This document shows positions 1 through 64,000 of a DNA stretch of 64,000 bases, piece by piece (the first letter of the stretch is position 1; every line of letters starts with the position of its first letter). Location of the stretch: contig JBGVKW010000059.1 in the NCBI GenBank assembly GCA_045123895.1, positions 3,360-67,359 on the forward strand. Direction: 5' to 3'. The notes beneath the pieces were generated by a model. It saw only the letters and a program-made list of their open reading frames with translations, was not told the origin of the DNA and made no database searches. Position numbers and translations under genes: made by a program. This DNA is from Agathobacter sp. Lineage in GTDB: Bacteria > Bacillota > Clostridia > Lachnospirales > Lachnospiraceae.

Positions 1-269
1 CTTTCCACATGTAATATGTATTTAAGAAAGAGCGTTCTCAATTCTTCATCAAAGTAATAAAAGGCGGTTATTTCTTCAAAGGTGACACCATGTAGGTAAT
101 TCCCTGATGGCTTATGCTTAAATAAATCTTTATATCCACCAATTAATGAAAAATAGCTTAGTTTTTGTAATGTTATTCTGGCAAATTCAGGATCAGAAAT
201 AACAAGCTGTTTTTCTTTTTCCAGTTTTTTAATTTGCTCATCATATGTGAGAAATGTTTTGTTAGCCAT
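1..269 (-). CDS. Abi_2 (AbiD/AbiF) family abortive-infection protein, N-terminal part (runs off the window start)
   Basis: Not in ORF track. Manual translation MANKTFLTYDEQIKKLEKEKQLVISDPEFARITLQKLSYFSLIGGYKDLFK...GVTFEEITAFYYFDEELRTLFLKYILHVE matches the Abi_2 N-terminus (F.TY.EQI..L, SY..L.GY, TFE.I...Y.FD.ELR); AGGAGG RBS at 278-283. Confidence 0.8.
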   Translation of the reverse strand, partial: MANKTFLTYDEQIKKLEKEKQLVISDPEFARITLQKLSYFSLIGGYKDLFKHKPSGNYLHGVTFEEITAFYYFDEELRTLFLKYILHVE

Positions 270-297
270 CTCTGAATCCTCCTTTGTTTTGTGGCAT

Positions 298-368
298 AAA
301 AAAAGTGGAGCCCACGCATGGAACTCCACCGGCTGCGGGCATCGCAAGTTTCCGCAGCGCAACCACTA
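298..368 (-). ncRNA. Candidate small structured RNA / attenuator leader upstream of the AbiF-family gene
   Basis: Two hairpins (GCTGCGG/CCGCAGC 332-358; GTGGAG/CTCCAC 305-329) followed on the minus strand by U7 (298-304), downstream of a consensus promoter. Confidence 0.6.
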
Positions 369-373
369 AAGAT

Positions 374-402
374 AATGTACCATTGAAAACAAAAACTGTC
401 AA
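374..402 (-). promoter_or_regulatory. SigA promoter for the leader RNA/abiF
   Basis: Minus strand TTGACA (402-397), 17 bp, TACATT (379-374) with extended TG. Confidence 0.75.
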
Positions 403-447
403 ATGGATTTTTAGTGGTGGTAGTAGTTTATGCGTCACAAATTAATA

Positions 448-2820
448 TTATTCTAATTGTTTTAAAACCGATTGTTTCACCCCAAGAAACTTATCTCTGT
501 ACTCAATCGCCTTTTCCGGCTTCTTCCATCGTGCATACAGATTATTCAGATACCGATAGGTAGTCTTCATATAGTCATTATCCGTACCCACAGCATTACA
601 AATAATACTTTCTGCCACAAGCTAGTTAATCTCAGCCGATTCCGGCGTTCCTTCCATCATATCAATGATGCCTTTGCTCAGCTTGCAGATACCATAGTCA
701 AGAGAGGTATCTGACAGATGCTCCAGCACTAATGATTCATACTGTTCCAATACAATCTTGGCATTGTCCACATCCTTTGCCAGCAATAGTATATTGATAA
801 GGTTCATCATCTGCTGCAGGGAATCATGGGATTCGGTTAGTCCCAAGTGTGCATATTCCATACGGATATCAAAGGCTGTACGGAGTGCATTGGCTGCCTC
901 ATTTCCACGCTTCATCAGCAGATAAGTGTGGGAAAGGTTGTTGTACAGATTGGATAGCAGGTTTGCAGTTCGTATATCTGCATCGTTAGTATGAAGCTTT
1001 TCCATGATGTTGATTGCCTTTTCACGCTTCTTAACTGCATTTCCGTAATCTTTTTTCAACAGAAAACACTCCGCCTTATAATCCAGTAGCAAAGCCCTGT
1101 CACATGGAGAATCCAGTTTATATTCTTCCATAAGGTAGCTGATTCTATCAGTTAGTTTCGGCAGGTAATCCGATACAAGGTATTTGTCCAGATATGGGAA
1201 CATATCCTGTAAAAACAGTAAGAAATATGCACCATCATCTACTATAATGCGCTCTGATACACTGATAAGGGAAGCAATGATATTTTCTGGCCTGCGAAGT
1301 TCCAAGCCATGTGCCAGGCAGATAAGGTGGAGGCTATTAAGCAGAGTCCGGCAGGCAGTCACGGTTGGTATGGTTTCAATGGAAATTACTTCCTGTAATA
1401 GTGGATGCAGGCTGATTTTCTTGTTATCTGTATCTTCGTTAATAAATCCGTACTTGATAAGGTGGTTTACATCCAAAAGGTTATCAAGCTTCATCCAGTT
1501 CTTGAAGCTATTCTTTAATATGCCGGCAACCGGTAGCAGAGACAGATTGCGAAGAATGTCCAATTGCTGATTGGACAATTTACCAAGTTGTAGGAGCTTT
1601 CGTAAATGCTCTATCATCAGTCCGTCGGTAAAATCATCATCTTTATACAGTTCCACATCTTCCCCGGAGGCGATATTCAGTCCACAGGTTCTCAGTTCAG
1701 CAAGCAGTTCTTCCGGCTCCATACCGCTGGCTGTCAGGGATAATGAAGACAGGCATACAGTAAGGGTGTGACAGCCTACCGTCTGGATAATGTCCTTTAC
1801 TACATCTTCAGAACCCTTTGCAGAAGGGCAATGCTTATAAAACAGTTCTACAAGCTCTGTATCTGCGTCCATTTCAGAAACTTTTACCGTCTCAAACTGA
1901 GAGATATTGCACCGGCTGGTGACCAGTATCTTACAATTCAATTTTATAAATTCCTTAAAGAAAGCATCCTCTTTTGGCAGGACATTGAAGTTGTCAATGA
2001 TAATGAGACTGTCAGAGTGGAGCTTTTTAAATAGTTTCATGTGCCTGTCAAGGAGCATATCTTCGCTCATGTCCGCGGTATCATCGCTAAATTCCATCTG
2101 AGCAACACATTTCTTTAAATTACCATCGTAAAATAAGTGAATGATATTGGTATATTTCTTTTCATTCTTTTTGGCATAGGTCTTTGCCAGTTCACTTTTA
2201 CCCATACCGGCAGTGCCGGTGATAAATACAAGATTGTTTTCTTGCAAAGCTTTGCTAATGGCCTTTAATTCCTCTTTTCTTCCGAGAAAATAGCGGTTTA
2301 CAGAAGGAAGCTTGTTACTCAGTAGAATATCCGATAAATTGGGAGATAACAGGGTGTGTCTGCTGTCATGGTCATTTAATATGGCGTAACGGACAAGAGC
2401 GGTAATAAACTCTGCATCATCGGTTATCTGGGCAAATTCATCTGCCTTTTTTGTACCAATTACATCCACACTGTCAATAATCAATTCTAAAAGCAGTTTC
2501 CTTGTGGCTGGCACATTGATAAGGTTTGGAATTACATCATCCTGAATATTATCCTGAATGCCGGCAAATCCACAATTGTCATAAAAGCACAATATTTCCT
2601 TGGGTATCGGGCGTTCTCCGGTACACCATCTGCTGTAGGTAACATTTTTCTCAAAACCCTCTTTTTCAAATAAATCCATGTTGCACAGGCAGTCGTAGAA
2701 GATGTCTTCAATCATCTGGTACTGTGCATAAGTTTTCTTTTTATTTTCCAATAACACTCCGATTACGTTGGAGAAGGTAATGCGGTTTTGCAATTCATCA
2801 CTTCCTAACTTTTTCGTCAA
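448..2820 (-). pseudogene. HTH-like N-terminus + NB-ARC/STAND P-loop NTPase + TPR repeats, interrupted by an in-frame TAG at 622-624
   Basis: Walker A GTAGMGKS, Walker B LIIIDNF, HPLLQE winged-helix motif, TPR-like C-terminus. The frame continues after the TAG for 57 codons (LVAESII...YRYLNNLYARWKKPEKAIEYRDK...LE, stop 448-450). True start may be slightly downstream of 2820. Confidence 0.75.
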
Positions 2821-2929
2821 CTTCCGGTCAGCTTTCCGTCAATGATAATCCAAGACGAAATTTCGTATCATTAACCCATGAAAACGTAGCCACCAGAAGC
2901 CATGAGAGAAATGGCTTGGCTACAAGAAG

Positions 2930-2958
2930 ATTATAACACAAAAAAGAACAAATGTTCT
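2930..2958 (-). promoter_or_regulatory. Extended -10 promoter of the STAND gene overlapped by a Firmicutes LexA (SOS) box
   Basis: Minus strand TGtTATAAT at 2938-2930; GAAC-AAAT-GTTC at 2946-2957 over the -35 position. Confidence 0.55.
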
Positions 2959-3382
2959 ACTAAATCTTTTTGTATTTTGAACCTTGATAAACAATCCAGA
3001 AACGGATTCATGAGCTGTATCTTATGCCAACAGACCTTGCGAGGAAAACTGGAAAGTCAGGAGGAGCGAGGGAAGACACTTCTTTATTCACATAAAGAAG
3101 CCTCCGGCGGATGGCAGAAACGCATAAGGAAATTACCGTGTTACACACGGTGTGCGTTTCGCCACAAGAATGCCGAGGCATTCTTGAATAAAGGATGGGA
3201 AAGGAACTCGAGCAGGAGTAGCCCGCAGGCAAATTGCTAAAGGTCAGCTGTAACGCTGACGGCATAGGATACGAATGGAAGCCAAAAGAACTTTATCTTA
3301 TCAGCAATTCGTGTATTATCACAGCATTTATGCAGAAAGAAGGTGATAAGTCAGATTATTAGGAAAGAGGGGGTGTTAGCTT

Positions 3383-3526
3383 ATGACGAAGGAGTTGGAG
3401 TTGAGTAAGAAGCTTGCGGTGTTGGGATGGATTTTTCGCAAGGGACTGATTACGGAAGATGAGTACAACAGAACAAGAATTCATATTATGGGCGAATATG
3501 ATGTTATCAGTTTTATGACTGCATAA
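3383..3526 (+). CDS. Small SHOCT-like protein (47 aa) preceding the recombinase
   Basis: MTKELELSKKLAVLGWIFRKGLITEDEYNRTRIHIMGEYDVISFMTA; GLITEDEY motif; GAGGGGGTG RBS; below ORF-track cutoff. Confidence 0.65.
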   Translation: MTKELELSKKLAVLGWIFRKGLITEDEYNRTRIHIMGEYDVISFMTA

Positions 3527-3635
3527 TCCGCACATTCGTTAACATTTTCATTATGATTTATAGTGTAGGCAGTAGCAGATATTTTGTTGCTGCCTACTTA
3601 ACGTATACAGACAGATTTTTGAAAGGAGTTTTTGC

Positions 3636-5327
3636 ATGGAAGAAAGACAAGTAGAAGTAATTAAGAAAGTTGAAGGCCCTGTTATCAGGGATCGAAGACT
3701 GGTGTGGAAGCCACTTACCATCACAAGAAAACGAGTGGCGGCATATGTACGTGTCAGTACAAATGAAGAGGAGCAGTTGCAGAGTTTTAAGTCTCAGAAG
3801 GAGTATTATCAGGACAAAATTTCTGCAAATAAGGAGTGGGCGCTTGTAGGCATTTATGCGGACGAGGGTATTACGGGAACAAAGACCACCAAGAGAGACG
3901 AGTTTTTGCGCATGATTGATGACTGTATGAACGGTCTGGTGGATATTGTTATTACCAAGTCGGTATCCAGATTTTCGAGAAATCTGGTGGATGTGCTTTC
4001 TTATACAAGAATGCTGAAGGCAAAGGGGGTGACTGTCATATTTGAGAAAGAAAATATTGACACTTCCACCATGGAGAGTGAAATGCAGTTATCACTCCTA
4101 TCCGCACTGGCGCAGAATGAGGTGGAATCTCTGTCACAGAATGTTTCCCTGGGAGTTCAGATGAAGATGTCCAGAGGGGAGCTGATGGGGTTCAATGGTT
4201 GTCTTGGCTATGATTATCACCCGGAAGATAAAAGCATTACCATCAATGAAAAATAGGCTGAGACAGTCCGTATGATTTTTGATTTGTATGTGCAGGGATA
4301 TGGTGCTTATACGATTGCGAAGGAGCTTACGAGATTGGGAAAAGTGAATAAGAAGGGCGAGGTTAAGTGGACGGATAGCGGTATCCGGGGCATTCTAAAG
4401 AATGAGAAGTATAAGGGCGACCTGCTTATGGGTAAGACTTATACCGTTGATCCGATTTCCAAGAGGCGGCTTGATAATCGCGGGGAATCCAATAAATATT
4501 ATACAAGGAACCATCATGAGCCCATTATTTCGGAGGAAATATGGAACAAGGCACAGGAGATTCGTGAGAGCAGATATCGTGCCAATGAGAATGTGTCCGA
4601 TGGAGCAAGAACAAAGTTCGCAAGGAAGTACGCATTCAGCAGTATGTGTCAGTGTGGTTTCTGTGGAACGAATCTTACAAGGCGTTCCCATCATCAGGAT
4701 ACACAGCATAAAAAGCCTGTATGGAAATGCAGGACAGCAGCCAATAAAGGAATTGAAAACTGTCCGCACAGCAAGGCAATTGATAAGGTTATCATAGAAA
4801 ATGCATTTCTGGAGATGTTTCGGCTACTGACTGAGAATTTCGATGATGTGCTGGAATCGGTGATTTCCTCATTGGAAGCTGCTATTTCAAAGGATGATAG
4901 CACTGAGAAACTAAAGCGGGTGGAGAAGGAAATTTCGACTCTTGAAAAAAAGAGAAAGAAATTGACCGACATGTATCTGGATGATAAAATTTCTAAAGAG
5001 GCTTATGAGGAAAAATACAGTGAATTGAATCACAAACTGGACAAGTGTGAGGAAGAGAAGCTGTTGTTTTCCGAGAATGCTCTGTTCCAGAAGAATATTG
5101 CAAGCCGTATGAAAACCATTAGAGCAAAGCTTAAGAATGCCGATGTGACGGATGAATTTGACAGACTGGTATTTGAAAGCATTGTGGAGAAGGTGATTGT
5201 CGGAGAGATTGCAGAGGATGGCAGTACTGACCCATACAAGCTTACCTTTGTATTAAAGGGTATGGATGATTGTAGTGTGCCGGATGCAAGGGACAGGTAC
5301 AAAAATCTTCATAAGCAGGCAGTATAA
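3636..5327 (+). pseudogene. Large serine recombinase (resolvase + recombinase + Zn ribbon), split by an in-frame TAG at 4254-4256
   Basis: Catalytic AYVRVST, TKSVSRFSRN, CGFCG and WKC Zn ribbon, coiled coil. ORFs 3636-4256 and 4272-5327 are in frame and join as INEK*AETVRMIFDLY (family consensus ..E.EA..VR.IF..Y). Confidence 0.9.
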
Positions 5328-5436
5328 AACAACAAGGAGGAGCTTAAAATGAGCGATAATCACGACTTGTTGAATGATAATGATATGTGTTCTTTTTCAG
5401 GACACGAGGCAGAGGATATGTGTTTCAACTGTGGTG

Positions 5437-5484
5437 ACCACGCATGTGGAGACGGTTTGTTTATTGTCAAAAGAAAAACAATAA
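5437..5484 (+). pseudogene. rlmD: Displaced 3' tail of rlmD/rumA (23S rRNA m5U methyltransferase), marking the att junction
   Basis: Translates TTHVETVCLLSKEKQ*, the conserved RlmD/TrmA C-terminal motif (FP.T.HVE.V.LL), with no upstream gene body. Confidence 0.75.
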
Positions 5485-5509
5485 TCTTTAGAAAGAGAGG
5501 AATAAGACC

Positions 5510-5857
5510 GTGCTATTTATTTGTTATCCCAAATGTTCAACCTGCCAGAAAGCAAAAAAGTGGCTTGAGGCAAACAATATTGAATACAATGAACGTCATA
5601 TTGTTGAGGACAATCCAACCTATGACGAGTTAAAGGAATGGTACGCTAAAAGTGGCCTTCCAATTAAAAAGTTTTTTAATACCAGTGGACTTCTTTACAA
5701 AGAAATGAAACTTAAGGACAAGCTTCCTAGTATGAGCGAAGAAGAACAGTTAAAATTGCTTGCTTCTAATGGGATGTTGGTAAAGCGTCCGGTGATTGTA
5801 AATGGTGATACTGTGCTTGTGGGATTCAGGGAAGCTGAATGGAAAGAGAAAATCTAA
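5510..5857 (+). CDS. ArsC/Spx family (arsenate-reductase-like, YffB/YusI type) protein
   Basis: CSTC redox motif, FFNTSG, LVKRP; GTG start with AGAGG RBS. Confidence 0.9.
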   Translation: MLFICYPKCSTCQKAKKWLEANNIEYNERHIVEDNPTYDELKEWYAKSGLPIKKFFNTSGLLYKEMKLKDKLPSMSEEEQLKLLASNGMLVKRPVIVNGDTVLVGFREAEWKEKI

Positions 5858-5865
5858 CCAATAAC

Positions 5866-7742
5866 GATAGTGTCAAATGACCTATGAAAAACTGAGTTGA
5901 AGAAAAAAGGCTCAGATGAACCTTGAACACTGTAGATATTTTAGGTTGTGGCAGTTTTCCGCCACCCTTGACAGCACGAAAAAGAACTGCTGTAGGTTAA
6001 TCACCGACGGCGAAGAACTCAAGAACAGTTAGATTTCCTCCGTCGTTTACAGCAGTGTAGCAGTTCTTTTTCGTGCCATCAAGGGCAAGCCACTTTGCGG
6101 TGGCTGGTTTACTTACCTCTGGCTTGGAATCTAAGAACAGTTAGCGGCTTCGCCGTGTTGCATGTTCAGGATTGTTTGTTGACCAAGAAAGATGAGGAGT
6201 TGCCATTTCCCGGGCATGTTGTCAGCACCATGAAGTATTTCGATATCGTTAAGGACTTTGTATCCAGCGTGCTTGTGAGGGCGCAGGAAGTTGTAATAAG
6301 CAACCCATAGAGCAAGGTCATAGTTGGCTCCATCGACATTGTCGAAACCATTGGTCTGGCGGTAGGATAGCTTATAGGTTCTATTTAGTCGTTCTATCAT
6401 CTGCTTGAAGGGGCGGTATTCTTTGGATACTTCATCATTATTGGTGAGTCCAATTACCTGAGTGATATTGAACTTAAAATCGTCTCCGTATTCTCTTAAG
6501 AATTGTTGGGCTGCCAAGATATAGGCACTGTAACCATCTGCTATAAAGCGGAAGTTTTCGGGAAGCTTCTTTAAGTGTCTGAAAGCCATACGCATGGCAA
6601 GAATGCAGGCGCCGACATCTCGTTCCTGTGATACACGATAACCAACAATGGAGCGGTTTTTGGGATTCATAATGAACCAGATGAAAGCCTTTACACCACG
6701 GATTTTGATGTAGGTTTCATCAGCAGTAACGATATCTTTTACATCGTAGTCGTAATTATCGACGAAGGGTTTGATGCAGATAGCGGCTGTTTTGCAATAG
6801 TTGGCTACCTGTTGGTGAGAGATATCGATGTTGTATAGCTCTTTGAGAGCATGCTTGGTCTGGCGAAGTGACATTCGAAGGTTTATATGCATGGTCAAGC
6901 ATAAGCCCATGACATTAGAATCAAACTTGGAAAACTTGAGCGATGATGCATTTTTAGGCAGCGAGTTAAGATCCATCTTGAAGAAATCCAAGGTGAATTC
7001 GCGGTAGATGTAATGAAGTTTGTACTTGTTCTTGCCATAGTCTTCCTTAAGGTCCTTTTTATCGACTTTACGGAGGTTCTTGATATAGTAAGGGCATTTA
7101 AGGTTCACACATTTATGAACAATAAAGTGCTTGCGATTTTTCTTAGGAACGAGGGTATTCATGCAGTGAGGACAGCGTAGCTTAAGCGACGAGTGGCGGT
7201 TCTCTTCCGGAGAGAACTTTGTATCACATACCTTACACATAAGTTGACCTTTGGAACCGTTGTTCTTGTAAAGATAGATACTAGGGGCATTGCAACGAGG
7301 ACATTTACAGTCTTCGTCGATGTCACATTCAGATCTACGACGGATGGGTTTGATAGGCTTGTAGTCATCCTTGTAACGCCACTTAAGGTAAGCCATGAAA
7401 TCCCGATAGTCCCAAGGCTCAACATTCAGGATAAGAGGAATTTCATCAATCTTAAATTTTTGGTACTTAGGAGAGTTGGAGTCATCATGAGTCCACTGCT
7501 TGAGAGGAATATATCTGCAGATAAAGTTAAGAAGCCAGCAAATTTGTTTCTGCTGGTATTGAATAAATTGAAGTAAATAAAGTATAATGTCCATGAGCGT
7601 TGGCTCCTTTCGAGGTAATGGTTTGTGGTGAACTCATTATACATCAAAAAGGGAGGTCAATGCTCTTTTTATTTGCAAACCTCCAAAAATCAAGGTTTTA
7701 AAAGAATTTTTTAAAAAAAAATGGGTAGTTTTTGACACTACC
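5866..7742 (-). mobile_element. Insertion sequence, IS6-like DDE family, 1877 bp
   Basis: TIRs GATAGTGTCAAA (5866-5877) and TTTGACACTACC (7731-7742), 11/12 match; perfect 8-bp target duplication CCAATAAC at 5858-5865 and 7743-7750. Confidence 0.9.
6131..7594 (-). CDS. DDE transposase (IS6/IS240-like catalytic domain) with N-terminal Zn-ribbon extension
   Basis: DETYIKI, ADGYSAY, MIERLNRTYK DDE motifs; CPRC, CKVC, CPHC Zn motifs; AAGGAG RBS. Confidence 0.9.
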   Translation of the reverse strand: MDIILYLLQFIQYQQKQICWLLNFICRYIPLKQWTHDDSNSPKYQKFKIDEIPLILNVEPWDYRDFMAYLKWRYKDDYKPIKPIRRRSECDIDEDCKCPRCNAPSIYLYKNNGSKGQLMCKVCDTKFSPEENRHSSLKLRCPHCMNTLVPKKNRKHFIVHKCVNLKCPYYIKNLRKVDKKDLKEDYGKNKYKLHYIYREFTLDFFKMDLNSLPKNASSLKFSKFDSNVMGLCLTMHINLRMSLRQTKHALKELYNIDISHQQVANYCKTAAICIKPFVDNYDYDVKDIVTADETYIKIRGVKAFIWFIMNPKNRSIVGYRVSQERDVGACILAMRMAFRHLKKLPENFRFIADGYSAYILAAQQFLREYGDDFKFNITQVIGLTNNDEVSKEYRPFKQMIERLNRTYKLSYRQTNGFDNVDGANYDLALWVAYYNFLRPHKHAGYKVLNDIEILHGADNMPGKWQLLIFLGQQTILNMQHGEAANCS

Positions 7743-7766
7743 CCAATAACAAAGGAGTAAAGAAGA

Positions 7767-8384
7767 ATGATGAATTCGGTTTTATTTATTCTGCTGGGGT
7801 ATTTATCTGGTAGTGTCTTATATGCAAAGATATTTGGTATGTTATTTAAAAAGAAGGATATTGTGAAAGAAAGCCGTGACGGGAATCCTGGGACTGCAAA
7901 TGCTTTTATGGAGGGAGGAGTTTTGTGCGGAATCTGTACCCTTATATGTGATTTGCTGAAAGGAATGCTTCCGGTTTATTTATATATGCAATCTTTGGAT
8001 ATACAAAAATCGCAAGGGATTATGATTTCCCTGGTATTGGCTGCGCCGGTATTAGGTCATGTTTTTTCAATTTTTAATAACTGGAAAGGTGGGAAGGGGA
8101 TAGCAACAACTTTTGGTTGTCTGCTAGGGTTATTCCCAGATTTGAGTGCAGCGTTGATTCTGGCATTTTTCTTTATCTTTTTCTCTTTGGTGATTCGGGT
8201 GACGCCTCATTATGACAGGACAATTTGGACGTATATAGCATCGGTGGTGGCAATGATATTATTAAAAATTAATCTTTGGATTTCTATTGGATTTACTGCA
8301 ATCACGGGAATTGTTTGTGTTCGTATGTATAACAGTAGTGAAGAAAGGGAAAAATGTAGGGTTAGAATGATATGGAAACGTTAA
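7767..8384 (+). CDS. plsY: Glycerol-3-phosphate acyltransferase PlsY family
   Basis: GYLSGS, GNPGTANA, DLLKG, GHVFS, KGGKGIATTFG. Confidence 0.85.
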   Translation: MMNSVLFILLGYLSGSVLYAKIFGMLFKKKDIVKESRDGNPGTANAFMEGGVLCGICTLICDLLKGMLPVYLYMQSLDIQKSQGIMISLVLAAPVLGHVFSIFNNWKGGKGIATTFGCLLGLFPDLSAALILAFFFIFFSLVIRVTPHYDRTIWTYIASVVAMILLKINLWISIGFTAITGIVCVRMYNSSEEREKCRVRMIWKR

Positions 8385-9493
8385 TTTTGTCGTGTGGTAC
8401 TGGTGGAGGACATAATGCAGCAGGAAGAGCTGTTGCAGAAGAACTAAAACGAAGAGGACATCATGTGAATATGATGGATCCTTACGAGTTGTCCAGCAGA
8501 AAACTGGCGGATATGATTGGTAACGTTTATATACGGATTGCCCAACGAACCCCTGCTTTGTTTGGATTCATTTATTTGTTGGGAGAAGGATATCGAAGAC
8601 TTCCATTTCGGTCACCTGTGTATTTTGTTAATAAAAAAATGACAGAATTAATGGAACAGTATTTAAGGGAACATCCGGTAGACTTTATTATTATGCCACA
8701 TTTATTTCCTGCTGAAATCATCACCAATATGAAAAAACACGGAATGAAGGTGCCGAAAACTATCTTTATTGCCACGGACTATACCTGCATTCCATTTACA
8801 GAGGAAACGGAATGTGATTATTATGTGATTCCGCATCGACAATTAAAGGATGAGTTTGTAAATCGAGGAATTTCAGAAAAGAAATTGTTGTATTTTGGAA
8901 TTCCTACTAGTGCTGCATTTTGGAAAGAGATTTCGAAAGAGGAAGCAAAGAGGAGACTGGGACTATCTTTAGAGAAACATTACATTCTGATTTCAGGTGG
9001 AAGTATTGGAGCCGGAAGTCTGGAAAAAGCGATTAATCTGGTATGTAAATATCTGAAAGAACAACAGGACACAGAATGTATTGTAATTTGTGGAAATAAC
9101 AAGTATTTATACACGAAGCTAACAAAGAAGAGAAAGAATTATCCTCAGATGCACCTGATTGGTAATACGAAACAGATGGCATTGTATATGAAAGCCAGTG
9201 ATGTGTTTCTTTCAAAACCGGGAGGTTTGTCGTCTACAGAGGCTGCTGTAGCAGGAGTACCATTGATTCACATATCACCAATTCCCGGCTGTGAAACACA
9301 TAACCGAAGATTTTTTCAAACCAGACATATGTGTATTGCCGTAAATAATATGCAAAAGCGCCTAATTAGAGCTATTGAATATATCAGGAGCAGGGAGGTT
9401 TCTTCAAAAATACGAAAGGCACAGTGGACTTATGTAAATAGAAATGCCAGTGGGGATTTGTGTGATTGGATTGAAAGAGAATATGTAAAATAA
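8372..9493 (+). CDS. MGDG synthase/UgtP-like glycosyltransferase (GT28)
   Basis: GGGHNAA, TDY, GIP, SKPGGLSSTEA, PIPGCE..N; overlaps plsY stop. Confidence 0.85.
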   Translation: METLILSCGTGGGHNAAGRAVAEELKRRGHHVNMMDPYELSSRKLADMIGNVYIRIAQRTPALFGFIYLLGEGYRRLPFRSPVYFVNKKMTELMEQYLREHPVDFIIMPHLFPAEIITNMKKHGMKVPKTIFIATDYTCIPFTEETECDYYVIPHRQLKDEFVNRGISEKKLLYFGIPTSAAFWKEISKEEAKRRLGLSLEKHYILISGGSIGAGSLEKAINLVCKYLKEQQDTECIVICGNNKYLYTKLTKKRKNYPQMHLIGNTKQMALYMKASDVFLSKPGGLSSTEAAVAGVPLIHISPIPGCETHNRRFFQTRHMCIAVNNMQKRLIRAIEYIRSREVSSKIRKAQWTYVNRNASGDLCDWIEREYVK

Positions 9494-9508
9494 AAAGGAT
9501 TAATTTCT

Positions 9509-9550
9509 ATACCGCCTTATAAACAATATGGGTTAAGGCGGTATTTTTTT
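9509..9550 (+). terminator. Intrinsic terminator
   Basis: ATACCGCCTTA/TAAGGCGGTAT stem followed by T run. Confidence 0.8.
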
Positions 9551-9639
9551 GCCACAAAAACAATAATTTTCTTTTTTTGAAACTATTTGTAAATATTCGC
9601 GGTCCTAGTAAGTGTAACAAGAAAAAGGAGGACAAGAAT

Positions 9640-10059
9640 ATGTTAATGGAAAATTATGGAAGACAAGGAGTAGGAGTAGAGGAAACAATTGCAAGAGGTA
9701 CTATGACCGGGGCAACACGTGTTGCGGAATATGAAGTAAATAAGCATAGACTTATGGTAAAGCTTAGCATTTTACTTACAACATCTTTTATTTTCACAGT
9801 TCTCGGATTAGTGGGACAGTTGGAAATAGGAGAAGCGTTGCAACTTGGACTGATGGGAGGAATGTTTTTTTATATTGGTAGTAGAATCAGAAACACAATT
9901 GGAATTGGATGGTTATTCAGTATAATTATTTCAATTGTATATATTGGAATTTCAGTTTATCTTCTTGATACATTTGTTATACTAGGTATTATTGCCGTAT
10001 TTCTTCCAGTTATTGATATCGGATTCAGTGCATTTAAGGTAATAAAGAATAGACCATAG
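9640..10059 (+). CDS. Hypothetical membrane protein (about 4 TM)
   Basis: AAGGAGG RBS before ATG 9640, within ORF 9577-10059; hydrophobic segments. Confidence 0.6.
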   Translation: MLMENYGRQGVGVEETIARGTMTGATRVAEYEVNKHRLMVKLSILLTTSFIFTVLGLVGQLEIGEALQLGLMGGMFFYIGSRIRNTIGIGWLFSIIISIVYIGISVYLLDTFVILGIIAVFLPVIDIGFSAFKVIKNRP

Positions 10060-10289
10060 GGATAGATTATGGAAGAAAACAAAAAAGAAAGAATTGATCC
10101 ATGCCAATTTATGAATAAAAAAGGAAAACTATATTTTGGAATAAATATAGGGAAAAAGTTTTTCATTAAGATAAATAGAAAATGGTTGGAAATAAATAAA
10201 GATGGCAACAATTTTTATGTAAAAGAATGACAGCTATCATAAAATCTAGTATATACAATAGTAGGGGAAAAATTTTAGGAGTGAAAATT

Positions 10290-11696
10290 ATGGGAATAAA
10301 TTATTCTGAAGAACAACTTAATTTATATTCGAGATTGGCACAATTGACCGAAGAGTATAAAAGGGGAAAAGAAGAAGCATTTTCAGAGATGTATGAATTG
10401 ATGCTGCCTCATGTGAATATGATGGTAAAATCAAGAGGTGTACCAGAATCTGATGTGGCTGATATCGTGTCAGATGCAATGGTTAAGGTATACAAAGGAA
10501 TAAACACAATCAAAGATTCACAAGCCACTTATAAATGGATTATGAAGGTGACTTCGAATTTGGTAAGCGATTATTTTAAAAAGAGTGAATACAAGGAAGT
10601 TTTCGTGGGGGATATTGTGGGAAACGACAATACCTCAGAGGAAGAGATTTACAAAAAATCGCATAAAGATGGTGCATTTACGCTGGTTGTACCAGAAGAT
10701 ATTTTAGTTAACAAAGAACGTCAGAAGATATTGTTTCAAATGGTAGAGGAGCTAAAGCCAGATCAGAAGCAGATACTTATGATGCATTGTTTTGACGAAA
10801 AGACTTTTAAAGAAATTGCCGTTAATATGGGAATGTCAGAAAACAGTGTTAAGACAAAGTTTTATAGAACGCTGAATAAGCTTGAATCTTCCATTCTTGA
10901 TATGGAGAAAAACGAGGGCATCAGACTTCATTCTATTGGACTTGTACCAGTTATTTTTTCGATATATGTATATGTGTCATCTACAAGTGCAGTGCCAACA
11001 AGTGTTTCGGGCAAGGCTGCACTTGCAGTAAGTGAAGTACAAAAACTCTCTTCAGGAAAGTCGATTATAACAGGAGCAAAAGCACAAGCAGGAGGGGCGG
11101 CAGCTGTGGGCACCAAGGCGGCAGCAGCTGTTTCAGGCAAAGTAATTGCTGCAATTGTTGCGGGGGTTGTTGGAGTAGGGACAATTGCCGGAGTAACAAT
11201 TACATATTTTCATAATGAGAATGCAGAAGAAGTGGTAAAAGAAGTTGAGACAGAATCAGAAATAGAATCAGAAGAAACGGAATCATTAAATGATGGATCA
11301 GAAATCACAGATTCTGAAGAGTCAAATGAAGATTCAGCCATAATACTTGCTGATGGAGAATATAGCTCAGACTGTTCTGGTGATGAACAAAAAACGGGTC
11401 CATCAACTTATTCAAATTGCAAGGCAACGTTTAAAAATGCTTATATTAAAGATGGCAATTTAATTCTTGAAGGTCGTCTGGTATACAATAGTGATGAAGT
11501 ATTTGAATATGCTACGTATACTGTGCCTGTATCAGAAAGCTGCAATTTTGAATGGGCTATAAATTCTTCATATTTTGGACCAGATGATGAAATTGAGAAA
11601 TTCAACTATTGGTTTGAAGATAGTGATGGGGTGGGATTCGGAGTCATGTTAACGATAAAAGATGGTAAGCTGGTATCTGTTTATTACGGGGTATAA
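10290..11696 (+). CDS. ECF-type sigma-70 factor fused to a TM helix and an acidic extracellular domain
   Basis: Region 2 (DIVSDAMVKVY, YKWIMKVTSNLVSDYFKK), region 4 (LKPDQKQILMMH...FKEIA...SVKTKFYR), Ala/Gly-rich TM VIAAIVAGVVGVGTIAGVTITY, Glu/Ser-rich linker; GGAG RBS before ATG 10290 (ORF track starts 10227). Confidence 0.8.
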   Translation: MGINYSEEQLNLYSRLAQLTEEYKRGKEEAFSEMYELMLPHVNMMVKSRGVPESDVADIVSDAMVKVYKGINTIKDSQATYKWIMKVTSNLVSDYFKKSEYKEVFVGDIVGNDNTSEEEIYKKSHKDGAFTLVVPEDILVNKERQKILFQMVEELKPDQKQILMMHCFDEKTFKEIAVNMGMSENSVKTKFYRTLNKLESSILDMEKNEGIRLHSIGLVPVIFSIYVYVSSTSAVPTSVSGKAALAVSEVQKLSSGKSIITGAKAQAGGAAAVGTKAAAAVSGKVIAAIVAGVVGVGTIAGVTITYFHNENAEEVVKEVETESEIESEETESLNDGSEITDSEESNEDSAIILADGEYSSDCSGDEQKTGPSTYSNCKATFKNAYIKDGNLILEGRLVYNSDEVFEYATYTVPVSESCNFEWAINSSYFGPDDEIEKFNYWFEDSDGVGFGVMLTIKDGKLVSVYYGV

Positions 11697-11797
11697 TATT
11701 CTAGAGAGCAAAGTAGCATAGGACAAAAATAAAATGGACTAAATAAAAAACACGTGGTAATATAGTACTATAAATATTGGGGTATAGGGCTATAATT

Positions 11798-13489
11798 ATG
11801 AGAGTTTACTATTTTATTTCAGCAATGCTAGCAATGGTGAATCTTGCAGTTTTCATTTTGCACGAAGATGAGAAGAAATCGCACTATTATACCAGATTGC
11901 TTCTTACAATAATGAGCTTAGCCAATTTAGGATATCTTGCTTTGGGGGTAAGTAATTCTTTGGAGGAAGCTATTCTGGCCAATAAAATTACATATATTGG
12001 AGGTTGTTTTCTTCCTCCTGTTCTAGCAGCATGTATTTGTTCATTATGCAATATTAAAATTCATCGGATGATAAGGTTTGGCGGTATTTTGTTTTCGTCC
12101 ATAGTATATGGATTAGTTTTACTAACAGGATATACTGATATTTATTATTCGGACATAAAGTTAGGAAAAGTATATGATGCATCGGCATTAGTTGTTGAGC
12201 GAGGTGTATTATATAAGCTTTTTTATGTGATTCTGTATGGTTATATGATTGTGAATGTTGCAATTCTTGGTTTTACTTTTGTGAAAAAGCAGGTTACAAG
12301 GAAGCACTTATATTTGTTAATTATTATGCAAATTATTACCAGCGTTTCATTTTTGGTTGGAAGACTTGTGGCGCCTACTTTTGAAGTATTACCAGCTGTT
12401 TACGTTATAAATGGTTGTATTCTGGTTATAATTCAGTCTCGGTTATCAAAGTATAATTTATCGGATAGTATATATGAAGCAATGCAACAAACAAATACAT
12501 CAGGATATATTGTACTTGATGTGGACAAAAATTTTATTAGTTGTAATGATATTGCAAAAGAATGTATTCCAGAATTAGCAAAATGCCAAGTTGATACAAC
12601 CATAGAAAATGAAGAAGCATTGAGTTTTTTATATGAATGGATTTCAAAAATACAGGAAAATGATTATAAACAGTTCACAAAAACTTTAGAGTACAATGAG
12701 CGTTACTATGAGTGCACCATGAAGATATTGGTGAATAGAAAAAAAATTGGTGGTTACATAGTTGAAATGCAGGATTGTACTGATAGGAAAAAGTATTATG
12801 ACCTTCTTGCCAATTATAATTCGCAGCTGGAGAAACAGGTTAAGGACCAGATTAAGCACATTAGTGATATTCAGCAGAAAACTATACTTGGAATGGCGAG
12901 TATGGTTGAAAATAGAGACAATAATACTGGTGGCCATATAAAAAGAACAAGTGATGTTGTAGAAATTTTTGTTGAAACAATAAAAGATAATAATCTGCTG
13001 TCATTAACTGATGAATTTTGCAAAGACTTAGTAAAAGCGGCTCCAATGCATGATTTGGGAAAAATAGCTATAAACGACAGTATTTTACAAAAGCCTGGTC
13101 GTTTTACAGATGAAGAATTTGCAATCATGAAAACTCATGCAGAAAAAAGTGCAAAGATAATAGAAAATATTTTGCGAGGAATAGAAGAAGATCATTTTGT
13201 AGACATTGCAGAGAATGTTGCAAAATATCATCATGAGAAATGGAATGGTCAGGGATATCCTATGGGCTTATCAGGTGAGCAAATCCCGCTAGAAGCAAGA
13301 ATAATGGCAATTGCTGATGTATATGATGCATTGGTAAGTAAGCGGTGCTATAAAGAAGCAATGAGTTTTTCAAAAGCTTATGATATCATTATTGAATCAA
13401 TGGGAAGTCATTTTGATCCTGGCCTGGAAAAAATGTTTAAACTAAGTGTAGGAAGATTAGAAGAATATTACAAAAATGTTGAGAGATAG
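11798..13489 (+). CDS. HD-GYP c-di-GMP phosphodiesterase with N-terminal 7TM (HisKA_7TM-like) sensor and PAS-like linker
   Basis: HDLGK, HHEKWNGQGYP, EARIMAIADVYDAL; multi-TM N-terminus; start chosen at ATG 11798 (track: 11777). Confidence 0.85.
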   Translation: MRVYYFISAMLAMVNLAVFILHEDEKKSHYYTRLLLTIMSLANLGYLALGVSNSLEEAILANKITYIGGCFLPPVLAACICSLCNIKIHRMIRFGGILFSSIVYGLVLLTGYTDIYYSDIKLGKVYDASALVVERGVLYKLFYVILYGYMIVNVAILGFTFVKKQVTRKHLYLLIIMQIITSVSFLVGRLVAPTFEVLPAVYVINGCILVIIQSRLSKYNLSDSIYEAMQQTNTSGYIVLDVDKNFISCNDIAKECIPELAKCQVDTTIENEEALSFLYEWISKIQENDYKQFTKTLEYNERYYECTMKILVNRKKIGGYIVEMQDCTDRKKYYDLLANYNSQLEKQVKDQIKHISDIQQKTILGMASMVENRDNNTGGHIKRTSDVVEIFVETIKDNNLLSLTDEFCKDLVKAAPMHDLGKIAINDSILQKPGRFTDEEFAIMKTHAEKSAKIIENILRGIEEDHFVDIAENVAKYHHEKWNGQGYPMGLSGEQIPLEARIMAIADVYDALVSKRCYKEAMSFSKAYDIIIESMGSHFDPGLEKMFKLSVGRLEEYYKNVER

Positions 13490-13497
13490 AGAATCTC

Positions 13498-13543
13498 AAA
13501 TACTGCCTCTTGCCTAATTTTAGGTTTGAGGCGGTATTTTTTT
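13498..13543 (+). terminator. Intrinsic terminator
   Basis: AAATACTGCCTC/GAGGCGGTATTT stem plus T run; sequence resembles the 9509 terminator. Confidence 0.75.
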
Positions 13544-13611
13544 GCCTCTAGAGATGAGAAAATGCTTCAAAAAAATTTGAAAATTCATAATTCTATATAT
13601 TCAGTGCTATA

Positions 13612-13676
13612 TTGACATATATATCGTACTGCGATATAATAATGATATCGAAGTGCGATATATCGTAGTGTAATAT
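13612..13676 (+). promoter_or_regulatory. SigA promoter with repeated palindromic operators (likely PadR autorepression)
   Basis: TTGACA 13612-17, 17 bp, TATAAT 13635-40; ATATCG-N5-CGATAT-type palindromes at 13621-37, 13645-61, 13660-76. Confidence 0.75.
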
Positions 13677-13690
13677 AGGGAGATGATAGA

Positions 13691-14005
13691 ATGGATGCTC
13701 ATATTAAGAAAGTATATGTTCCTATGACGGAAACGGGGTTTTATATCCTTTTATGTTTGCAGGAATCCAATCATGGATATGGTATTGTACAAAAAGTAAA
13801 AGAACTTACCAATGGTGAAATTGTTCTTGCTCCGGGAACCATGTATGGTAGTCTTTCCAAAATGGAAAAGGATGGTTTGATTTGTTTTCAACGAGAGGAA
13901 GACAAGAGAAAAATATATCTTATAACTGATCTTGGGAAAGAGGTTCTTGAGATAGAGATGAAAAGAATTGACAGACTTTATCGAAATATGAAGGAGATGA
14001 GATAA
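13691..14005 (+). CDS. PadR family transcriptional regulator
   Basis: HGYGIVQ, GTMYGSLSKMEKDG, RKIYLITDLG. Confidence 0.9.
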   Translation: MDAHIKKVYVPMTETGFYILLCLQESNHGYGIVQKVKELTNGEIVLAPGTMYGSLSKMEKDGLICFQREEDKRKIYLITDLGKEVLEIEMKRIDRLYRNMKEMR

Positions 14006-14952
14006 TGGGAAATACAAAGAGAGAATTTAAATTGTTTTCTATTACGCAATACAAGCAGGAAGAAGAGTATCTAAGTTTGATGCATAGAAAGGGGTGGAAG
14101 TTTACTAAAGTTGTTTTTCCAGGATTTTATTATTTTGAAAAATGTCAACCTGAAAATGTTACATATCGACTGGATTATAACAAGGACGGTGTTGCAAACA
14201 AATCAGAATATGTACAGTTGTTTAGTGATTGTGGATGGGAATACTTATTTGATTTTACGGGATATAGTTACTTCCGCAAGGTAGTCGAAGCAGCCAATGA
14301 AGATGAAGATATCTTTTGCGATGATGAATCTAGGTTAGATATGATGAAACGTGTATATAAGGGTAGAATCGTTCCACTTATAATCATTTTCTTCTGCATT
14401 ATTCTTCCTCAGTTCATAATGAATATATTTGGACATGGTAGCAGACAGATTGTGCAGGATATTTTTTCAGTAGGATTTCTTGTTTTAGGTGTTTTTTATT
14501 TATGTATATTTTGTTTTTTTACAATACAGTTTCATAAGTATGAGAAGAGTCTTCATCCAGAGGATGGAAGTATGAAATGGAGATTTATCGGTATTTACTC
14601 GCTGCTCATAATATGTGCGTTGGGTTTTGGTGGTGCTGCATATTACAGATTTTCTTCTGATTATGAAATAATTGATAATGAAAAAGGATTCATCCTTCAA
14701 ACAGAGAGATTAAATAAAACAGTTGTAAAAGAACTCAATTTGAAGAAAGGTGATGTAGTTGAGGTTATTCATGAAGCAGAAAATGGAAGTTGGGATATCA
14801 GCATAGAAAAGGGTGATGAAGACCCTGTTTTCTTTGGAAATACCTATGATGAATTTGAACGATTTTCTGTTGAGATTCAGGAGGATGGAACTTACAAAAT
14901 CACATGCAAGGGGAAAAATGCAAAGGGAAATATTGAGTTTATTGTAAAATAG
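14005..14952 (+). CDS. DUF2812 membrane protein with C-terminal beta-rich extension
   Basis: EEEYLSLMHRKGW, YRLDY, Y..LFSDCGWEY; coupled to padR. Confidence 0.8.
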   Translation: MGNTKREFKLFSITQYKQEEEYLSLMHRKGWKFTKVVFPGFYYFEKCQPENVTYRLDYNKDGVANKSEYVQLFSDCGWEYLFDFTGYSYFRKVVEAANEDEDIFCDDESRLDMMKRVYKGRIVPLIIIFFCIILPQFIMNIFGHGSRQIVQDIFSVGFLVLGVFYLCIFCFFTIQFHKYEKSLHPEDGSMKWRFIGIYSLLIICALGFGGAAYYRFSSDYEIIDNEKGFILQTERLNKTVVKELNLKKGDVVEVIHEAENGSWDISIEKGDEDPVFFGNTYDEFERFSVEIQEDGTYKITCKGKNAKGNIEFIVK

Positions 14953-14975
14953 GAAAGATTAAAATGGTGAGTAGT

Positions 14976-15125
14976 ATGGGAAAAACAGAGACAGCATTGA
15001 ATTATTTTGATGAAAAATTTCACTGTTCACAGGCTGTATTAGCGGCATATGCAAGTGAACTTGGACTGACAGAGGAACAGGCATTAGAGATAGATACTTG
15101 GGTGCGACTTACAGAATTAGTGTAA
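14976..15125 (+). pseudogene. Truncated C-GCAxxG-C-C family redox protein remnant
   Basis: MGKTETALNYFDEKFHCSQAVLAAYASELGLTEEQALEI then diverges and stops before the GCAxxG motif. Confidence 0.55.
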
Positions 15126-15158
15126 TGCGAAGTAGGAATATGAAGCAAATAATTAAGG

Positions 15159-15641
15159 ATGAGGAAGAGGCTTATGAGAAGAAGTGACAGAGAAATTACA
15201 GACCCTAAAAAAATAGAAGAATTTGTGGCTGGCGAACAGATACTTAGGATTGCATTTTATGATGAGGGTGATATTTACATTGTTCCTGTTAATTATGGAT
15301 ATTTATATAAAAATGATAAATATTCATTTTACTTTCACGGTGCAAAAGCAGGAAGAAAATATGAACTTAGTAAAGGAAAACCCGTGGTTGGATTTGAGAT
15401 AGACGGAAAATATAAACTGTTAGAAAATGAAAATGCTTGTGATTATTCCGCAACATTTCAAAGCGTGATAGGTACAGGCACGTTACAGATTGTATACAAT
15501 ATTGAAGAAAAGAAACTTGGACTCAATACTTTGATGAAGCAAATATCACAACATTCAGACTGGAGTTATGATGATAAAATGCTTGAAGCAGTTGCAGTGT
15601 TTAAATTGGATGTCAAAAAAATAGCATGCAAAGCAAAATAA
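15159..15641 (+). CDS. Pyridoxamine 5'-phosphate oxidase-like flavin-binding protein (NimA/NimC-like)
   Basis: MRRSDREI, PVNYGY, YFHGAKAGRK, FQSVIGTG. Confidence 0.8.
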   Translation: MRKRLMRRSDREITDPKKIEEFVAGEQILRIAFYDEGDIYIVPVNYGYLYKNDKYSFYFHGAKAGRKYELSKGKPVVGFEIDGKYKLLENENACDYSATFQSVIGTGTLQIVYNIEEKKLGLNTLMKQISQHSDWSYDDKMLEAVAVFKLDVKKIACKAK

Positions 15642-15729
15642 ATGTAAAAAAAGAAAAGTAATTTACGAGTTAATTGATGACTGGTAATATATAATAAAAA
15701 AGTTTATATAAATTTTGGAGGAAATAATT

Positions 15730-16071
15730 ATGCCATTTATTGATTCAAAAATTGCAGGAACAGTATCATCAGAAAAGAAGGAAGCTATAAAAACAAGACT
15801 TGGGCAGACTATTTCAATTCTTAATAAGTCAGAGACATATCTAATGGTAGGATTTGAGGATAATTACGATTTGTTTATGGCTGGACAAAAACTTGAAAAG
15901 GGTGCATATGTTTCTGTAAGCCTTTTTGGAAATGCTTCATCTGATGCATATGATAAGATGACTGCAAAAATATGCGAGATTCTTGCGGATGAACTTTCTA
16001 TTCCAGGAGATAAAGTATATGTAACGTATCATGGTGTAAATGATTGGGGATGGAATGGAAGTAACTTCTAA
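15730..16071 (+). CDS. MIF/tautomerase-related protein
   Basis: N-terminal Pro (MPFID), VYVTY, WGWNGSNF end; GGAGG RBS. Confidence 0.85.
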   Translation: MPFIDSKIAGTVSSEKKEAIKTRLGQTISILNKSETYLMVGFEDNYDLFMAGQKLEKGAYVSVSLFGNASSDAYDKMTAKICEILADELSIPGDKVYVTYHGVNDWGWNGSNF

Positions 16072-16088
16072 ATTTTAGTGAGGGAAAA

Positions 16089-16877
16089 ATGGAGAGAAAA
16101 ATAGTATTAAAGCAAGATGTAAAAGACGCATTTGAAAAAGTTGGGGTAAAAAATGGCCAGTCAATAATGGTACATACATCGTTAAAAAGCTTAGGTTTTG
16201 TATGTGGAGGGGCTCAGATAATTATAGAAGCCTTGCTTGAAGGAGTTGGTGAGAATGGAACGATAATGATGCCTACTCAATCATGGAAGAATCTTGACCC
16301 AAAAGCTGGTGTTCACTGGGAGGAGCCGCAGGAATGGTGGCAGCTTATCAGAGATAACTGGCCAGCATATGACAAGGATATTACCCCAACAAATACAATG
16401 GGTGCAGTGGCAGAAATGTTTAGAAACTGGCCTGGTTCACTTAGAAGTAATCATCCAGCAAGGTCAGTGGCAGCATGGGGAAAAAACGCAAAGTATCTTA
16501 CACAGAATCATGACCTGTCCAATATTTTCGGTGAAGGCTCACCAATTGCGAAACTGTACGAGCTGGATGGATATGTATTACTAATTGGAGTCGATTACGA
16601 CAAGAATACATCAATTCATCTAGCTGATGTTCGTGCAGATTATCCAGGAAAGCACATGTCGGAAGAAAGTAGTGCTATTATGGAGAATGGAAAGCGTGTG
16701 TGGAAGACGTATGAGACACTTTTTGTAGATGGTGAAGATTTTATAGACATAGGAAAAGCTTTTGAACTTGAATGTGAGGTTAAGAAGGCCTCATTGGGAA
16801 ATGGTACGATTACTATGATGAGACAAAGAGATATTGTTGATTTTGCAGTAAAATGGATAGAAGCGAATAGAAAATAA
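16089..16877 (+). CDS. AAC(3)/YokD family N-acetyltransferase
   Basis: IMVHTSLKSLG, TIMMPTQS, RSNHPARSVAAWG, LLIGVDYDKNTSIHLA. Confidence 0.9.
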   Translation: MERKIVLKQDVKDAFEKVGVKNGQSIMVHTSLKSLGFVCGGAQIIIEALLEGVGENGTIMMPTQSWKNLDPKAGVHWEEPQEWWQLIRDNWPAYDKDITPTNTMGAVAEMFRNWPGSLRSNHPARSVAAWGKNAKYLTQNHDLSNIFGEGSPIAKLYELDGYVLLIGVDYDKNTSIHLADVRADYPGKHMSEESSAIMENGKRVWKTYETLFVDGEDFIDIGKAFELECEVKKASLGNGTITMMRQRDIVDFAVKWIEANRK

Positions 16878-16913
16878 ATTTGTTATCTTCTTGAAAAGGA
16901 AAGGAGATAAATC

Positions 16914-17207
16914 ATGAAAGCTAAAATTGTAAATTCAAAAATCCAGTCTGAACTTTCGATAGAGCGAACAAAAATGGCAAATAGGCGTACATTACTTGCA
17001 TATATACGAAGTACAGTAGGTTTGCTTGTTGCTGGTGCAGGTCTGATGAAATTCATTAATTCTTCAGTTTGGATTGTAATCGGAGTAGCATGTATTATTT
17101 TAGCTCCTATTACATTAGTTTTTGGGATATATGACTATTTTCGTATGAAAAAACTTATTCAGTTGGAAAATGATTTTCTAGAGGATGAAATGGAAGATAT
17201 AAAATAG
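16914..17207 (+). CDS. DUF202 membrane protein
   Basis: ERTKMANRRTLLAYIRS plus two TM helices. Confidence 0.85.
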   Translation: MKAKIVNSKIQSELSIERTKMANRRTLLAYIRSTVGLLVAGAGLMKFINSSVWIVIGVACIILAPITLVFGIYDYFRMKKLIQLENDFLEDEMEDIK

Positions 17208-17227
17208 TAATTTAGGAAAATAGGATG

Positions 17228-17258
17228 TTGACTCTTACGTAACGTTATAGTTTATACT
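17228..17258 (+). promoter_or_regulatory. MerR-type promoter with 19-bp spacer
   Basis: TTGACT 17228-33, 19 bp containing palindromes TTACGTAA/TAACGTTA, TATACT 17253-58. Confidence 0.7.
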
Positions 17259-17262
17259 ATGT

Positions 17263-17580
17263 TTATTAAAACCTATTGAGTATACAAAGCGTGCAAAAGA
17301 GCAGTGGGGGAAGACTGCGGAGTATAAAGAATTCAAGGAGAAGGCGAAAAACTGGACGGATGATGATCAAGCAAAAATGACGAATGTTTTTATGAAGATT
17401 TTCGTTGAATTTGGTCAGATGAAAGAGATGCAGCCTTCTGATGAAAAAGTACAGATGCAGGTAAAGAAGTTGCAGGATTATATTTCGGAGCATTTTTACC
17501 AGTGTTCGAATGAGATATTGAGTGGACTAGGAAGCATGTATTCAAGCGGTGGAGATTTTACAAAGAACATTGATAATGCC
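17263..17580 (+). pseudogene. MerR/TipAS regulator remnant with deletions
   Basis: LLKPIEYT joined directly to KRAKEQWGKTAEYKEF...VKKLQDYISEHFYQCSNEILSGLGSMY...FTKNIDNA; no start codon; C-terminus missing. Confidence 0.7.
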
Positions 17581-18078
17581 TGTGAATACCAAAGATACGC
17601 CGGAATGGGGGAGCAGTGTCAGACCAAGATATTTCTGGACTGTATCCGGCATATGGGTAAACTTTGCTCCGGCTCTTGCACCAAAGTATTTTCCAAAAGT
17701 ACGGGCCGCAATATATACAAAAGTATACAGACCAGCTCCTAGAATTAGATGGTAATCTAAAGGGGCTCCAAGATCAACGATGGCAGCTAATAGGGCAACC
17801 AGAGAATTAACTGTAAAAAATACTGCAATACCTACAACATCATCCAATATGGTCATTGGAAGCAAGGTTTCTGTAACAGGGCCCTTGGCATGAAACTCTT
17901 TTACAATAGACAAAGCTGGTGCAGGTGCAGTTGCAAGGGCAATTCCGCCAAAAACAAATGCAAGGAAAATAGGTATTTTTGTAAAGTAAAAAACTATTCC
18001 AAAAGCAAGAGTAACAATTGCAAATGTTCCAAGAGACTGAGCCAGAGTAGTGATTATTGACCAATAAGTCAATATCAT
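17578..18078 (-). pseudogene. Cation:proton antiporter (Na+/H+ exchanger family) remnant, N-terminally, internally and C-terminally deleted
   Basis: IALATAPAPALSIVKEFHAKGPVT..LLPM..LDD fused to ARTFGKYFGA...LGLTLLPHSGVSLVFTG; under half the usual length for this family. Confidence 0.7.
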
Positions 18079-18086
18079 ACATATTG

Positions 18087-18132
18087 TTGACAGAATGACA
18101 ATAGTATTATATCATGCAAGTAAACACTTGCA
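18087..18132 (+). promoter_or_regulatory. tetR promoter and palindromic operator TGCAAGT-N4-ACTTGCA
   Basis: TTGACA 18087-92, 17 bp, TATCAT 18110-15; operator 18115-18132; second copy at 18783-18800. Confidence 0.7.
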
Positions 18133-18148
18133 AAGGAGCATTTGGTAT

Positions 18149-18724
18149 ATGTATGATGAAACTCAATTTAGGATTATTGATGCGACAATGACTCTTATTA
18201 TTGAAAAAGGTTACTCTGGGGCAACTTCGAAGAATATTGCAAAGCTTGCTGGAGTAAATGAAAGCACAATTTTCAGAAGATTTGATGGAAAGAAGGAAAT
18301 AGTACTTGCTGCTATGGAACTTCCAAAATGGAATCCAGGATTGTCAGAAAGTGATTTTATTTATCGTGGAAATCTTACAGAGGATTTAGTTAATTTTGCA
18401 GATATATATATGTCTAAGGTTACACCACAAATGGTAAAAGTATCAATTGGTCTTCGATCAGCTGAACTTGAAGGCTCTGCAATGCCAGGAATCATGAAAG
18501 TGCCTATGATTTTCAAAACGATATTGATGAAGTATTTCACAGAGATGATTGAAAAAGGAAAAATGATAGAATGTGATATTGAGAGTGTTTCTTTACAGTT
18601 TATCTCAATGAATTTTGGATTTGTTTTTTTAGATGCATCATTTGGAGATAAATTAATTGGGGTATCTAAAACAGATTACATACGAAACAGTGTGGAAACA
18701 TTTGTAAAAGGAATAAGTGCATAA
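18149..18724 (+). CDS. TetR/AcrR family regulator
   Basis: IIDATMTLIIEKGYSGATSKNIAKLAGVNESTIFRRF; AAGGAG RBS before ATG 18149. Confidence 0.9.
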   Translation: MYDETQFRIIDATMTLIIEKGYSGATSKNIAKLAGVNESTIFRRFDGKKEIVLAAMELPKWNPGLSESDFIYRGNLTEDLVNFADIYMSKVTPQMVKVSIGLRSAELEGSAMPGIMKVPMIFKTILMKYFTEMIEKGKMIECDIESVSLQFISMNFGFVFLDASFGDKLIGVSKTDYIRNSVETFVKGISA

Positions 18725-18818
18725 TAGAATGAATACGTATACGTGCCTGAATTATTGCAGGCACGTAAAAAAATAACAACAATGCAAGTGATTACTTGCA
18801 CATGCGAAAGGAGAAAAA

Positions 18819-19634
18819 ATGAGAGTACTACAAATTAAAATTGATTTTAATGTGACACCACAAATCAAGAGATATGTATTTGTGTATGTAATTGAAACTG
18901 ACGAGGGATGCTATTTGATAGACTCAGGAGTTGCGGCAAGTGAGCAGCTGATAGAGAAAGCGATTATTGAAAGTGGACATCATCCATCTGAAATAAAGGC
19001 TGTATTTTTGACACATGCACATCCTGACCATATAGGAACAGCATACTATTTTCGTGAAAAATATGGAGCATCAATTTATGCAAGTGAGGGAGAACGCGCC
19101 TGGATAGAAGACATTGATTTACAATTTAAAGAGAGACCAATACCTAATTTTTATGTGCTTGCAGGAAAATCTGTACCTGTGGATTATGTTGTAAAAGATG
19201 GAGATGAAATAGTATTCTCAGACAACATCAGTGTTCATGTGATAGGAACTCCGGGGCATTCTGCAGATGAGGTTTCGTATCGGATTAACGATATGGTTTT
19301 TATAGGAGATGCTGTCCCAGTGAAGGGAGATATTCCTATATTTATTAACCTGGAGAAAACTAAGAATAGTCTAATGAGGCTGGATTCTTTATCGGATGTA
19401 AAGATGTTTTATCCAGCATGGGATCAGGCATATTCAACTGAGATGCTAAAAAAGAAAATTATTGATGCAAAAGAGATCGTAGCAAAACTGGAAGAGGTTG
19501 TTATCGAGGTGGATAATGGCATGGTTGATTTAGAACTGGTAGATTTGGTTTGCGAAAGATTGAATATGCCAATGTTAAAGAACAATCCATTGTTTGCAAG
19601 AACCGTGGAATGCTGTAGAAAGGATAGAAGCTAG
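18819..19634 (+). CDS. Metallo-beta-lactamase-fold hydrolase
   Basis: THAHPDHIG, TPGHS, GDA. Confidence 0.85.
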   Translation: MRVLQIKIDFNVTPQIKRYVFVYVIETDEGCYLIDSGVAASEQLIEKAIIESGHHPSEIKAVFLTHAHPDHIGTAYYFREKYGASIYASEGERAWIEDIDLQFKERPIPNFYVLAGKSVPVDYVVKDGDEIVFSDNISVHVIGTPGHSADEVSYRINDMVFIGDAVPVKGDIPIFINLEKTKNSLMRLDSLSDVKMFYPAWDQAYSTEMLKKKIIDAKEIVAKLEEVVIEVDNGMVDLELVDLVCERLNMPMLKNNPLFARTVECCRKDRS

Positions 19635-19636
19635 TT

Positions 19637-19927
19637 ATGGAATGTTATTTTATTGTAGACACATATATTGATGAAAATAAAGATAGAGGCTTGTATGATG
19701 AATATATTAAGAAGGTAAAGCCAATTGTTGAAAGTTTTGGAGGAGAGTATTTAGTTAGGACTGAGCAAATTACCTCTTTGCATTCACAAAGAAATCCTCA
19801 AAGAGTGATAATTATTAGATTTCCATCTAGACAAATATTGGAAGAATGTTTTAATTCAGAAGCTTACCGAAAGATTATGAAAAATAGGACAGAGAGTGTT
19901 GATGCTCGGGCGCTAATTGTTGAGTGA
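19637..19927 (+). CDS. DUF1330 protein
   Basis: Y..Y...V.PIVESFGGEYLVR, IIRFPS, FNSEAY..I...R. Confidence 0.85.
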   Translation: MECYFIVDTYIDENKDRGLYDEYIKKVKPIVESFGGEYLVRTEQITSLHSQRNPQRVIIIRFPSRQILEECFNSEAYRKIMKNRTESVDARALIVE

Positions 19928-19949
19928 AATAAGTTAATGGGATTTCATA

Positions 19950-19999
19950 TTGACACATACCCCGATGGGGTATATAATGCAAATACCCTACAGGGGTAT
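19950..19999 (+). promoter_or_regulatory. csoR-copA promoter with two CsoR operators
   Basis: TTGACA 19950-55, 17 bp, TATAAT 19973-78; ATACCCCGATGGGGTAT 19957-73 and ATACCCTACAGGGGTAT 19983-99. Confidence 0.85.
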
Positions 20000-20016
20000 A
20001 TACAAAAAGGAGAAAT

Positions 20017-20328
20017 ATGATGCCTGATAAAGAAATACATGGATGCTGTGAGAAAACAACAGCCCGCTCAGAGGAAGAACGAAAAAAACTGATACACCGT
20101 CTGAATCGAATCGAAGGACAGATTCGTGGTATTCGGGGAATGGTGGAAAAGGATGCATATTGTGCAGATATTTTGATGCAATCTGCGGCTGTGAATGCTG
20201 CAGTCAATGCTTTTAACAAGGAATTGCTGGCACATCACATCAAAGGCTGCGTTGCCAGGGATATCCGTGAGGGTAAGGATGAGGTAATAGATGAGTTAGT
20301 TGCAACTCTGCAAAAACTCATGAAATAA
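20017..20328 (+). CDS. csoR: Copper-sensing repressor CsoR
   Basis: RLNRIEGQIRGI, CADIL, HHIKGC. Confidence 0.9.
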   Translation: MMPDKEIHGCCEKTTARSEEERKKLIHRLNRIEGQIRGIRGMVEKDAYCADILMQSAAVNAAVNAFNKELLAHHIKGCVARDIREGKDEVIDELVATLQKLMK

Positions 20329-20344
20329 AGGAGACATATCAATT

Positions 20345-22873
20345 ATGGAACAATATACAGTAAATGGTATGACCTGCGCGGCCTGCACTGCTCGGGTGGA
20401 AAAAGCGGTATCGGGTGTGAAAGGAGTTACTTCCTGTTCAGTGAGCCTGCTGACCAATTCCATGGGGGTAGAAGGAACTGCATCTGCTGAGGAAATCATA
20501 GCGGTGGTTCGTGATGCAGGATACGAAGCATCTCTAAAAAATGGAAATAAAGATCAAATTACACGTTTATCCTCGGATGAGGATGCACTGAAGGATAGGG
20601 AAACTCCTGTGTTAAAAAAACGACTAATCGCTTCTCTTGGCTTTTGGATAATACTTATGTATGTTTCCATGGGGCATATGATGTGGGGATGGCCGTTACC
20701 ATCGTTTTTTGATGACAACCACGTGGCAATGGGGATTTTGCAGCTATTGTTAACAATTGCAATTATGGTTATTAACCAGAAGTTTTTTATCAGCGGATTT
20801 AAGAGCTTGTGGCATCATGCTCCGAATATGGATGCATTGGTTGCAATAGGTTCTGCGGCAGCTTTTATTTACAGTACAGTTGCCCTGTTTGCTATGACAG
20901 ATGCACAGGTTAAAGGCAAGGCAGATGCAGTAATGTCATATATGCACGAGTTTTACTTTGAATCTGCTGCCACGATTCTTGCGCTGATAACCTTAGGAAA
21001 AATGCTTGAGGCACGTTCGAAGGGAAAAACTACCGATGCACTGAAGGGGCTGATGAAGCTGGCTCCAAAGACTGCCACAATTCTGCGAGATGGTACCGAA
21101 ATTACAATGCCAATCGAGCAGGTGGCAAAGGGGGATATCTTTGTAGTACGTCCTGGTGAAAATATCCCTGTGGACGGAACTGTTTTGGATGGAAGCAGCG
21201 CAGTAGATGAATCCACCCTGACAGGAGAGAGTATTCCTGTAGACAAAGAGGCCGGAAGCACAGTTTCTGCAGGAACACTGAACCAATCTGGGTATATACG
21301 TTGTGAAGCGACAAGAGTGGGTGATGATACTACGCTTTCGCAAATCATTCAGATGGTAAGCGATGCAGCTTCAACAAAAGCACCGATTGCCAAGGTGGCG
21401 GACAAGGTATCAGGGATATTTGTTCCTGCTGTTATTGCAATTTCGGTTATAACCGTTATTGCATGGCTTCTTGTGGGACAGACAGCAGGATTTGCTCTGG
21501 CACGAGGAATATCTGTATTGGTGATTAGCTGTCCTTGCGCGCTTGGTCTTGCGACTCCTGTTGCCATCATGGTTGGCAACGGAATGGGTGCAAAAAACGG
21601 AATTCTCTTCAAGACGGCTGTGTCGCTGGAAAAAACGGGTAAGACACAGATTGTGGCACTTGATAAAACAGGAACGATTACCCAGGGGGAACCAAAAGTT
21701 ACGGACATGATTCCGATAAATGGCAAGAGTGAAAAAGAACTTTTGGCAATAGCCTATGCGTTGGAGAAAAAGAGTGAACATCCGCTGGCAAGGGCAATCC
21801 ATCAGGCAGCTGAGCAGGAGGGAGTGTCGGCAGACGAGGTCGAACAATTTCAGGCATTGCCCGGAAACGGACTAACGGCATTGCTTAATGGTACTATGTT
21901 GTATGGTGGTAGTTATCAGTTTGTAAGCGGAAAAATTCAGGTTCCTAATGAGATAAAAGTAAAGTATGAGCAGCTCTCGGAAGAGGGAAAAACACCATTG
22001 TTTTTTGCATGCGATGATGAACTTATTGGTATTATTGCCGTAGCGGATACCATTAAAGAAGACAGTCCCCAGGCAATTAATGAATTACAGAATATGGGTA
22101 TCCATGTGGTAATGCTGACTGGTGATAACGAACGTACAGCTAAAGCTATCGGTACCAAGGTTGGTGTGGATGAAGTGATTGCCGGAGTACTTCCCGATGG
22201 GAAGGAAAGTGTGATTCGTAAACTGCAGCAAAAAGGAAAGGTCATTATGGTTGGTGATGGCATCAACGACGCTCCTGCACTGACAAGTGCCGATATCGGC
22301 ATTGCCATTGGTGCAGGTGCGGATGTGGCGATTGATGCAGCAGATGTGGTACTGATGAAAAGTCGTCTGTCTGATGTTCCTGCGGCAATTCGTTTGAGCC
22401 GTGCAACGCTCCACAATATTCACGAGAATCTGTTTTGGGCATTCATTTACAACATTATTGGAATTCCTTTAGCTGCTGGAGTATTTATAAGTGTGCTGGG
22501 ATGGCAGCTTAATCCGATGTTTGCTGCTGCAGCCATGAGTTTGTCCAGCTTTAGTGTAGTGACCAACGCACTGCGCTTGAATTTCTTTAGAATACATGAT
22601 TCCAAACGGGATTATAAAATCAAAAATAATATTAAAATCAAAACTAAAAAGGAGATTAAAACTATGGAAAAAACATTGAAAATCGAAGGTATGATGTGTG
22701 GGCATTGCGAGATGCACACGAAAAAAGCTCTCGAAGCACTTGACGGTGTGGAAAAGGTGGAGGTTAGTCACGAGACAGGAACCGCTGTTGTGATCCTTGA
22801 GAAAAATGTTTCGGATGATGTTCTTATGCAGGCTGTTGTTGATCAAGGATATAAGGTAATAGATATTCAATAA
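20345..22873 (+). CDS. copA: Cu(I)-translocating P1B-type ATPase with extra C-terminal HMA domain
   Basis: CAAC, YFESAA, TGES, CPC, DKTGT, SEHPLA, GDGIND, MSLSS, C-terminal MMCGHC. Confidence 0.95.
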   Translation: MEQYTVNGMTCAACTARVEKAVSGVKGVTSCSVSLLTNSMGVEGTASAEEIIAVVRDAGYEASLKNGNKDQITRLSSDEDALKDRETPVLKKRLIASLGFWIILMYVSMGHMMWGWPLPSFFDDNHVAMGILQLLLTIAIMVINQKFFISGFKSLWHHAPNMDALVAIGSAAAFIYSTVALFAMTDAQVKGKADAVMSYMHEFYFESAATILALITLGKMLEARSKGKTTDALKGLMKLAPKTATILRDGTEITMPIEQVAKGDIFVVRPGENIPVDGTVLDGSSAVDESTLTGESIPVDKEAGSTVSAGTLNQSGYIRCEATRVGDDTTLSQIIQMVSDAASTKAPIAKVADKVSGIFVPAVIAISVITVIAWLLVGQTAGFALARGISVLVISCPCALGLATPVAIMVGNGMGAKNGILFKTAVSLEKTGKTQIVALDKTGTITQGEPKVTDMIPINGKSEKELLAIAYALEKKSEHPLARAIHQAAEQEGVSADEVEQFQALPGNGLTALLNGTMLYGGSYQFVSGKIQVPNEIKVKYEQLSEEGKTPLFFACDDELIGIIAVADTIKEDSPQAINELQNMGIHVVMLTGDNERTAKAIGTKVGVDEVIAGVLPDGKESVIRKLQQKGKVIMVGDGINDAPALTSADIGIAIGAGADVAIDAADVVLMKSRLSDVPAAIRLSRATLHNIHENLFWAFIYNIIGIPLAAGVFISVLGWQLNPMFAAAAMSLSSFSVVTNALRLNFFRIHDSKRDYKIKNNIKIKTKKEIKTMEKTLKIEGMMCGHCEMHTKKALEALDGVEKVEVSHETGTAVVILEKNVSDDVLMQAVVDQGYKVIDIQ

Positions 22874-22977
22874 TCAGTTGACACCAATAAAAGCTTTATG
22901 TACTAAATCTGTGATGTATCAATCTGCCTTATATACGCATAAAATAATGTGAATAATAATAAGGCAGGAAATTAAAA

Positions 22978-24123
22978 ATGAAAACTTTATATCCGGGAGA
23001 AGAGGGAACCTGGGTGAAATATCTTCAGCTGGCTTTACGTAGAGCAGGGCAAAAGATAGCACTGGATGGAATTTTTGGTCTTAATACATGTGAGGCTCTA
23101 AAGCAGGTTACGGGTAGCAGTGTAAGCTGTGTAGTTGAAGATGCACAATGGAAACTTCTCCTTCCGTATTTGAAGGGAGATGTATCCCACACCTCTTTTC
23201 CACTTGTTTCTACGGATGTACCATATTCTTCTCAAATGGTGGAGTGGGTAGTGGAAGGATTAAAAGCTCGGTATCCATATCTTGAAATCGGTGAAATAGG
23301 ACGAAGTGTTATGGGAAGACCACTATGGTATTTAAAACTGGGAAGAGGTTCAATAGAGGTCTCATATAATGCTTCGTTTCATGCAAATGAAAATATTACA
23401 ACACCTCTACTATTAAAGTTCGCAGAGAATCTTATGGATGCATATACAAAGCAGCATACATATTTGGATTTATATGCAGAGCGTCTGTTTCAGGAATTTA
23501 CTTTATATCTGATTCCACTTGTAAATCCAGATGGTGTGGATTTGGTAAACGGAGTACTTGACGATGAAAAATATTACAGACAGGCGGAAAACATAGCACA
23601 GGAATTTCCCCAAATACCTTTCCCTCAGGGATGGAAATCAAATATACAGGGTGTTGATTTAAATCTACAGTTTCCGGCAGGATGGGAAGAGGCTAAAAAA
23701 ATAAAATACGCTCAGGGATTTGTTAAACCTGCACCCCGCGATTATGTTGGGGTAGGACCTTTAAGCGAACCGGAGAGTATTGCCATGTACAATTTCACGA
23801 GAAGGCATAACTTTTCCTTGATACTTGCATATCACACTCAGGGAGAGGTTATCTACTGGAGATATCTCGATTATAATCCTAAAGGTGCATACAAAATCGG
23901 GCAGTATTTTTCAAGTGTCAGCGGATATAGTCTGGAGGAGACTCCCATGGCTTCAGCCTACGCAGGATATAAAGACTGGTTTATAAAGGAATTTAATAAA
24001 CCAGGGTATACGATTGAAGCGGGAAAGGGAATAAATCCTCTTTCGATGAATCAGTTTGATAAAATATATTCGGATAATGTTCAGATTTTGATTGGAGGAA
24101 TGACAGAGTTGGAGTACTATTAA
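22978..24123 (+). CDS. M14 carboxypeptidase (gamma-D-glutamyl-mDAP peptidase-like) with peptidoglycan-binding N-terminus
   Basis: HANE, GVDLNLQF, AYHTQG, TIEAG; N-terminal VKYLQLAL...DGIFG. Confidence 0.85.
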   Translation: MKTLYPGEEGTWVKYLQLALRRAGQKIALDGIFGLNTCEALKQVTGSSVSCVVEDAQWKLLLPYLKGDVSHTSFPLVSTDVPYSSQMVEWVVEGLKARYPYLEIGEIGRSVMGRPLWYLKLGRGSIEVSYNASFHANENITTPLLLKFAENLMDAYTKQHTYLDLYAERLFQEFTLYLIPLVNPDGVDLVNGVLDDEKYYRQAENIAQEFPQIPFPQGWKSNIQGVDLNLQFPAGWEEAKKIKYAQGFVKPAPRDYVGVGPLSEPESIAMYNFTRRHNFSLILAYHTQGEVIYWRYLDYNPKGAYKIGQYFSSVSGYSLEETPMASAYAGYKDWFIKEFNKPGYTIEAGKGINPLSMNQFDKIYSDNVQILIGGMTELEYY

Positions 24124-24195
24124 CGCATAGTGCAATTAATCAAAAGAGAAGAAATTGGTGTATAATAATACAAAAAGCAATTACAGGAGATAATT

Positions 24196-25302
24196 ATGTG
24201 GACTTATATACTGGTTATTGCAGGGCTTATATTTGTGACGGTGGCCTTGTACATGATAAGAGGCCTATCGCGAATAGAATTTATGCAGCACATATGCAAA
24301 GATAAAAAATGGCTCAGCGTGATACTAAGCATTGTTGGATTTGCTGTAGTGTTTACTGTATTTGTACTATGGCTTGATTATATAAACACAATACTGATTC
24401 TCATTCATTTATGTGTTTTCTGGATGCTGGTTGATTTTATCATGTTTATTCGCAAACGAATAACTGGCAAGGAAGCGAAAAGGTGGATGGCTACTCTCGT
24501 TGCATTTTCCATTTCAACTGTATATATCTTGACTGGTGTGTATCATGCATACAATGTTGATGAGACTACTTATCAGGTAAAAACTGATAAGAATGTAGGT
24601 GATATTCGTGTAGTATTGCTGGCAGATGCGCATATTGGTGCATTATTTGATGGAGATGGATTTGAAAAACATGTTGATAGAATACAGAAAGCAAATCCGG
24701 ATGTAGTGATTATCGCAGGGGATTTTGTAGATGATGACTCCAAAAGAGAAGATGTGGAAAAATGTTGCAAGGCATTAGGAAAGTTAGAGTGCAAGTATGG
24801 AGTCTATTATTCGCCGGGAAATCATGACAGAGGTTACTATAGCTACAGAGATTTTACATACAATGATTTGAAAATTGAATTTGAGAAGAATGGAATCGAT
24901 GTTTTAGAAGATGAGTGTGTTCTGATAGATGACAGATTTTATATCCTGGGACGAAAAGATAAATCAGAGTTTGCCATTGGAAGTGAAAGAAAATCCATGG
25001 AAGAAATGGTTTCTGGTCTTGATGAGTCAAAATATATGATAGTTGTGGACCATCAACCCAATGATTACAAAGCAGAGTATGAAAGCGGTGTGGATCTGGT
25101 GCTTTCAGGTCATACTCATGGAGGACAGTTATTTCCAGGTGCATATACAGGTGAGTGGACGGGATTAAATGAGCTTTCCTACGGAATGGAAAATATTAAT
25201 GATACATATTTTGTCGTTACGTCAGGTATTGCAGACTGGAGGTTGAAATTCAAGACAGGATGTAAGTCTGAATATGTAATAGTTGATGTAAAGGAAGAGT
25301 AA
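24196..25302 (+). CDS. Membrane-anchored metallophosphoesterase (YkuE-like)
   Basis: DAHIG, GDFVD, GNHD, HQP, GHTHGGQ; N-terminal TM helices. Confidence 0.9.
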   Translation: MWTYILVIAGLIFVTVALYMIRGLSRIEFMQHICKDKKWLSVILSIVGFAVVFTVFVLWLDYINTILILIHLCVFWMLVDFIMFIRKRITGKEAKRWMATLVAFSISTVYILTGVYHAYNVDETTYQVKTDKNVGDIRVVLLADAHIGALFDGDGFEKHVDRIQKANPDVVIIAGDFVDDDSKREDVEKCCKALGKLECKYGVYYSPGNHDRGYYSYRDFTYNDLKIEFEKNGIDVLEDECVLIDDRFYILGRKDKSEFAIGSERKSMEEMVSGLDESKYMIVVDHQPNDYKAEYESGVDLVLSGHTHGGQLFPGAYTGEWTGLNELSYGMENINDTYFVVTSGIADWRLKFKTGCKSEYVIVDVKEE

Positions 25303-25366
25303 AAACAGATGTTACATATGGTCTTGACTTTAGCGCTGTCAAGTGCTACGCTTATTATAGTTTAAT

Positions 25367-25434
25367 CGTTTAAGCAAACCAGTAAACAAATGGTTTGCTT
25401 AAAAAATACTAGTTAATTTAAACGGTTAAGCAAA
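25367..25434 (+). promoter_or_regulatory. Repeated TTAAGCAAA motifs, candidate LacI-family operators
   Basis: 12-bp inverted repeat TTAAGCAAACCA/TGGTTTGCTTAA (25370-25402) plus direct copy ending 25434. Confidence 0.45.
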
Positions 25435-25482
25435 ACAAAAATAACATTATTAAAAGATTGAAAAAGAAAGGAAGAAGAAGGT

Positions 25483-26625
25483 ATGAAAAAGGGAAAATCT
25501 AAAGTATGGATTGCAACAATGTTGGCGGCTGCAATGCTTGGAGGCTGTGGAGGTGGAAATTCATCAAACAGCGATAGTACTGAAGCACAAAGCCAGGTAG
25601 GAGAAAAGTATACAGTTACTTTTTATGATTCGGATGGAAAAACAGTGTTAGAAACCAGGGAAGTAAAAGCGGGAGAATGTGTTGAAGAATTTGAACCAGA
25701 AAAAGGAGACAGTACATTTGTAGGATGGTATGCTACTCCACAGATGAATCATCGTTTTGATTTTTCAACGAAAATTACATCAGATACATCAGTGTTTGGT
25801 GGATTTGTTTCTTATCAGGAGGATACAAGAAGATGGGCTATTGTAGGTAGCGGTAGCAGTCAGGCATTGCTTGAATCAAACTGGGGAAAAGTAATAAATG
25901 ACGCGCAGACTTTGAAAAAGGAAGATGTAGAGGGCGTTAATGAATACACAATTACTCTTGATTTAATGGAGGGAGATGAATTTCAGTTTGCCATTGATGA
26001 ATCATGGAGTGATCAAAGAGGCTTTGGATATTTAGATGGAATAGAAAAAGATGGCGTGGAGTATTTTGAAAATTCTGGAAGTCTTGGTGATGCCAAAGTT
26101 AAAAAAGCAAATATCAAAGTTGCTGTGCCAGGAAATTATACATTTACATTAACTACATATCCTTCTGAAGATTACTATGATACAGAGGATGAGTACTACA
26201 AAGAAGAGTCAAAGGAAAGCTTTAATTATAGTAATTATGACTGTATTACATGGACATATAATGGAGAATCTTCTTCCGCAGGAGTTGAGTGTCAGACAGA
26301 TTATTACATAAAAGGTGCTGTGATTACAGACTGGAAAGATGTTTATTCAGATGAGACAAAATTTACAGAGAAGGACGGAATATACACATTAACAATTGAT
26401 TTGACAAAAGATGATGAGTTCTTGTTTACCACATTGCTAACAAGTGGCGAAAACCAAAGTGTTGGAAATGAGTATGTGAGATTTACCAACATTGCTGCAG
26501 ATGACAAGGATACTCTTGCATGTATTTCGGAAGGAAGTAGCGCAAATATGGTAGCTGCAAAAGATGGAAAGTACACTTTTACATACGATCCAAAGACAAA
26601 GGTATTGCAGGCATCCTGCCAGTAA
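25483..26625 (+). CDS. Surface lipoprotein with InlB B-repeat and two putative starch-binding beta-sandwich modules
   Basis: Lipobox LGGC; YTVTFYDSDG...FVGWY...FDF B-repeat; repeated YTITLDL..GDEFQF / YTLTIDL..DDEFLF motifs; next to the GH13 locus. Confidence 0.6.
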   Translation: MKKGKSKVWIATMLAAAMLGGCGGGNSSNSDSTEAQSQVGEKYTVTFYDSDGKTVLETREVKAGECVEEFEPEKGDSTFVGWYATPQMNHRFDFSTKITSDTSVFGGFVSYQEDTRRWAIVGSGSSQALLESNWGKVINDAQTLKKEDVEGVNEYTITLDLMEGDEFQFAIDESWSDQRGFGYLDGIEKDGVEYFENSGSLGDAKVKKANIKVAVPGNYTFTLTTYPSEDYYDTEDEYYKEESKESFNYSNYDCITWTYNGESSSAGVECQTDYYIKGAVITDWKDVYSDETKFTEKDGIYTLTIDLTKDDEFLFTTLLTSGENQSVGNEYVRFTNIAADDKDTLACISEGSSANMVAAKDGKYTFTYDPKTKVLQASCQ

Positions 26626-26672
26626 AATTAGTTGAAGAACGCTTTAGCGTTCATAAACTGCCATTCCAGCAA

Positions 26673-27485
26673 TCAGATGCGGACATCATGCGCTACATCT
26701 TTTGTTCTCTCTAATGCATACTCCATGCATGTAAAGAGAGCGTTAGCCTTTTGCACTGTTATAACAGGCTGATAGCAGATTTGATTTGATGCATTGTTCG
26801 CATCTGCCATTCCTGTATAAATGGAATGTTCTAGAATGAGCAGTCGCTCGTTCGAGAATTTTGTAAGTTGATTTGGTGAATCAATATAGATAACATCTGG
26901 AAATACTTTTTCGATTATTGTTTTACGTTCCTGATTAGATGGTGTAAGTAAGAGGAGCTTATATGAAGCTCCATCAAAAAACTTTTCAGCTTCTTTTGCA
27001 ATTCGCACATAATCAGAATTGATTTGAAAAAAGAGCCCATTTCCAGGAACCAGGCAGTCTAATGCCAAAAGAGGTATATAATTGCGATCACCAATTTCAC
27101 AAAAATATTCTGAAGTAGTATCAAAACAGATAATAGCATCTGCATGATCAAAGCGTTCTGTATAGGAACTGCTAAGATATGTCAGGCTATAGTTTTGATC
27201 ATGAAAAAACGACGAAAGATAATTGATAACATACATCTGCTCAGCAAGTTTCAGTACAGAAACTTCAGGTGAAACGTAGAATGCTACAACGCGTTTTCGG
27301 CTAGTAGCTAATGCCTGAGCAGCCTGATTAGGAGTGTAGCCCAAGAGGTTGCTAATCTGTAATACTTTTTTACGGGTAGCATCACTGATGCGAAGGTCAG
27401 TACGATTGTTCATCACATATGATACAGTTGCAACTGAAACCCCTGCTTCGCGGGCTACGTCCTTAATGGTAATTCTACGATTCAA
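26673..27485 (-). CDS. LacI family regulator with short effector domain
   Basis: [34 protein letters not shown]; GGAGG RBS before TTG 27485. Confidence 0.85.
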
Positions 27486-27578
27486 TTTAATTTCCTCCCC
27501 CATTCTTCGTCGTTCTTATCACAAGTTATAAAGAATTTAGGGGGATTTGTCAATAAGTGAAAAGGAGAAATTAACATA

Positions 27579-29282
27579 ATGAATGAGTATGCATTAATGC
27601 ATATACCGGATTCAAGATATTGCTTTGCAGTAGGACAAAAAGAACTGGTAATACGACTTAGAACATCAAAAGAAGACAGGGATGCACAGGTGTATTTAAT
27701 CTATGCTCCTAAATATGAATTCCATGAAAAAAGAGAAAAAAAATTAATGCAGATTAGTTACAGTGATCGATTATTTGATTACTATGAGCTGCATATTACG
27801 TTAGAGGATGTAAGATTTGCATATATTTTTGAATTTCATCAGCATGGCGATACATATTATTTCAGTGAGGATGGACTTACAAAGGAATACAGATTTGAGG
27901 AAAGCTTTTATAACTTTTTTCAGATGCCGTATATTAATAGCAATGACTGTATGCCTGTAGTTGACTGGATGAAAGACGCAGTATTTTATCAGATTTTCGT
28001 AGAACGATTTAATATCGGCGATATGCAAAAAGATATGTCATACATAAATATGGACTGGGGAGATATTCCAAATCCAAAAAGCTTTGCAGGTGGTGACATA
28101 AAAGGAATAATTGAAAAGCTTGACTATATTCGTGGACTCGGAGTAAATGTTTTGTACCTGACGCCTATATTTGAATCTATCTCAAATCATAAGTACGACA
28201 TAAAAAACTATATGGAAATAGATTCACGATTTGGATGCAAAGAAGATTTTAAAAAGCTTGTAGAACAGGCGCACAAAAGAGGCATAAGAATTGTGTTAGA
28301 TGCAGTGTTTAATCATTGTAGCATGCAGCTTGAACAATTTCAGGATGTGTTAAAAAATGGAAAACAATCGCCTTATTATGACTGGTTTATAATTGATGGA
28401 GATTACCCAACACCTGAAAATGTTAATTATGAATGTTTTGCAGCATGTAATTATATGCCTAAGCTTAATACTGCCAATCCCAAAACGCAGGAGTTTTTAT
28501 TAGAAATTGCATGCTACTGGATTAGGGAATTTGACATTGATGGCTGGAGATTAGATGTATCTGATGAAGTATCACATGCATTTTGGAGACGTTTTCGTGA
28601 AGTAGTAAAGAAAGAAAAGCCTGATTGTGTTATCATTGGAGAAAACTGGCATGATGCATATCCGTATCTGATGGGTGATCAGTATGACAGCATAATGAAC
28701 TATTCATTTACCAAGGCATGTCTTGATTACTTTGCGAGAGGATATATTGATGCAAAGCAGATGGCAGAAAAGCTTAGTTCGAATCTCATGCGAAATACAA
28801 AGCAGGTAAATCAAATGATGCTAAACCTTTTGGATACTCATGATACACATAGATTTTTTACAGAGGTTGGAAGGGATAAAAATAAGCTGTTAGCCGCAAT
28901 AGCCTTAGAGGTAATGTTTCCGGGAGCACCTTGTATCTACTATGGAACAGAAATCTGTATGGAGGGTGGATATGATCCTGATTCAAGAAGGTGCTTTGAC
29001 TGGGACGAGTCTCATTGGGATACGAATGTGATGGAGATGATTCGTTCATTGACCAGTTTACGAAAAAGAGCAGAACTTAAAGAAGGAAATGTTATCTTAG
29101 ATGAAGACAGGGGAATGTTAAAACTGGTGCGAACCTTTGATAATCAATCGGTAAGTCTGTTTATTAACTTAAGTGGAAAAAATGTAACATTTGACAATAA
29201 GGCAAAGAAACAGGATATTTTATGTAGTAACAATTTTAATGACGCAGTGTTACAGGATGGAGGATTTGTTATCTTAGTCTGA
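27579..29282 (+). CDS. GH13 neopullulanase/cyclomaltodextrinase with N-terminal CBM34-like domain
   Basis: FYQIFVERF, DAVFNH, DGWRLDV, GENW, LLDTHD. Confidence 0.92.
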   Translation: MNEYALMHIPDSRYCFAVGQKELVIRLRTSKEDRDAQVYLIYAPKYEFHEKREKKLMQISYSDRLFDYYELHITLEDVRFAYIFEFHQHGDTYYFSEDGLTKEYRFEESFYNFFQMPYINSNDCMPVVDWMKDAVFYQIFVERFNIGDMQKDMSYINMDWGDIPNPKSFAGGDIKGIIEKLDYIRGLGVNVLYLTPIFESISNHKYDIKNYMEIDSRFGCKEDFKKLVEQAHKRGIRIVLDAVFNHCSMQLEQFQDVLKNGKQSPYYDWFIIDGDYPTPENVNYECFAACNYMPKLNTANPKTQEFLLEIACYWIREFDIDGWRLDVSDEVSHAFWRRFREVVKKEKPDCVIIGENWHDAYPYLMGDQYDSIMNYSFTKACLDYFARGYIDAKQMAEKLSSNLMRNTKQVNQMMLNLLDTHDTHRFFTEVGRDKNKLLAAIALEVMFPGAPCIYYGTEICMEGGYDPDSRRCFDWDESHWDTNVMEMIRSLTSLRKRAELKEGNVILDEDRGMLKLVRTFDNQSVSLFINLSGKNVTFDNKAKKQDILCSNNFNDAVLQDGGFVILV

Positions 29283-29332
29283 GAAGAATCCAACTTCTAT
29301 AATTGGTGAATTAAAATACAGGAGGGAATAAA

Positions 29333-30793
29333 ATGAGGAAAAAATTATTATCGTATTTTTTAGTTCTTGTTATGGGGACGAGTATGTTTTGTGGATGTGG
29401 AGGAAGTGAAAGTGATTCTAAAGCAGACACAAAGGGAGTGGAAAATGGAGTTTTTAATGGAGAACTTGAACACAATGTTACAATTCGTGTGTTAGAAAAT
29501 GATACTGCTATTTCAAAGGGATACTTTGATGAGCTTATCGAGGCGTTTAATGAAGAATATAAAGAATATGGAATCGTGGCAGTAGATGCCAACATGGATC
29601 AGTATCTTGATCTGGCAAATGACGGACCTTATGGATATGGACCGGATGTTCTTTATCAGGCAAATGACGTAATAATGAAATATGTTGATGGAAAACATGT
29701 ATATCCGATTCCAGTTGAAAAATTAGAATGTTATGAGCAGATTCCAGAGGCTGCATGGAATGCTTATAACACAGAAATTGATGGAAAAAATTATACATGT
29801 GGTGTTCCTGTGAATGTTCAATCAGGTATGCTTTTTTATCGAAAAGATTTGCTTCCAGAGGATTGGAAAACAAACTGGGATGATAACGGAAATGATGTAC
29901 CTGACATGGTAGAAAACTGGAATGATATGTACAAATTCTCAGCAGAGCGACATGCAAATAATCCAGAGCAATATGGATATATGAAATCAATATATGATGT
30001 TTATTTTTCAAGTGGATTTTTGTTTTCTTATGGAGCATATGTGTTTGGAGACAACAATACCAACCCTGAGGATATAGGTTTTTCAGCAGGGGAATCTGAA
30101 AAAGGTGCATGGGTGTTAAGTCAGCTGGTTGAGAATATGAATGAGGAGTGTATCGACGACACCATTACAGTAAATTCATATAGCAAAATTGGTGATGGTA
30201 CATATTTTGCCACAATTACAACACCGGATTTGTACACATCATTTTTAGATGAGATGGTTTTAAATTATCAGAAGGAAGGATTATCTGAAGCAGATGCAAA
30301 GGCAAAAGCTAAAGAAAATCTTGTTATGACTACATTACCTCAGTTACCTGAAAGCGGAGATTTATCTGAGGAGAATCCAAAGCTCATTGATATGAAATCC
30401 ATGGGCGGAATAAATGGATATGCCATAAGTGCCTATACAAAGGCTCCAAATGCAAGTCTTGCATTTGTGGATTTTGCAACAAGCTATAAGATGATGAAAA
30501 AAAGATGTGAGATGCTTGGAATTGCACCTGCAAGGGAGGATGTAGCAAAAGAGGCAGGCGGTACATCGGAAATGCTTTACTCAAATATGGAATCAGGCAA
30601 TATTGTTCTTATGCCTTCTATTACCGAAGTGGGACAAATCTGGACTCCGGGACAGACATTTTTTACAGATTTGGCAAAGGATGGCTTTAGAAGTGACGGT
30701 GAGAAAAAGTATAAGGATCTTCCATCCATGAAGACTGGACTTGAATCGGTTGATAAGGAAATATATGATGCAATATTTACGTTGCAGCAATAG
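29333..30793 (+). CDS. Maltodextrin-type ABC transporter substrate-binding lipoprotein
   Basis: Lipobox FCGC; GPDV, MPS..E..QIW; adjacent permeases. Confidence 0.85.
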   Translation: MRKKLLSYFLVLVMGTSMFCGCGGSESDSKADTKGVENGVFNGELEHNVTIRVLENDTAISKGYFDELIEAFNEEYKEYGIVAVDANMDQYLDLANDGPYGYGPDVLYQANDVIMKYVDGKHVYPIPVEKLECYEQIPEAAWNAYNTEIDGKNYTCGVPVNVQSGMLFYRKDLLPEDWKTNWDDNGNDVPDMVENWNDMYKFSAERHANNPEQYGYMKSIYDVYFSSGFLFSYGAYVFGDNNTNPEDIGFSAGESEKGAWVLSQLVENMNEECIDDTITVNSYSKIGDGTYFATITTPDLYTSFLDEMVLNYQKEGLSEADAKAKAKENLVMTTLPQLPESGDLSEENPKLIDMKSMGGINGYAISAYTKAPNASLAFVDFATSYKMMKKRCEMLGIAPAREDVAKEAGGTSEMLYSNMESGNIVLMPSITEVGQIWTPGQTFFTDLAKDGFRSDGEKKYKDLPSMKTGLESVDKEIYDAIFTLQQ

Positions 30794-30804
30794 GAGTAGG
30801 GGAA

Positions 30805-32121
30805 ATGAAGAAATGGAAAGGTTTTTTACAGGCAGTAAAGCATAGTAGCATTCAGGTTAGGCTTTCTGCAGTATTATTTGGAAGTGCGCAGTTTCTATAT
30901 GGAAGCAGAATAAAAGGTGCATTATATTTATTGTCTGAGATAGCAATGTTAGGGTATTTCTTTTTTCGCGGCTTTTCAGATATTATAGGATTTTTTACAC
31001 TTGGAACAGTTAAGGCTGACCCATGGCTTGGAGTAGAAGGGGACAATTCAGTTGTAATGCTTCTTATGGGAATATTTGCATGGATTATTGTTGCACTATT
31101 TATAGCTCTTTGGGTGGTTAGTCTAAGGGATGCTTATTCTTTGCAGCTTAGAATTGAAAGTGGAAAAAAAGCATTGTCATTTAGAGAAGAACTGAGCCAG
31201 TTTCTTGATAAAAAATTTTATAAGACTGTGCTTTTTCTTCCGGTTTTGGGAGTGTGTGTGTTTTGTATTCTTCCAATTGTGTTTATGATTTTAATCGCAT
31301 TTACCAATTATGGAGGTACTATTGTTCCCCCTGAGTTGGTGGACTGGGTTGGATTAGGGAACTTTAAAAAGATTGTGACACTATCGCAGTTTGCCCCAAC
31401 TTTTTTCAAAATCCTTGCCTGGAACCTGCTTTGGGCAGTTATAGCTACAGGACTTAATTATTTTGCCGGACTGGGGCTGGCATTGCTTTTAGATAAGAAG
31501 TGTGTAAAAGGAAAAGCATTCTGGAGAGCGTTTCCGGTGCTTGCATATGCAATTCCGGGATTTATTACTCTTGTGGCATTCAAGTTTATGTTCTCTTACG
31601 GAGGACCAATAAATCAGATGATAGTCGATTCTGGAGGAAATGCAATAGGATTTCTCGATTTGGATGCAGGCTGGATGGCAAGAGGAATTGGACTTTTAGT
31701 CAATTGCTGGATTAGCGTACCATCTATCATGCTTCTTGCTACAGGGCATTTATCAAATCGTGATATGTCATTGTATGAGGCTGCAAGAATTGATGGAGCG
31801 ACTTCTTTTCAGCAGTTTAGAAAGCTTACTGTTCCATTTATGCTATTTGCCACAACACCGGTTTTGTTAGGACAGTTTATTGGAAACTTTAACAACTTTG
31901 GAATTTTCTATTTCCTAAGAGGTGGTTTGTATGTGGATGGATATTTTCTCTCAAGCGATACAGACTTACTTATAAACTGGTTGTACAATCTGTCAATTGA
32001 CAATAATTATTATGCAATAGGTGCAGCAATCAGTCTTGTTATTTTCCTAATTACATCAACACTTTCGTTAATTGTTTATGTTCGTTCATCATCATACAGA
32101 GAGGAGGATACATTTCAATGA
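30805..32121 (+). CDS. Carbohydrate ABC permease (MalF-like)
   Basis: LYEAARIDGATSFQQFRKLTVP EAA motif; FNNFGIFY. Confidence 0.9.
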   Translation: MKKWKGFLQAVKHSSIQVRLSAVLFGSAQFLYGSRIKGALYLLSEIAMLGYFFFRGFSDIIGFFTLGTVKADPWLGVEGDNSVVMLLMGIFAWIIVALFIALWVVSLRDAYSLQLRIESGKKALSFREELSQFLDKKFYKTVLFLPVLGVCVFCILPIVFMILIAFTNYGGTIVPPELVDWVGLGNFKKIVTLSQFAPTFFKILAWNLLWAVIATGLNYFAGLGLALLLDKKCVKGKAFWRAFPVLAYAIPGFITLVAFKFMFSYGGPINQMIVDSGGNAIGFLDLDAGWMARGIGLLVNCWISVPSIMLLATGHLSNRDMSLYEAARIDGATSFQQFRKLTVPFMLFATTPVLLGQFIGNFNNFGIFYFLRGGLYVDGYFLSSDTDLLINWLYNLSIDNNYYAIGAAISLVIFLITSTLSLIVYVRSSSYREEDTFQ

Positions 32122-32957
32122 AAAATAAATTTGCTATTTCAAAGGCACTTGACACGGGAGTTACATATTTAATATTGATTATTGTTGCTGTGATTTTTTT
32201 CTTCCCATGTCTGTGGCTTATTATGGCTGCTTTTTCATCATCCGGAAGTATATACTCCTTCGATGGATTTTTTCCATCCTCTTTTAGCATTGATACATTT
32301 AAAAGATTATTTACGGATACTACTCTTTACAATTATCCGAAGTGGTTTATGAATACTTTGTTTATTGCCACTGGAAGCTGTGTACTTGGAACATTTTTGA
32401 CTATTCTTACAGCATATACCATGTCAAGGTTTACATTTAAAATGAGAAAACCGATGATGAAAATCACTATGATTTTAGGTATGTTTCCTTCCTTTATGAG
32501 TATGACAGCGGTATATCTTTTGATGACACAGTTTGGATTAATCAATCAAAGCTGGGGACTCATACTTATCTATGCAGCAGGTGCGCCGATGGGATATCTG
32601 ACTCAAAAGGGATTTTTTGATACGATACCAAAAGCAATTGATGAGGCGGCTAAAATCGATGGAGCTACAAATTTTCAGATTTTTACTAAAATAAATCTTC
32701 CTCTCTCAAAACCTATAATTGTGTATACAGCTTTGACATCGTTTACCTGGCCATGGAGTGATTTTATTTTGCCAAAACTGTTGCTAAAAGAAAGAGATTT
32801 CTACACAGTTGCTGTTGGACTAATGAGTCTGGATGAAACAGAGTTTGCAAGATTTGCTGCGGGAAGTGTGTTTATCGCTGTTCCTATTGTAGTTTTGTAT
32901 TTTTGTCTTGTGAAAAATATGGTAAGCGGAATTTCAGATGGAGCTGTAAAGGGATAA
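32118..32957 (+). CDS. Carbohydrate ABC permease (MalG-like)
   Basis: IPKAIDEAAKIDGA, LPLSKP. Confidence 0.9.
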   Translation: MKNKFAISKALDTGVTYLILIIVAVIFFFPCLWLIMAAFSSSGSIYSFDGFFPSSFSIDTFKRLFTDTTLYNYPKWFMNTLFIATGSCVLGTFLTILTAYTMSRFTFKMRKPMMKITMILGMFPSFMSMTAVYLLMTQFGLINQSWGLILIYAAGAPMGYLTQKGFFDTIPKAIDEAAKIDGATNFQIFTKINLPLSKPIIVYTALTSFTWPWSDFILPKLLLKERDFYTVAVGLMSLDETEFARFAAGSVFIAVPIVVLYFCLVKNMVSGISDGAVKG

Positions 32958-33123
32958 AATAGTATTTAGAACTAAAGATATAAGTAAGGATATTATCTAA
33001 GTACCGTACTCGAATAGTGCAAAGGTAACAAAAACCAAACTGAATAAAAAAGTTTTTATGTACATATTGACAGAAAACATCCTTGAGACTATTATGATTA
33101 CGTCAAAATAACAAAAATGGAGG

Positions 33124-35244
33124 ATGGTTATGAAAATGTGCAAGAATTTTATCGCCAAAGTTTTATGTGTAGTTTTGGTGGTAACAATGATGATGGGAAT
33201 GACACCTATCGACGCAAGGGCAGATGAAACTCTGCTTACAACATATGGTAAGACATATGGAAGAGTTGGAACATGTATTAATTACAGCCAGCTCACAAAT
33301 CAGACTGTGCTTAATCATGTAAAGTCACAGTACAACAGTATTACATTGGAAAATGAGATGAAACCTGATGCAATTATGGGAAGCTATGCAAATCAGATTT
33401 CAGTCTCACAGGCAAAAAGTCTTGGATATTACATTCCAAGCAACTATACTGAGTCAACTGTACCAAAGTTAAATTTTGATACAATTGATAAAGTAATGAA
33501 AATCTGCTATGAAAACAATATCGGTATGAGAGCACATACTCTTGTATGGCATAGTCAGACACCAAGTTGGTTTTTCAAATACGGATATTCTTCTTCTAAT
33601 GGATATGTTTCTCAGTCTATGATGGATGCAAGAATGGAGTTTTATATTAAATCCGTAATGAATCATGTATACTCTAGCCAGTATGGAAGCTGTGTATATG
33701 CATGGGATGTTGTTAATGAGTATTTACATGCAAGTAATTCAGGTTGGCAGTATATTTATGGAAGTGTTACTACAAAACCAGCATTTGTAAAGAAGGCCTT
33801 CCAGTATGCATACGATTGCCTTTCGTATTATGGATTAACAAATAAGGTATCTCTTTTTTATAATGACTATAATACTTATATGGAAGTAAATGATGTAATT
33901 ACAATGATTAATTACATTAACTCAGACAAAAAGATTTGTAATGGTGTAGGAATGCAGTCACATGTTGGAACAACATTTCCAAGTGCTGATTATTATGCAT
34001 CAGCATTACAGTCATTTGTAAATGCAGGATTTGAGGTACAGATTACAGAGCTTGATTTTTCAAGTAGCTCAAGTTCTGATCAGGCAAATTATGCTTATCA
34101 GTTAATGAAAAAAGTAAACAGTATTAAAAAAGCCGGTGGAAATATTACAGGTGTAACACTTTGGGGTATTTCTGATGATGTATCATGGATTTCAGCAAGC
34201 AAATATCCATTATTATTCTCATCACTTAATGTACCAAAGGAATCATATTATAAATTCCTTCAGGCATATAGCGAAACTGGATTTAGTAGCTCAAGCAACT
34301 CAGGAAGCTCAAGCAACTCAGGAAGCTCAAGTAGTAGCGATTACGCAACATTATCAGATGGATGGTATTATATCAAGAATGTAAATGCACAGAAATATCT
34401 TCAGGTGCAGGATAACACAGGAAAAAGTGGACAGAACGTTGAACTTGGAACTGGAACAGGAGCAGATGGACAGAAATGGTATCTTACAAACAAGGGAAAT
34501 GGAGTAATAACATTAAAGAGTTCTCTTGGATATATGCTTGATGTTACAGGCGGTAAGAATGAAAATGGTACAAACATTGAAATCTGGTCAGAGAACAATG
34601 GTAACCCACAGCAGTTTATGTTAAAGTCAAATGGCAATAACCAGTACGCAATTGTAACAAAGGTTAGTAGTGGAGAAAAAGGTCTTGATGCTTCAAATAA
34701 GGGAACAGCTGATGGTACAAATGTTCAGCAGTACAGCTATTGGGGAGCAACAAACCAGCTTTGGACATTTGAGAAGGTTAGTACATCTTCATCAAATCAG
34801 GGTACTTTATCAGATGGCTGGTACTACATCAAGAACGTAAATGCGCAGAAGTATCTTCAGGTACAAAACAATGTTGGTGCAAACGGACAGAATGTAGAAA
34901 TTGGAACAGGAACAGGAGTAAAGGGCCAGAAATGGTATGTTACAAATACAGGTGACGGATATGTTACATTAAAGAATGGTAACGGCTATATGCTTGACGT
35001 TCAGTATGGTACAAACTCGGATGGAACAAATATCCAGACATATCAGAGTAATGGAGCAGATGCGCAGAAATTCAAGATTAAATCTCTTGGAAACAACCAG
35101 TACGGAATCTTAACAAAGGTTTCTTCAGATGCAAAGAGTCTTGATGTATACAACTTTGGAACATCAGATGGAGCAAATGTATGTCAGTGGACATTCTATC
35201 AGAATACAAACCAGAAGTGGATATTTGAGGCTTGCAGTAACTAA
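33124..35244 (+). CDS. Secreted GH10 endo-1,4-beta-xylanase with two ricin-B (CBM13) domains
   Basis: Signal peptide; ENEMKP, HTLVWHSQ, WDVVNE, GMQSH, ITELD; two homologous LSDGWYYIKNVNAQKYLQV..QKW modules; promoter TTGACA-17-TATTAT at 33067-95. Confidence 0.92.
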   Translation: MVMKMCKNFIAKVLCVVLVVTMMMGMTPIDARADETLLTTYGKTYGRVGTCINYSQLTNQTVLNHVKSQYNSITLENEMKPDAIMGSYANQISVSQAKSLGYYIPSNYTESTVPKLNFDTIDKVMKICYENNIGMRAHTLVWHSQTPSWFFKYGYSSSNGYVSQSMMDARMEFYIKSVMNHVYSSQYGSCVYAWDVVNEYLHASNSGWQYIYGSVTTKPAFVKKAFQYAYDCLSYYGLTNKVSLFYNDYNTYMEVNDVITMINYINSDKKICNGVGMQSHVGTTFPSADYYASALQSFVNAGFEVQITELDFSSSSSSDQANYAYQLMKKVNSIKKAGGNITGVTLWGISDDVSWISASKYPLLFSSLNVPKESYYKFLQAYSETGFSSSSNSGSSSNSGSSSSSDYATLSDGWYYIKNVNAQKYLQVQDNTGKSGQNVELGTGTGADGQKWYLTNKGNGVITLKSSLGYMLDVTGGKNENGTNIEIWSENNGNPQQFMLKSNGNNQYAIVTKVSSGEKGLDASNKGTADGTNVQQYSYWGATNQLWTFEKVSTSSSNQGTLSDGWYYIKNVNAQKYLQVQNNVGANGQNVEIGTGTGVKGQKWYVTNTGDGYVTLKNGNGYMLDVQYGTNSDGTNIQTYQSNGADAQKFKIKSLGNNQYGILTKVSSDAKSLDVYNFGTSDGANVCQWTFYQNTNQKWIFEACSN
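34288..34331 (+). repeat. 18-bp tandem repeat encoding the Ser-rich linker (SSSNSG)
   Basis: AGCTCAAGCAACTCAGGA x2 plus partial copy. Confidence 0.85.
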
Positions 35245-35259
35245 TACATAATGATTATT

Positions 35260-35298
35260 AAAACAGACATCATAAATATGGTGTCTGTTTTTTTTACA
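35260..35298 (+). terminator. Intrinsic terminator after xylanase
   Basis: AAAACAGACATCAT/ATGGTGTCTGTTTT stem plus T run. Confidence 0.8.
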
Positions 35299-35351
35299 GT
35301 ATAGGAAAGTTATGGTATGATAAAAAATAATTACGAATAATGGAGGAGAAC

Positions 35352-36326
35352 ATGAAGAGATTTAATTGGGTTTCATTAGGCTGTGGGGTAATTGCAAATG
35401 AACTGGCAATGGCGATGCAGAAAGAGGGAAGAAGACTCTACGGAATTGCTAACAGAACATACAGTAAGGCACAGGATTTTGCAAAAAAATATAATGTTGA
35501 AAAAGTATATGAAAATTATGAGGATGTCTATGAAGATGAGAATGTAGACATTATCTATATATCAACGCCTCACAATACACATATTAATTTTTTGCGTGAG
35601 GCATTAAAGCATAAAAAACACGTTCTTTGTGAAAAATCTATCACATTAAATTCAGAAGAATTGCAGGAGGCTAAAAAGCTTGCAGAAGAAAATAATGTGA
35701 TTTTGGCAGAAGCTATGACAATATATCATATGCCAGTTTATAAGCGCCTTGATGAACTTGTAAAAAGTGAGTCACTAGGTGAGCTACGAATGATTCAGAT
35801 GAATTTTGGAAGCTATAAAGAGTACGATATGAAGAACCGTTTTTTCAATCCTTCGCTTGCAGGTGGAGCATTGCTTGATATTGGTGTGTATGCACTTTCT
35901 TTTATCAGATGGTTTATGTCACAAAAACCAGATCAGGTGGTTTCACAGGTTAGGATGGCGCCAAGCGGAGTAGATGAGCAGGCAGGAATACTTCTTATGA
36001 ATCCAGCCGGAGAAATGGCAACAGTTGCACTTTCCCTTCACGCAAAGCAACCGAAGAGAGGAATGGTAGCTTTTGATAAAGGTTATATTGAATTGTACGA
36101 ATATCCGAGAGCACAAAAGGCTGTAATCACATATACGAAGGATGGCCATCAGGAAGTGATAGAGGATGGACTTACAGAAAATGCGCTTAGATATGAGGTT
36201 TCTGATATGGAAAAAACAATATCAGAGGGGATTGATTTAATGCATCTTGATTATACTGTTGATGTCATGTCAATGATGACGGGAATCAGAAAAGACTGGG
36301 GACTTGTTTACCCAGAGGAAAAATAG
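35352..36326 (+). CDS. Gfo/Idh/MocA oxidoreductase
   Basis: LGCGVIA, HVLCEK, GGALLDIGVY. Confidence 0.9.
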   Translation: MKRFNWVSLGCGVIANELAMAMQKEGRRLYGIANRTYSKAQDFAKKYNVEKVYENYEDVYEDENVDIIYISTPHNTHINFLREALKHKKHVLCEKSITLNSEELQEAKKLAEENNVILAEAMTIYHMPVYKRLDELVKSESLGELRMIQMNFGSYKEYDMKNRFFNPSLAGGALLDIGVYALSFIRWFMSQKPDQVVSQVRMAPSGVDEQAGILLMNPAGEMATVALSLHAKQPKRGMVAFDKGYIELYEYPRAQKAVITYTKDGHQEVIEDGLTENALRYEVSDMEKTISEGIDLMHLDYTVDVMSMMTGIRKDWGLVYPEEK

Positions 36327-36364
36327 AATTTTAGAAAAAGGACAGTGTCTGCAAAAGGAAGAAA

Positions 36365-37036
36365 ATGAATAAGATATTAGTAGTAGAAGATGATATAACA
36401 ATTGCAAAGTCAATTTGTATGCATCTTGAAAAATGGCAGTATGAGACAAAATATATAGAGGATTTCCCAAAAGTGATGGAAGAATTTGAGGCGTTTAGTC
36501 CTGATTTGGTTCTTATGGATGTAACACTTCCATATTACAATGGATTTCATTGGTGTCAGTTGATAAGGCGAAAGTCAAATGTGCCTATTATGTTTGTATC
36601 ATCTATTTCAGACAACATGAATATTGTAATGGCAATGAATATGGGGGGAGATGAGTACATTGAAAAACCATTTGATTTAAATGTGCTTACCGCCAAGATT
36701 CAGGCACTTTTACGAAGAGCCTATGGACTTACACCGAAGAATGATAAATGCTCTTACAAAGACATTACTTTAGACATAAATTCTACAAATCTATGTGGAA
36801 AGGATAAGGAAATATCACTTACCAAGAATGAATATCTTATACTAAAGCTTTTAATAGAGAACAATAATAAAGTAGTAAGCAGAGAAGAAATCATGGAAGC
36901 ACTTTGGGGAAATGATGAATTTGTTGATGACAATACACTAACAGTAAACATGACTAGACTTAGAAAAAAGCTTGGTGAGATTAGTTGCAATGACTATATC
37001 AAGACAAAAAAAGGTTTGGGGTACATACTAGAATGA
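36365..37036 (+). CDS. OmpR-family response regulator (BceR/GraR-like)
   Basis: VEDD, LMDVTLP..NGFHWC, KPF, RLRKKL, GLGY. Confidence 0.92.
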   Translation: MNKILVVEDDITIAKSICMHLEKWQYETKYIEDFPKVMEEFEAFSPDLVLMDVTLPYYNGFHWCQLIRRKSNVPIMFVSSISDNMNIVMAMNMGGDEYIEKPFDLNVLTAKIQALLRRAYGLTPKNDKCSYKDITLDINSTNLCGKDKEISLTKNEYLILKLLIENNNKVVSREEIMEALWGNDEFVDDNTLTVNMTRLRKKLGEISCNDYIKTKKGLGYILE

Positions 37037-38010
37037 GAGAATTAAAGTATTTACTGTTAGCGCTTTTATATTGTGTTATTAATGTTATTGTATTGATTGC
37101 CTATGGGGAAAGTTTAGAACCAGTTTTATATGCTCTGATTATTTTTGCAATTTGCTTAATAATATATGAGCTTGTAGAACTTGCAAGAAGACGCAAGAAA
37201 ATGAAACTATTAGCACGATATACTCCATTTGTAAGTGAAACAATTTCTGAGTACATAAAACCAGAGACTAAAGAAGAAGAAAAATATCAGGAGATAATTG
37301 AAGTCTTATTAAAGGAAGTAAGAAACGTAAATGAAGACAATGCGAAGAGAGAAAAGGAAATATCCGACTTTTACACTCTTTGGGTGCATCAGATAAAGAC
37401 ACCAATTGCTGCACTCGATTTGCTTTTACAGACATCAACGGATAATACTTCTGATATGAAAAGCGAGCTGTTTAAGATTGAAAGATATGTAGATATTATC
37501 TTAGGGTATCTTAGAATGGATGATTTAAATAACGATCTTACATTAAAGCATTACTCACTAGAGAAAATAGTAAAGCAGGCACTAAGAAAATACGCACCGC
37601 TTTTTATTAAGAGTCATCTTTCATTAGAAAAGCAGGAATTAAGTGATAGTGTACTTACTGATGAAAAGTGGATATTAATTGTACTTGAGCAGATACTATC
37701 AAATGCAATAAAGTACACACCACAGGGAAAGATAAGTATTTATTCAAACCAGACACGTAACGACAAGCAAATAACAACACAGCTTATTATAGAAGATACA
37801 GGAATTGGTATTTCAAAAGAGGATTTGCCAAGGATTTGTGAGAGAGCATTTACTGGTTATAATGGACGAGTTGATAAAAAAGCAAGCGGATTAGGATTGT
37901 ATCTAAGTGATAAAATAATCGAAAAATTAGGGCATAAGCTTATTATAGAATCTGAACCAGGTGTTGGAACAAAAGTAATTATTGAATTTACGGAATTGCT
38001 TGTTGAGTAA
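37033..38010 (+). CDS. Intramembrane-sensing histidine kinase (BceS/GraS-like)
   Basis: WVHQIKTPI, TDEKW, NAIKYT, DTGIGI, GLGLYL; two closely spaced TMs. Confidence 0.92.
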   Translation: MRELKYLLLALLYCVINVIVLIAYGESLEPVLYALIIFAICLIIYELVELARRRKKMKLLARYTPFVSETISEYIKPETKEEEKYQEIIEVLLKEVRNVNEDNAKREKEISDFYTLWVHQIKTPIAALDLLLQTSTDNTSDMKSELFKIERYVDIILGYLRMDDLNNDLTLKHYSLEKIVKQALRKYAPLFIKSHLSLEKQELSDSVLTDEKWILIVLEQILSNAIKYTPQGKISIYSNQTRNDKQITTQLIIEDTGIGISKEDLPRICERAFTGYNGRVDKKASGLGLYLSDKIIEKLGHKLIIESEPGVGTKVIIEFTELLVE

Positions 38011-38023
38011 ATAATAAGGGTGT

Positions 38024-38047
38024 TAACCTTACAAAATTGTAAGGTTA
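38024..38047 (+). promoter_or_regulatory. Perfect inverted repeat, BceR-type binding site
   Basis: TAACCTTACA-AAAT-TGTAAGGTTA upstream of the ABC ATPase. Confidence 0.75.
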
Positions 38048-38134
38048 GCATCCTTTTTTGTAAGATAAATCTAAGGTAAACTGTTAATATGCGTGTTAAA
38101 CTAGTATCATCAAAAGAGCAAAGGAGTTAAGACA

Positions 38135-38902
38135 ATGACAATTTTAAAGGCAGAAAACATTAAGAAAATATATAAATCAAAAATGGGAACCAACCAGGTT
38201 GAGGCATTAAGTGACATAAGCTTTTCTGTAGAAGAGGGAGAGTTCATTGCAATCATGGGGGAATCTGGAAGCGGAAAATCAACCATGCTTAATATTTTAG
38301 CTGCACTTGATGTTCCAACATCCGGTGAGGTGTATCTGGAAAATCAGCCATTCTCAAATATCAAAGAAAAGCAAAGGGCGGTATTCAGGCGTAACAACTT
38401 AGGTTTTGTATTTCAGGATTTTAACCTTCTTGATAATTTTACATTGGAGGATAATATTTTCCTTCCACTTGTGTTATCAAATACACCTCATGCCGAGATG
38501 AAAAAGAGAATTGAGCCACTTGCAAAAGCACTTGGAATTGAAGGCCTCTTAAACAAGTATCCATATGAGGTGTCCGGAGGGCAGAAGCAAAGAGCAGCAG
38601 TTGTAAGAGCATTAATCACAGATCCAAAGCTTCTTCTCGCTGACGAGCCTACCGGAGCATTAGATTCAAAAGCAAGTGACAAGCTTTTAGATAAGTTTGA
38701 AGAAATTAACAAAAATGGTCAGACAATACTTATGGTGACTCATAGTGTTAAGGCTGCAAGCCACGCCTCAAGAGTATTATTTATAAAAGACGGCGTTGTA
38801 TATAACCAGATATATAAAGGAGATTCTACTAGAGAAGAGATGTACAGGAAAATCAATGATTCTCTTTCAGCTCTTTTAGTAGGAGGTGAGGATAATGAGT
38901 AA
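38135..38902 (+). CDS. ABC ATP-binding protein (BceA-like)
   Basis: GESGSGKST, VSGGQKQR, DEPTGALD. Confidence 0.92.
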   Translation: MTILKAENIKKIYKSKMGTNQVEALSDISFSVEEGEFIAIMGESGSGKSTMLNILAALDVPTSGEVYLENQPFSNIKEKQRAVFRRNNLGFVFQDFNLLDNFTLEDNIFLPLVLSNTPHAEMKKRIEPLAKALGIEGLLNKYPYEVSGGQKQRAAVVRALITDPKLLLADEPTGALDSKASDKLLDKFEEINKNGQTILMVTHSVKAASHASRVLFIKDGVVYNQIYKGDSTREEMYRKINDSLSALLVGGEDNE

Positions 38903-40892
38903 GCATATTTACACAAGGCTTTCGTTAACAAATTTTTCAAAGAACAAGAAAATGTATTTACCATATTTTCTGACAATCTGTGGAAGTATTTTGTTTTTCT
39001 TTATCCTTACTTCCCTTAGTTCAAATACGCTTATTTATGATAGAACTACAGGTGCCGAGGCATTTAAGGGCGCATCACTTTTAAGCATGGTGCTTGTTAC
39101 AGGAAAAGGTGTGACATCACTTTTTGCAACAATTTTTTTACTGTATGCCAATAGCTTTGTGCTGAAAAATCAGAAAAAGCAATTGGGACTTTACCGTGTA
39201 CTTGGCATGGAAAGAAAGCATATGGTCCGTCTTATTTTCTTAGAGAATTTTTTCATCTATGGAATGGGACTTGTAGTAGGTGTATTATCAGGAATTCTTC
39301 TTGATAAGCTTATGCTTTCAGGACTTTTTAGAATAATCGGCAAAAAAGCACCAAGTGGTTTCTATATCAATGTAGCTGCAATATCTGATTCTGTAAAACT
39401 TGCAGTTTTAATAGCTGTTATTATAATGTTTGTAAGTTTTATTACAATTGTAAGAACAAAGGACATTGATTTATTAAAGAGCGATAAAAAAGGAGAGCGT
39501 GAGCCAAAAAACAGAATTGTTTTAGCGTTTTTGGGAGTTGTAATTCTTGTTGCAGGATATATTATTGCACATATTCCAAATAATGCGTTTGATGGAATAA
39601 AGTATTTTTTCCCAGCTGCATTTCTTGTGATAATTGCAACATATATTCTTTTTACAGCAGGCACAATAGCTGTGTTAAAAGCACTTAAGTCAAATAAAAA
39701 GTATTATTACAAGACAAGACATTTTATCAGTATTTCAGGACTTTTATATAGAATGAAGCAAAATGCTGCAGGACTTGCAACAATATGTGTTCTTTCAACC
39801 TCTGCCATCGTAGTTCTCTCAGCAGGAACTGCTTTGTATGCAAACGGACAGAAAAGTATTAATGAAATGTATCCAAAAGATGTTCAAATTAGAGTATCAG
39901 GGGATGATAAGGGAATTGTTTCAGATGTAATAAACCAGCTGAATACGAAAAAATATGAACTTATAGATAGAGATGAAGTTGTCTACTATACAGGTTTATT
40001 TGAAATCGAGGGGAATGAGTTTAAGGAAATAGACAAAAATAATACAATGGATTTTGGTTCAATACCTGATGTATATGTTATTTCTCAGGACGAATACAAT
40101 AGAATAAGCGGGCAGAATGTTTCACTTAAAGAAAATGAGATTCTTTTTGCTCAGAATGGTGAGTGGAAAATTGATAATAAAGTAAAATTAAATGGAAAAG
40201 AATATAATATCGTGTCAGAGGCAAAATCTGATGTGATTGAATATATTCAGGATCCAACAATGACGCTTTTTTCAAAGATTCTTATTGTAACAGACAGTAA
40301 TGAAACGGCAAACGAGATGACTGCTACGTCAACAAATTATACATCGGATGAGATGAGTTCAGTTGTATATATTCAGTTTAATATGGAAGAAAGCGACGAT
40401 GCAGTAACAGAATATACAAAGAATATTGAGTCAAAGTTATCAGAGATTAACATTACAGGACAGGTGGCATGTAAATCAGAGACTGAGGATACATTTAATT
40501 CTGTTTATGGTGGAATAATTTTTATTGGCGCAATTCTTGGGTTACTGTTTATTATGTCAACAGCAATGATTATATATTACAAACAGATTTCAGAAGGATA
40601 TGAAGACAATTCAAGGTTTGAAATCATGCAGAAGGTTGGACTCACAAAAGGAGAGATAAGAAAGACAATACATTCACAGATTTTACTGGTATTTTTTCTT
40701 CCACTTGTAACGGCAATTGTTCACGCTGCTTTCGCACTTAAGCTTGTAGCAAATTGCTTAAAAATGGTAGTTATTGTTCATATGCCAACTTTTATTCTTA
40801 GTTTTGTAGCAACCTGCGTAGTATTTTCAGTACTTTATGTGATAGTATATCTCCTGACATCGCGTGAGTACTATAATATAGTTAATTCATAA
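38895..40892 (+). CDS. FtsX-type ABC permease (BceB-like)
   Basis: YANSFVLK..K..LGLY.VLGM, LYRMKQNAAGLATI, YYKQISEG, FFLPL; large extracellular loop. Confidence 0.9.
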   Translation: MSKHIYTRLSLTNFSKNKKMYLPYFLTICGSILFFFILTSLSSNTLIYDRTTGAEAFKGASLLSMVLVTGKGVTSLFATIFLLYANSFVLKNQKKQLGLYRVLGMERKHMVRLIFLENFFIYGMGLVVGVLSGILLDKLMLSGLFRIIGKKAPSGFYINVAAISDSVKLAVLIAVIIMFVSFITIVRTKDIDLLKSDKKGEREPKNRIVLAFLGVVILVAGYIIAHIPNNAFDGIKYFFPAAFLVIIATYILFTAGTIAVLKALKSNKKYYYKTRHFISISGLLYRMKQNAAGLATICVLSTSAIVVLSAGTALYANGQKSINEMYPKDVQIRVSGDDKGIVSDVINQLNTKKYELIDRDEVVYYTGLFEIEGNEFKEIDKNNTMDFGSIPDVYVISQDEYNRISGQNVSLKENEILFAQNGEWKIDNKVKLNGKEYNIVSEAKSDVIEYIQDPTMTLFSKILIVTDSNETANEMTATSTNYTSDEMSSVVYIQFNMEESDDAVTEYTKNIESKLSEINITGQVACKSETEDTFNSVYGGIIFIGAILGLLFIMSTAMIIYYKQISEGYEDNSRFEIMQKVGLTKGEIRKTIHSQILLVFFLPLVTAIVHAAFALKLVANCLKMVVIVHMPTFILSFVATCVVFSVLYVIVYLLTSREYYNIVNS

Positions 40893-40931
40893 AATATATC
40901 ATCTTTTTAAAGTAATATGTTTATGTTATAA

Positions 40932-40976
40932 TGTCTTACTGACTTAGGACAATTCCGGGTCAGTAAGACTTTTTTT
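40932..40976 (+). terminator. Intrinsic terminator
   Basis: GTCTTACTGAC/GTCAGTAAGAC stem plus T run. Confidence 0.8.
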
Positions 40977-40993
40977 ACATAAGGATATGGGAT

Positions 40994-42301
40994 ATGAATT
41001 ATTCAGGTTTTGAGATATTGTGGTTGTTTTTTACATATTCATTTATTGGATGGATGCTTGAAGCGGCCTATGCTGCGGTCAGGCAAAAAAGACTTGTAAA
41101 CAGAGGTGCAATTACCCTTCCATTTTGCATATTATATGGTATGGTAGCTGTGTTTATAACTGTTTTTGGAAGAGAACTTCGCGGAGTCTGGTTATTTATT
41201 GGTTCTGCAATTATAATTACGGTGTTTAAGTGGATTGCAGGTTATCTGATTGAGAGAATCTATCACGAAAAATGGTGGGATTATTCAAACAGATTATTTA
41301 ATATTGGAGGTTATGTATCATTAATTGATTCAGTCATTTTGGCAGTCCTTGCTGTCGTAATGAAAACCTGGGTAAATGGCTTTTTACTATTTTTATTTGA
41401 TTCTGTTCCACAAAATATTCAGGGGATTATTATTTGGATATTGGTTAGTCTTGTTTCTGTTGATATTGCTGCAACAGTTTTGGCATATCATGGAAAAGAA
41501 CATAGATTCAAAATATTACATAGAATATCAAAAAATGTCTCAGGATTTACAGATTCACTTAATCAGAAGGTATATAAGTTTATTGATAAGCGAATTAGAA
41601 AAGCTTATCCACAGGTAAAAGATATAGAAGAGCCACGTGAAGAAGAAAATGTATTCGCCTATGGATGTTCAATTCACAAACTGGTGTGGTTGTTTATTAT
41701 TGGTTCATTTCTTGGTGATATCACAGAAACCATTTTCTGCAGAATAACAGCTGGCAAATGGATGAGCAGAAGCAGTGTTGTCTGGGGACCATTTAGCATT
41801 GTCTGGGGGCTTGCCATTGTGATGGCGACCTTGCTTTTGCACAGATATCGGGAGCGACCGGACAGAAATATCTTTTTGGCAGGAACACTTTTAGGTGGAG
41901 CATACGAATATATCTGTAGTGTGTTTACTGAGATTGTATTTGGAAAAGTATTTTGGGATTACAGTCATCTTAAATATAATCTGGGTGGGCGAATAAATCT
42001 ATTGTTTTGTTTTTTCTGGGGAATTGCAGCGGTAGCATGGATAAAGGGTGTTTATCCAGCTATTTCAGGGCTGATAGAGAAGGTTCCAATTAAAATCGGA
42101 AAAATTATCTCGTATGTTGCAATAATATTTATGTGTGCAAACATGGTTGTATCAAGTCTTGCACTTATTAGAAGTACACAAAGAAGCAAAGATATTCCGG
42201 CCACACAATCATGGCAGAAACTGTTAGACGAAAAATATGATGATGAAACGTTGATGAAAATTTATCCAAATGCTATCAGTAAAAAACATATAGAAAAATA
42301 A
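40994..42301 (+). CDS. Membrane protein with two tandem DUF1113/CmpB-like (putative ABC permease) domains
   Basis: Two copies of the family pattern: FFTYSFIGW..E...P..LYG...WWDYS....N.GG and FIIGSFLG..E...GP....G...FWDYS....N.GG. Confidence 0.75.
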   Translation: MNYSGFEILWLFFTYSFIGWMLEAAYAAVRQKRLVNRGAITLPFCILYGMVAVFITVFGRELRGVWLFIGSAIIITVFKWIAGYLIERIYHEKWWDYSNRLFNIGGYVSLIDSVILAVLAVVMKTWVNGFLLFLFDSVPQNIQGIIIWILVSLVSVDIAATVLAYHGKEHRFKILHRISKNVSGFTDSLNQKVYKFIDKRIRKAYPQVKDIEEPREEENVFAYGCSIHKLVWLFIIGSFLGDITETIFCRITAGKWMSRSSVVWGPFSIVWGLAIVMATLLLHRYRERPDRNIFLAGTLLGGAYEYICSVFTEIVFGKVFWDYSHLKYNLGGRINLLFCFFWGIAAVAWIKGVYPAISGLIEKVPIKIGKIISYVAIIFMCANMVVSSLALIRSTQRSKDIPATQSWQKLLDEKYDDETLMKIYPNAISKKHIEK

Positions 42302-42348
42302 TAGTGCAACTATTCGTTGCGGAAAAATACTAAGGAGAAATATTAATT

Positions 42349-42759
42349 ATGACTTTTTCAGAGAAATTGTATGCACTTAGAACTCAGTATGGTTATTCAC
42401 AGGAAAGCCTGGCAGAAAAGCTGGGAGTAAGCCGACAGGCAATTTCAAAGTGGGAGCTTGGAACAGCAATGCCGGACACAGAGAAAATCATTACAATAAG
42501 TGATACCTTTGATGTCAGCATTGACTCATTATTGAAAGATAACATTAAGCTTAATGAAAATGAAAGTCTTGACAGGGTGGTAATTAAATTCTTAAGCTCA
42601 GCTCAGGATATGGATGTTATTTCAAAAGAGCTTTTGGATATTGTAAAAGATGGTGTAATTGATGATGAGGAAAAGGTACGAATGGATGGAATCATTGATA
42701 CACTTGATGCAATTGCAAGTATCATAAATGAGATAAAACAGAAGATGAATATACAGTAG
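42349..42759 (+). CDS. XRE-family HTH regulator
   Basis: SQESLAEKLGVSRQAISKWELG..MPD. Confidence 0.9.
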   Translation: MTFSEKLYALRTQYGYSQESLAEKLGVSRQAISKWELGTAMPDTEKIITISDTFDVSIDSLLKDNIKLNENESLDRVVIKFLSSAQDMDVISKELLDIVKDGVIDDEEKVRMDGIIDTLDAIASIINEIKQKMNIQ

Positions 42760-42883
42760 ATGTATATAAAATAAACAACTTATGGTTGCGAAAAACTGCA
42801 AAGTCTGATTGGTAGAATGTAGTGTGTCACTCCGTTATAGTTGTATTTGTCAGATACAACAAAAAACAAACGGAGGAAATGTT

Positions 42884-43792
42884 ATGAATGTAAAAGACGT
42901 ATATTTTAAGACAATGAAGTTTAACCTTATGAAATTAGGGTTAGGTGCAGCAGTTACGGGGATTTCATTAATACTGTTGTTACTGTGTGGAGGAATCACT
43001 TATTTATGTAACAATCCGGGAGTAACATGGATGATGATTTTTATATGGAGTGTTGGAACAGCAATCACATATAAACTGCTTATGTATTATGTAGGATATA
43101 TGATAAAAGCTGCTCACGTTGCTGTAATCTCTCAGGTTGTTACAACTGGACAGATTCCAGAGAACATGGTTGAAACTGGAAAGAACATGGTAAAAGAAAG
43201 ATTTGTTGAGTCAAATGTATATTTTGTTCTTGATAAGCTTGTAAGTGGAGCAGTAAAACAGCTTCAAAAAGCAGTTGGAGCTGTAGGGGGCGCACTTGAT
43301 TTTGTTCCTGGAATGAGCAGTATTACAAATATTCTTCAGACATTTATTGGGATATCATTAGGATATGTAGATGAATGTTGCTTAGGATATACATTTATCC
43401 AGAAAGATAAAAATGCTTTCGAAGCAGGCTGTGATGGAGTAGTAATCTATTTCCAGAATGCAAAACATTTACTTAAAAACGCAGCTGTAACTACATTAAT
43501 TGTAATCGCATCAACATTTGCAATTTCAATTGTACCACTTGTAATTCTTTTACCAATTTTTGGTGCTTTAGGATGGAACCTGCTTATTGCATTTTTCATT
43601 GCACTTTTTATTGCAATCTGCTTAAAAACAGCGTTTGTTGATAGCTATATGCTTGTAAAGATGATGTTCTCATACATGCAGGTGGCACCATCTACAGAGC
43701 TTTCATTTGACTTATATGAGAAGCTTTGCAATTTATCAAACAGCTTCAAAAAGCTTTTCCAAAAATCAAAGGAAAAAGTGGCTTCTTTATAA
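42884..43792 (+). CDS. Hypothetical multi-pass membrane protein
   Basis: GGAGG RBS before ATG 42884; several hydrophobic helices. Confidence 0.7.
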   Translation: MNVKDVYFKTMKFNLMKLGLGAAVTGISLILLLLCGGITYLCNNPGVTWMMIFIWSVGTAITYKLLMYYVGYMIKAAHVAVISQVVTTGQIPENMVETGKNMVKERFVESNVYFVLDKLVSGAVKQLQKAVGAVGGALDFVPGMSSITNILQTFIGISLGYVDECCLGYTFIQKDKNAFEAGCDGVVIYFQNAKHLLKNAAVTTLIVIASTFAISIVPLVILLPIFGALGWNLLIAFFIALFIAICLKTAFVDSYMLVKMMFSYMQVAPSTELSFDLYEKLCNLSNSFKKLFQKSKEKVASL

Positions 43793-43815
43793 AAAATATT
43801 GTTTACAAAATAATG

Positions 43816-43856
43816 ACTGTACTTATGGGAAAAATCTCATAAGTACAGTTTTTTGT
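43816..43856 (+). terminator. Intrinsic terminator
   Basis: ACTGTACTTATG/CATAAGTACAGT stem plus T run. Confidence 0.8.
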
Positions 43857-43861
43857 TTTGC

Positions 43862-43955
43862 TATAAAAAGAATTTATAACGAATGATAAAAAATAAATAT
43901 ATTTCAAAATACATAAGATATGCTATTATACTGTAAAACCTAGTAATGAGATAGG
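43862..43955 (+). promoter_or_regulatory. Sulfate operon promoter with LysR-type and CCTA-N9-TAGG motifs
   Basis: TATAA-N7-TTATA 43862-78; extended -10 TGcTATTAT 43921-29; CCTA-N9-TAGG 43939-55. Confidence 0.6.
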
Positions 43956-43971
43956 AAAAGGAGATAATAAA

Positions 43972-44094
43972 ATGATTCACACCACACAAGAAAGCTTAGT
44001 TGCGTTAGGAATAATTATTGTTGTATTTACGGCAATATCAGTCGCATCTGCCTTATTACATAGAAAAAGAGAAAAGGAATATTTTTTACAGTAA
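43972..44094 (+). CDS. Small single-TM protein (40 aa) heading the sulfate operon
   Basis: AAGGAGA RBS; MIHTTQESLVALGIIIVVFTAISVASALLHRKREKEYFLQ. Confidence 0.55.
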   Translation: MIHTTQESLVALGIIIVVFTAISVASALLHRKREKEYFLQ

Positions 44095-44129
44095 TATCCT
44101 ACCGAACTGTATGATAAAGAGGTTAAGTT

Positions 44130-45179
44130 ATGAATAGAAAACGGATTCAACTAATTGGTTTAATGATGCTTGTAGCTTCAATGATTTTATCCGGTTGTGG
44201 CCTTGGAAATGATTCGGTAACCCTTATAAATGTTTCTTATGACCCAACCAGAGAATTGTATCAGGATTACAATGAACTTTTTTCAAAGTACTGGAAAGAA
44301 AAAACAGGTCAGGAAATTGAGATTGTTCAGTCTCATGGAGGCTCAGGAAAACAGGCACTTGAGGTTTCGAATGGGCTTCCCGCAGATGTGGTTACTCTTG
44401 CGCTTGAAAAGGATGTGGATTCAATAGCAAGCCAGGGACTTATAGATGAAGGATTTACAGATGAGTTTAAGAATGATAGTGCACCTTATACCTCAACAAT
44501 AGTTTTTCTGGTGAGAAAAGGAAACCCAAAAGGAATTAATGACTGGGATGATTTGATTAAAGAGGATATTGGAGTAATTACACCTAATCCTAAGACTTCG
44601 GGAGGTGCCAGATGGAATTATCTTGCAGCCTGGTATTATTTCGAGAGTAAGGGACTAAATGAAGATGAAATCAAAGAAAATATGAAAAGCTTATATAAAA
44701 ATGTAGTGGTGCTTGATTCGGGAGCCAGAGGTTCAACTACTTCTTTTACGGAAAATGGTCAGGGTGATGTGTTAATTGCATGGGAGAACGAAGCGTTTCT
44801 TGCTATGACTGAGGAACCGGGAGAATATGAGATAGTTGTTCCTTCCGCTTCAATTTTATGCCAGCCTACAGTTGCTGTTGTAGATGATGTGGTATATGAG
44901 CATGGTACCGAAGAGGTGGCCCGTGAATATCTTGAATACCTGTATTCCAAGGAAGCGCAGAAAATAATTGGTGAGAATTACTACAGACCCGTTGATGCTC
45001 AGGTTGCAAAGACTATTACAAGAGAAGACGAAGGCAATGTGATAAAAGAAATACCACAGGATGGAAGATGGCTGGTAGATAGTATTGATTTGACTGATAT
45101 AAGTCATTTTGGTGGATGGGAAAAAGCATCAGATAAATTCTTTGATGAAGGAGCTATTTTTGATGAGATTTATGAATAA
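44130..45179 (+). CDS. sbp: Sulfate ABC transporter substrate-binding lipoprotein
   Basis: NVSYDPTRELY, QSHGGSGKQA, TPNPKTSGGARWNYLAAW, DSGARGST, WENEA. Confidence 0.95.
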   Translation: MNRKRIQLIGLMMLVASMILSGCGLGNDSVTLINVSYDPTRELYQDYNELFSKYWKEKTGQEIEIVQSHGGSGKQALEVSNGLPADVVTLALEKDVDSIASQGLIDEGFTDEFKNDSAPYTSTIVFLVRKGNPKGINDWDDLIKEDIGVITPNPKTSGGARWNYLAAWYYFESKGLNEDEIKENMKSLYKNVVVLDSGARGSTTSFTENGQGDVLIAWENEAFLAMTEEPGEYEIVVPSASILCQPTVAVVDDVVYEHGTEEVAREYLEYLYSKEAQKIIGENYYRPVDAQVAKTITREDEGNVIKEIPQDGRWLVDSIDLTDISHFGGWEKASDKFFDEGAIFDEIYE

Positions 45180-46011
45180 GAAAAGTAACAACAAAAGAAT
45201 AATACCAGGATTTAGATTATCCCTTGGCGTGACAGTTTCTATTCTTTCGATAGTTGTTCTGATACCAATTTGTTCACTGATTGTATATTCGGCGAAGCTA
45301 AGCCCAACGGAGTTTTTTGAAATAGTTACCAGAAAAAGAGCGTTGGCAAGCTATGGAGTAAGTCTTCTTACTTCGTTTCTTGCAGCTATAGTAAATGCAG
45401 TAATGGGAGTAATAATAGCGTGGGTTCTTGTCAGATATGATTTCCCAGGTAAGAAAGTTATGGATGGAATGATTGAACTTCCATTTGCACTTCCAACTGC
45501 GGTAGCAGGAATTGCACTTACTCATTTGTGTGTTCCCGAGGGTTGGATTGGAAAGTTTTTTGGAGTATTTGGAATAGATGTGGCTTACACGAAATTTGGA
45601 ATAACAATTGCACTTATTTTTATTGGGATTCCTTTTGTGGTAAGAAGTATTCAGCCGGTGCTTGAGAGAGTAGAGCCTGACTATGAGGAAGCTGCAAGTA
45701 TAATGGGAGCAAACAGAATTCAGATATTTTTCAAGGTGATTGTACCTGAGATAATTCCAGCTCTTGTGGCTGGTTTTACAATGGCTTTTGCAAGGGGCTT
45801 AGGAGAATATGGAAGCGTGGTTTTTATCGCAGGAAATATGCCATATAAGACAGAGATTACACCACTTCTTATCATGACAGAGCTTGAAGAATTTGACTAT
45901 GCAAGTGCAACAGCAATTGCACTGATGATGCTCCTTATTGCATTTGTGATTTTGTTTATAAACGCCATACTGCAAAGCTTTACATCAAAAGTTGTAAGCG
46001 GACTAGAATAG
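45172..46011 (+). CDS. cysT: Sulfate ABC permease CysT
   Basis: LPFALPTAVAGIAL, PFVVRS.QPV, ARGLGEYGSVVFIAGN. Confidence 0.93.
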   Translation: MNKKSNNKRIIPGFRLSLGVTVSILSIVVLIPICSLIVYSAKLSPTEFFEIVTRKRALASYGVSLLTSFLAAIVNAVMGVIIAWVLVRYDFPGKKVMDGMIELPFALPTAVAGIALTHLCVPEGWIGKFFGVFGIDVAYTKFGITIALIFIGIPFVVRSIQPVLERVEPDYEEAASIMGANRIQIFFKVIVPEIIPALVAGFTMAFARGLGEYGSVVFIAGNMPYKTEITPLLIMTELEEFDYASATAIALMMLLIAFVILFINAILQSFTSKVVSGLE

Positions 46012-46020
46012 GAGAAAAAG

Positions 46021-46842
46021 ATGGAACTAAGAAACAATAAAGGATTTGTCAAATGGCTGCTTATTGGAATCAGTGTTTTGTTCTTAACAGTAATGCTGAT
46101 ACTTCCACTTGTATATGTGTTATACACAGCGCTTCGCGAGGGACTTGGACCATTTGTAGCAGCTGTTACAGATAAATATGCATTAAAGTCAGTGCTTCTT
46201 ACAATTGAAGCCACAGTGATTGCTGTTGTAGTAAATACAGTTTTTGGACTTTTTGCTGCATGGACGATTACTAAATTTACTTTTAAAGGGAAAAAAATAA
46301 TATCAACACTAATCGATCTTCCACTTACAATATCTCCTGTAATAGCAGGTCTGATTTTCCTTTTGACATATGGAAGACAAAGTATTTTATATCCGGTTCT
46401 TCACAATCTAAAAATACATATTGTGTTTGCGGTACCGGGAATTGTGATGGCGACGGTTTTTGTTACTTTTCCTTTTATCTCAAGAGAACTTATTCCTGTA
46501 TTAACCTCGCAGGGAAAGGATGAGGAGGAAGCAGCAGCTCTTATGGGAGCTGGCGGTTTTAGAATTTTTAGGGAAATTACTTTTCCACATATAAAATGGG
46601 CGCTTTTATATGGAGTTGTCCTTTGTGCGGCAAGAGCGATGGGAGAGTTCGGTGCGGTATCGGTTTTATCAGGACATCTTCAGGGACTTACCAATACAAT
46701 GCCTCTTTACGTGGAACTTCTTTATCAAGGGTATGATTTTACAGGAGCGTTTGCAATGTCATCAATACTTGTGATCATGGCAGTGATTATTCTGATTCTA
46801 AGAAACGTATTGGAAAACAGAGGCAGGAAAGCAGAGGAGTAG
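46021..46842 (+). CDS. cysW: Sulfate ABC permease CysW
   Basis: DLPL.ISPVIAG, TFPF..REL, ARAMGEFGAVSV.SG. Confidence 0.93.
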   Translation: MELRNNKGFVKWLLIGISVLFLTVMLILPLVYVLYTALREGLGPFVAAVTDKYALKSVLLTIEATVIAVVVNTVFGLFAAWTITKFTFKGKKIISTLIDLPLTISPVIAGLIFLLTYGRQSILYPVLHNLKIHIVFAVPGIVMATVFVTFPFISRELIPVLTSQGKDEEEAAALMGAGGFRIFREITFPHIKWALLYGVVLCAARAMGEFGAVSVLSGHLQGLTNTMPLYVELLYQGYDFTGAFAMSSILVIMAVIILILRNVLENRGRKAEE

Positions 46843-46844
46843 AA

Positions 46845-47924
46845 ATGAGTGGAAACGAAAATGCATATGTGAGTATGCGGGATATAAATAAAAATTACGG
46901 TGACTACAAGGCATCAAGAAACGTAAATTTTGATATAGAAAAAGGAAAACTTGTGGCACTTCTCGGACCATCAGGAAGTGGAAAAACAACAATTCTTAGA
47001 ATGCTGGCAGGACTTGAAAATGCTGATTCAGGAGATATATTCATCGATGGAAAAAGAGTAAATGATACGCCGGCAAGTGAGAGAGGGATAGGCTTTGTTT
47101 TCCAAAGCTATGCACTTTTTAGATACAAGACGGTGTTTGAAAATATTGCGTTTGGATTGAAAATTGCAAAATGGAAAAAGGCTGACATTAAGGAAAGAGT
47201 TGATGAACTGATTGAGCTTGTGGGATTAAAAGGAATGGAGAAGAGATATCCCAATCAGTTATCAGGAGGTCAGCGACAGAGAGTTGCATTTGCCAGAGCA
47301 CTTGCTGTGCAGCCACAGCTTTTGCTTTTGGATGAGCCATTTGCTGCAATTGATGCAAAGGTTAGACAGGAGCTTAGAAGCTGGCTTAGGGAATTGATAA
47401 GTACAGTGGGAATTACAAGTATTTTTGTCACACATGATCAGGATGAAGCAATTGAAGTTGCGGATGAAATCATCATTACCAACAAAGGAAAAATTGAGCA
47501 GATAGGAACACCTCTTGAGATTTACCAGAATCCAAAGTCTGCTTTTGTAGCACAGTTTATCGGTCATCCAAATCATCTTGAAAACCCTTCTCAGTTTAAG
47601 GGATTTAGTCATGTGGAGCCGGGAATAGATGCTTTGATAAGACCTGAATTTATTACAGTTTCAAAGAAAAATGAGGAGTGTAAATATGCAGTTACAAGTG
47701 AAGAGGCAACTGTAAAAAGAGTTTCATTCAGAGGAAATTCTCTTGAGCTTACACTTGATGTGAGAGGTCAGGAGCTCATTGCAAACCGACAGTTAAATGA
47801 AGCCCCTATAGAAAAGGGAGAAAAAGTAAATGTATTTATTCATTCTATGTATGCGCTTAAAGGTGAAACAGCCTTTAATGTTCAAAACGGAATACTGATT
47901 AGTGAAGATTATACATTTATCTAG
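46845..47924 (+). CDS. cysA: Sulfate ABC ATP-binding protein CysA
   Basis: GPSGSGKT, FVFQSYALF, LSGGQRQRVAFARALA, LRSWLR. Confidence 0.93.
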   Translation: MSGNENAYVSMRDINKNYGDYKASRNVNFDIEKGKLVALLGPSGSGKTTILRMLAGLENADSGDIFIDGKRVNDTPASERGIGFVFQSYALFRYKTVFENIAFGLKIAKWKKADIKERVDELIELVGLKGMEKRYPNQLSGGQRQRVAFARALAVQPQLLLLDEPFAAIDAKVRQELRSWLRELISTVGITSIFVTHDQDEAIEVADEIIITNKGKIEQIGTPLEIYQNPKSAFVAQFIGHPNHLENPSQFKGFSHVEPGIDALIRPEFITVSKKNEECKYAVTSEEATVKRVSFRGNSLELTLDVRGQELIANRQLNEAPIEKGEKVNVFIHSMYALKGETAFNVQNGILISEDYTFI

Positions 47925-47934
47925 GAGAGAAAAA

Positions 47935-49623
47935 ATGGAATTAAAAAAGCTATATACAGATGTACTTATTATAGGTGGTGGTACAGCAGGCTGCTTTGCC
48001 GCTTATACATTAGGTAAGAATAAAAATATTAATGTGCTTATTGCAGAAAAGGCGAATATTAAAAGAAGCGGATGTCTTGCCGCCGGAGTAAATGCGATTA
48101 ATGCATACATAACTGAGGGAAGAAAGCCTCAGGATTATGTGGATTACTGTAAGGCTGATGCAAAGGGAATAGTAAGAGAGGATTTACTTTTATCCTTGTC
48201 AGAAAGATTAAACCATGTGACTGAAGTGATGGAAGCGCTTGGGCTTGTGATTTTAAAGGACGAAAATGGTAAATACGTAACTAGAGGAAACAGGAACATC
48301 AAGATTAATGGTGAAAACATTAAACCGATTCTTGCAGAGGCAGCAGAAAAACAGGAAAATGTCACAGTTTTAAATCATGTAAACATTACAGATTACATAG
48401 TAAAAGACAACAGAATTTATGGAGCCTATGGGTTTGATGTAAATGAAGAAAGGGCGTATGAGATTCATGCCAAAGCAGTTCTTATTGCAACAGGTGGAGC
48501 TGCCGGTCTTTACAGACCAAATAATCCGGGCTTTTCAAGACATAAAATGTGGTATCCGCCATTTAATACCGGAGCTGGATATGCGATGGGAATAAATGCC
48601 GGAGCAGAGATGACTACTTTTGAAATGAGATTTATCGCACTTCGCTGTAAAGACACGATTGCACCAACAGGTACAATTGCGCAGGGTGTACATGCGAAGC
48701 AGATGAATTCAAAGGGACAGATATATGAGACTGACTATGGTATTGCAACCTGTGAGAGATGTTACGGAACTACAAAGGAGAATCAGGAGGGCAGAGGACC
48801 TTGTTATCTGAAAACTGATGAGATTACAAAAGAGCAGGAAAAAGATTTGTACAAGGCATACCTTAACATGGCACCGAGTCAGACTTTAAAATGGCTTGAA
48901 GCTGGAAAAGGTCCATCAGAGCAAAATGTTGAGATTGAGGGAACTGAGCCATATATAGTAGGTGGTCATACAGCAAGTGGTTACTGGGTAGATAATGGCA
49001 GAGCAACCACAATCGAAGGACTTTATGCTGCAGGAGATGTGGCAGGTGGAGCACCACAAAAATATGTAACAGGAGCTTTAGCTGAAGGAGAAATTGCAGC
49101 AGAGTCAATTATAGAATACTTGGAAAATCGAACTAATATTTCTGATGGCCATGAGTTCTTTGCTGATGAAGATAAGCTTTCAGAATATAAGAAGTATTTT
49201 GATAATGAACCTTCATTACTGTCAATTGAACAGGTTGAGGAAACAATGCAAAAAATCATGGACCAGTATGCAGGAGGAATATCAAACAGCTATCAGTTCA
49301 ATGAGAGTCAGCTTGAGCTTGCAGATGAGAAGATAAAAAGTCTTTTTGCGGTGGTTGACAAGCTTCATGCAGACGATATGGATGAGCTGCTTTCAATCTA
49401 TGAAATCAAAGACAGATTAACCTGCTGCCAAACAGTTATCGCACATCTTAAAGCCAGAAAAGAGACAAGATGGCACAGTTTTGCAGAGAATATGGATTAT
49501 CCAAACAGCAGCGACGAATGGCTTAAATACGTAAACTCTGTGAAAAAGGGCGATGATATAGAGATTATTTTTAGAGATTTAGTGACAGGAGGACAGACAT
49601 ATGAGCATAGCAATCAAAAATAA
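47935..49623 (+). CDS. aprA: Adenylylsulfate (APS) reductase flavoprotein alpha subunit
   Basis: GGGTAG, KRSGCLAAG.NAIN, WYPPFNTG, E.RF, TEPYIVGGH, GLYAAGD, RKETRW; start at RBS-supported ATG 47935. Confidence 0.85.
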   Translation: MELKKLYTDVLIIGGGTAGCFAAYTLGKNKNINVLIAEKANIKRSGCLAAGVNAINAYITEGRKPQDYVDYCKADAKGIVREDLLLSLSERLNHVTEVMEALGLVILKDENGKYVTRGNRNIKINGENIKPILAEAAEKQENVTVLNHVNITDYIVKDNRIYGAYGFDVNEERAYEIHAKAVLIATGGAAGLYRPNNPGFSRHKMWYPPFNTGAGYAMGINAGAEMTTFEMRFIALRCKDTIAPTGTIAQGVHAKQMNSKGQIYETDYGIATCERCYGTTKENQEGRGPCYLKTDEITKEQEKDLYKAYLNMAPSQTLKWLEAGKGPSEQNVEIEGTEPYIVGGHTASGYWVDNGRATTIEGLYAAGDVAGGAPQKYVTGALAEGEIAAESIIEYLENRTNISDGHEFFADEDKLSEYKKYFDNEPSLLSIEQVEETMQKIMDQYAGGISNSYQFNESQLELADEKIKSLFAVVDKLHADDMDELLSIYEIKDRLTCCQTVIAHLKARKETRWHSFAENMDYPNSSDEWLKYVNSVKKGDDIEIIFRDLVTGGQTYEHSNQK

Positions 49624-49912
49624 ATCCTGCGTAGGCTGTGGCCGATGCGCCGAGGTTTGTCCGGGAAACCTGATAAAAATCATTGATGGCAGAGCCGTGA
49701 TTAAAAAGCCAAAGGATTGCTGGGGTTGTACATCATGCTTAAAAGAATGTAATACAGGTGCGATACAGTTTTTCCTGGGAGCAGATATCGGTGGAAAAGG
49801 AAGTACACTATCAGTTGAGAAAAAAGGCGACCTTCGAATATGGACTGTTACAGGAATAGATGGAAGCAAACAGACAATAGAAATAAGCGCAAAAGAATCA
49901 AATAAATACTAA
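49601..49912 (+). CDS. aprB: APS reductase Fe-S beta subunit
   Basis: [12 protein letters not shown] and [11 protein letters not shown]; overlaps aprA. Confidence 0.8.
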
Positions 49913-49931
49913 GATTTTGGAGGAATTAGAA

Positions 49932-50837
49932 ATGAGTAATTTATCACACTTAGATGAACTCGAAGCGGAAGCTATATATATTATGAGAGAAGTAGCGGCA
50001 GAATGTGAGAAACCGGTAATGCTTTATTCCATAGGAAAAGACAGCTCGGTAATGCTTCATCTGGCACTAAAGGCGTTTTATCCTGAGAGACCACCATTTC
50101 CATTTTTACATGTAAATACAACTTGGAAATTCAAGGAGATGATTGAGTTTAGGGATCATGTGGCAGAAAAATACGGACTTGAGATGCTTGAATATATCAA
50201 TGAAGAAGGCGTTAAGCAAGGAATTAATCCTTTTGACCATGGTTCAGCTTATACAGATATCATGAAGACACATGCATTAAAACAGGCGCTTGATAAATAT
50301 GGATTTACAGCTGCCTTTGGTGGTGGACGAAGAGACGAGGAGAAATCCCGTGCCAAGGAGAGAATTTTCTCATTTAGAAATTCAGCACATGCATGGGACC
50401 CTAAAAACCAGAGACCAGAAATGTGGAAGCTTTTTAATACCAAGCTTTTTAAAGGTGAGGAGGTTCGAGTGTTCCCACTTTCAAACTGGACAGAAAAAGA
50501 TATCTGGCAGTACATACAAAGAGAAAATATTGAGATTCCATCTCTTTATTTTGCAAAAGAAAGACCAGTTATTGAGAGAGACGGAAACATCATCATGGTT
50601 GATGACGACAGATTAAAAGAAAGACTTCTTCCTGGTGAGGAGATTGTAAATAAAAAAGTACGTTTCCGTACACTAGGCTGCTATCCTCTTACAGGAGGTG
50701 TGGAGTCTGATGCAGATACATTAGATGCCATTATTGATGAGACACTCAGTGCTGTTTCAAGTGAGAGAACAACAAGAGTAATTGACAACGAAGCAGCAGG
50801 ATCAATGGAAAGACGTAAACGTGAGGGATACTTCTAG
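49932..50837 (+). CDS. cysD: Sulfate adenylyltransferase subunit 2
   Basis: [42 protein letters not shown]. Confidence 0.96.
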
Positions 50838-50851
50838 AAAGGGGAATAAAA

Positions 50852-52489
50852 ATGCAGTTACTTAAATTTATTACATGTGGAAGCGTGGATGACGGAAAGT
50901 CAACACTTATAGGACATATATTATACGATTCAAAGCTTTTATACGCAGATCAGGAAAAGGCTTTGGAATTAGATTCAAAGGTAGGAAGCCGTGAGGGTAA
51001 AATCGATTACTCACTTCTTCTCGATGGACTTATGGCAGAGCGTGAGCAGGGTATCACAATCGATGTTGCCTACAGATATTTTACAACAGACAACAGAAGC
51101 TTTATCGTAGCAGATACTCCTGGACATGAAGAATATACAAGAAACATGGCTGTAGGAGCATCATTTGCAGATTTATCAATTATTCTTATCGATGCAAAAC
51201 AGGGAGTGCTTGTTCAGACAAAGCGTCACGCAAGAATCTGTGCTCTTATGGGTATAAAATACTTTGTTTTTGCAGTAAATAAAATGGACCTTGTTGACTA
51301 TAGCCAGAGTCGTTTTGATGAAATTGAAGAACAGATTAATGCACTCAAAGAAGAACTGGGACTTGAAAATGTAGTTATCATTCCTGTATCAGCAACTGAG
51401 GGAGATAATGTAACAAAGCGTTCAGATAGAATTGACTGGTATAAAGGACCTGTTTTATTGGAATACTTAGAACAGGTGGACATAAAGGAGAACAGTCGTG
51501 AAAAAGGCTTCTATATGCCTGTACAGAGAGTATGCCGTCCAAATCATACTTTTAGAGGTTTTCAGGGACAGATTGAAAATGGAAGCATTAAAGTAGGCGA
51601 TGAAATCACAACTTTACCAAGCAACGAAAAAGCTAAAGTAAAGAGTCTTTATGTAGCATCAACAGAAGTGGTTGAAGCATCTGAAGGCCAGCCGGTAACT
51701 ATTCAGCTAGACCGTGAGGTGGATGTTTCAAGAGGCTGTGTTTTTACTGTTGATTCAGGAGTATCGGTTACAAATTCTGTTGAGGCAACACTTCTTTGGA
51801 TGGATGACGTGGAGCTTCTTGAGGGAAAGAACTTTTTTGTTAAGCTTGGAACAAAGCTTATCCCGGGAACTGTTACCAAGATAAATCACACAATTGATGT
51901 AAACACAGGAGAGAAGAAAGAGACAACAACTCTGAGTAAAAACGAGATTGCAAGATGCGAAATTCTCTTTGCTGATTCAATAGTAGTTGATTTATTTGAG
52001 AATCATAAAGCACTTGGTGAGCTTATTCTTATAGACCGAGTTACTAACATGACAGCAGCCTGCGGTGTTGTTACAGAGCTTAGAAAAAATAACACAGATC
52101 TTGGAAGTGAAATTGACAGGGAAGCAAGAAGCAACTGGAAGAGTCAGCGTTCAGTGACAGTAGAATTTAATATTGGAAAAAATGGCGTCACACATGATTT
52201 TGTTGCAAAAGTTGAAAAGGCACTTAGCAACGAGGGAAGACACACATACCTTTACGAGCCAAAGAAGGCAGATGATGTCAAGCTGGTTGTAGAGCATCTG
52301 AATAATGCTGGTATAGTTGTCCTTCTTGCAGCAAACGAAGATGTAGATACATCTGTATTTAATGAGACGAGAACTTATTACAGTAATTGGATTGAAAAGG
52401 AAGACATTACTGTAGAAGAGGCAGTAGATTATGTGTATAAGGTTTCAGGAATACATGGAGAAGTGTCTACTGTAGGAGATTATATTTAG
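50852..52489 (+). CDS. cysN: Sulfate adenylyltransferase subunit 1 (GTPase) with degenerate CysC-like tail
   Basis: CGSVDDGKST, EREQGITIDVAYRYF, DTPGH, NKMD. Confidence 0.95.
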   Translation: MQLLKFITCGSVDDGKSTLIGHILYDSKLLYADQEKALELDSKVGSREGKIDYSLLLDGLMAEREQGITIDVAYRYFTTDNRSFIVADTPGHEEYTRNMAVGASFADLSIILIDAKQGVLVQTKRHARICALMGIKYFVFAVNKMDLVDYSQSRFDEIEEQINALKEELGLENVVIIPVSATEGDNVTKRSDRIDWYKGPVLLEYLEQVDIKENSREKGFYMPVQRVCRPNHTFRGFQGQIENGSIKVGDEITTLPSNEKAKVKSLYVASTEVVEASEGQPVTIQLDREVDVSRGCVFTVDSGVSVTNSVEATLLWMDDVELLEGKNFFVKLGTKLIPGTVTKINHTIDVNTGEKKETTTLSKNEIARCEILFADSIVVDLFENHKALGELILIDRVTNMTAACGVVTELRKNNTDLGSEIDREARSNWKSQRSVTVEFNIGKNGVTHDFVAKVEKALSNEGRHTYLYEPKKADDVKLVVEHLNNAGIVVLLAANEDVDTSVFNETRTYYSNWIEKEDITVEEAVDYVYKVSGIHGEVSTVGDYI

Positions 52490-52500
52490 AGGTAAACAGC

Positions 52501-53400
52501 ATGTATGATGTTTTAATTATCGGCAGTGGTCCAGCAGGACTATCTGCCGCAATTTATTCAAAAAGAGCAAATTTAAAAGTAGCAGTTCTTGAAAAAGAAT
52601 ATGCGGGAACAGGACAGATTGCAGAGAGTGAAAAAGTTGATAACTATCCGGGATTTTCTGAGATAAGTGGTTATGATCTGGGAGAAAAATTCAGAGAACA
52701 TGCACTAAGACTGGAGGTCCCTTTCATCGAGCATGAGGCAGTAAAAATAGAAAAAAATCAGGATAAAATCTGGGAAGTAAGTCTTGAAAACAAGGAAAAG
52801 CTTTATGCAAAAACAATCATCTATGCAACAGGTGCCTCTCCAAGAAAGCTTGGTGTAAAAGGAGAAGAGCAGCTTCTTGGAAAAGGGATTTCATTTTGTG
52901 CAGTATGTGATGGAGCCTTTTATAAAGATAAAACTGTTGCAGTAATCGGTGGAGGAAATACAGCAGTAGATGATGCTCTTTTACTCTCGGACATTGCACA
53001 GAAGGTATATCTGATTCACAGAAGAGATGAATTTAGAGCATCAAAAAAAACAGTAGAACTGGTAAAGCAAAAAGAAAATGTAGAAATTATCCTTAATGCT
53101 TCTGTAAAAGAAGTTGAGGGAGAAAAGCTTGTAACAGGAATTGTCTTAGAAGATGGAAGAAAAATAGAAGTTTCAGGTATTTTTGAAGCTATCGGACAGG
53201 CACCGTCAACGAAGCTGATTTCGACACTTACCTCACTGGATGAAAGTGGATATGTAGTAGCAGATGAGGATGGAAAAACTGACAACGAGGGATTATTTGT
53301 GGCAGGCGATGTACGAACCAAGAAACTTCGTCAGGTTGTGACAGCAGTATCCGACGGAGCCAATGCTGTTTCAAGCGTAGAGGAGTATTTGTATTCATAA
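52501..53400 (+). CDS. trxB: Thioredoxin-disulfide reductase
   Basis: GSGPAG, CAVCDG, GGGNTA, AGD. Confidence 0.9.
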   Translation: MYDVLIIGSGPAGLSAAIYSKRANLKVAVLEKEYAGTGQIAESEKVDNYPGFSEISGYDLGEKFREHALRLEVPFIEHEAVKIEKNQDKIWEVSLENKEKLYAKTIIYATGASPRKLGVKGEEQLLGKGISFCAVCDGAFYKDKTVAVIGGGNTAVDDALLLSDIAQKVYLIHRRDEFRASKKTVELVKQKENVEIILNASVKEVEGEKLVTGIVLEDGRKIEVSGIFEAIGQAPSTKLISTLTSLDESGYVVADEDGKTDNEGLFVAGDVRTKKLRQVVTAVSDGANAVSSVEEYLYS

Positions 53401-53685
53401 ACTTTTCACTTATATATGATTTGTTGAGGGATGGACAGAAAGGCAGCCGGGACCCCTTATTATCTATATTTTTGACGAGCCGTGTGCAAGTTATATGCTG
53501 ATTATCAGCTTATGATTGCCCGGGAAAGCCTCGTTTAAGCGTAGCGCGTTTTGGCTTTCCCGCGGCATAATAAACATAGCTGATAACAGCATTTACTTGC
53601 ACTAGGCTAAGGAAACTTTATAGATAATAAGGGGTCCCGGCTGCGTTTCAGTCCGTCCCTATATAAAAATATAAGTGACAAGTTT
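53399..53685. repeat. ~285-bp nested imperfect palindrome (long hairpin element)
   Basis: 42-bp arms 53427-53468 / 53619-53660 with 3 mismatches, plus inner and outer paired blocks. Confidence 0.85.
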
Positions 53686-53687
53686 GT

Positions 53688-53787
53688 TATAAATAATATT
53701 TATAACTCATCATAAGTAAACAGTATTGGACGAAGGAAAAAATATGTCCTATAATTCTATACAGATAAAACCCATAGAGATACTAGG
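53688..53787 (+). promoter_or_regulatory. metY operon promoter with the same two motifs as the sulfate operon
   Basis: TATAA-N7-TTATA 53688-704; TTGGAC 53726-31, 18 bp, TATAAT 53750-55; CCCA-N9-TAGG 53771-87. Confidence 0.6.
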
Positions 53788-53807
53788 AAATGTAAAGAGA
53801 GGGAAAT

Positions 53808-55040
53808 ATGAATTTTAACACTAGTTTATTACATGCTGGTGTAGACAGGAATGAATGCAAAGGAGCGACCCTTACTCCTATCTATCAGTCAAGTGCATTT
53901 GAACAGTCCACGGCAGCAGATTTGGAAAATATTTTTAATAATAAATCTCCGGGATACTGTTATACACGAGTAGGTAATCCAACAATTACTGCTTTTGAAA
54001 ACAGAATCACAAAGCTTGAGAATGGAGTGGCAACTATAGCGTGCGCTTCAGGAATGGCAGCAATATTTAATTCCATTACCAATATTGTTCAAAGCGGAAA
54101 TGAGATTATCTCAAGTGCCAGTCTCTATGGTGGAACGATAGATTTGTTTACAGATTTGGAGGCTTTTGGAATCACAACCAGATATGTCGAGAACAACAAC
54201 TGGGAGGAGATAGAAGCAGCCTTTAATGAAAATACCAGAGCTTTTTTTGCAGAGACAATTGGAAATCCAAGACTTGATGTAACTGATGTAGAAAAGCTTG
54301 CGGATATCTGTCATAAGCATAATGTTCCACTTATTGTAGACAATACAGTTGCAACTGCTTATCTTTATAAGCCATTAGAGCACGGAGCTGACATCGTAGT
54401 AAATTCTTCTTCCAAATATATAAACGGAAGCAGTAACTCAATCAGCGGAGTGTTGACGGATTCCGGTAAGTTCAAATGGGATAAGGAAAAATATCCGCTT
54501 TTGGCACCATATGCAAAATTCGGACCATTTGCTTTTACAGCAAAGCTTCGCAATGGATTATTTAGAAATACAGGTGCCTGTCTGGCACCGCAGAATGCAT
54601 TTTTAAATCAGCTGGGACTTGAAACTTTGGGACTTCGAATGGAAAGACAGTGTAGTAATGCAATAAAATTGGCGAGCTGGTTAGACAGTGAATATCCGGA
54701 ATTTGAAGTGAATTTTCCGGGATTAAAGAGCAGTCCGTGGTATGAAATAGCAGACAGACAGTTTAAGAATGGATATGGTGCAATCATTACTTTAAGAGTA
54801 AAGACCAAGGAAAATGCATTTAAGCTTATTGATAATCTAAAGATTGCGTACAAGCTATCCAATATTGGAGATACCAAAACACTGGTAATTCATCCAGCAT
54901 CAACCATCAGTCTTCACAGCACGAAAAAGCAGCAGGAAGAGGCAGGAGTATTTGATGATCTTATCAGAATAAGTGTTGGTATAGAAGATGTGGATGATTT
55001 GATCGAAGATTTTAAACAGGCCATTTTGAAATTGAATTAG
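53808..55040 (+). CDS. metY: O-acetylhomoserine sulfhydrylase (PLP, Cys/Met metabolism family)
   Basis: PIYQSS, YTRVGNPT, LYGGT, VDNT, SSSKYING, IHPAST, RISVGIEDVDDLIEDF. Confidence 0.85.
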   Translation: MNFNTSLLHAGVDRNECKGATLTPIYQSSAFEQSTAADLENIFNNKSPGYCYTRVGNPTITAFENRITKLENGVATIACASGMAAIFNSITNIVQSGNEIISSASLYGGTIDLFTDLEAFGITTRYVENNNWEEIEAAFNENTRAFFAETIGNPRLDVTDVEKLADICHKHNVPLIVDNTVATAYLYKPLEHGADIVVNSSSKYINGSSNSISGVLTDSGKFKWDKEKYPLLAPYAKFGPFAFTAKLRNGLFRNTGACLAPQNAFLNQLGLETLGLRMERQCSNAIKLASWLDSEYPEFEVNFPGLKSSPWYEIADRQFKNGYGAIITLRVKTKENAFKLIDNLKIAYKLSNIGDTKTLVIHPASTISLHSTKKQQEEAGVFDDLIRISVGIEDVDDLIEDFKQAILKLN

Positions 55041-55076
55041 ATAGTTATTGGAAAGTTAAGGAGGAATAAAGGAATT

Positions 55077-55970
55077 ATGGCAGATAATAACGTGGAAAAG
55101 AAGAAAGTTGATTATGCTTCGTTAAAAAAAGGTGGATTCATGAGACAGAAACAGAAAAATAATTTTTCGCTTCGTCTTGCAGTTGTTGGAGGAAATATGA
55201 CAGCAGAGCAGCTTAAGGTTGTGGCAGATGTGGCAGAAAAATATGGACATGGATATGTGCACATGACATCACGCCAGAGTGTCGAAATTCCATTTATTCA
55301 ATTTGATGATGTGGAAGATGTTAGAGATGTACTGGCCCAGGGTGGTGTTAAGCCGGGTGTTTGTGGACCAAGAGTAAGAACAGTTACAGCCTGTCAGGGC
55401 TCAGAGATTTGTCCTAGTGGATGTATTGATACATATACTCTTGCAAAGGAATTTGACGAGAGATACTTTGGAAGAGAGCTTCCACATAAGTTTAAGTTTG
55501 GTGTAACAGGATGCCAGAACAACTGTCTTAAGACCGAAGAAAATGATTTCGGAGTAAAGGGTGGAATGGTTGTAAACTGTGATACTGAAAGCTGTATCGG
55601 TTGTAGTGTATGTGCTAAGGCATGTCGTGAAGGTGCCATCAGTATGGTAGATGGAAAACCTGTATTAGAGGAGAGCAAATGTAATAATTGTGCAAGATGT
55701 GTTAAGAGCTGTCCTGTAGATGCATGGAAAGGCGAGCCGGGATATATCGTATCCTTTGGTGGAACATTTGGAAACAAGATTTATAAGGGAGAAGAACTTC
55801 TTCCAATCATAAAAGATAAAGAGACATTATTTAGAGTTGCAGATGCTGCAATAGGATTTTTTGAAGATTATGCAAACGCAGGAGAGAGATTTAGAGCAAC
55901 ACTTCAAAGAGTTGGAGATGATGAGTTAAAGAAAAGAGTTCAGGCAGCATACGAAGGAAAAGCAGTTTAA
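55077..55970 (+). CDS. Half-size siroheme sulfite reductase with 2x[4Fe-4S] ferredoxin insertion (AsrC/Sir-like)
   Basis: HMTSRQ, CQGSEIC (C-X5-C), KFKFGVTGCQNNC (C-X3-C), CIGCSVCAKAC, CNNCARCVKSC. Confidence 0.88.
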   Translation: MADNNVEKKKVDYASLKKGGFMRQKQKNNFSLRLAVVGGNMTAEQLKVVADVAEKYGHGYVHMTSRQSVEIPFIQFDDVEDVRDVLAQGGVKPGVCGPRVRTVTACQGSEICPSGCIDTYTLAKEFDERYFGRELPHKFKFGVTGCQNNCLKTEENDFGVKGGMVVNCDTESCIGCSVCAKACREGAISMVDGKPVLEESKCNNCARCVKSCPVDAWKGEPGYIVSFGGTFGNKIYKGEELLPIIKDKETLFRVADAAIGFFEDYANAGERFRATLQRVGDDELKKRVQAAYEGKAV

Positions 55971-55997
55971 TAAAAATGAAATGAGAGGAATAGAAAA

Positions 55998-56249
55998 ATG
56001 GCAGATTTAGATTTTAAAATAGATGATGAGGTGGATATCACAGATAAGGTTTGTCCACTTACTTTTGTAAAAGCGAAGGTTACACTTGATGAATTAGATG
56101 ACGGAGAGGTGCTCGCAATCAGAATGAATGATGGAGAGCCGGTACAGAATGTTCCAAGAAGTATAAAAGAGGAGGGACATCAGATTCTTAAGTTAGCAGA
56201 CAACGAAGATGGAACTTATACACTTTATGTGAGAAAGGTGGAAGATTAG
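55998..56249 (+). CDS. TusA/SirA family sulfurtransferase
   Basis: VDITDKVCPLTFVKAK, DGEVL. Confidence 0.9.
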   Translation: MADLDFKIDDEVDITDKVCPLTFVKAKVTLDELDDGEVLAIRMNDGEPVQNVPRSIKEEGHQILKLADNEDGTYTLYVRKVED

Positions 56250-56250
56250 T

Positions 56251-56568
56251 ATGGCAGCAAGAATTTCAGGAGATGAATTTGAGGCAAAAGTAATAAATGC
56301 TGATAAGCCGGTTCTTGTAGATTTTTACTCAGATTCCTGTGTGGCATGTAAAAGACTTGCACCGGTGCTTGGACAGGCTGAGGATGATTTTGAAGACAGT
56401 ATTTATGTTTATAAGGTAAATACCAATTTTGATGCTGAACTGGCACAGAAATATGAGATAACAGCAAATCCTACACTTTTATTTGTAAAAGGCGGACAGG
56501 TGATAGACAGAAAGGTCGGAGCATTAAGACCTGATGAATTGAATTCATGGATTGAAGAAAATATTTAA
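56251..56568 (+). CDS. Thioredoxin family protein
   Basis: VLVDFYSDSCVACK, ANPTLLF. Confidence 0.85.
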   Translation: MAARISGDEFEAKVINADKPVLVDFYSDSCVACKRLAPVLGQAEDDFEDSIYVYKVNTNFDAELAQKYEITANPTLLFVKGGQVIDRKVGALRPDELNSWIEENI

Positions 56569-56589
56569 TTTAGAAAAAGGAGATATATC

Positions 56590-56796
56590 ATGACTATTAC
56601 AGTTGCAGGTGTAAAAAAAGAATATAAGGATGGACTTACTCTTCCTGAGTTAATTGAGGCAGAAAATGTTGAGATGCCAGAGTATGTTTCAGTTTCTATT
56701 AATGAAGAATTCGTTGAGAGTGACAAGAAGGAGAGCACTGTTTTAAAAGAGGGAGACAATGTTGAATTCTTATACTTCATGGGAGGAGGACAGTAA
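56590..56796 (+). CDS. ThiS/HcyS-like sulfur carrier with capped C-terminus (..MGGGQ)
   Basis: Ubiquitin-fold size; LKEGDNVEFLYFMGGGQ. Confidence 0.9.
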   Translation: MTITVAGVKKEYKDGLTLPELIEAENVEMPEYVSVSINEEFVESDKKESTVLKEGDNVEFLYFMGGGQ

Positions 56797-56798
56797 AA

Positions 56799-57635
56799 AT
56801 GGCAATGACAGATGAACAGATTGAACGTTATTCACGCCATATCATCTTAAAAGAAGTCGGAGCAAAAGGGCAGAAAAAGCTTTTAAATGCAAAGGTTCTT
56901 ATTATTGGTGCAGGCGGACTTGGAGCACCGGCAGCTATGTATCTTGCTGCGGCAGGTGTTGGAACAATTGGAATTGTTGATGCAGATGAGGTTGACCTTT
57001 CTAATTTACAGAGACAGATTATTCACGGAACTAACGATATAGGAAAGGCAAAAGTAAAATCAGCAAAAGAGACAATTAATGCAATGAATCCTGATGTGAC
57101 AGTTAATACATACAGAATGTTCGTGGATTCTACAAATATCAGAGAGCTTATCAGAGAATACGATTTTGTAATTGATGGAACAGACAATTTCCCAGCCAAG
57201 TTCCTTATAAATGATGCCTGTGTAATGGAGAAAAAACCATTTTCACATGCCGGTATCATTCGTTTCAAGGGACAGCTTATGACGTATGTGCCAGGAGAAG
57301 GCCCATGCTACAGATGTGTATTTAAAAATCCACCACCAAAGGATGCAGTTCCAACATGTAAGCAGGCCGGTGTAATCGGAGCAATGGGAGGAGTGATTGG
57401 CTCACTTCAGGCTATGGAAGCAATTAAATACATAATAGGAGTAGGTGAGCTATTAACAGGAAAGCTTCTTACATATGATGCGCTTACAATGGAATTTCAC
57501 ACAGTTAAGCTTCCGAAGAACACAAGTGGATGTGCAGTCTGTGGAGACAATCCTACTATCGTTGAGCTTATTGATTACGAGCAGGAGGTTTGTGAGGAGA
57601 CTGCAGGAAGGTTTGAGCAAAGAGACAAACAGTAA
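56799..57635 (+). CDS. ThiF/MoeB/HcyF-like adenylyltransferase (E1-like)
   Basis: RYSRH, GAGGLG, SNLQRQ, PCYRC, CAVC. Confidence 0.93.
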   Translation: MAMTDEQIERYSRHIILKEVGAKGQKKLLNAKVLIIGAGGLGAPAAMYLAAAGVGTIGIVDADEVDLSNLQRQIIHGTNDIGKAKVKSAKETINAMNPDVTVNTYRMFVDSTNIRELIREYDFVIDGTDNFPAKFLINDACVMEKKPFSHAGIIRFKGQLMTYVPGEGPCYRCVFKNPPPKDAVPTCKQAGVIGAMGGVIGSLQAMEAIKYIIGVGELLTGKLLTYDALTMEFHTVKLPKNTSGCAVCGDNPTIVELIDYEQEVCEETAGRFEQRDKQ

Positions 57636-57650
57636 TTAGAGGGATAAAAA

Positions 57651-58085
57651 ATGGGAATAATCAGAATTGAGTATCATCTGTATGATGATATTGTAAGATA
57701 TGCAAAGGAAAATCTTCCCGAGGAGGCTTGCGGACTTATTGCAGGAATAGAGGATGAAGAAGGAAACTGTGAAATCAAAAAAGTATATTTTCTTGAGAAC
57801 ACAGACCACTCCAACGAGCATTTTACACTAAGTCCCAAGGATCAGATGACAGCAATAAAGGATATGAGGGAGAATTCCCTCAAACCTTTAGGCAACTGGC
57901 ATTCTCACCCAGAGTCTCCATCAAGACCATCAGTAGAAGATGTTAAGCTTGCATATGACAAGAATGCAAGGTATCTGATTTTATCATTGATGGCTGAGAA
58001 TCCTGTTCTTAATGCTTTCCATATTGAAAACGGAGAATGGGAAAAAGAAGATTTACGAATTTATTCAAAAGAATATTTTTTCTAG
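57651..58085 (+). CDS. JAB/MPN+ (M67) metalloprotease, HcyD/Mec-like
   Basis: PEEACG, WHSHP...PS.ED. Confidence 0.92.
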   Translation: MGIIRIEYHLYDDIVRYAKENLPEEACGLIAGIEDEEGNCEIKKVYFLENTDHSNEHFTLSPKDQMTAIKDMRENSLKPLGNWHSHPESPSRPSVEDVKLAYDKNARYLILSLMAENPVLNAFHIENGEWEKEDLRIYSKEYFF

Positions 58086-58136
58086 AGAGAATATGCTATT
58101 ATTAGAAAAAATGTAAGTGTAATATGAGGATTAGAT

Positions 58137-58712
58137 ATGGCATATTTTCCAATGTATGTTGATATAACAAATAAGGACTGCCTGATTGTAGGCGGTGGAA
58201 AAGTAGCACTTCGCAAGGTTGAAGTGCTACTTGATTTTAAGGCAAAAGTTTGTGTTGTAGCGCAGGAGGTCTGTGAGCAGATAAAGGCCTTAGAGGATGA
58301 AGGAAAAATTACGGTACTTGAGAGAGAATTTATAGATAAGGATATAGAAAAACGTTTTCTTGTGGTTGCTGCAACGAATCAAAAGGAGTTAAACCATAGG
58401 ATTTCAATACTGGCGTCACAAAAAAATATTCCAGTTAATGCAGTTGATCAAATAGAAGACTGCTATTTTATTTTTCCAGCGTATGTAAAGGAGAAGGAGC
58501 TTGTGGCTTCTTTTTCAAGCAGTGGAAAAAGCCCTGTTACAGTACAGTATCTAAAGCAAAAGGAAAAAGAGATACTGACTCCTAGACTTGGAGAGATAAA
58601 TGATTATCTTGGGGCTATTAGACAGGAAATCATAGAAAAATATGATGATGAAAAGCAAAGAAGAGCGGCGTTTAAAGAAATATTGGAAAAAGCCCTTTCG
58701 GAAGAAATATAA
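58137..58712 (+). CDS. Precorrin-2 dehydrogenase/sirohydrochlorin ferrochelatase (SirC/Met8/CysG N-terminal type)
   Basis: YFPMYVDI, VGGGKVALRK, VNAVD, FIFPA, SSSGKSP. Confidence 0.88.
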   Translation: MAYFPMYVDITNKDCLIVGGGKVALRKVEVLLDFKAKVCVVAQEVCEQIKALEDEGKITVLEREFIDKDIEKRFLVVAATNQKELNHRISILASQKNIPVNAVDQIEDCYFIFPAYVKEKELVASFSSSGKSPVTVQYLKQKEKEILTPRLGEINDYLGAIRQEIIEKYDDEKQRRAAFKEILEKALSEEI

Positions 58713-58731
58713 AACAGGAAACAGGTAAAAA

Positions 58732-59634
58732 ATGCATTATATTATTGGAACAAGAGGTTCAAAACTTGCACTTTTGCAGACTGAATCGGTAATGAAAAAA
58801 TTAAAAAAAGCTTATCCTGATGATTCTTTTTCTATAAAAATCATAAAGACAACAGGTGATAAAAATCAGATTCAGGCTTTGGATAAGATAGGTTCAAAAG
58901 GTCTTTTCACAGATGAAATAGAGAAGGAACTTTTATCGGGAGAGATTGCCATGGCTGTCCATTCCATGAAGGATATGCCAGATACCCCACAGAAAGGGCT
59001 TACTTTTTCAAAAGCATGGAAGCGGGAAGATCCAAGAGATGTGTTAGTTTTAAAAAATCATAAAAGTCTTGATGAACTTCCAATAGGTGCGACAATTGCT
59101 ACGGGAAGTAAGAGAAGAGCATATCAGATAAAGAAGATTCGACCGGACATAAATATCGTGGGAATACGGGGGAATGTTGATACCAGAATTAGAAAATTAC
59201 GGGATGAAAATGAAAATCTCGATGGTATCGTACTAGCAGCAGCAGGCTTAAATAGGATTGGAAGAGCGGATGAGATTACACAGTACTTAGAGCCTGACGA
59301 AATGATTCCAGCGCCTTCACAGGGGACACTCGCCCTTGAGGTCAAAGAGGATAATGTAACATTGCTTGAGAAGCTTAATGCATTATCAGATAATCAAAGT
59401 CAGCTTGCAGTAGACGCAGAGAGAGGTTTTTTAAAGGCAATAGGAGGAGATTGTCATTTACCAATCGGTGCATACCTCAATGAACAAAAAGAATTGATGG
59501 CACTATTTGGAGATGAAAATGGTTCGGTGCTCGCAAGGACTGTTGTTAAGCTTTCTGGCGAGTCAAAGGAAGAAATAGAAAACGCAGTACAAAAGGCTGT
59601 AAAGGAAATAAAACTACAGCTTGAGGATAAATAG
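58732..59634 (+). CDS. hemC: Hydroxymethylbilane synthase
   Basis: GTRGSKLAL, AVHSMKD, RGNVDTR, PAPSQG, GGDCH. Confidence 0.95.
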   Translation: MHYIIGTRGSKLALLQTESVMKKLKKAYPDDSFSIKIIKTTGDKNQIQALDKIGSKGLFTDEIEKELLSGEIAMAVHSMKDMPDTPQKGLTFSKAWKREDPRDVLVLKNHKSLDELPIGATIATGSKRRAYQIKKIRPDINIVGIRGNVDTRIRKLRDENENLDGIVLAAAGLNRIGRADEITQYLEPDEMIPAPSQGTLALEVKEDNVTLLEKLNALSDNQSQLAVDAERGFLKAIGGDCHLPIGAYLNEQKELMALFGDENGSVLARTVVKLSGESKEEIENAVQKAVKEIKLQLEDK

Positions 59635-59635
59635 G

Positions 59636-61156
59636 ATGACAGGAAAAGTTACGCTTATTGGAGCAGGACCGGGTAATCCGGATTTGCTAACCATTAAAGG
59701 AAAAGAAAAAATTGAACAGGCGGATTGCATAATCTATGACAGACTTGCATCACCAAAGCTTTTAGGCTATGCAAAAAAGGACTGTGAATTTATATATGTT
59801 GGAAAAGAGAACCACCATCATACAATGAAGCAGGACGATATTAATGAACTTCTGTATCAGAAGGCACTTTTGGGGAAAGATATTGTCCGATTGAAGGGCG
59901 GAGACCCTTATGTGTTTGGAAGAGGTGGAGAGGAGGCTCTTTTTCTCATAGAAAGAAATATTGAAGTGGAAGTGGTTTCCGGAATAAGCTCTTCCATTGC
60001 GGCACTTGCTGATGCCGGTATTCCAATTACCCACAGAGGTCTGTCGAAGGGCTTTCAGGTTATTACCGGACACAGTAGAAAGGATAAGCCGGCAGAGATT
60101 GATTATTCACAGCTGATGGACCCCACAGTGACGTATGTGTTTTTGATGGGGCTTTCCCATGTAAGGGAAATTGCAAACGGATTAATTGAAGCGGGAAGAG
60201 ACAAAAATACTCCTGCAGCAGTTGTATCAAACGGAACCACTGCCAGACAGAGAAAGTCTGTAGGAACACTTGAAAATATTGCGGAGCTTGTGGAAAGAGA
60301 CCAGCTGCCGTTACCTGCCATTATCGTTGTGGGGGATGTTGTTACTTTATCAGATAAACTGAATTTTTTTGAGAAGCGAGTATTATTTGGGCAAAAGTTT
60401 CTGGTTCCGTATATTGAGTCCTTTAAATTTGATTTTTCAAAGGGGATTATTCCTGAAAAAAAGGAGGATTACTTTGATTCTAAGCTTGAAGTGACCCTTA
60501 GGAAAAATGGGGCACATGTAGATACTCTTTTGATAGGAAAAATCAAACCTGTTGAAATAGAAAGGTCTGTATTTTTAAATCTACTAAAGGCAGACTGGTT
60601 TATTTTTACAAGTCAGAATGCTGTAAATTCCTTTTTCTGGAATCTAAGGAAAAATGGTCTTGATGCAAGGTCAATTGGGGATGCAAAGATTGCAGTTGTT
60701 GGAAGCCGTACCAATCAGTGTCTGGAGAAATTTGGGCTGTGTGCAGATTTGATTCCGGACAAACAGACAGCAAAAGATTTGTGCGAAGCATTGTTGGATT
60801 TGATTAATGACAACAAAAAAATTGTTTTTTTCTCAGGAAAAGAATCCAGTCCAGAAATAGAGGCGATGTTATCAGATAATAATGAACTAACAAAACAGGT
60901 ATGCTATGTAAATGAAGTCGTCTCGAATGAGGGAACTGTAATTCATTATGAGGATTATGATGGAGTTGTTTTCACAAGTGCATCATCTGTAAGAAGGTCG
61001 CTTAGTCTTTCGGATGGAACAAGACCAAAGAAGGTTTTTTCTATTGGACCGAGTTGTTCTATGGAAGTGGAAAAGCATGGAATTACTGAGTTTGAAGAGG
61101 CAAAAGAGCACAATTATAAGGGCTTAATTGACATGGTTATTGGTAGGAATAAATAA
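59636..61156 (+). CDS. cobA: Uroporphyrinogen-III C-methyltransferase / synthase fusion (CobA-HemD)
   Basis: GAGPG, RLKGGDP..FGRG, FTSQNAV, FTSASSV. Confidence 0.9.
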   Translation: MTGKVTLIGAGPGNPDLLTIKGKEKIEQADCIIYDRLASPKLLGYAKKDCEFIYVGKENHHHTMKQDDINELLYQKALLGKDIVRLKGGDPYVFGRGGEEALFLIERNIEVEVVSGISSSIAALADAGIPITHRGLSKGFQVITGHSRKDKPAEIDYSQLMDPTVTYVFLMGLSHVREIANGLIEAGRDKNTPAAVVSNGTTARQRKSVGTLENIAELVERDQLPLPAIIVVGDVVTLSDKLNFFEKRVLFGQKFLVPYIESFKFDFSKGIIPEKKEDYFDSKLEVTLRKNGAHVDTLLIGKIKPVEIERSVFLNLLKADWFIFTSQNAVNSFFWNLRKNGLDARSIGDAKIAVVGSRTNQCLEKFGLCADLIPDKQTAKDLCEALLDLINDNKKIVFFSGKESSPEIEAMLSDNNELTKQVCYVNEVVSNEGTVIHYEDYDGVVFTSASSVRRSLSLSDGTRPKKVFSIGPSCSMEVEKHGITEFEEAKEHNYKGLIDMVIGRNK

Positions 61157-61158
61157 TT

Positions 61159-61241
61159 CCTACTAAAATGATAGGAAACTATTGATAAGCGAATATTTTA
61201 GTGATAGAATACCGAGTGTGATATAAATCACACTCGGTATT
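61159..61241 (+). promoter_or_regulatory. CCTA-N9-TAGG motif and a perfect 15-bp inverted repeat containing TGTGA-N6-TCACA
   Basis: TTCCTA-ctaaaatga-TAGGAA 61157-77; AATACCGAGTGTGAT/ATCACACTCGGTATT 61208-41. Confidence 0.6.
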
Positions 61242-61278
61242 GTTGTATATGTAATAAACGAAATAAAGGGAAGAACAA

Positions 61279-62247
61279 ATGATTAGAACAAGAAGACTAA
61301 GAAATAGTGAAAAACTAAGAAGTTTGGTGAGGGAGAATGCGGTCAGAATTGATGAACTTATTTACCCGGTTTTTGTTGTTGAAGGCAAAAATCAGATAAA
61401 TCCAATTGAGTCAATGCCTGGAATTTGCCAGTATTCCCTGGACCATTTGCTTGAAGAAATAGGACGAGCAGTAGAGCTTGGAATAAATGCTGTGCTTTTA
61501 TTTGGCATTCCGCTACATAAGGATGAGGTTGGAAGCTCGGCATATGCAGAGGATGGAATCATCCCAAGAGCAATTGATTTGATAAAGAATGAGTATCCGG
61601 ATCTGATTGTAATTGCAGATGTATGTTTGTGTGAATACACATCCCATGGTCACTGCGGACTCATAAAAGATGGTACAATTTTAAATGATGAGACACTTCC
61701 TCTTTTGGCAAAGGCGGCAGTGGTATATGCACAGGCGGGTGCTGATATTATTGCACCAAGTGACATGATGGATTTTCGTGTTGCGGCCATAAGAGATGCA
61801 TTGGATGAGGCTGATTGCAAGGATGTTCCAATTCTTTCATATAGTGCTAAATTTGCATCTGGATACTATGGACCGTTTAGGGATGCTGCTCATTCTGCTC
61901 CGGGTTTTGGAGATAGAAAAACATACCAGATGGATCCGGCAAATGGAAAAGAGGCACTTCGTGAGGTGGAGGAAGACATATTAGAGGGTGCTGATTTTAT
62001 TATTGCAAAACCAGCTCTTGCATATATGGATGTGATAAAGGAAATTGCCTTAAATTACAATATTCCAATTGTTGCATACAACGTAAGTGGTGAGTATGCC
62101 ATGGTAAAGGCAGCAGCACAAAACGGCTGGATAGATGAGAAAAAAATTGTTATGGAAAATATGGTAGGACTTAAGAGAGCCGGCGCTACTGCTATTATTA
62201 CATATCATGCATTAGATGTAGCAAGATGGCTTAGAGAGGAACAATAG
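61279..62247 (+). CDS. hemB: Porphobilinogen synthase (ALA dehydratase)
   Basis: RTRRLR, CLCEYTSHGHC, PSDMMD, YGPFRDA, YQMDP, AYNVSGEY. Confidence 0.96.
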   Translation: MIRTRRLRNSEKLRSLVRENAVRIDELIYPVFVVEGKNQINPIESMPGICQYSLDHLLEEIGRAVELGINAVLLFGIPLHKDEVGSSAYAEDGIIPRAIDLIKNEYPDLIVIADVCLCEYTSHGHCGLIKDGTILNDETLPLLAKAAVVYAQAGADIIAPSDMMDFRVAAIRDALDEADCKDVPILSYSAKFASGYYGPFRDAAHSAPGFGDRKTYQMDPANGKEALREVEEDILEGADFIIAKPALAYMDVIKEIALNYNIPIVAYNVSGEYAMVKAAAQNGWIDEKKIVMENMVGLKRAGATAIITYHALDVARWLREEQ

Positions 62248-63348
62248 ATGACATTAGTTTTAGAAAATAACATATGGGTTTTGTGGGGGATAATAACTTT
62301 TGCAGTTGCACTTAGTGTATGGCTTGAAAGTCGTTTCAAGTGGGCGGCTAAGCTTTCGGCACTTGTAATTGTGCTAGTGCTTGGAATTGTCTTATCGAAT
62401 GTGAGAGTGATTCCAAAATCCTCAGGGGTATATGATGTGGTAACTGATTATCTGGTTCCGCTTGCCCTTGCGTTTTTGTTGTTTAGAGCAGACCTTAAAA
62501 AAATCTGTAAAGAATCTGGAAGGATGCTTATAGCTTTTCTGATAGGGGCTTTGGGAACTGTTGTAGGAAGTTTCGTTGCGTATTTAGCTTTTTACAAGGC
62601 ATTAAGAGTACTCCCGGGACTTACAGCTATGTTTACAGGTACATACACCGGCGGAAGCGTAAATTTTGCAGCACTTAGTGTGTCCTTTGATGTGCCGAAA
62701 AAAATGGTTTCTGCGGCTACTATCGCAGATAATCTGAATATGGCGGTCTACTTTTTTATACTATTATCAATTCCTGTGAAAATGAGTATTGATAAAAAAA
62801 CAGAATCGCAGCCTAAAGAAGCTGAGAAAAAAGAGATTTCACTCACAAGTCTTGCAATTGGAATAGCTTCTGCCGTAATAATTGTTGCAGCCTCGCAGAA
62901 ACTAGGAAACATTATTGGTAATCAGTATTTGTGGATAACTACTTTATCTGTAGCATGTGCCACACTATTTCCAAATGTTTTTGGTAAAATTGCAGGACTT
63001 CAGGAACTTGGAACATTTTTTATTTACTGCTTTATGTTTGTAATAGGAGCACCGGCATCTATTAGTGAAATTATAAAAAATTCACCATATCTATTGGTGT
63101 TTGCAATGATAATTGTTCTATTTAATATGATTTTTACCTTTGCTGGTGGAAAATTATTAAAGTTTGACAGAAAAACCTTGATAATTGCATCAAATGCAAA
63201 TGTGGGTGGTCCTACAACGGCCGCCAGTATGGCAATTGCAAAGGGGTGGGATGAACTTGTAGGACCCGCACTTTTGATTGGAAGTTTAGGATATGTAATA
63301 GGTAATTATCTCGGACTTATGGTAGGTTATGTCTGTGGTTTGTTTTAA
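62248..63348 (+). CDS. DUF819 family multi-pass membrane protein (putative transporter)
   Basis: LSNVRVIP, LVPLALAFLLFRADL, TYTGGSVNF, ASNANVGGPTTA..MA..KGW. Confidence 0.85.
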   Translation: MTLVLENNIWVLWGIITFAVALSVWLESRFKWAAKLSALVIVLVLGIVLSNVRVIPKSSGVYDVVTDYLVPLALAFLLFRADLKKICKESGRMLIAFLIGALGTVVGSFVAYLAFYKALRVLPGLTAMFTGTYTGGSVNFAALSVSFDVPKKMVSAATIADNLNMAVYFFILLSIPVKMSIDKKTESQPKEAEKKEISLTSLAIGIASAVIIVAASQKLGNIIGNQYLWITTLSVACATLFPNVFGKIAGLQELGTFFIYCFMFVIGAPASISEIIKNSPYLLVFAMIIVLFNMIFTFAGGKLLKFDRKTLIIASNANVGGPTTAASMAIAKGWDELVGPALLIGSLGYVIGNYLGLMVGYVCGLF

Positions 63349-63398
63349 CATAAAGGCGCGCAAATTCTTTTAAAACTTAAATGTAAAAGGAGAAATAT

Positions 63399-64000
63399 AT
63401 GAAACACAGTGTGCTGGATGATATTTCAGAAAGCTGTTTGGAAAAGCTTAAAGAAAATGGGGAAATCCTTGAGCTTAAAAAGGGTGAGCAAATTTTTGAT
63501 GAAAATGAAAGTGATAATCTGTATTTTGTCCTAAAAGGATACGTGTCAATTTACAGAGCAAGTCGTTACGGAGAAGACAGAATAATCTTTATCTGTGCAA
63601 AAAACGAGATTCTAAATGAACTGGTTGTAACCTGTGGAATTTCATGTGTCTTAGCAAAAGCTGTAAGTGATGTGTGTCTCTTACAGGTCAGAGGAAATCT
63701 GATAAAGCAGATTATGGCAGAGCATAAAGATTTTTCAGAGAAGCTTTTGGAATCATTAAGCAGTAAAACAAGAAGATTGTATCATCAGACGGGAAATGAC
63801 AGTGGAGTTTATCCACTTAAAAAGCATGTGGCAGTAAAGATATGGAAGCTTGCAAAAGACAATGGTGTAAACAACCATGAGGGAAGAAAAGTTGATTTTG
63901 AGGTATCAGTAAAAATGCTTTCTATGATGCTTGGCGCAAAAAGGGAATCTGTATCAAGGGAGGTGTCAGACTTAAGGAGAATGGGGATAGTTTCCTTTGA
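63399..64000 (+). CDS. Crp/Fnr family regulator (3' end outside window)
   Basis: Not in ORF track. AAGGAG RBS; LYFVLKGYVSIYR cNMP-binding fold; MLGAKRESVSRE HTH. Confidence 0.85.
   Translation, partial: MKHSVLDDISESCLEKLKENGEILELKKGEQIFDENESDNLYFVLKGYVSIYRASRYGEDRIIFICAKNEILNELVVTCGISCVLAKAVSDVCLLQVRGNLIKQIMAEHKDFSEKLLESLSSKTRRLYHQTGNDSGVYPLKKHVAVKIWKLAKDNGVNNHEGRKVDFEVSVKMLSMMLGAKRESVSREVSDLRRMGIVSF

Follow-up and report, generated by a model that had tools for sequence, protein, structure and literature searches.

Near one end of the stretch of DNA analysed here (the window, 64,000 nucleotides of an Agathobacter sp. genome, G000:C59:3360-67359) a gene of the Abi_2 family is preceded by a promoter, two hairpins and a run of U, which raises the question of whether this leader is an antitoxin RNA for the protein encoded behind it or only a means of limiting its transcription. 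AbiF-ncRNA modules have recently been shown to be RNA-antitoxin systems. A comparable arrangement is known from the type III systems ToxIN and AbiQ, wherein an RNase toxin is neutralised by a cis-encoded RNA that has its own promoter and a terminator before the toxin gene. However, neither ToxN nor AbiQ is a HEPN protein, and their antitoxins consist of 36-nt units in tandem that the toxin processes; no such tandem array is present in the module of the window. A first-pass annotation, prepared from the letters of the window, had read positions 298-368 as the cognate antitoxin RNA of an AbiF system. This reading is supported by sequence comparison and by analogy with characterised systems, as detailed below.

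Layout of the locus and the AbiF protein

All features of the module lie on the minus strand, and the coordinates assigned in the first-pass annotation are correct throughout, including those of the promoter (TTGACA-17-TACATT, 402-374), of the two hairpins followed by U7 (298-304) ahead of the RBS, and of the 9-bp inverted repeat (362-370/410-418). From the gene towards its upstream neighbour, the features are as follows:

1-269, minus strand: 5' part of the abiF coding sequence, with ATG at 269-267 (ORF list, Pfam Abi_2 and PDB sequence match)
278-284, minus strand: RBS AAGGAGG, separated from the ATG by 8 nt and from the U-run by 13 nt
298-329, minus strand: hairpin 2, which is the intrinsic terminator; 10-bp stem of 329-319 with 314-305 (terminator scan, covariation)
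332-358, minus strand: hairpin 1; 7-bp basal stem of 358-352 with 338-332 (covariation)
359-367, minus strand: predicted single-stranded 5' tail AGUGGUUGC of the sRNA, with AGUG almost invariant family-wide (alignments)
374-402, minus strand: promoter P1 of sigma-A type; TTGACA at 402-397, 17-nt spacer with TG, TACATT at 379-374
362-418, minus strand: inverted repeat bracketing P1; upstream arm ACCACTAAA at 418-410, downstream arm TTTAGTGGT at 370-362
425-451, minus strand: candidate second promoter of sigma-E/K (mother-cell) type; ATA at 451-449, 16 nt, CATAAACT at 432-425
448-2820, minus strand: STAND NTPase-TPR gene (AAA/nSTAND/NB-ARC/TPR matches), upstream and co-directional, given as context and not shown to be part of the module

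The leader thus comprises a sigma-A promoter, a 5' AGUGGUUG tail, hairpin 1 and hairpin 2/terminator with its U7 run. The upper part of hairpin 1 contains a conserved A/G-rich internal loop, a pair at 350-341 and C348-G343, which closes a YYGN tetraloop (347-344). In hairpin 2, a single U (323) is bulged out and the loop is the tetraloop UGCG (318-315); U7 comes next, at 304-298. Transcription is predicted from the promoter geometry to start at A367 or G366, 7-8 nt past the -10 box. By homology with the RCd22-AbiFCd and PbAbiF-AbiFr pairs, we infer a short transcript of ~70 nt, extending over about 367-298.

The gene continues for 669 nt beyond the start of the window, and the adjacent sequence of the same contig completes it to 312 aa (G000:C59:2690-3628, equivalent to L001 1219-2157, minus strand). 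The earlier assignment to the Abi_2 family holds for the completed ORF, which matches the Pfam profile PF07751 with E = 4.2e-46 (158 bits against a gathering cut-off of 25.6) over profile positions 2-183 of 184. The HEPN R-X4-H motif, which had been expected to lie outside the window, is indeed encoded there as R209-N-V-C-A-H214 and fits R-[NHD]-x-x-x-H. Across 47 Abi_2 proteins of the same bacterial family, the R, N, C, A and H of RNxCAH are invariant. A PDB sequence search identified a single relative, PbAbiF (8VZ6; E = 1.3e-10, residues 16-305), in which RNSCCH aligns with the RNVCAH of the window's protein. The AlphaFold model (pLDDT 92.4, pTM 0.89) has the fold of PbAbiF: Foldseek matched it to 8VZ6_A, from the structure of the ncRNA-bound PbAbiF dimer, with E = 6e-10 and TM 0.72/0.75 over 313 columns, and returned nothing else at E<=0.001. 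Domain, motif and modelled fold all place the protein in the AbiD/F (Abi_2) group. The same genome harbours a second STAND-RNA-abiF arrangement (contig C30), the RNA core of which is identical.

Conservation and clade association of the leader RNA

Taken from the single sequence, the signals of the leader do not exceed chance level: 4 promoter-like sites compare with an expectation of 3.4 and 1 terminator with one of 0.5, and the folding z-scores are unexceptional (-0.6 to -1.3). The leader RNA is considered real because the comparative evidence is decisive. A homologue scan with one genome per species yielded 79 loci, nearly all from Lachnospiraceae or related gut Clostridia, with AbiF homologues 48-99% identical to that of the window. 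The leader is present, at nearly fixed length, in essentially all scanned loci with sufficient upstream DNA; it is kept upstream of more than 60 Lachnospiraceae homologues, and the RNA class amounts to ~100 instances. The homologous leaders retain a GGAG-type RBS. Among 64 distinct loci, the promoter identified in the first-pass annotation is invariant in TTGAC and in the TA...T of the -10 box, and its spacer varies in sequence with its length kept. When identities were compared, those of the RNA (73-99%) exceeded those of the proteins (58-88%) and of the promoter spacer (24-82%).

Furthermore, both stems covary among the homologues. In the close set of 46 distinct sequences, pairing reaches 99.9% of cells, with double changes in 7 pairs; 0 of 500 shuffles matched this, and slid controls gave 31-51% pairing. 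A covariance model built from the close set detected more distant members in 22 of 150 sampled family genomes. The diverse set is 91.5% paired, with 15 of 20 pairs doubly changed (152 cells), again unmatched by any of 500 shuffles and against 41-57% pairing in slid controls. The conserved, covarying structure upstream of homologues for which a covariance model had been suggested in the first-pass annotation therefore exists, with these 15 doubly changed pairs. Nine of the ten pairs of hairpin 2 are doubly changed in the diverse set, including the change of the loop-closing A-U to C-G. In hairpin 1, columns 17-33 carry GC (21) or AU (16) and columns 20-29 carry AU (17) or UG (13), with CG in 39/42 at columns 22-27. 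An alternative apical pairing (columns 21-31, 22-30, 23-29 and 24-28) performed worse than C22-G27 together with 20-29. The family anatomy can hence be described as a 5' tail AGUG(G/A)UY, a hairpin 1 with a 7-bp stem and one A-U or U-G pair, and a hairpin 2 with a covarying 10-bp stem, a UGCG cap closed by A-U or C-G, and a U-run.

Two further readings of the leader were rejected. One MFE fold pairs the 5' GUGGU with GCCAC past the terminator, and the homologues do not keep this pairing. An N-terminally extended abiF ORF could be drawn in frame from TTG at 362; 1-nt indels in the RNA alignment break this frame in many homologues, and the leader is therefore non-coding.

The RNA was compared with the abiF motif of Rfam, RF03085 (Weinberg et al. 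2017), a small hairpin with an internal loop that is found directly upstream of Abi_2 genes (sometimes downstream too). Lachnospiraceae have it as well, and some of their genomes contain both RNAs. Membership is rejected: RF03085 gave no match at E<=10 in window positions 1-3000 or 255-450, nor in the whole genome, while the C. difficile phage locus carrying RCd22 (L082), used as positive control, reached 37.6 bits against a gathering score of 37 bits. Conversely, the covariance model built from the window's RNA class did not match the C. difficile RCd22 locus. The consensus of RF03085 is CCCGCC-A-AGC-loop-GCU-CAAAUC-GGCGGG, whereas hairpin 1 of the window's RNA reads GCUGCGG-AAA-C-YYGN-G-AUGC-CGCAGC and is accompanied by the 5' tail and the terminator hairpin.

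The two RNAs are also associated with different clades of protein. In a sample of 150 Lachnospiraceae genomes plus the window's own, with 76 Abi_2 matches, the window-type RNA lies upstream of 15 Abi_2 genes (13 from the sample, 2 of these recovered only through direct locus search, and the two of the own genome). All 15 sampled Abi_2 genes that are at least 40% identical to the window's carry it, 106-164 nt upstream of the domain match. RF03085 lies upstream of 7 of the 76, and the six comparable ones are 22-27% identical to the window's AbiF. None of the 76 genes has both RNAs and the remaining ones carry neither. Genomes G096 and G103 each contain one RNA-Abi_2 pair of either kind. Judged from these sequences, this mutually exclusive pairing would look like a set of cognate, mutually orthogonal RNA-protein pairs. 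The module is best called a known kind of system with a new RNA variant, the class of which is absent from Rfam and set apart from RF03085. While the system itself is a further member of the published toxin/RNA-antidote kind, the RNA class represents a second, well-sampled one for AbiF systems, and its alignment could serve directly as the seed of a new RNA family. It also offers a natural test bed for the evolution of RNA-protein specificity in the lineage leading to crRNA-guided enzymes.

Antitoxin, attenuator or cofactor

Several characterised systems bear on the function of the RNA. The closest in organisation is AbiFCd-RCd22 of the C. difficile phi027/phiC2 prophages, which likewise consists of a sigma-A promoter, a two-hairpin sRNA, a Rho-independent terminator, an RBS and an RNxCAH Abi_2 gene (PMC12373285). 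Through termination, the RCd22 sRNA exerts an effect in cis, and through its binding to AbiFCd another in trans (Saunier et al. 2025, PMC12373285). The two systems differ in several respects: RCd22 (about 100-130 nt) has two RF03085 motifs and then a separate terminator (PMC12373285), whereas the window's RNA is of ~70 nt, neither hairpin is RF03085-like and termination is built into the second conserved hairpin. In addition, the AbiF proteins are only about 25% identical, and the window's locus is chromosomal, beside a STAND gene, instead of inside a lysis module. Since the RNA is not RF03085 and its internal-loop geometry is different, the binding mode is not simply transferable from RCd22.

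PbAbiF (Prevotellaceae) shares the conserved R...H catalytic pair at 18% identity. In the accounts available through PMC12737573 and PMC12373285, it forms a HEPN homodimer, and AbiFr, an ncRNA encoded in cis, inhibits it (Zilberzwige-Tal et al., Cell 2025). As described there, one single-hairpin RNA is bound per monomer, as against the two hairpins and tail of the window's RNA. Blocking of the HEPN site of AbiF by ncRNA has also been reported (PMC13064643, PMC12737573). In the lactococcal AbiD/AbiD1/AbiF/AbiD-like group, the upstream non-coding region is 68-80% identical against 46-65% for the gene (PMC13064643), and in the window's class the RNA is likewise more conserved than the protein. 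These lactococcal genes are plasmid-borne and need their native upstream sequence owing to toxicity (PMC13064643); abiD1 in particular is very weakly transcribed and is cloned only with that sequence (PMC13064643).

In the window, too, an upstream non-coding RNA with its own promoter and terminator stands directly before the toxin gene, as is the case in AbiF-type toxin-antitoxin systems. The module is likely to be a type III-like toxin-antitoxin or abortive-infection system of the AbiD/F (Abi_2) group, in which the sRNA blocks AbiF. In the proposed mechanism, the strong sigma-A promoter (402-374) would produce the ~70-nt sRNA (about 367-298), with hairpin 2 serving in a double role as conserved UGCG-capped stem and as intrinsic terminator. 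Most transcripts would end at the U7 run, and rare read-through would carry the RBS and abiF. Since few transcripts would pass U7, the leader would restrict in cis how much toxin is made. Free sRNA, which would be abundant, may then bind the AbiF homodimer and block its HEPN RNase site (R209/H214), acting as an antitoxin in trans. Should the RNA supply fail or the RNA be displaced (for example, upon phage infection), free AbiF would cleave cellular RNA and lead to growth arrest. The binding of RNA to protein, the inhibition, the toxicity and the phage trigger in this mechanism are those expected by homology with RCd22-AbiFCd and PbAbiF-AbiFr.

The main alternative is that the leader does no more than attenuate transcription in cis, as a riboswitch-like or protein-responsive terminator, and that its RNA is without antitoxin function. 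Such a role would suit a terminator placed 13 nt ahead of the RBS, and deletion of RCd22 in C. difficile raises abiF mRNA 17-fold (PMC12373285). Nevertheless, this explanation is unlikely in view of the additional RNA copies. A second RNA gene is located just 3' of the abiF stop codon in at least 18 loci as well as in the C30 copy of the own genome. These second genes carry their own -35/17/-10 promoter, and in most loci there is no gene behind them. In one group, hairpin 2 is devoid of a U-run and is followed by a separate strong terminator, with no gene behind; in another, an hsdS-like gene is next. RF03085 can be placed likewise, as in genome G014, where it occurs on both sides of one Abi_2 gene. 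The window copy of the module is without a second RNA gene.

Moreover, the RNA persists after decay of abiF. Orphan copies were found beside an N-terminal stub cut by a transposase gene (L101), beside a 20-codon stub (L115) and beside abiF fragments (L114, L108). Of the abiF homologues found, just one is devoid of the RNA, and it is a fragment of 96 residues (L078). The RNA thus outlives the toxin gene but not the reverse, which is the asymmetry expected of toxin-antitoxin pairs. Separately promoted second copies and orphan RNAs together argue for a trans-acting antitoxin over a mere attenuator. A bare terminator would also need none of the sequence conservation observed in the loops, the internal loop and the 5' tail.

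Nor was a conserved alternative antiterminator fold found. The candidate from the MFE fold of the read-through RNA, in which both the loop of the terminator and its 5' strand are paired with a conserved upstream block (ACGCAUAAACUACUACC), is rejected as it is without covariation: its pairing (85.1%) is close to that in shuffles (84.4%) and hence reflects conservation only. The block is the same in L029 and L034 despite different terminator sequences, and distant members keep GCATA(A/T)A though the terminator loop has changed to CCUGCGGG.

A second alternative, in which AbiF would need the RNA for activity or targeting, as a positive cofactor or guide-like partner (comparable to crRNA in Cas13) with the 5' tail as recognition segment, is considered very unlikely. 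AbiF has been proposed as the ancestor of Cas13 (PMC12737573), and the predicted single-stranded tail is nearly invariant and complementary to a conserved sequence upstream of the promoter. However, the very invariance of the tail across about 100 loci means that variable targets cannot be encoded in it. The RNA is inhibitory in both characterised AbiF systems, and orphan RNAs beside dead toxin genes suit an antidote better than a cofactor. Least probable is that the conservation merely records recent horizontal spread or recombination of the cassette, with the leader hitch-hiking and having no function beyond promoter and terminator: the abiF/STAND modules are mosaic and recombination is frequent around the conserved intergenic region, but this can neither yield 15 doubly changed pairs at 91.5% pairing nor keep the conservation of the RNA above that of both the coding sequence and the promoter spacer.

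Inverted repeat, upstream boxes and the STAND neighbour

Apart from the RNA itself, the region around P1 contains conserved elements that may add a layer of regulation to the antitoxin system. The inverted repeat extends to ~14 bp if two mismatches are allowed, and its downstream arm covers the position at which transcription is predicted to begin. In 56 of 63 distinct loci, arms pairing over 6 bp or more occupy the same place. The arms vary in a compensatory manner, paired 2-nt insertions included (CACTGTAAA/TTTACAGTG, CACTATAGA/TCTATAGTG, ACCACTAC/GTAGTGGT and CTACAAA/TTTGTAG), and a distant member has the pair TCACTAC/GTAGTGA. Because the insertions cannot be placed in the alignment, a count based on it exceeds the controls only weakly. 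An invertible promoter (phase variation) is an unlikely explanation of the repeat, as only ~40 bp separate the arms and the promoter faces abiF in 64 of 64 assemblies. The transcript from P1 holds only part of the downstream arm; pairing of the arms therefore needs an RNA started further upstream, or single-stranded DNA.

A possible origin of such an RNA is found ~75 and 55 nt upstream of the sRNA start, where two boxes are kept at fixed spacing with variable spacer sequence. The pattern ATA-N15-17-CATAnnnT is present at the equivalent place in 47 of 64 loci, as compared with 1.2% of background windows. The boxes are retained regardless of the terminal reading frame of the upstream ORF, and their geometry is less clear in distant members. 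In C. difficile, sigma-E/K promoters have an ATA -35 element and a CATA...T -10 element (PMC3789822), and the genome analysed here encodes sigE and a sigK-like gene. As a hypothesis only, drawn from sequence resemblance, ATA-N16-CATAAACT would be a second promoter whose start falls on the upstream repeat arm.

On this basis, two RNA isoforms from two promoters may be envisaged, an idea that is tentative and rather improbable at present: the ~70-nt P1 form with a free AGUGGUUG tail, and a longer form started upstream. The longer isoform would carry ~50 nt extra, originate from the upstream boxes or from STAND read-through, and have the upstream repeat arm as its 5' end; its repeat arms would pair and thereby sequester the tail. 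If true, antitoxin activity, and hence AbiF toxicity, would be linked either with sporulation or with the expression of the adjacent sensor gene. Both the additional, independently promoted RNA gene and the repeat whose arms pair on either side of P1 are regulatory additions that lend themselves to testing.

The STAND gene is without a terminator of its own, as a scan of positions 1-1000 found a single terminator, that of the sRNA, and none between it and the STAND gene. In the window, a TAG at 624-622 interrupts the STAND gene at a codon that is TTG or CTG (Leu) in seven homologues. An obligate two-gene STAND-AbiF system is disfavoured: a STAND homologue is upstream in 35 loci and missing in about half, and the identities of the two proteins are uncoupled (STAND 97% and AbiF 62% identical in L053; 59% and 93%, respectively, in L011). 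The two genes are therefore regarded as neighbours in a recombining defence spot and not as a co-evolving pair. A further tentative idea, likewise rather improbable, is that the near-identical RNA genes flanking abiF act as recombination anchors, swapping toxin alleles behind a fixed neighbour, as these mosaic identities suggest.

The surroundings of the module are defence-like in that a STAND NTPase adjoins it and AbiF homologues occur on faecal phage contigs. Homologous modules were found on two such contigs, both unannotated, of which MT838012 carries the RNA (L084).

RNA copies flanking the toxin gene

A second copy of the leader RNA, carrying the 5' tail CAUAUGGUUG and provided with its own promoter directly past the abiF stop codon, is found 3' of the toxin gene in the source genome as well as in other homologous loci; it is absent from the abiF locus of the window itself.

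G000:C30:3442-3515 (L087 1501-1574), minus strand: second RNA copy of the source genome (contig C30), directly 3' of the abiF stop codon
L006-L010, L016, L024, L036, L040, L045, L046, L048, L050, L052, L053, L056, L065: second RNA copy in other retrieved loci
G014:C15:34429-34477 and 35455-35491: pair of RF03085 motifs flanking the Abi_2 gene at 34600-35178

In one group of these copies, hairpin 2 lacks the U-run and is followed by a separate GC-rich terminator, while in another group an hsdS-like ORF comes next. Since RF03085, the abiF motif catalogued in Rfam, likewise occurs both 5' and 3' of one Abi_2 gene in G014 (a genome of the same family, Lachnospiraceae), the flanking of the toxin gene by RNA genes may be a general trait of AbiF systems.

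Occurrence of the leader RNA

No Rfam family reached its gathering score anywhere in the window (1-64000), and the covariance model built for the leader RNA matched the 64-kb window at 295-369 only. Among 76 Abi_2 matches from 150 sampled Lachnospiraceae genomes and the window's own genome, 54 showed, at the thresholds applied, no upstream copy of either the leader RNA or RF03085; other, uncatalogued leader classes probably exist in the family. Orphan copies of the RNA were also observed at L101 (G039:C10) and L115 (G119:C3), with N-terminal stubs of abiF behind them, one being truncated beside an oppositely oriented DDE-transposase-like ORF and the other stopping after 20 codons.

The upstream STAND gene and conserved boxes

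The STAND NTPase-TPR gene upstream of abiF (448-2820) is split by an in-frame TAG at 622-624 on the minus strand; in the window copy, this stop codon reflects either a nonsense mutation or a sequencing error. Seven homologues have TTG or CTG (Leu) at this position and run about 57 residues further, and the paralogue on C30 is without interruption. When L053, L050 and L033 were compared with L011, L046 and L016, the identities proved mosaic: STAND was 95-97% identical with AbiF at just 62-64% in some loci, and 46-59% identical with AbiF at 65-93% in others; judged from these identities, the conserved intergenic RNA region appears to be the breakpoint of STAND/AbiF recombination.

Window 425-451, minus strand: ATA-N16-CATAAACT boxes upstream of the leader promoter

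These boxes occupy the same position in 47 of the 64 homologous loci, and are themselves kept while the spacer between them varies. Their conservation does not stem from coding, because the STAND ORF of the C30 paralogue terminates within the second box in a frame differing from that of the window copy. The arrangement resembles sigma-E/K mother-cell promoters, and the source genome harbours sigE (355 bits) as well as a sigK-like gene.

Follow-up and report, generated by a model that had tools for sequence, protein, structure and literature searches.

A seven-gene operon of a rumen or gut Lachnospiraceae bacterium, probably encoding a protein-thiocarboxylate route to homocysteine

A 64,000-nucleotide stretch of Agathobacter sp. 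DNA (the window) carries a seven-gene operon whose products probably make homocysteine from sulfite through a protein thiocarboxylate, as in the HcyS/HcyF/HcyD/Sir/MetY pathway of Wolinella, a reading that we give a probability of about 0.8. The pathway itself is already known, and the locus is a well-conserved, ordinary example of it. Its host, named as a Clostridium in the original prediction made from this DNA, is a rumen or gut member of the Lachnospiraceae. As a second route to homocysteine, the pathway is missed by most pathway databases and automated annotations, which usually name the carrier ThiS, the E1 MoeB/ThiF and the JAB protein 'Mov34', and recognising it is important when methionine prototrophy and sulfate use are predicted for rumen and gut communities.

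The seven ORFs from metY to the JAB gene are all encoded on one strand with intergenic gaps of 1-36 nt (Table 1), and the E1 gene starts 2 nt past the end of the carrier gene. That these genes form a single operon had been predicted, and each product has both a domain match and intact catalytic residues. The operon is flanked on its 5' side by a sulfate-uptake and sulfate-reduction operon, in which neighbouring genes overlap or lie at most 14 nt apart, and on its 3' side by siroheme genes that begin 51 nt downstream of the JAB gene. These siroheme genes are probably on the same transcript as metY to JAB, and a consensus scan found no terminator-like site before the hairpin at their end. The promoter-like site 5' of metY is a pattern match only, as such sites were in total no commoner than in shuffled sequence.

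Table 1. Features of the locus, numbered from the first nucleotide of the window.
Feature	Position	Strand	Description and basis
Upstream operon sbp-cysT-cysW-cysA, aprA-like, aprB-like ferredoxin, cysD, cysN, trxB	44130..53400	+	NCBIfam and Pfam
Promoter-like site TGGACG-17-TATAAT, 5' of metY	53727..53755	+	Consensus scan, 10/12 matches
metY	53808..55040	+	410 aa; O-acetylhomoserine sulfhydrylase, loop-less carrier-linked subtype; Pfam PF01053 (Cys_Met_Meta_PP) 1.2e-120
Small siroheme Sir	55077..55970	+	297 aa; Pfam NIR_SIR_ferr, NIR_SIR, Fer4; inserted 2x[4Fe-4S] ferredoxin domain
TusA/SirA-like sulfur-carrier protein	55998..56249	+	83 aa, single Cys19; Pfam TusA 7.9e-20
Atypical thioredoxin	56251..56568	+	105 aa; Pfam Thioredoxin 5.2e-24
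ThiS-like sulfur-carrier precursor	56590..56796	+	68 aa, C-terminus ...EFLYFMGGG-Q; TIGR01683 58 bits
E1-like adenylyltransferase (ThiF/E1)	56799..57635	+	278 aa, without rhodanese domain; Pfam ThiF 1.3e-89
JAB/JAMM metalloprotease	57651..58085	+	144 aa; Prok-JAB 5.5e-22
Siroheme genes sirC, hemC, cobA-hemD	58137..61156	+	NCBIfam TIGR01470, TIGR00212, TIGR01469 and HEM4
Terminator-like hairpin, end of metY...cobA-hemD unit	61208..61241	+	15-bp stem; consensus scan

Related loci, 120 in total, came from three samples, including a family sample and a phylum sample; one of the three, obtained by a scan of genome contigs, consisted of the closest 80 loci among the matches. About 110 of the 120 carry the same gene set, and because this set recurs in more than 100 examined loci, the arrangement is far beyond chance.

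The carrier precursor scores above the TIGR01683 cut-off and the last position of this profile is Gly67, so Gln68 is the sole extra residue; the terminal GG of Thermus ThiS aligns with Gly66-Gly67. Across 33 relatives, MGGG is invariant and the tail beyond it varies (1-7 residues), while the carrier is fused to its E1 in one related locus (L096) and the JAB protein to Sir in another (L097). These variable tails, the natural carrier-E1 fusion and the Wolinella precedent together suggest that JAB removes Gln68. The JAB motif E...HSHPxxxxxxxSxxD is intact, with Glu25, His84, His86, Ser94 and Asp97 invariant in 111/111 homologs. In the E1, the ThiF domain spans residues 11-246, and a Pfam/NCBIfam profile search of all 278 residues gave no rhodanese match. 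Despite the loss of this domain, the protein retains the MoeZ-type IDYEQxxC linker; its two CxxC pairs, Cys187 and Cys265 (the latter within the IDYEQxxC tail) are invariant in 110/110 homologs. The nearest solved structures are MoeB 1jw9 and ThiF 1zud for the E1 and 2kks (1.4e-31) for the JAB protein. The 2k5p chain, which ends in ...VEFLYFMGGGK, belongs to the same carrier family and has a one-residue cap. This structural-genomics 'ThiS' entry (2k5p/3cwi), which we take to be a Geobacter metallireducens protein, is annotated as a thiamine protein and 2kks as an uncharacterised JAB, with no functional work attached to either.

As had been noted originally, the operon contains neither thiG nor moaE. 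A role in the ThiS-ThiF-ThiG thiazole pathway of thiamine was excluded because a separate thiS-thiF-thiG set exists on another contig (C60), where thiG is unlinked to the carrier and E1 of the operon, and a role in MoaD-MoaE molybdopterin synthase was excluded because the MoaE partner was not found in the genome, which is 99.4% complete.

The analogy with Wolinella succinogenes HcyS-Ala/HcyD/HcyF/Sir/MetY, on which the original prediction was built, gained support from the variable tails after MGGG, the two gene fusions and a loop deletion common to the operon MetY and the Wolinella MetY structure 3ri6, reportedly the work of Tran et al. in 2011. The Wolinella cluster likewise combines a capped ThiS-like carrier, a JAMM protease, a rhodanese-less E1, Sir and MetY, and adjoins genes for conversion of sulfate to sulfite; its counterparts here are a carrier with a masked Gly-Gly, a JAMM protease in the same operon, a rhodanese-less E1, Sir and a loop-less MetY. 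This pathway is said to have been demonstrated biochemically by Krishnamoorthy and Begley in 2011 (JACS 133:379), in an in vitro system that reportedly needs neither TusA nor Trx. The locus differs from that of Wolinella in its cap, which is Gln after GGG rather than Ala, in its AprAB-like enzyme for APS reduction, and in having a dedicated atypical thioredoxin in the operon and TrxB in the upstream operon.

The locus also belongs to neighbourhood type 4e (ThiS/MoaD-JAB-E1-SirA, sulfur metabolism), as it has the SirA, rhodanese-less E1, sulfate-assimilation genes and O-acetylhomoserine sulfhydrylase that define this type. All components listed for type 4e are present: carrier, JAB, rhodanese-less E1, SirA (= TusA) and sulfate ABC transporter, along with ATP sulfurylase, sulfite reductase and O-acetylhomoserine sulfhydrylase. 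Carriers of this neighbourhood include low-GC Gram-positives, clostridia among them, and the pathway was predicted for Clostridia in 2006 (PMC1779556). In contrast to type 4e, an AprAB-like reductase takes the place of a CysH-type PAPS reductase and there is no APS kinase gene at the locus; the word thioredoxin has 0 occurrences in that paper, whereas a Trx gene is present here.

On the basis of homology, sulfate would be imported by Sbp-CysTWA and activated by CysDN, the AprAB-like enzyme would carry out the reduction to sulfite, and the small siroheme Sir would bring sulfite to the level of sulfide. Removal of Gln68 from the 68-aa precursor by JAB would expose a terminal Gly, which the E1, again by homology, would adenylate. 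The adenylate could then become a thiocarboxylate either directly by reaction with sulfide, as reported for Wolinella in vitro, or via a persulfide on TusA Cys19, which would form an acyl-disulfide with the carrier for reduction by the dedicated thioredoxin and TrxB. By analogy, the loop-less MetY would join the thiocarboxylate to O-acetylhomoserine from MetA, which is present in the genome, and the JAB protease would then release homocysteine.

The nearest solved structure to Sir is the C-terminal half of the F420-dependent sulfite reductase 7np8 (2.2e-37), and its cluster-binding Cys residues are conserved in 85/85 homologs. TusA, rather than Sir, accompanies the carrier, E1 and JAB most constantly. 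TusA, whose Cys19-Pro20 motif is invariant in 105/105 homologs, is encoded in 84 of the 85 related loci with enough flanking DNA (13/13, 15/15 and 56/57 by sample), even in clusters without Sir, and SirA is constant in type 4e neighbourhoods, that of Wolinella included (Iyer, Burroughs and Aravind 2006, PMC1779556, Table 1 row 4e). The idea that TusA extends a Wolinella-type relay was therefore abandoned, and its constancy directs experiments at the thiocarboxylate-forming step. The thioredoxin has the atypical active site SCVAC within the family motif FYSDSC[IV]PCK, its CxxC being invariant in 73/73 homologs, and a housekeeping Trx with WCGPC is encoded elsewhere (C48). Together with its reductase, it often accompanies the pathway in Lachnospiraceae, Oscillospiraceae and Treponema of the gut and rumen; it is not essential, since it is absent from 6/13 family-sample and 15/15 phylum-sample loci with enough flanking DNA. 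A literature search found no characterisation of TusA or Trx in this setting, in agreement with the original statement that their roles are uncharacterised. Because TusA is kept without Sir, trxB occurs in related loci only together with trx and the E1 retains the IDYEQxxC linker, we favour thiocarboxylate formation through a TusA Cys19 persulfide followed by Trx/TrxB reduction as the likely route here, judged from sequence.

A stricter version, in which sulfur stays protein-bound all the way from sulfite to homocysteine, appears unlikely. Sir would give zero-valent sulfur to TusA Cys19, the persulfide would attack the carrier adenylate and Trx would cleave the acyl-disulfide. Transfer from Sir to TusA would then resemble the use of DsrC by DsrAB, and Trx, recycled by TrxB and NAD(P)H, would supply the last two electrons. 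If this were true, TusA, Trx and TrxB would amount to a modular substitute for the lost rhodanese domain of MoeZ-type E1s. The original claim that sulfide is channelled without releasing free H2S is unsupported, as the operon Sir is the only one found in the genome, and two cysK genes on other contigs and a canonical stand-alone MetY (C86) all need free sulfide. The presence of these genes elsewhere in the genome indicates that a free-sulfide route coexists with the carrier route and that sulfide is probably also released.

The same genes bear on an alternative in which Sir frees sulfide, the operon MetY uses it directly as an ordinary O-acetylhomoserine sulfhydrylase and the carrier, E1, JAB and TusA have a different sulfur-transfer duty, such as thiolating a cofactor or tRNA, and lie together only through a shared sulfur supply. 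This would account for the single Sir alongside sulfide-requiring CysK and MetY enzymes, and over its full length the operon MetY is nearer to the free-sulfide MetYs 8sf5 (371 bits) and 7kb0 (364 bits) than to the Wolinella enzyme (306 bits). However, 3ri6 is the best PDB match over residues 190-290, and a 9-11-residue 'PDPSYHGxxY' loop is absent from the operon MetY, from 83/83 MetYs linked to the carrier, E1 and JAB, and from Wolinella MetY, which a passage of PMC8191291 describes as carrier-dependent. This loop is kept in 8sf5, 7kb0 and the canonical paralog, which already serves the free-sulfide route, and clusters lacking Sir still have metY beside the genes for TusA, carrier, E1 and JAB. 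We consequently regard the free-sulfide explanation as very unlikely and the operon MetY as predicted, from its primary structure, to be of the carrier-using kind; the missing loop is a simple sequence marker that tells carrier-linked from free-sulfide MetYs.

Production of cysteine, alone or with homocysteine, from O-acetylserine or O-phosphoserine is a highly improbable variant. It is suggested by the Mycobacterium tuberculosis CysO-CysM-Mec+-MoeZ system, where a PLP enzyme likewise receives sulfide from a protein thiocarboxylate and the amino acid is set free by a JAMM protease, the same JAB-carrier-E1 logic as here, and by the family names of TIGR01326, whose members often accept both O-acetylhomoserine and O-acetylserine (the operon MetY scores 467.6 bits, slightly below the cut-off of 495). 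CysO ends in an uncapped GG. The mycobacterial PLP enzyme has a CysM fold and yields cysteine, and its MoeZ partner has a rhodanese domain; in contrast, the linked PLP enzyme here belongs to the Cys_Met_Meta_PP family rather than having the CysM/CysK fold, and the E1 lacks that domain. With two cysK genes on other contigs, and with the sole characterised relative sharing the loop deletion making homocysteine, a CysO-CysM-Mec+ pathway was rejected. That the carrier, E1 and JAB instead modify sulfur-assimilation enzymes by SAMP/UbaA/desampylase-type ubiquitin-like conjugation is scarcely credible: archaeal SAMPs do perform both functions and the NCBIfam SAMP-activating E1 and desampylase models score 337 and 68.8 bits, but the curated thresholds, 450 and 130 bits, exceed both scores, linkage of the genes to MetY, TusA and Sir is strict, E2/E3 genes are absent and the MetY signature favours sulfur transfer.

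The best NCBIfam and PDB matches of the TusA-like protein are YeeD-like and weak (32 bits against a cut-off of 147.5); YeeE/YeeD (TsuA/TsuB) thiosulfate uptake was rejected, as a genome search found no PF04143 (YeeE-type) transporter partner. Species genomes contain no fewer than 593 stretches that encode this type of carrier, and the pathway is common in fibre-degraders of the rumen and gut, namely Lachnospiraceae, Ruminococcus and other Oscillospiraceae, Treponema and Fibrobacter.

Annotation with Pfam and NCBIfam recovered all seven genes of the original prediction on the forward strand, separated by 1-36 nt (see the table). That prediction had interpreted them as a relay of the type found in Wolinella succinogenes, where a 2011 study by Krishnamoorthy and Begley, cited in PMC5764234, reportedly demonstrated the HcyS-Ala/HcyD/HcyF/Sir/MetY chemistry. 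The interpretation was largely right, apart from the role given to TusA and the exclusion of free sulfide, and we consider it likely (probability of roughly 0.8) that the operon encodes a protein-thiocarboxylate route from sulfite to homocysteine. In this route, the JAB protease would trim Gln68 off the carrier, the E1 would adenylate the exposed Gly, sulfur would be added to the carrier, a loop-less MetY would couple the carrier thiocarboxylate to O-acetylhomoserine, and the JAB protease would then release homocysteine.

Features of the proposed homocysteine operon and its surroundings (window coordinates)
Feature	Position	Strand	Description
aprAB-like/cysDN block	47902-52489		AprAB-like flavoprotein (NF005331, 935 bits) and ferredoxin pair, with cysDN
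285-nt hairpin	53399-53685		near-perfect, in the trxB-metY gap; z = -15.9
promoter-like site	53727-53755		in the 407-nt trxB-metY gap
metY	53808-55040	+	MetY-type PLP enzyme
sir	55077-55970	+	297-aa siroheme sulfite reductase with inserted 2x[4Fe-4S] ferredoxin
tusA	55998-56249	+	TusA, Cys-Pro motif present
trx	56251-56568	+	thioredoxin, atypical CVAC site
carrier	56590-56796	+	ThiS-like carrier
E1	56799-57635	+	278-aa ThiF/MoeB-type E1 without rhodanese domain
E1 C-terminus	57560-57635	+	residues 255-278, IDYEQxxC motif
jab	57651-58085	+	Prok-JAB protease
terminator-like hairpin	61208-61241		15-bp stem, after cobA-hemD
DUF819 gene	62248-63348		membrane protein

The JAB protein features a complete E...HSHPxxxxxxxSxxD motif, and its metal site is kept in 111/111 homologs. 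Similarly, the E1 carries two CxxC pairs and Cys187, all kept in 110/110 homologs, and Cys265 is invariant in the same set. The C-terminal motif of the E1 is, in MoeZ/Uba4-type enzymes, normally the linker leading into a rhodanese domain, and no such domain follows it here. The Cys-Pro motif of TusA and the CxxC motif of Trx are kept in 105/105 and 73/73 homologs, respectively. The carrier ends in ...EFLYFMGGGQ; because the end of the ThiS profile, like the C-terminal GG of Thermus ThiS, falls on Gly66-Gly67, Gln68 is the sole additional residue. MGGG is invariant across 33 related carriers (33/33) and is followed by a tail of 1-7 residues that varies in both length and sequence (including Q, R, C, F, QR, AR, AY, SF and SHGFNR). 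The structural-genomics "ThiS" protein 2k5p/3cwi, which ends in ...VEFLYFMGGGK, belongs to the same carrier family. In one related locus (L096:8748-9797), the carrier and E1 are fused in frame as a single 350-aa ORF with ThiS and ThiF Pfam domains, in which MGGG is followed by a linker; a free Gly end would therefore require cleavage after GGG. A second type of fusion joins JAB to a small Sir in one 424-aa protein (L097:9014-10288, directly followed by the TusA gene and metY), and also occurs in two other genomes (G294 and G334).

Over its whole length, the window MetY scores higher against the free-sulfide MetYs 8sf5 and 7kb0 than against Wolinella MetY (3ri6). A loop of 9-11 residues ("PDPSYHGxxY") is absent from the window protein and from 83/83 carrier- or TusA-linked MetYs. 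It is also absent from five MetYs outside this linkage criterion, at least three of which adjoin another JAB-E1 pair (L037 and L158) or a JAB gene (L081). The loop is retained in a canonical 429-aa MetY encoded on another contig of the same genome (C86; 39% identical to the window protein), in both remaining unlinked MetYs of the compared loci and in the structures 8sf5, 7kb0 and FUB7. 3ri6 lacks the loop and tops the PDB matches to residues 190-290 of the window MetY. A passage in PMC8191291 gives a protein thiocarboxylate, not bisulfide, as the sulfur source of 3ri6. This deletion, common to 3ri6 and the window protein, is in our view the strongest sequence-level indication available that the window MetY accepts sulfur from the carrier.

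The step at which sulfur is added to the carrier allows two readings. We favour one in which a persulfide on Cys19 of TusA would attack the adenylate and the dedicated Trx and TrxB would reductively cleave the acyl-disulfide, on three grounds: TusA is the most constant partner of the cluster, even where Sir is missing; the rhodanese domain has been lost from the E1; and Trx and TrxB accompany the cluster as a pair. Alternatively, sulfide may attack directly, which is said to suffice in the Wolinella system in vitro, and many lineages clearly do without Trx. Iyer, Burroughs and Aravind (2006) described exactly such a neighbourhood (Table 1, row 4e; PMC1779556) and recorded it for Wolinella, Geobacter and several low-GC Gram-positives, clostridia among them. 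There, the rhodanese domain is "always" absent from the E1 and SirA (= TusA), which may replace it, is "always" present (PMC1779556). TusA was predicted here to extend a Wolinella-type relay, but it is not an extension, since the neighbourhood described in 2006 already always included SirA. The linker retained by the window E1 fits the view that SirA/TusA acts instead of a rhodanese. The word thioredoxin is absent from that paper (PMC1779556), we found no literature on TusA or Trx in a carrier-thiocarboxylate homocysteine pathway, and literature searches for HcyF/HcyD, or for TusA together with thiocarboxylate and thioredoxin, returned nothing relevant.

The genome (2.83 Mb, 99.4% complete) also encodes a stand-alone MetA, two CysK proteins, a housekeeping WCGPC thioredoxin and a second TrxB. 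The window Sir is the only one found in this genome and presumably must also feed both CysK proteins and the canonical MetY, unless these use environmental sulfide; the proposal that no free H2S is released is therefore unsupported. Other roles for a ThiS-ThiF pair were rejected: thiamine synthesis has a separate thiS-thiF-thiG set (contig C60), MoaE for molybdopterin was not found in the genome, and neither was a YeeE-type transporter that would point to thiosulfate uptake with a YeeD-like TusA.

Gene content was compared across 120 loci. These came from three sources: a family sample with a single genome for each genus, a phylum-wide sample, and the 80 closest loci among at least 599 stretches (593 confirmed) that matched the carrier motif [VI]EFLYFMG when 185,579 species genomes were scanned. 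JAB was present in 21/200 genera of the family sample and in 58/400 genomes of the phylum-wide one. Among the matches listed, those most closely related come from rumen and gut Lachnospiraceae, including yak, deer and reindeer MAGs as well as Pseudobutyrivibrio, Lachnobacterium, Lachnospira, Agathobacter and Roseburia; further occurrences are in Ruminococcus, other Oscillospiraceae, and MAGs of Treponema and Fibrobacter. Genetically tractable bacteria with the cluster include Acetivibrio (Clostridium) thermocellus, for which genetic tools exist, and, as a candidate, Pseudobutyrivibrio xylanivorans DSM 14809 (L105). The system is very common in gut and rumen anaerobes. In loci with sufficient flanking sequence for scoring, TusA and JAB were each present in 13/13 (family), 15/15 (phylum) and 56/57 (carrier scan), compared with 13/13, 15/15 and 45/57 for Sir, 12/13, 10/15 and 49/57 for MetY, and 7/13, 0/15 and 43/57 for Trx. 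trxB was confined to loci with trx (4/4 in the family sample and 32/32 in the carrier scan). Clusters with the order metY-tusA-(trx)-carrier-E1-JAB, in which metY directly precedes tusA and Sir is missing, occur in Fibrobacter (L160, L162, L171 and L177) and in some Lachnospiraceae and Ruminococcus (loci without Sir also include L124, L144, L157 and L168), which indicates that a linked Sir is not the only possible sulfur source for the relay. In three Lachnospiraceae loci (L037:539-3343, L158:2354-5322 and L173:4086-6821), a second loop-less metY lies beside a second jab-thiF pair, upstream of thiS-thiF-jab-tusA, and may represent a second carrier system. Lachnospiraceae-type clusters with 79-84% carrier identity are also found on six contigs assigned to Bacteroides, Parabacteroides, Bacteroidaceae or Thermoguttaceae (L104, L112, L116, L120, L123 and L134); mis-binning or mislabelling of MAG contigs is the probable explanation, not gene transfer.

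The operon sits within a 19-kb sulfur island. Upstream, a terminator-like hairpin precedes sbp-cysT-cysW-cysA, genes for an AprA-like flavoprotein and an AprB-like ferredoxin, cysD, cysN and a thioredoxin reductase gene (trxB), all overlapping or at most 14 nt apart. The AprAB-like pair appears to take the place of CysH in APS reduction; no separate APS kinase gene is present. The same aprAB-cysDN block lies alongside the cluster in many related loci. No Rfam match reached the gathering threshold anywhere in the window, and neither an S-box nor a T-box was found. The 285-nt hairpin is unlikely to be an operon-specific regulator, as at least 13 further copies of this repeat (80-93% identity) are dispersed over 10 other contigs. 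Two copies flank cysK on contig C82 (16961-17114 and 19738-19896). Downstream, sirC, hemC and cobA-hemD begin 51 nt after the JAB gene with no intervening terminator, and hemB and the DUF819 gene lie beyond the terminator-like hairpin. The DUF819 gene begins right after the hemB stop codon, a pairing also seen in one related locus (L041).

Follow-up and report, generated by a model that had tools for sequence, protein, structure and literature searches.

The synthesis of both vitamin B12 and siroheme starts from 5-aminolevulinate (ALA), which mimics Gly-Gly and enters other cells through dipeptide carriers. In E. coli and Salmonella the dipeptide permease Dpp reportedly acts as an ALA importer, and PEPT/POT carriers import ALA as well. 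Salvage of ALA has been proven in C. scindens, C. sporogenes and T. primitia (Shelton et al., PMC6461909) and in C. difficile (bioRxiv 10.1101/772582), according to the accessible parts of both sources, which name no ALA transporter for the salvaging Clostridia. The organism analysed here, Agathobacter sp. (Lachnospiraceae; GCA_045123895.1, contig JBGVKW010000059.1, positions 3,360-67,359 of the forward strand, a stretch of 64,000 nt called the window below), resembles these salvagers in lacking hemA and hemL, in having hemBCD and downstream cobamide genes and in belonging to the host-associated Clostridia. Unlike them, it has a candidate carrier of the DUF819 family and a regulator in linkage with hemB, and its pathway supplies siroheme to sulfate assimilation as well. 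We interpret hemB-DUF819-crp as an ALA-salvage unit in which a dipeptide carrier has been repurposed for ALA import and give this reading a probability of roughly 70 %; transport is inferred, as there are no uptake data.

The hem locus and the absence of known ALA-synthesis genes

The open reading frames and protein families agreed with those described in an earlier note on this DNA, including the DUF819 ATG, which starts at the base right after the hemB TAG (Table 1). The same note held that sirC-hemC-cobA/hemD-hemB cover every step from ALA to siroheme. All these genes are present, but the last part of the statement is incompletely shown, as iron insertion by this SirC/Met8-type protein is unproven; a CbiK chelatase is encoded on another contig of the genome. 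The siroheme consumer is the sulfite reductase inside the upstream sulfate assimilation block. A pathway serving siroheme alone would be too narrow a description, because the only hemB, hemC and hemD genes of the genome also feed B12. Contig C44 carries a cobalamin operon controlled by a B12 riboswitch, and the corrin-ring and nucleotide-loop genes found include cbiK, cbiD, cbiC, cbiP, cbiB, cobS and a cbiL-like gene, the full set not being enumerated. Of the genes expected of an ALA salvager, hemB, hemC, hemD and cobA are present and intact. The GC content of the hem locus was not unusual, no plasmid-borne copies were found, and a riboswitch before hemB was rejected, Rfam giving no match anywhere in the window.

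Table 1. Features of the hem locus and its surroundings, in positions of the window
Feature	Position	Strand	Basis or remarks
Sulfate assimilation block, upstream of the hem genes: sulfate ABC importer, AprA/B-like reductase, cysD, cysN, trxB, O-acetylhomoserine sulfhydrylase, siroheme-type sulfite reductase (55077-55970), tusA, trx, thiS (56590-), moeB, JAMM protease	44130..58085	+	Some names taken from the translations and from Pfam calls on orthologous loci
sirC / CysG N-terminal-type precorrin-2 dehydrogenase	58137..58712	+	PF13241; TIGR01470 161 bits (cut-off 62); ferrochelatase activity not assumed
hemC, hydroxymethylbilane synthase	58732..59634	+	TIGR00212 308 bits (cut-off 164)
cobA-hemD fusion	59636..61156	+	PF00590 and PF02602; TIGR01469 above cut-off
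Promoter-like site before hemB: TTGATA, 17 nt, TG-extended TAGAAT	61182..61210	+	10/12 match
Palindrome with 15-bp arms; core 61217-61232 is a perfect Crp-type box, TGTGA-N6-TCACA	61208..61241		Over the expected transcription start
hemB, porphobilinogen synthase, consumes ALA, single copy	61279..62247	+	NF006762 495 bits (cut-off 297)
DUF819 secondary carrier with two re-entrant hairpins, candidate ALA importer	62248..63348	+	PF05684 290 bits; model; context
Crp/Fnr-family regulator, 219 aa, extending 58 nt past the window end	63399..64000	+	PF00027 and PF13545

The earlier note had reported hemA and hemL as missing from the window, and their absence proved to extend to the whole genome (Agathobacter-like, 2.8 Mb, 99.44 % complete), in which a hidden copy elsewhere was ruled out by five HMMs and tblastn. 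Across the genome GlutR_dimer had no match, GlutR_N none even at E<=1, and the hemA model TIGR01035 reached at best 26 bits against a cut-off of 210. The best match of the hemL model TIGR00713 scored 128 bits (cut-off 527; true hemL genes reach about 590), that of the ALA synthase profile 18 bits, and with HemA and HemL of relatives as queries tblastn found nothing beyond weak matches to Rossmann-fold proteins and class III aminotransferases. The genome is thus unable to make ALA by any known route. Also missing are both families of transporters for which ALA uptake is known, Dpp/Opp and POT, as neither the DUF819 protein nor the rest of the genome matched SBP_bac_5 (the Dpp/Opp binding protein) or PTR2 (POT). 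PepD is present; homologues of M19, DdpX and the epimerase were not found in the genome with the queries used.

The DUF819 family and its hem-linked clade

The protein encoded behind hemB matches PF05684 with 289.9 bits (gathering cut-off 27) over model positions 2-374 of 379. Its AF2 model (pLDDT 91) resembles CitS (Foldseek E 2.8e-7; VIA Z 25.7, rmsd 4.5, 352 aligned, 15 % identity) and AspT (Z 20.2), and judging by this model it is a carrier of the CitS/AspT type, with the CPA/AT re-entrant fold and an inverted repeat. DUF819 had been assigned to the CitS-type CPA/AT fold class before (PMC8396727). CitS (2-HCT), AspT and GltS share with it the predicted fold with two Gly-rich re-entrant hairpins, and differ in substrate context and in sequence: identity is 15 %, and PF05684 is the only family matched, with no hit to PF03390 of the 2-HCT family proper. 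A common fold tells neither the substrate nor the direction of transport, AspT being an exchanger. Searches of the literature for DUF819, PF05684, COG5505 and yjcL and for ALA importers found no functional assignment or substrate, and the Atlas returned only DUF819 clusters.

The family spans bacteria and plants, and most of its genes adjoin dipeptidases or epimerases. Neighbours of related DUF819 genes encode M19, D-Ala-D-Ala (M15), PepD, M18 or S15 peptidases or a dipeptide epimerase, the peptidase-linked genes including ones linked to Ala-Glu epimerase and to PepD; an M15-DUF819 pair is known from Neisseria (PMC12671195). Since most members are linked to peptidases and DUF819 genes also occur in genomes without hemB (16/162 in Lachnospiraceae), we rejected ALA import as a function of the whole family. 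The expectation of the earlier note that the locus would give the family a function was too wide; ALA import, if real, would have arisen secondarily in a single clade.

The hem-linked DUF819s form this clade (support 100/100), nested among dipeptidase-linked ones, with sister groups that are mostly M19-linked. Its members are 43-50 % identical to the peptidase-linked M19/M15 group and have conserved the hairpin motifs and the Asp-Asn pair at 161-162, whereas the conserved inter-repeat loop motif is gone, substitutions A38, I159, N164, C261 and R308 are fixed, and the partner is hemB in place of a peptidase. The gene lies directly 3' of hemB in 11 of the 13 clade contexts, across different gene orders, and none of the 13 has a peptidase gene beside it. 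Most members are in or near sulfate assimilation operons, two contexts (L063/L153 and L039/L040) being in the sulfate operon without adjacent hemB, with the gene preceding sirC-hemC in L039/L040. Two loci (L059 and L065) are stand-alone hemB-DUF819-crp units away from sulfur genes, and another (L068) adjoins a cbiL-like gene. The linkage is therefore recurrent, being found in 11 lineages and in one independent recruitment: in genome G227 an unrelated DUF819 stands beside hemB, and its monophyly with the main clade was rejected (p-AU 1.2e-5). Essentially no convergent residues were shared with the main clade, the G227 protein having almost none of the clade-specific ones.

In the same genus, hemL follows directly after hemB in all ten other sampled hemB-positive genomes, and none of 27 sampled genomes has a DUF819 match. 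The five inspected loci have the order hemB-hemL-hemA, with HemB 74-78 % identical, so that DUF819 occupies the place that hemL-hemA take in prototrophs of the genus. The DUF819-linked HemBs likewise form one clade (SH-aLRT 99) nested among hemL-linked HemBs. Intact hemA or hemL was found in 0 of 10 genomes with a clade or hemB-adjacent DUF819, and two clade carriers retain a frameshifted, deleted hemL remnant behind hemB. One lineage is losing both partners, as hemB is frameshifted or halved and DUF819 has a helix-removing deletion or a frameshift.

Across Lachnospiraceae, DUF819 occurs in 10 of 11 genomes with hemB and without hemA and hemL, against 8 of 78 prototrophs, none of which has it next to hemB. 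We used hemL as the marker because the hemA HMM search had overlooked two genes, a real hemA in G134 and one at a contig end in G010; these two genomes and G146 were reassigned to the prototrophs. In six of the ten co-occurrences the DUF819 does not belong to the hem-linked clade; most of these six are linked to peptidases and several come from related genomes, and the family-level p-values are therefore inflated. Clostridia-wide the association is weak (4/12 other hemB-positive, hemL-negative genomes vs 5/47, p 0.07). None of these 12 genomes has DUF819 next to hemB and eight have no DUF819, so that there are other routes to ALA, one of which could also be at work here; at class level, a universal role of DUF819 in ALA import was rejected.

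The promoter region and the Crp-family regulator

It had gone unnoticed that hemB-DUF819-crp has its own promoter-like site and the only perfect Crp box of the 2.8-Mb genome. Matches to the promoter pattern are by themselves at chance level (16 found, 18 expected); the site is supported by an identical spacing from -10 to box in L059, L065 and L154, read by eye. In L059 and L065, the remaining hemB-DUF819-crp loci, a 10/10 box likewise precedes hemB, and about 50 further hemB loci reach no more than 8/10. The palindrome is probably a repressor operator over the transcription start, a prediction without binding data. It scored as a hairpin of the terminator type as well, though its U tail is weak, and of its sequence only the Crp core is conserved, the arms not; a role as terminator is not excluded.

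The Crp/Fnr protein, third gene of the unit, has its closest homologues in the crp genes of L065 and L059. Its cNMP and HTH_Crp_2 domains and the co-occurrence of the TGTGA-N6-TCACA site with the gene qualify it, by sequence, as a Crp/Fnr regulator with a cognate box. The cNMP-binding and HTH_Crp_2 domains, an RE-x-x-S-R helix (KRESVSR here) and the TGTGA-N6-TCACA site are shared with Crp/Fnr regulators of anaerobes (HcpR/Dnr-like), from which it differs in that the box lies over the start site of its own operon, a repressor geometry. Its relatives control bioY or adjoin a nirC-asrABC-like cluster, and since a close relative that has the box of L059 acts on a bioY gene, the regulator cannot count as evidence for ALA in particular.

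Competing explanations and comparison with known systems

The absence of hemA and hemL together with the recurrent linkage supports the proposal of the earlier note that ALA is salvaged through DUF819, uptake itself being inferred only. In an ancestor, the carrier may have brought in small dipeptides as substrates of a dipeptidase encoded next to it. One lineage would then have lost this partner and occupied the hemL-hemA slot behind hemB, and may now import external ALA for HemB, probably ion-coupled. Such import could have made hemA and hemL dispensable, with the Crp-family protein probably repressing hemB-DUF819-crp from the box over the transcription start.

The protein might still be a general dipeptide importer, e.g. 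of Cys-Gly or another sulfur-containing dipeptide for the sulfate/methionine island, with ALA as a side substrate or arriving by another route. The dipeptidase-linked, mostly M19-linked sister groups would fit this, as would the frequent location in or near sulfate assimilation operons, two members heading one without visible hemB, and a genome that has PepD but no other recognised peptide importer. We consider it unlikely, given that no clade member has a peptidase neighbour, that hemB-DUF819(-crp) also occurs as a unit by itself, away from sulfur genes, and that DUF819 decays with hemB and was not found in same-genus prototrophs. Even less probable seem import of a precursor that is masked or comes later in the pathway (porphobilinogen, or ALA within a peptide or ester) and export of excess intermediates. 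An intact, tightly coupled hemB is sensible only with ALA as the input, no hydrolase accompanies DUF819, and an exporter should be commonest in producers, yet no prototroph has the pair; on the other side, the fold family includes exchangers such as AspT, the L039/L040 gene precedes sirC-hemC rather than hemB, and several biological samples contained less than 100 nM free ALA, as given in the available part of Shelton et al. (PMC6461909).

We give still less credence to inherited hitch-hiking, with ALA made by a biosynthetic route that has escaped recognition or taken up by an unrelated amino-acid permease. The main clade does have a single origin, and many hemL-less Clostridia manage without DUF819; the pair nevertheless survives several rearrangements, arose twice, co-decays and coincides with hemL decay, and the hemA/hemL-less Clostridia that were tested needed external ALA, as far as the accessible portions of the sources go. 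Import of ALA by the hem-linked clade thus remains our preferred reading, and DUF819 is a strong, testable candidate for the unidentified ALA importer of gut anaerobes.

If this is true, a substrate would be assigned to part of an uncharacterised transporter family, the gene would be a marker for ALA cross-feeding in gut metagenomes, and a dipeptide carrier would have taken over the operon slot of the biosynthetic genes that it made redundant. More speculatively, the Crp-box unit may offer an ALA- or tetrapyrrole-responsive switch. A wider version, which we hold tentatively and at slightly worse than even odds, is that the clade represents the first dedicated high-affinity ALA importer, with more than one origin from dipeptide carriers and a regulated hemB-importer-repressor unit replacing hemL-hemA, and that possession of DUF819 let several Lachnospiraceae lineages drop ALA synthesis and cross-feed in the gut. 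The likeness to Dpp of E. coli and Salmonella and to PEPT/POT would lie in the uptake of ALA by a carrier that originally served for dipeptides. Dpp and POT are ABC or MFS housekeeping peptide systems that take ALA on the side, whereas DUF819 is a single gene of the CPA/AT fold and apparently dedicated.

ALA auxotrophy and gene content of the locus

The genes sirC, hemC, cobA-hemD, hemB and DUF819 (58137-63348) were borne out in both the coordinates and the families given by the earlier note, and the DUF819 start codon is indeed the base right after the hemB stop. The set closes a sulfate assimilation block holding a siroheme-type sulfite reductase. Among public genomes the best match, at 99 %, is one of Agathobacter sp. 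Region 53808-58085 encodes OAH sulfhydrylase, sulfite reductase, tusA, thiS (56590), moeB and a JAMM protease, which we take to fit a protein-thiocarboxylate route from sulfur to homocysteine. The absence of hemA and hemL, claimed earlier for the window only, holds genome-wide. In HMM searches of the 99.44 % complete assembly, glutamyl-tRNA reductase, GSA aminomutase and ALA (5-aminolevulinate) synthase were all absent, and tblastn with proteins of relatives found none of the ALA-synthesis genes either. By gene content, the organism is an ALA auxotroph. The genes hemB, hemC and cobA-hemD are single-copy and the cobalamin operon with its B12 riboswitch lies on a separate contig, so the locus feeds both siroheme and cobamide. 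The CbiK of that operon is a lipoprotein-like protein of 632 aa with a weak NEAT match.

Coordinates of features in the window and in compared loci
Feature	Coordinates	Context
Promoter-like site	61182-61210	Window, between cobA-hemD and hemB
Palindrome, 15-bp arms	61217-61232 (core)	Window, between cobA-hemD and hemB
DUF5058 membrane protein, second membrane protein, M20 peptidase	L110:674-3414	After hemB in G065 (hemB present, hemA and hemL absent)
EamA-family transporter and YitT-type gene	L115:9584-10540	Directly downstream of hemB in G173, without hemA/hemL
hemL pseudogene remnants	L157:8084-8586; L156:4205-4392	G254 and G255, directly behind hemB
Insertion with transposase-like ORF	L126:7359-10751	Splits cobA-hemD in G519
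bioY-crp pair	L154:3342-4631	Perfect Crp box after -10-like element
hcp (prismane protein)	L037:6906-8501	After hemB-DUF819
SirC-HemC fusion, 491 aa	L039:9262-10737	Directly 3′ of clade DUF819
Cobalamin riboswitch	L145:4709-4905	Ahead of cbiK-btu-cbiP-cob operon, genome of the window, contig C44

Replacement of hemL-hemA by DUF819

The comparison within the genus covered 27 further genomes. In all ten that have hemB, hemL directly follows it, and five inspected loci read hemB-hemL-hemA; the window DUF819 found no match in any of the 27, many of which are incomplete. In a quick tree, the HemBs linked to DUF819 group as a single clade (SH-aLRT 99) that lies within those linked to hemL. No intact hemA or hemL was found in the ten genomes with a hemB-adjacent DUF819 or one from the hem-linked clade of the window protein (completeness known for four, 98-100 %). 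In G254 and G255, the hemL remnants carry frameshifts, a stop and a large internal deletion. DUF819 has replaced hemL-hemA in this slot. In another lineage hemB (frameshifted or halved) and its DUF819 (frameshifted or minus one helix) have decayed together.

DUF819 was counted across 251 Lachnospiraceae genomes: it is present in 10 of the 11 with hemB but neither hemA nor hemL (9/10 excluding our genome), in 8 of 78 ALA prototrophs and in 16 of 162 genomes without hemB; it adjoins hemB in 4/11 versus 0/78 prototrophs. The p-values are inflated by kinship, and collapsing to lineages leaves about 5/6. In 339 Clostridia the figures were 4/12 for hemL-less genomes with hemB, 5/47 for prototrophs and 36/279 without hemB (p 0.07), and no DUF819 was hemB-adjacent. 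Given this weak class-level link, DUF819 is one route among several; the genes behind hemB in G065 could be a different peptide-type carrier for ALA. The hemL-less G519 of the class sample has three DUF819 paralogs (L133, L134, L135), none beside hemB, with an M19 gene, a peptidase-like gene and an epimerase as neighbours.

Substrate of the DUF819 carrier

The window protein is a clean PF05684 member. In structure comparison its AlphaFold2 model (pLDDT 91) fits two known carriers, CitS, a Na+/citrate symporter (Z 25.7), and AspT, which exchanges Asp and Ala (Z 20.2); this fold was expected from PMC8396727. The predicted fold shows a secondary carrier and gives neither substrate nor direction; another imported precursor, or export, is compatible with it and remains improbable in our view. 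Outside the clade, DUF819 genes neighbour M19 and D-Ala-D-Ala dipeptidases, dipeptide epimerase, PepD, and M18, M14 and S15 peptidases, and we therefore infer that dipeptide import is the ancestral role. ALA mimics Gly-Gly and is carried by dipeptide permeases. Retained import of dipeptides or sulfur peptides would agree with this ancestry and with the sulfate block; no peptidase neighbour was found in 13 clade contexts, and we consider it unlikely.

The clade (about 28 protein clusters, 53-100 % identity) is monophyletic (100/100) and nested among M19/M15-linked proteins. The hemB linkage noted earlier at one locus recurs, with DUF819 directly 3′ of hemB in 11 of 13 distinct clade contexts. 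These include full siroheme operons, the order hemB-DUF819-sirC-hemC-cobA, a neighbouring cbiL-like gene and stand-alone hemB-DUF819-crp (L059, L065); in L039/L040 DUF819 precedes a sirC-hemC fusion, and one copy heads a sulfate operon near a contig end. An independent hemB-DUF819 pair, away from other hem genes, stands in G227 (98 % complete, without hemA/hemL). This DUF819 belongs to another subtree and has almost none of the residues fixed in the clade; a tree joining it to the main clade was rejected (p-AU 1.2e-5). Hitch-hiking could explain a single linkage; the linkage is recurrent and convergent, and we hold this explanation to be very improbable. We favour import of ALA by the window DUF819, with a probability of about 0.7; substrate, direction and coupling ion are inferred.

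Regulation and comparison with known systems

The earlier note had missed the promoter-like site and the Crp-type box before hemB. The core of the palindrome fits TGTGA-N6-TCACA perfectly, and no other perfect box occurs in the genome. An equally perfect core precedes hemB in exactly two other lineages, both with hemB-DUF819-crp, and some 50 other hemB loci match at 8/10 positions at most. The box is conserved and operator-like. In each perfect case it lies 4-7 bases past a -10-like element, a repressor geometry from which repression is only inferred. The closest relatives of the window Crp are the crp genes of those two lineages; next in line is a Crp encoded behind bioY, where the box is again perfect. 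This Crp subfamily seems repeatedly attached to cofactor-uptake genes. Another relative (L155) precedes nirC-asrABC-like genes, which, with hcp at L037, hints at a response of the family to nitrite or NO. The hemB-DUF819-crp unit appears separately regulated, and the signal need not be ALA.

Neither an Opp/Dpp binding protein nor a POT carrier was found in the genome and, lacking ALA synthesis genes as well, the organism therefore fits the ALA-salvager type. It matches the salvagers of PMC6461909 and bioRxiv 10.1101/772582, for which the accessible parts of these papers demonstrate ALA dependence and name no transporter. The literature searched describes no dedicated ALA importer of CPA/AT fold that has a regulator of its own. 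ALA salvage is already known, as is ALA entry via dipeptide carriers.
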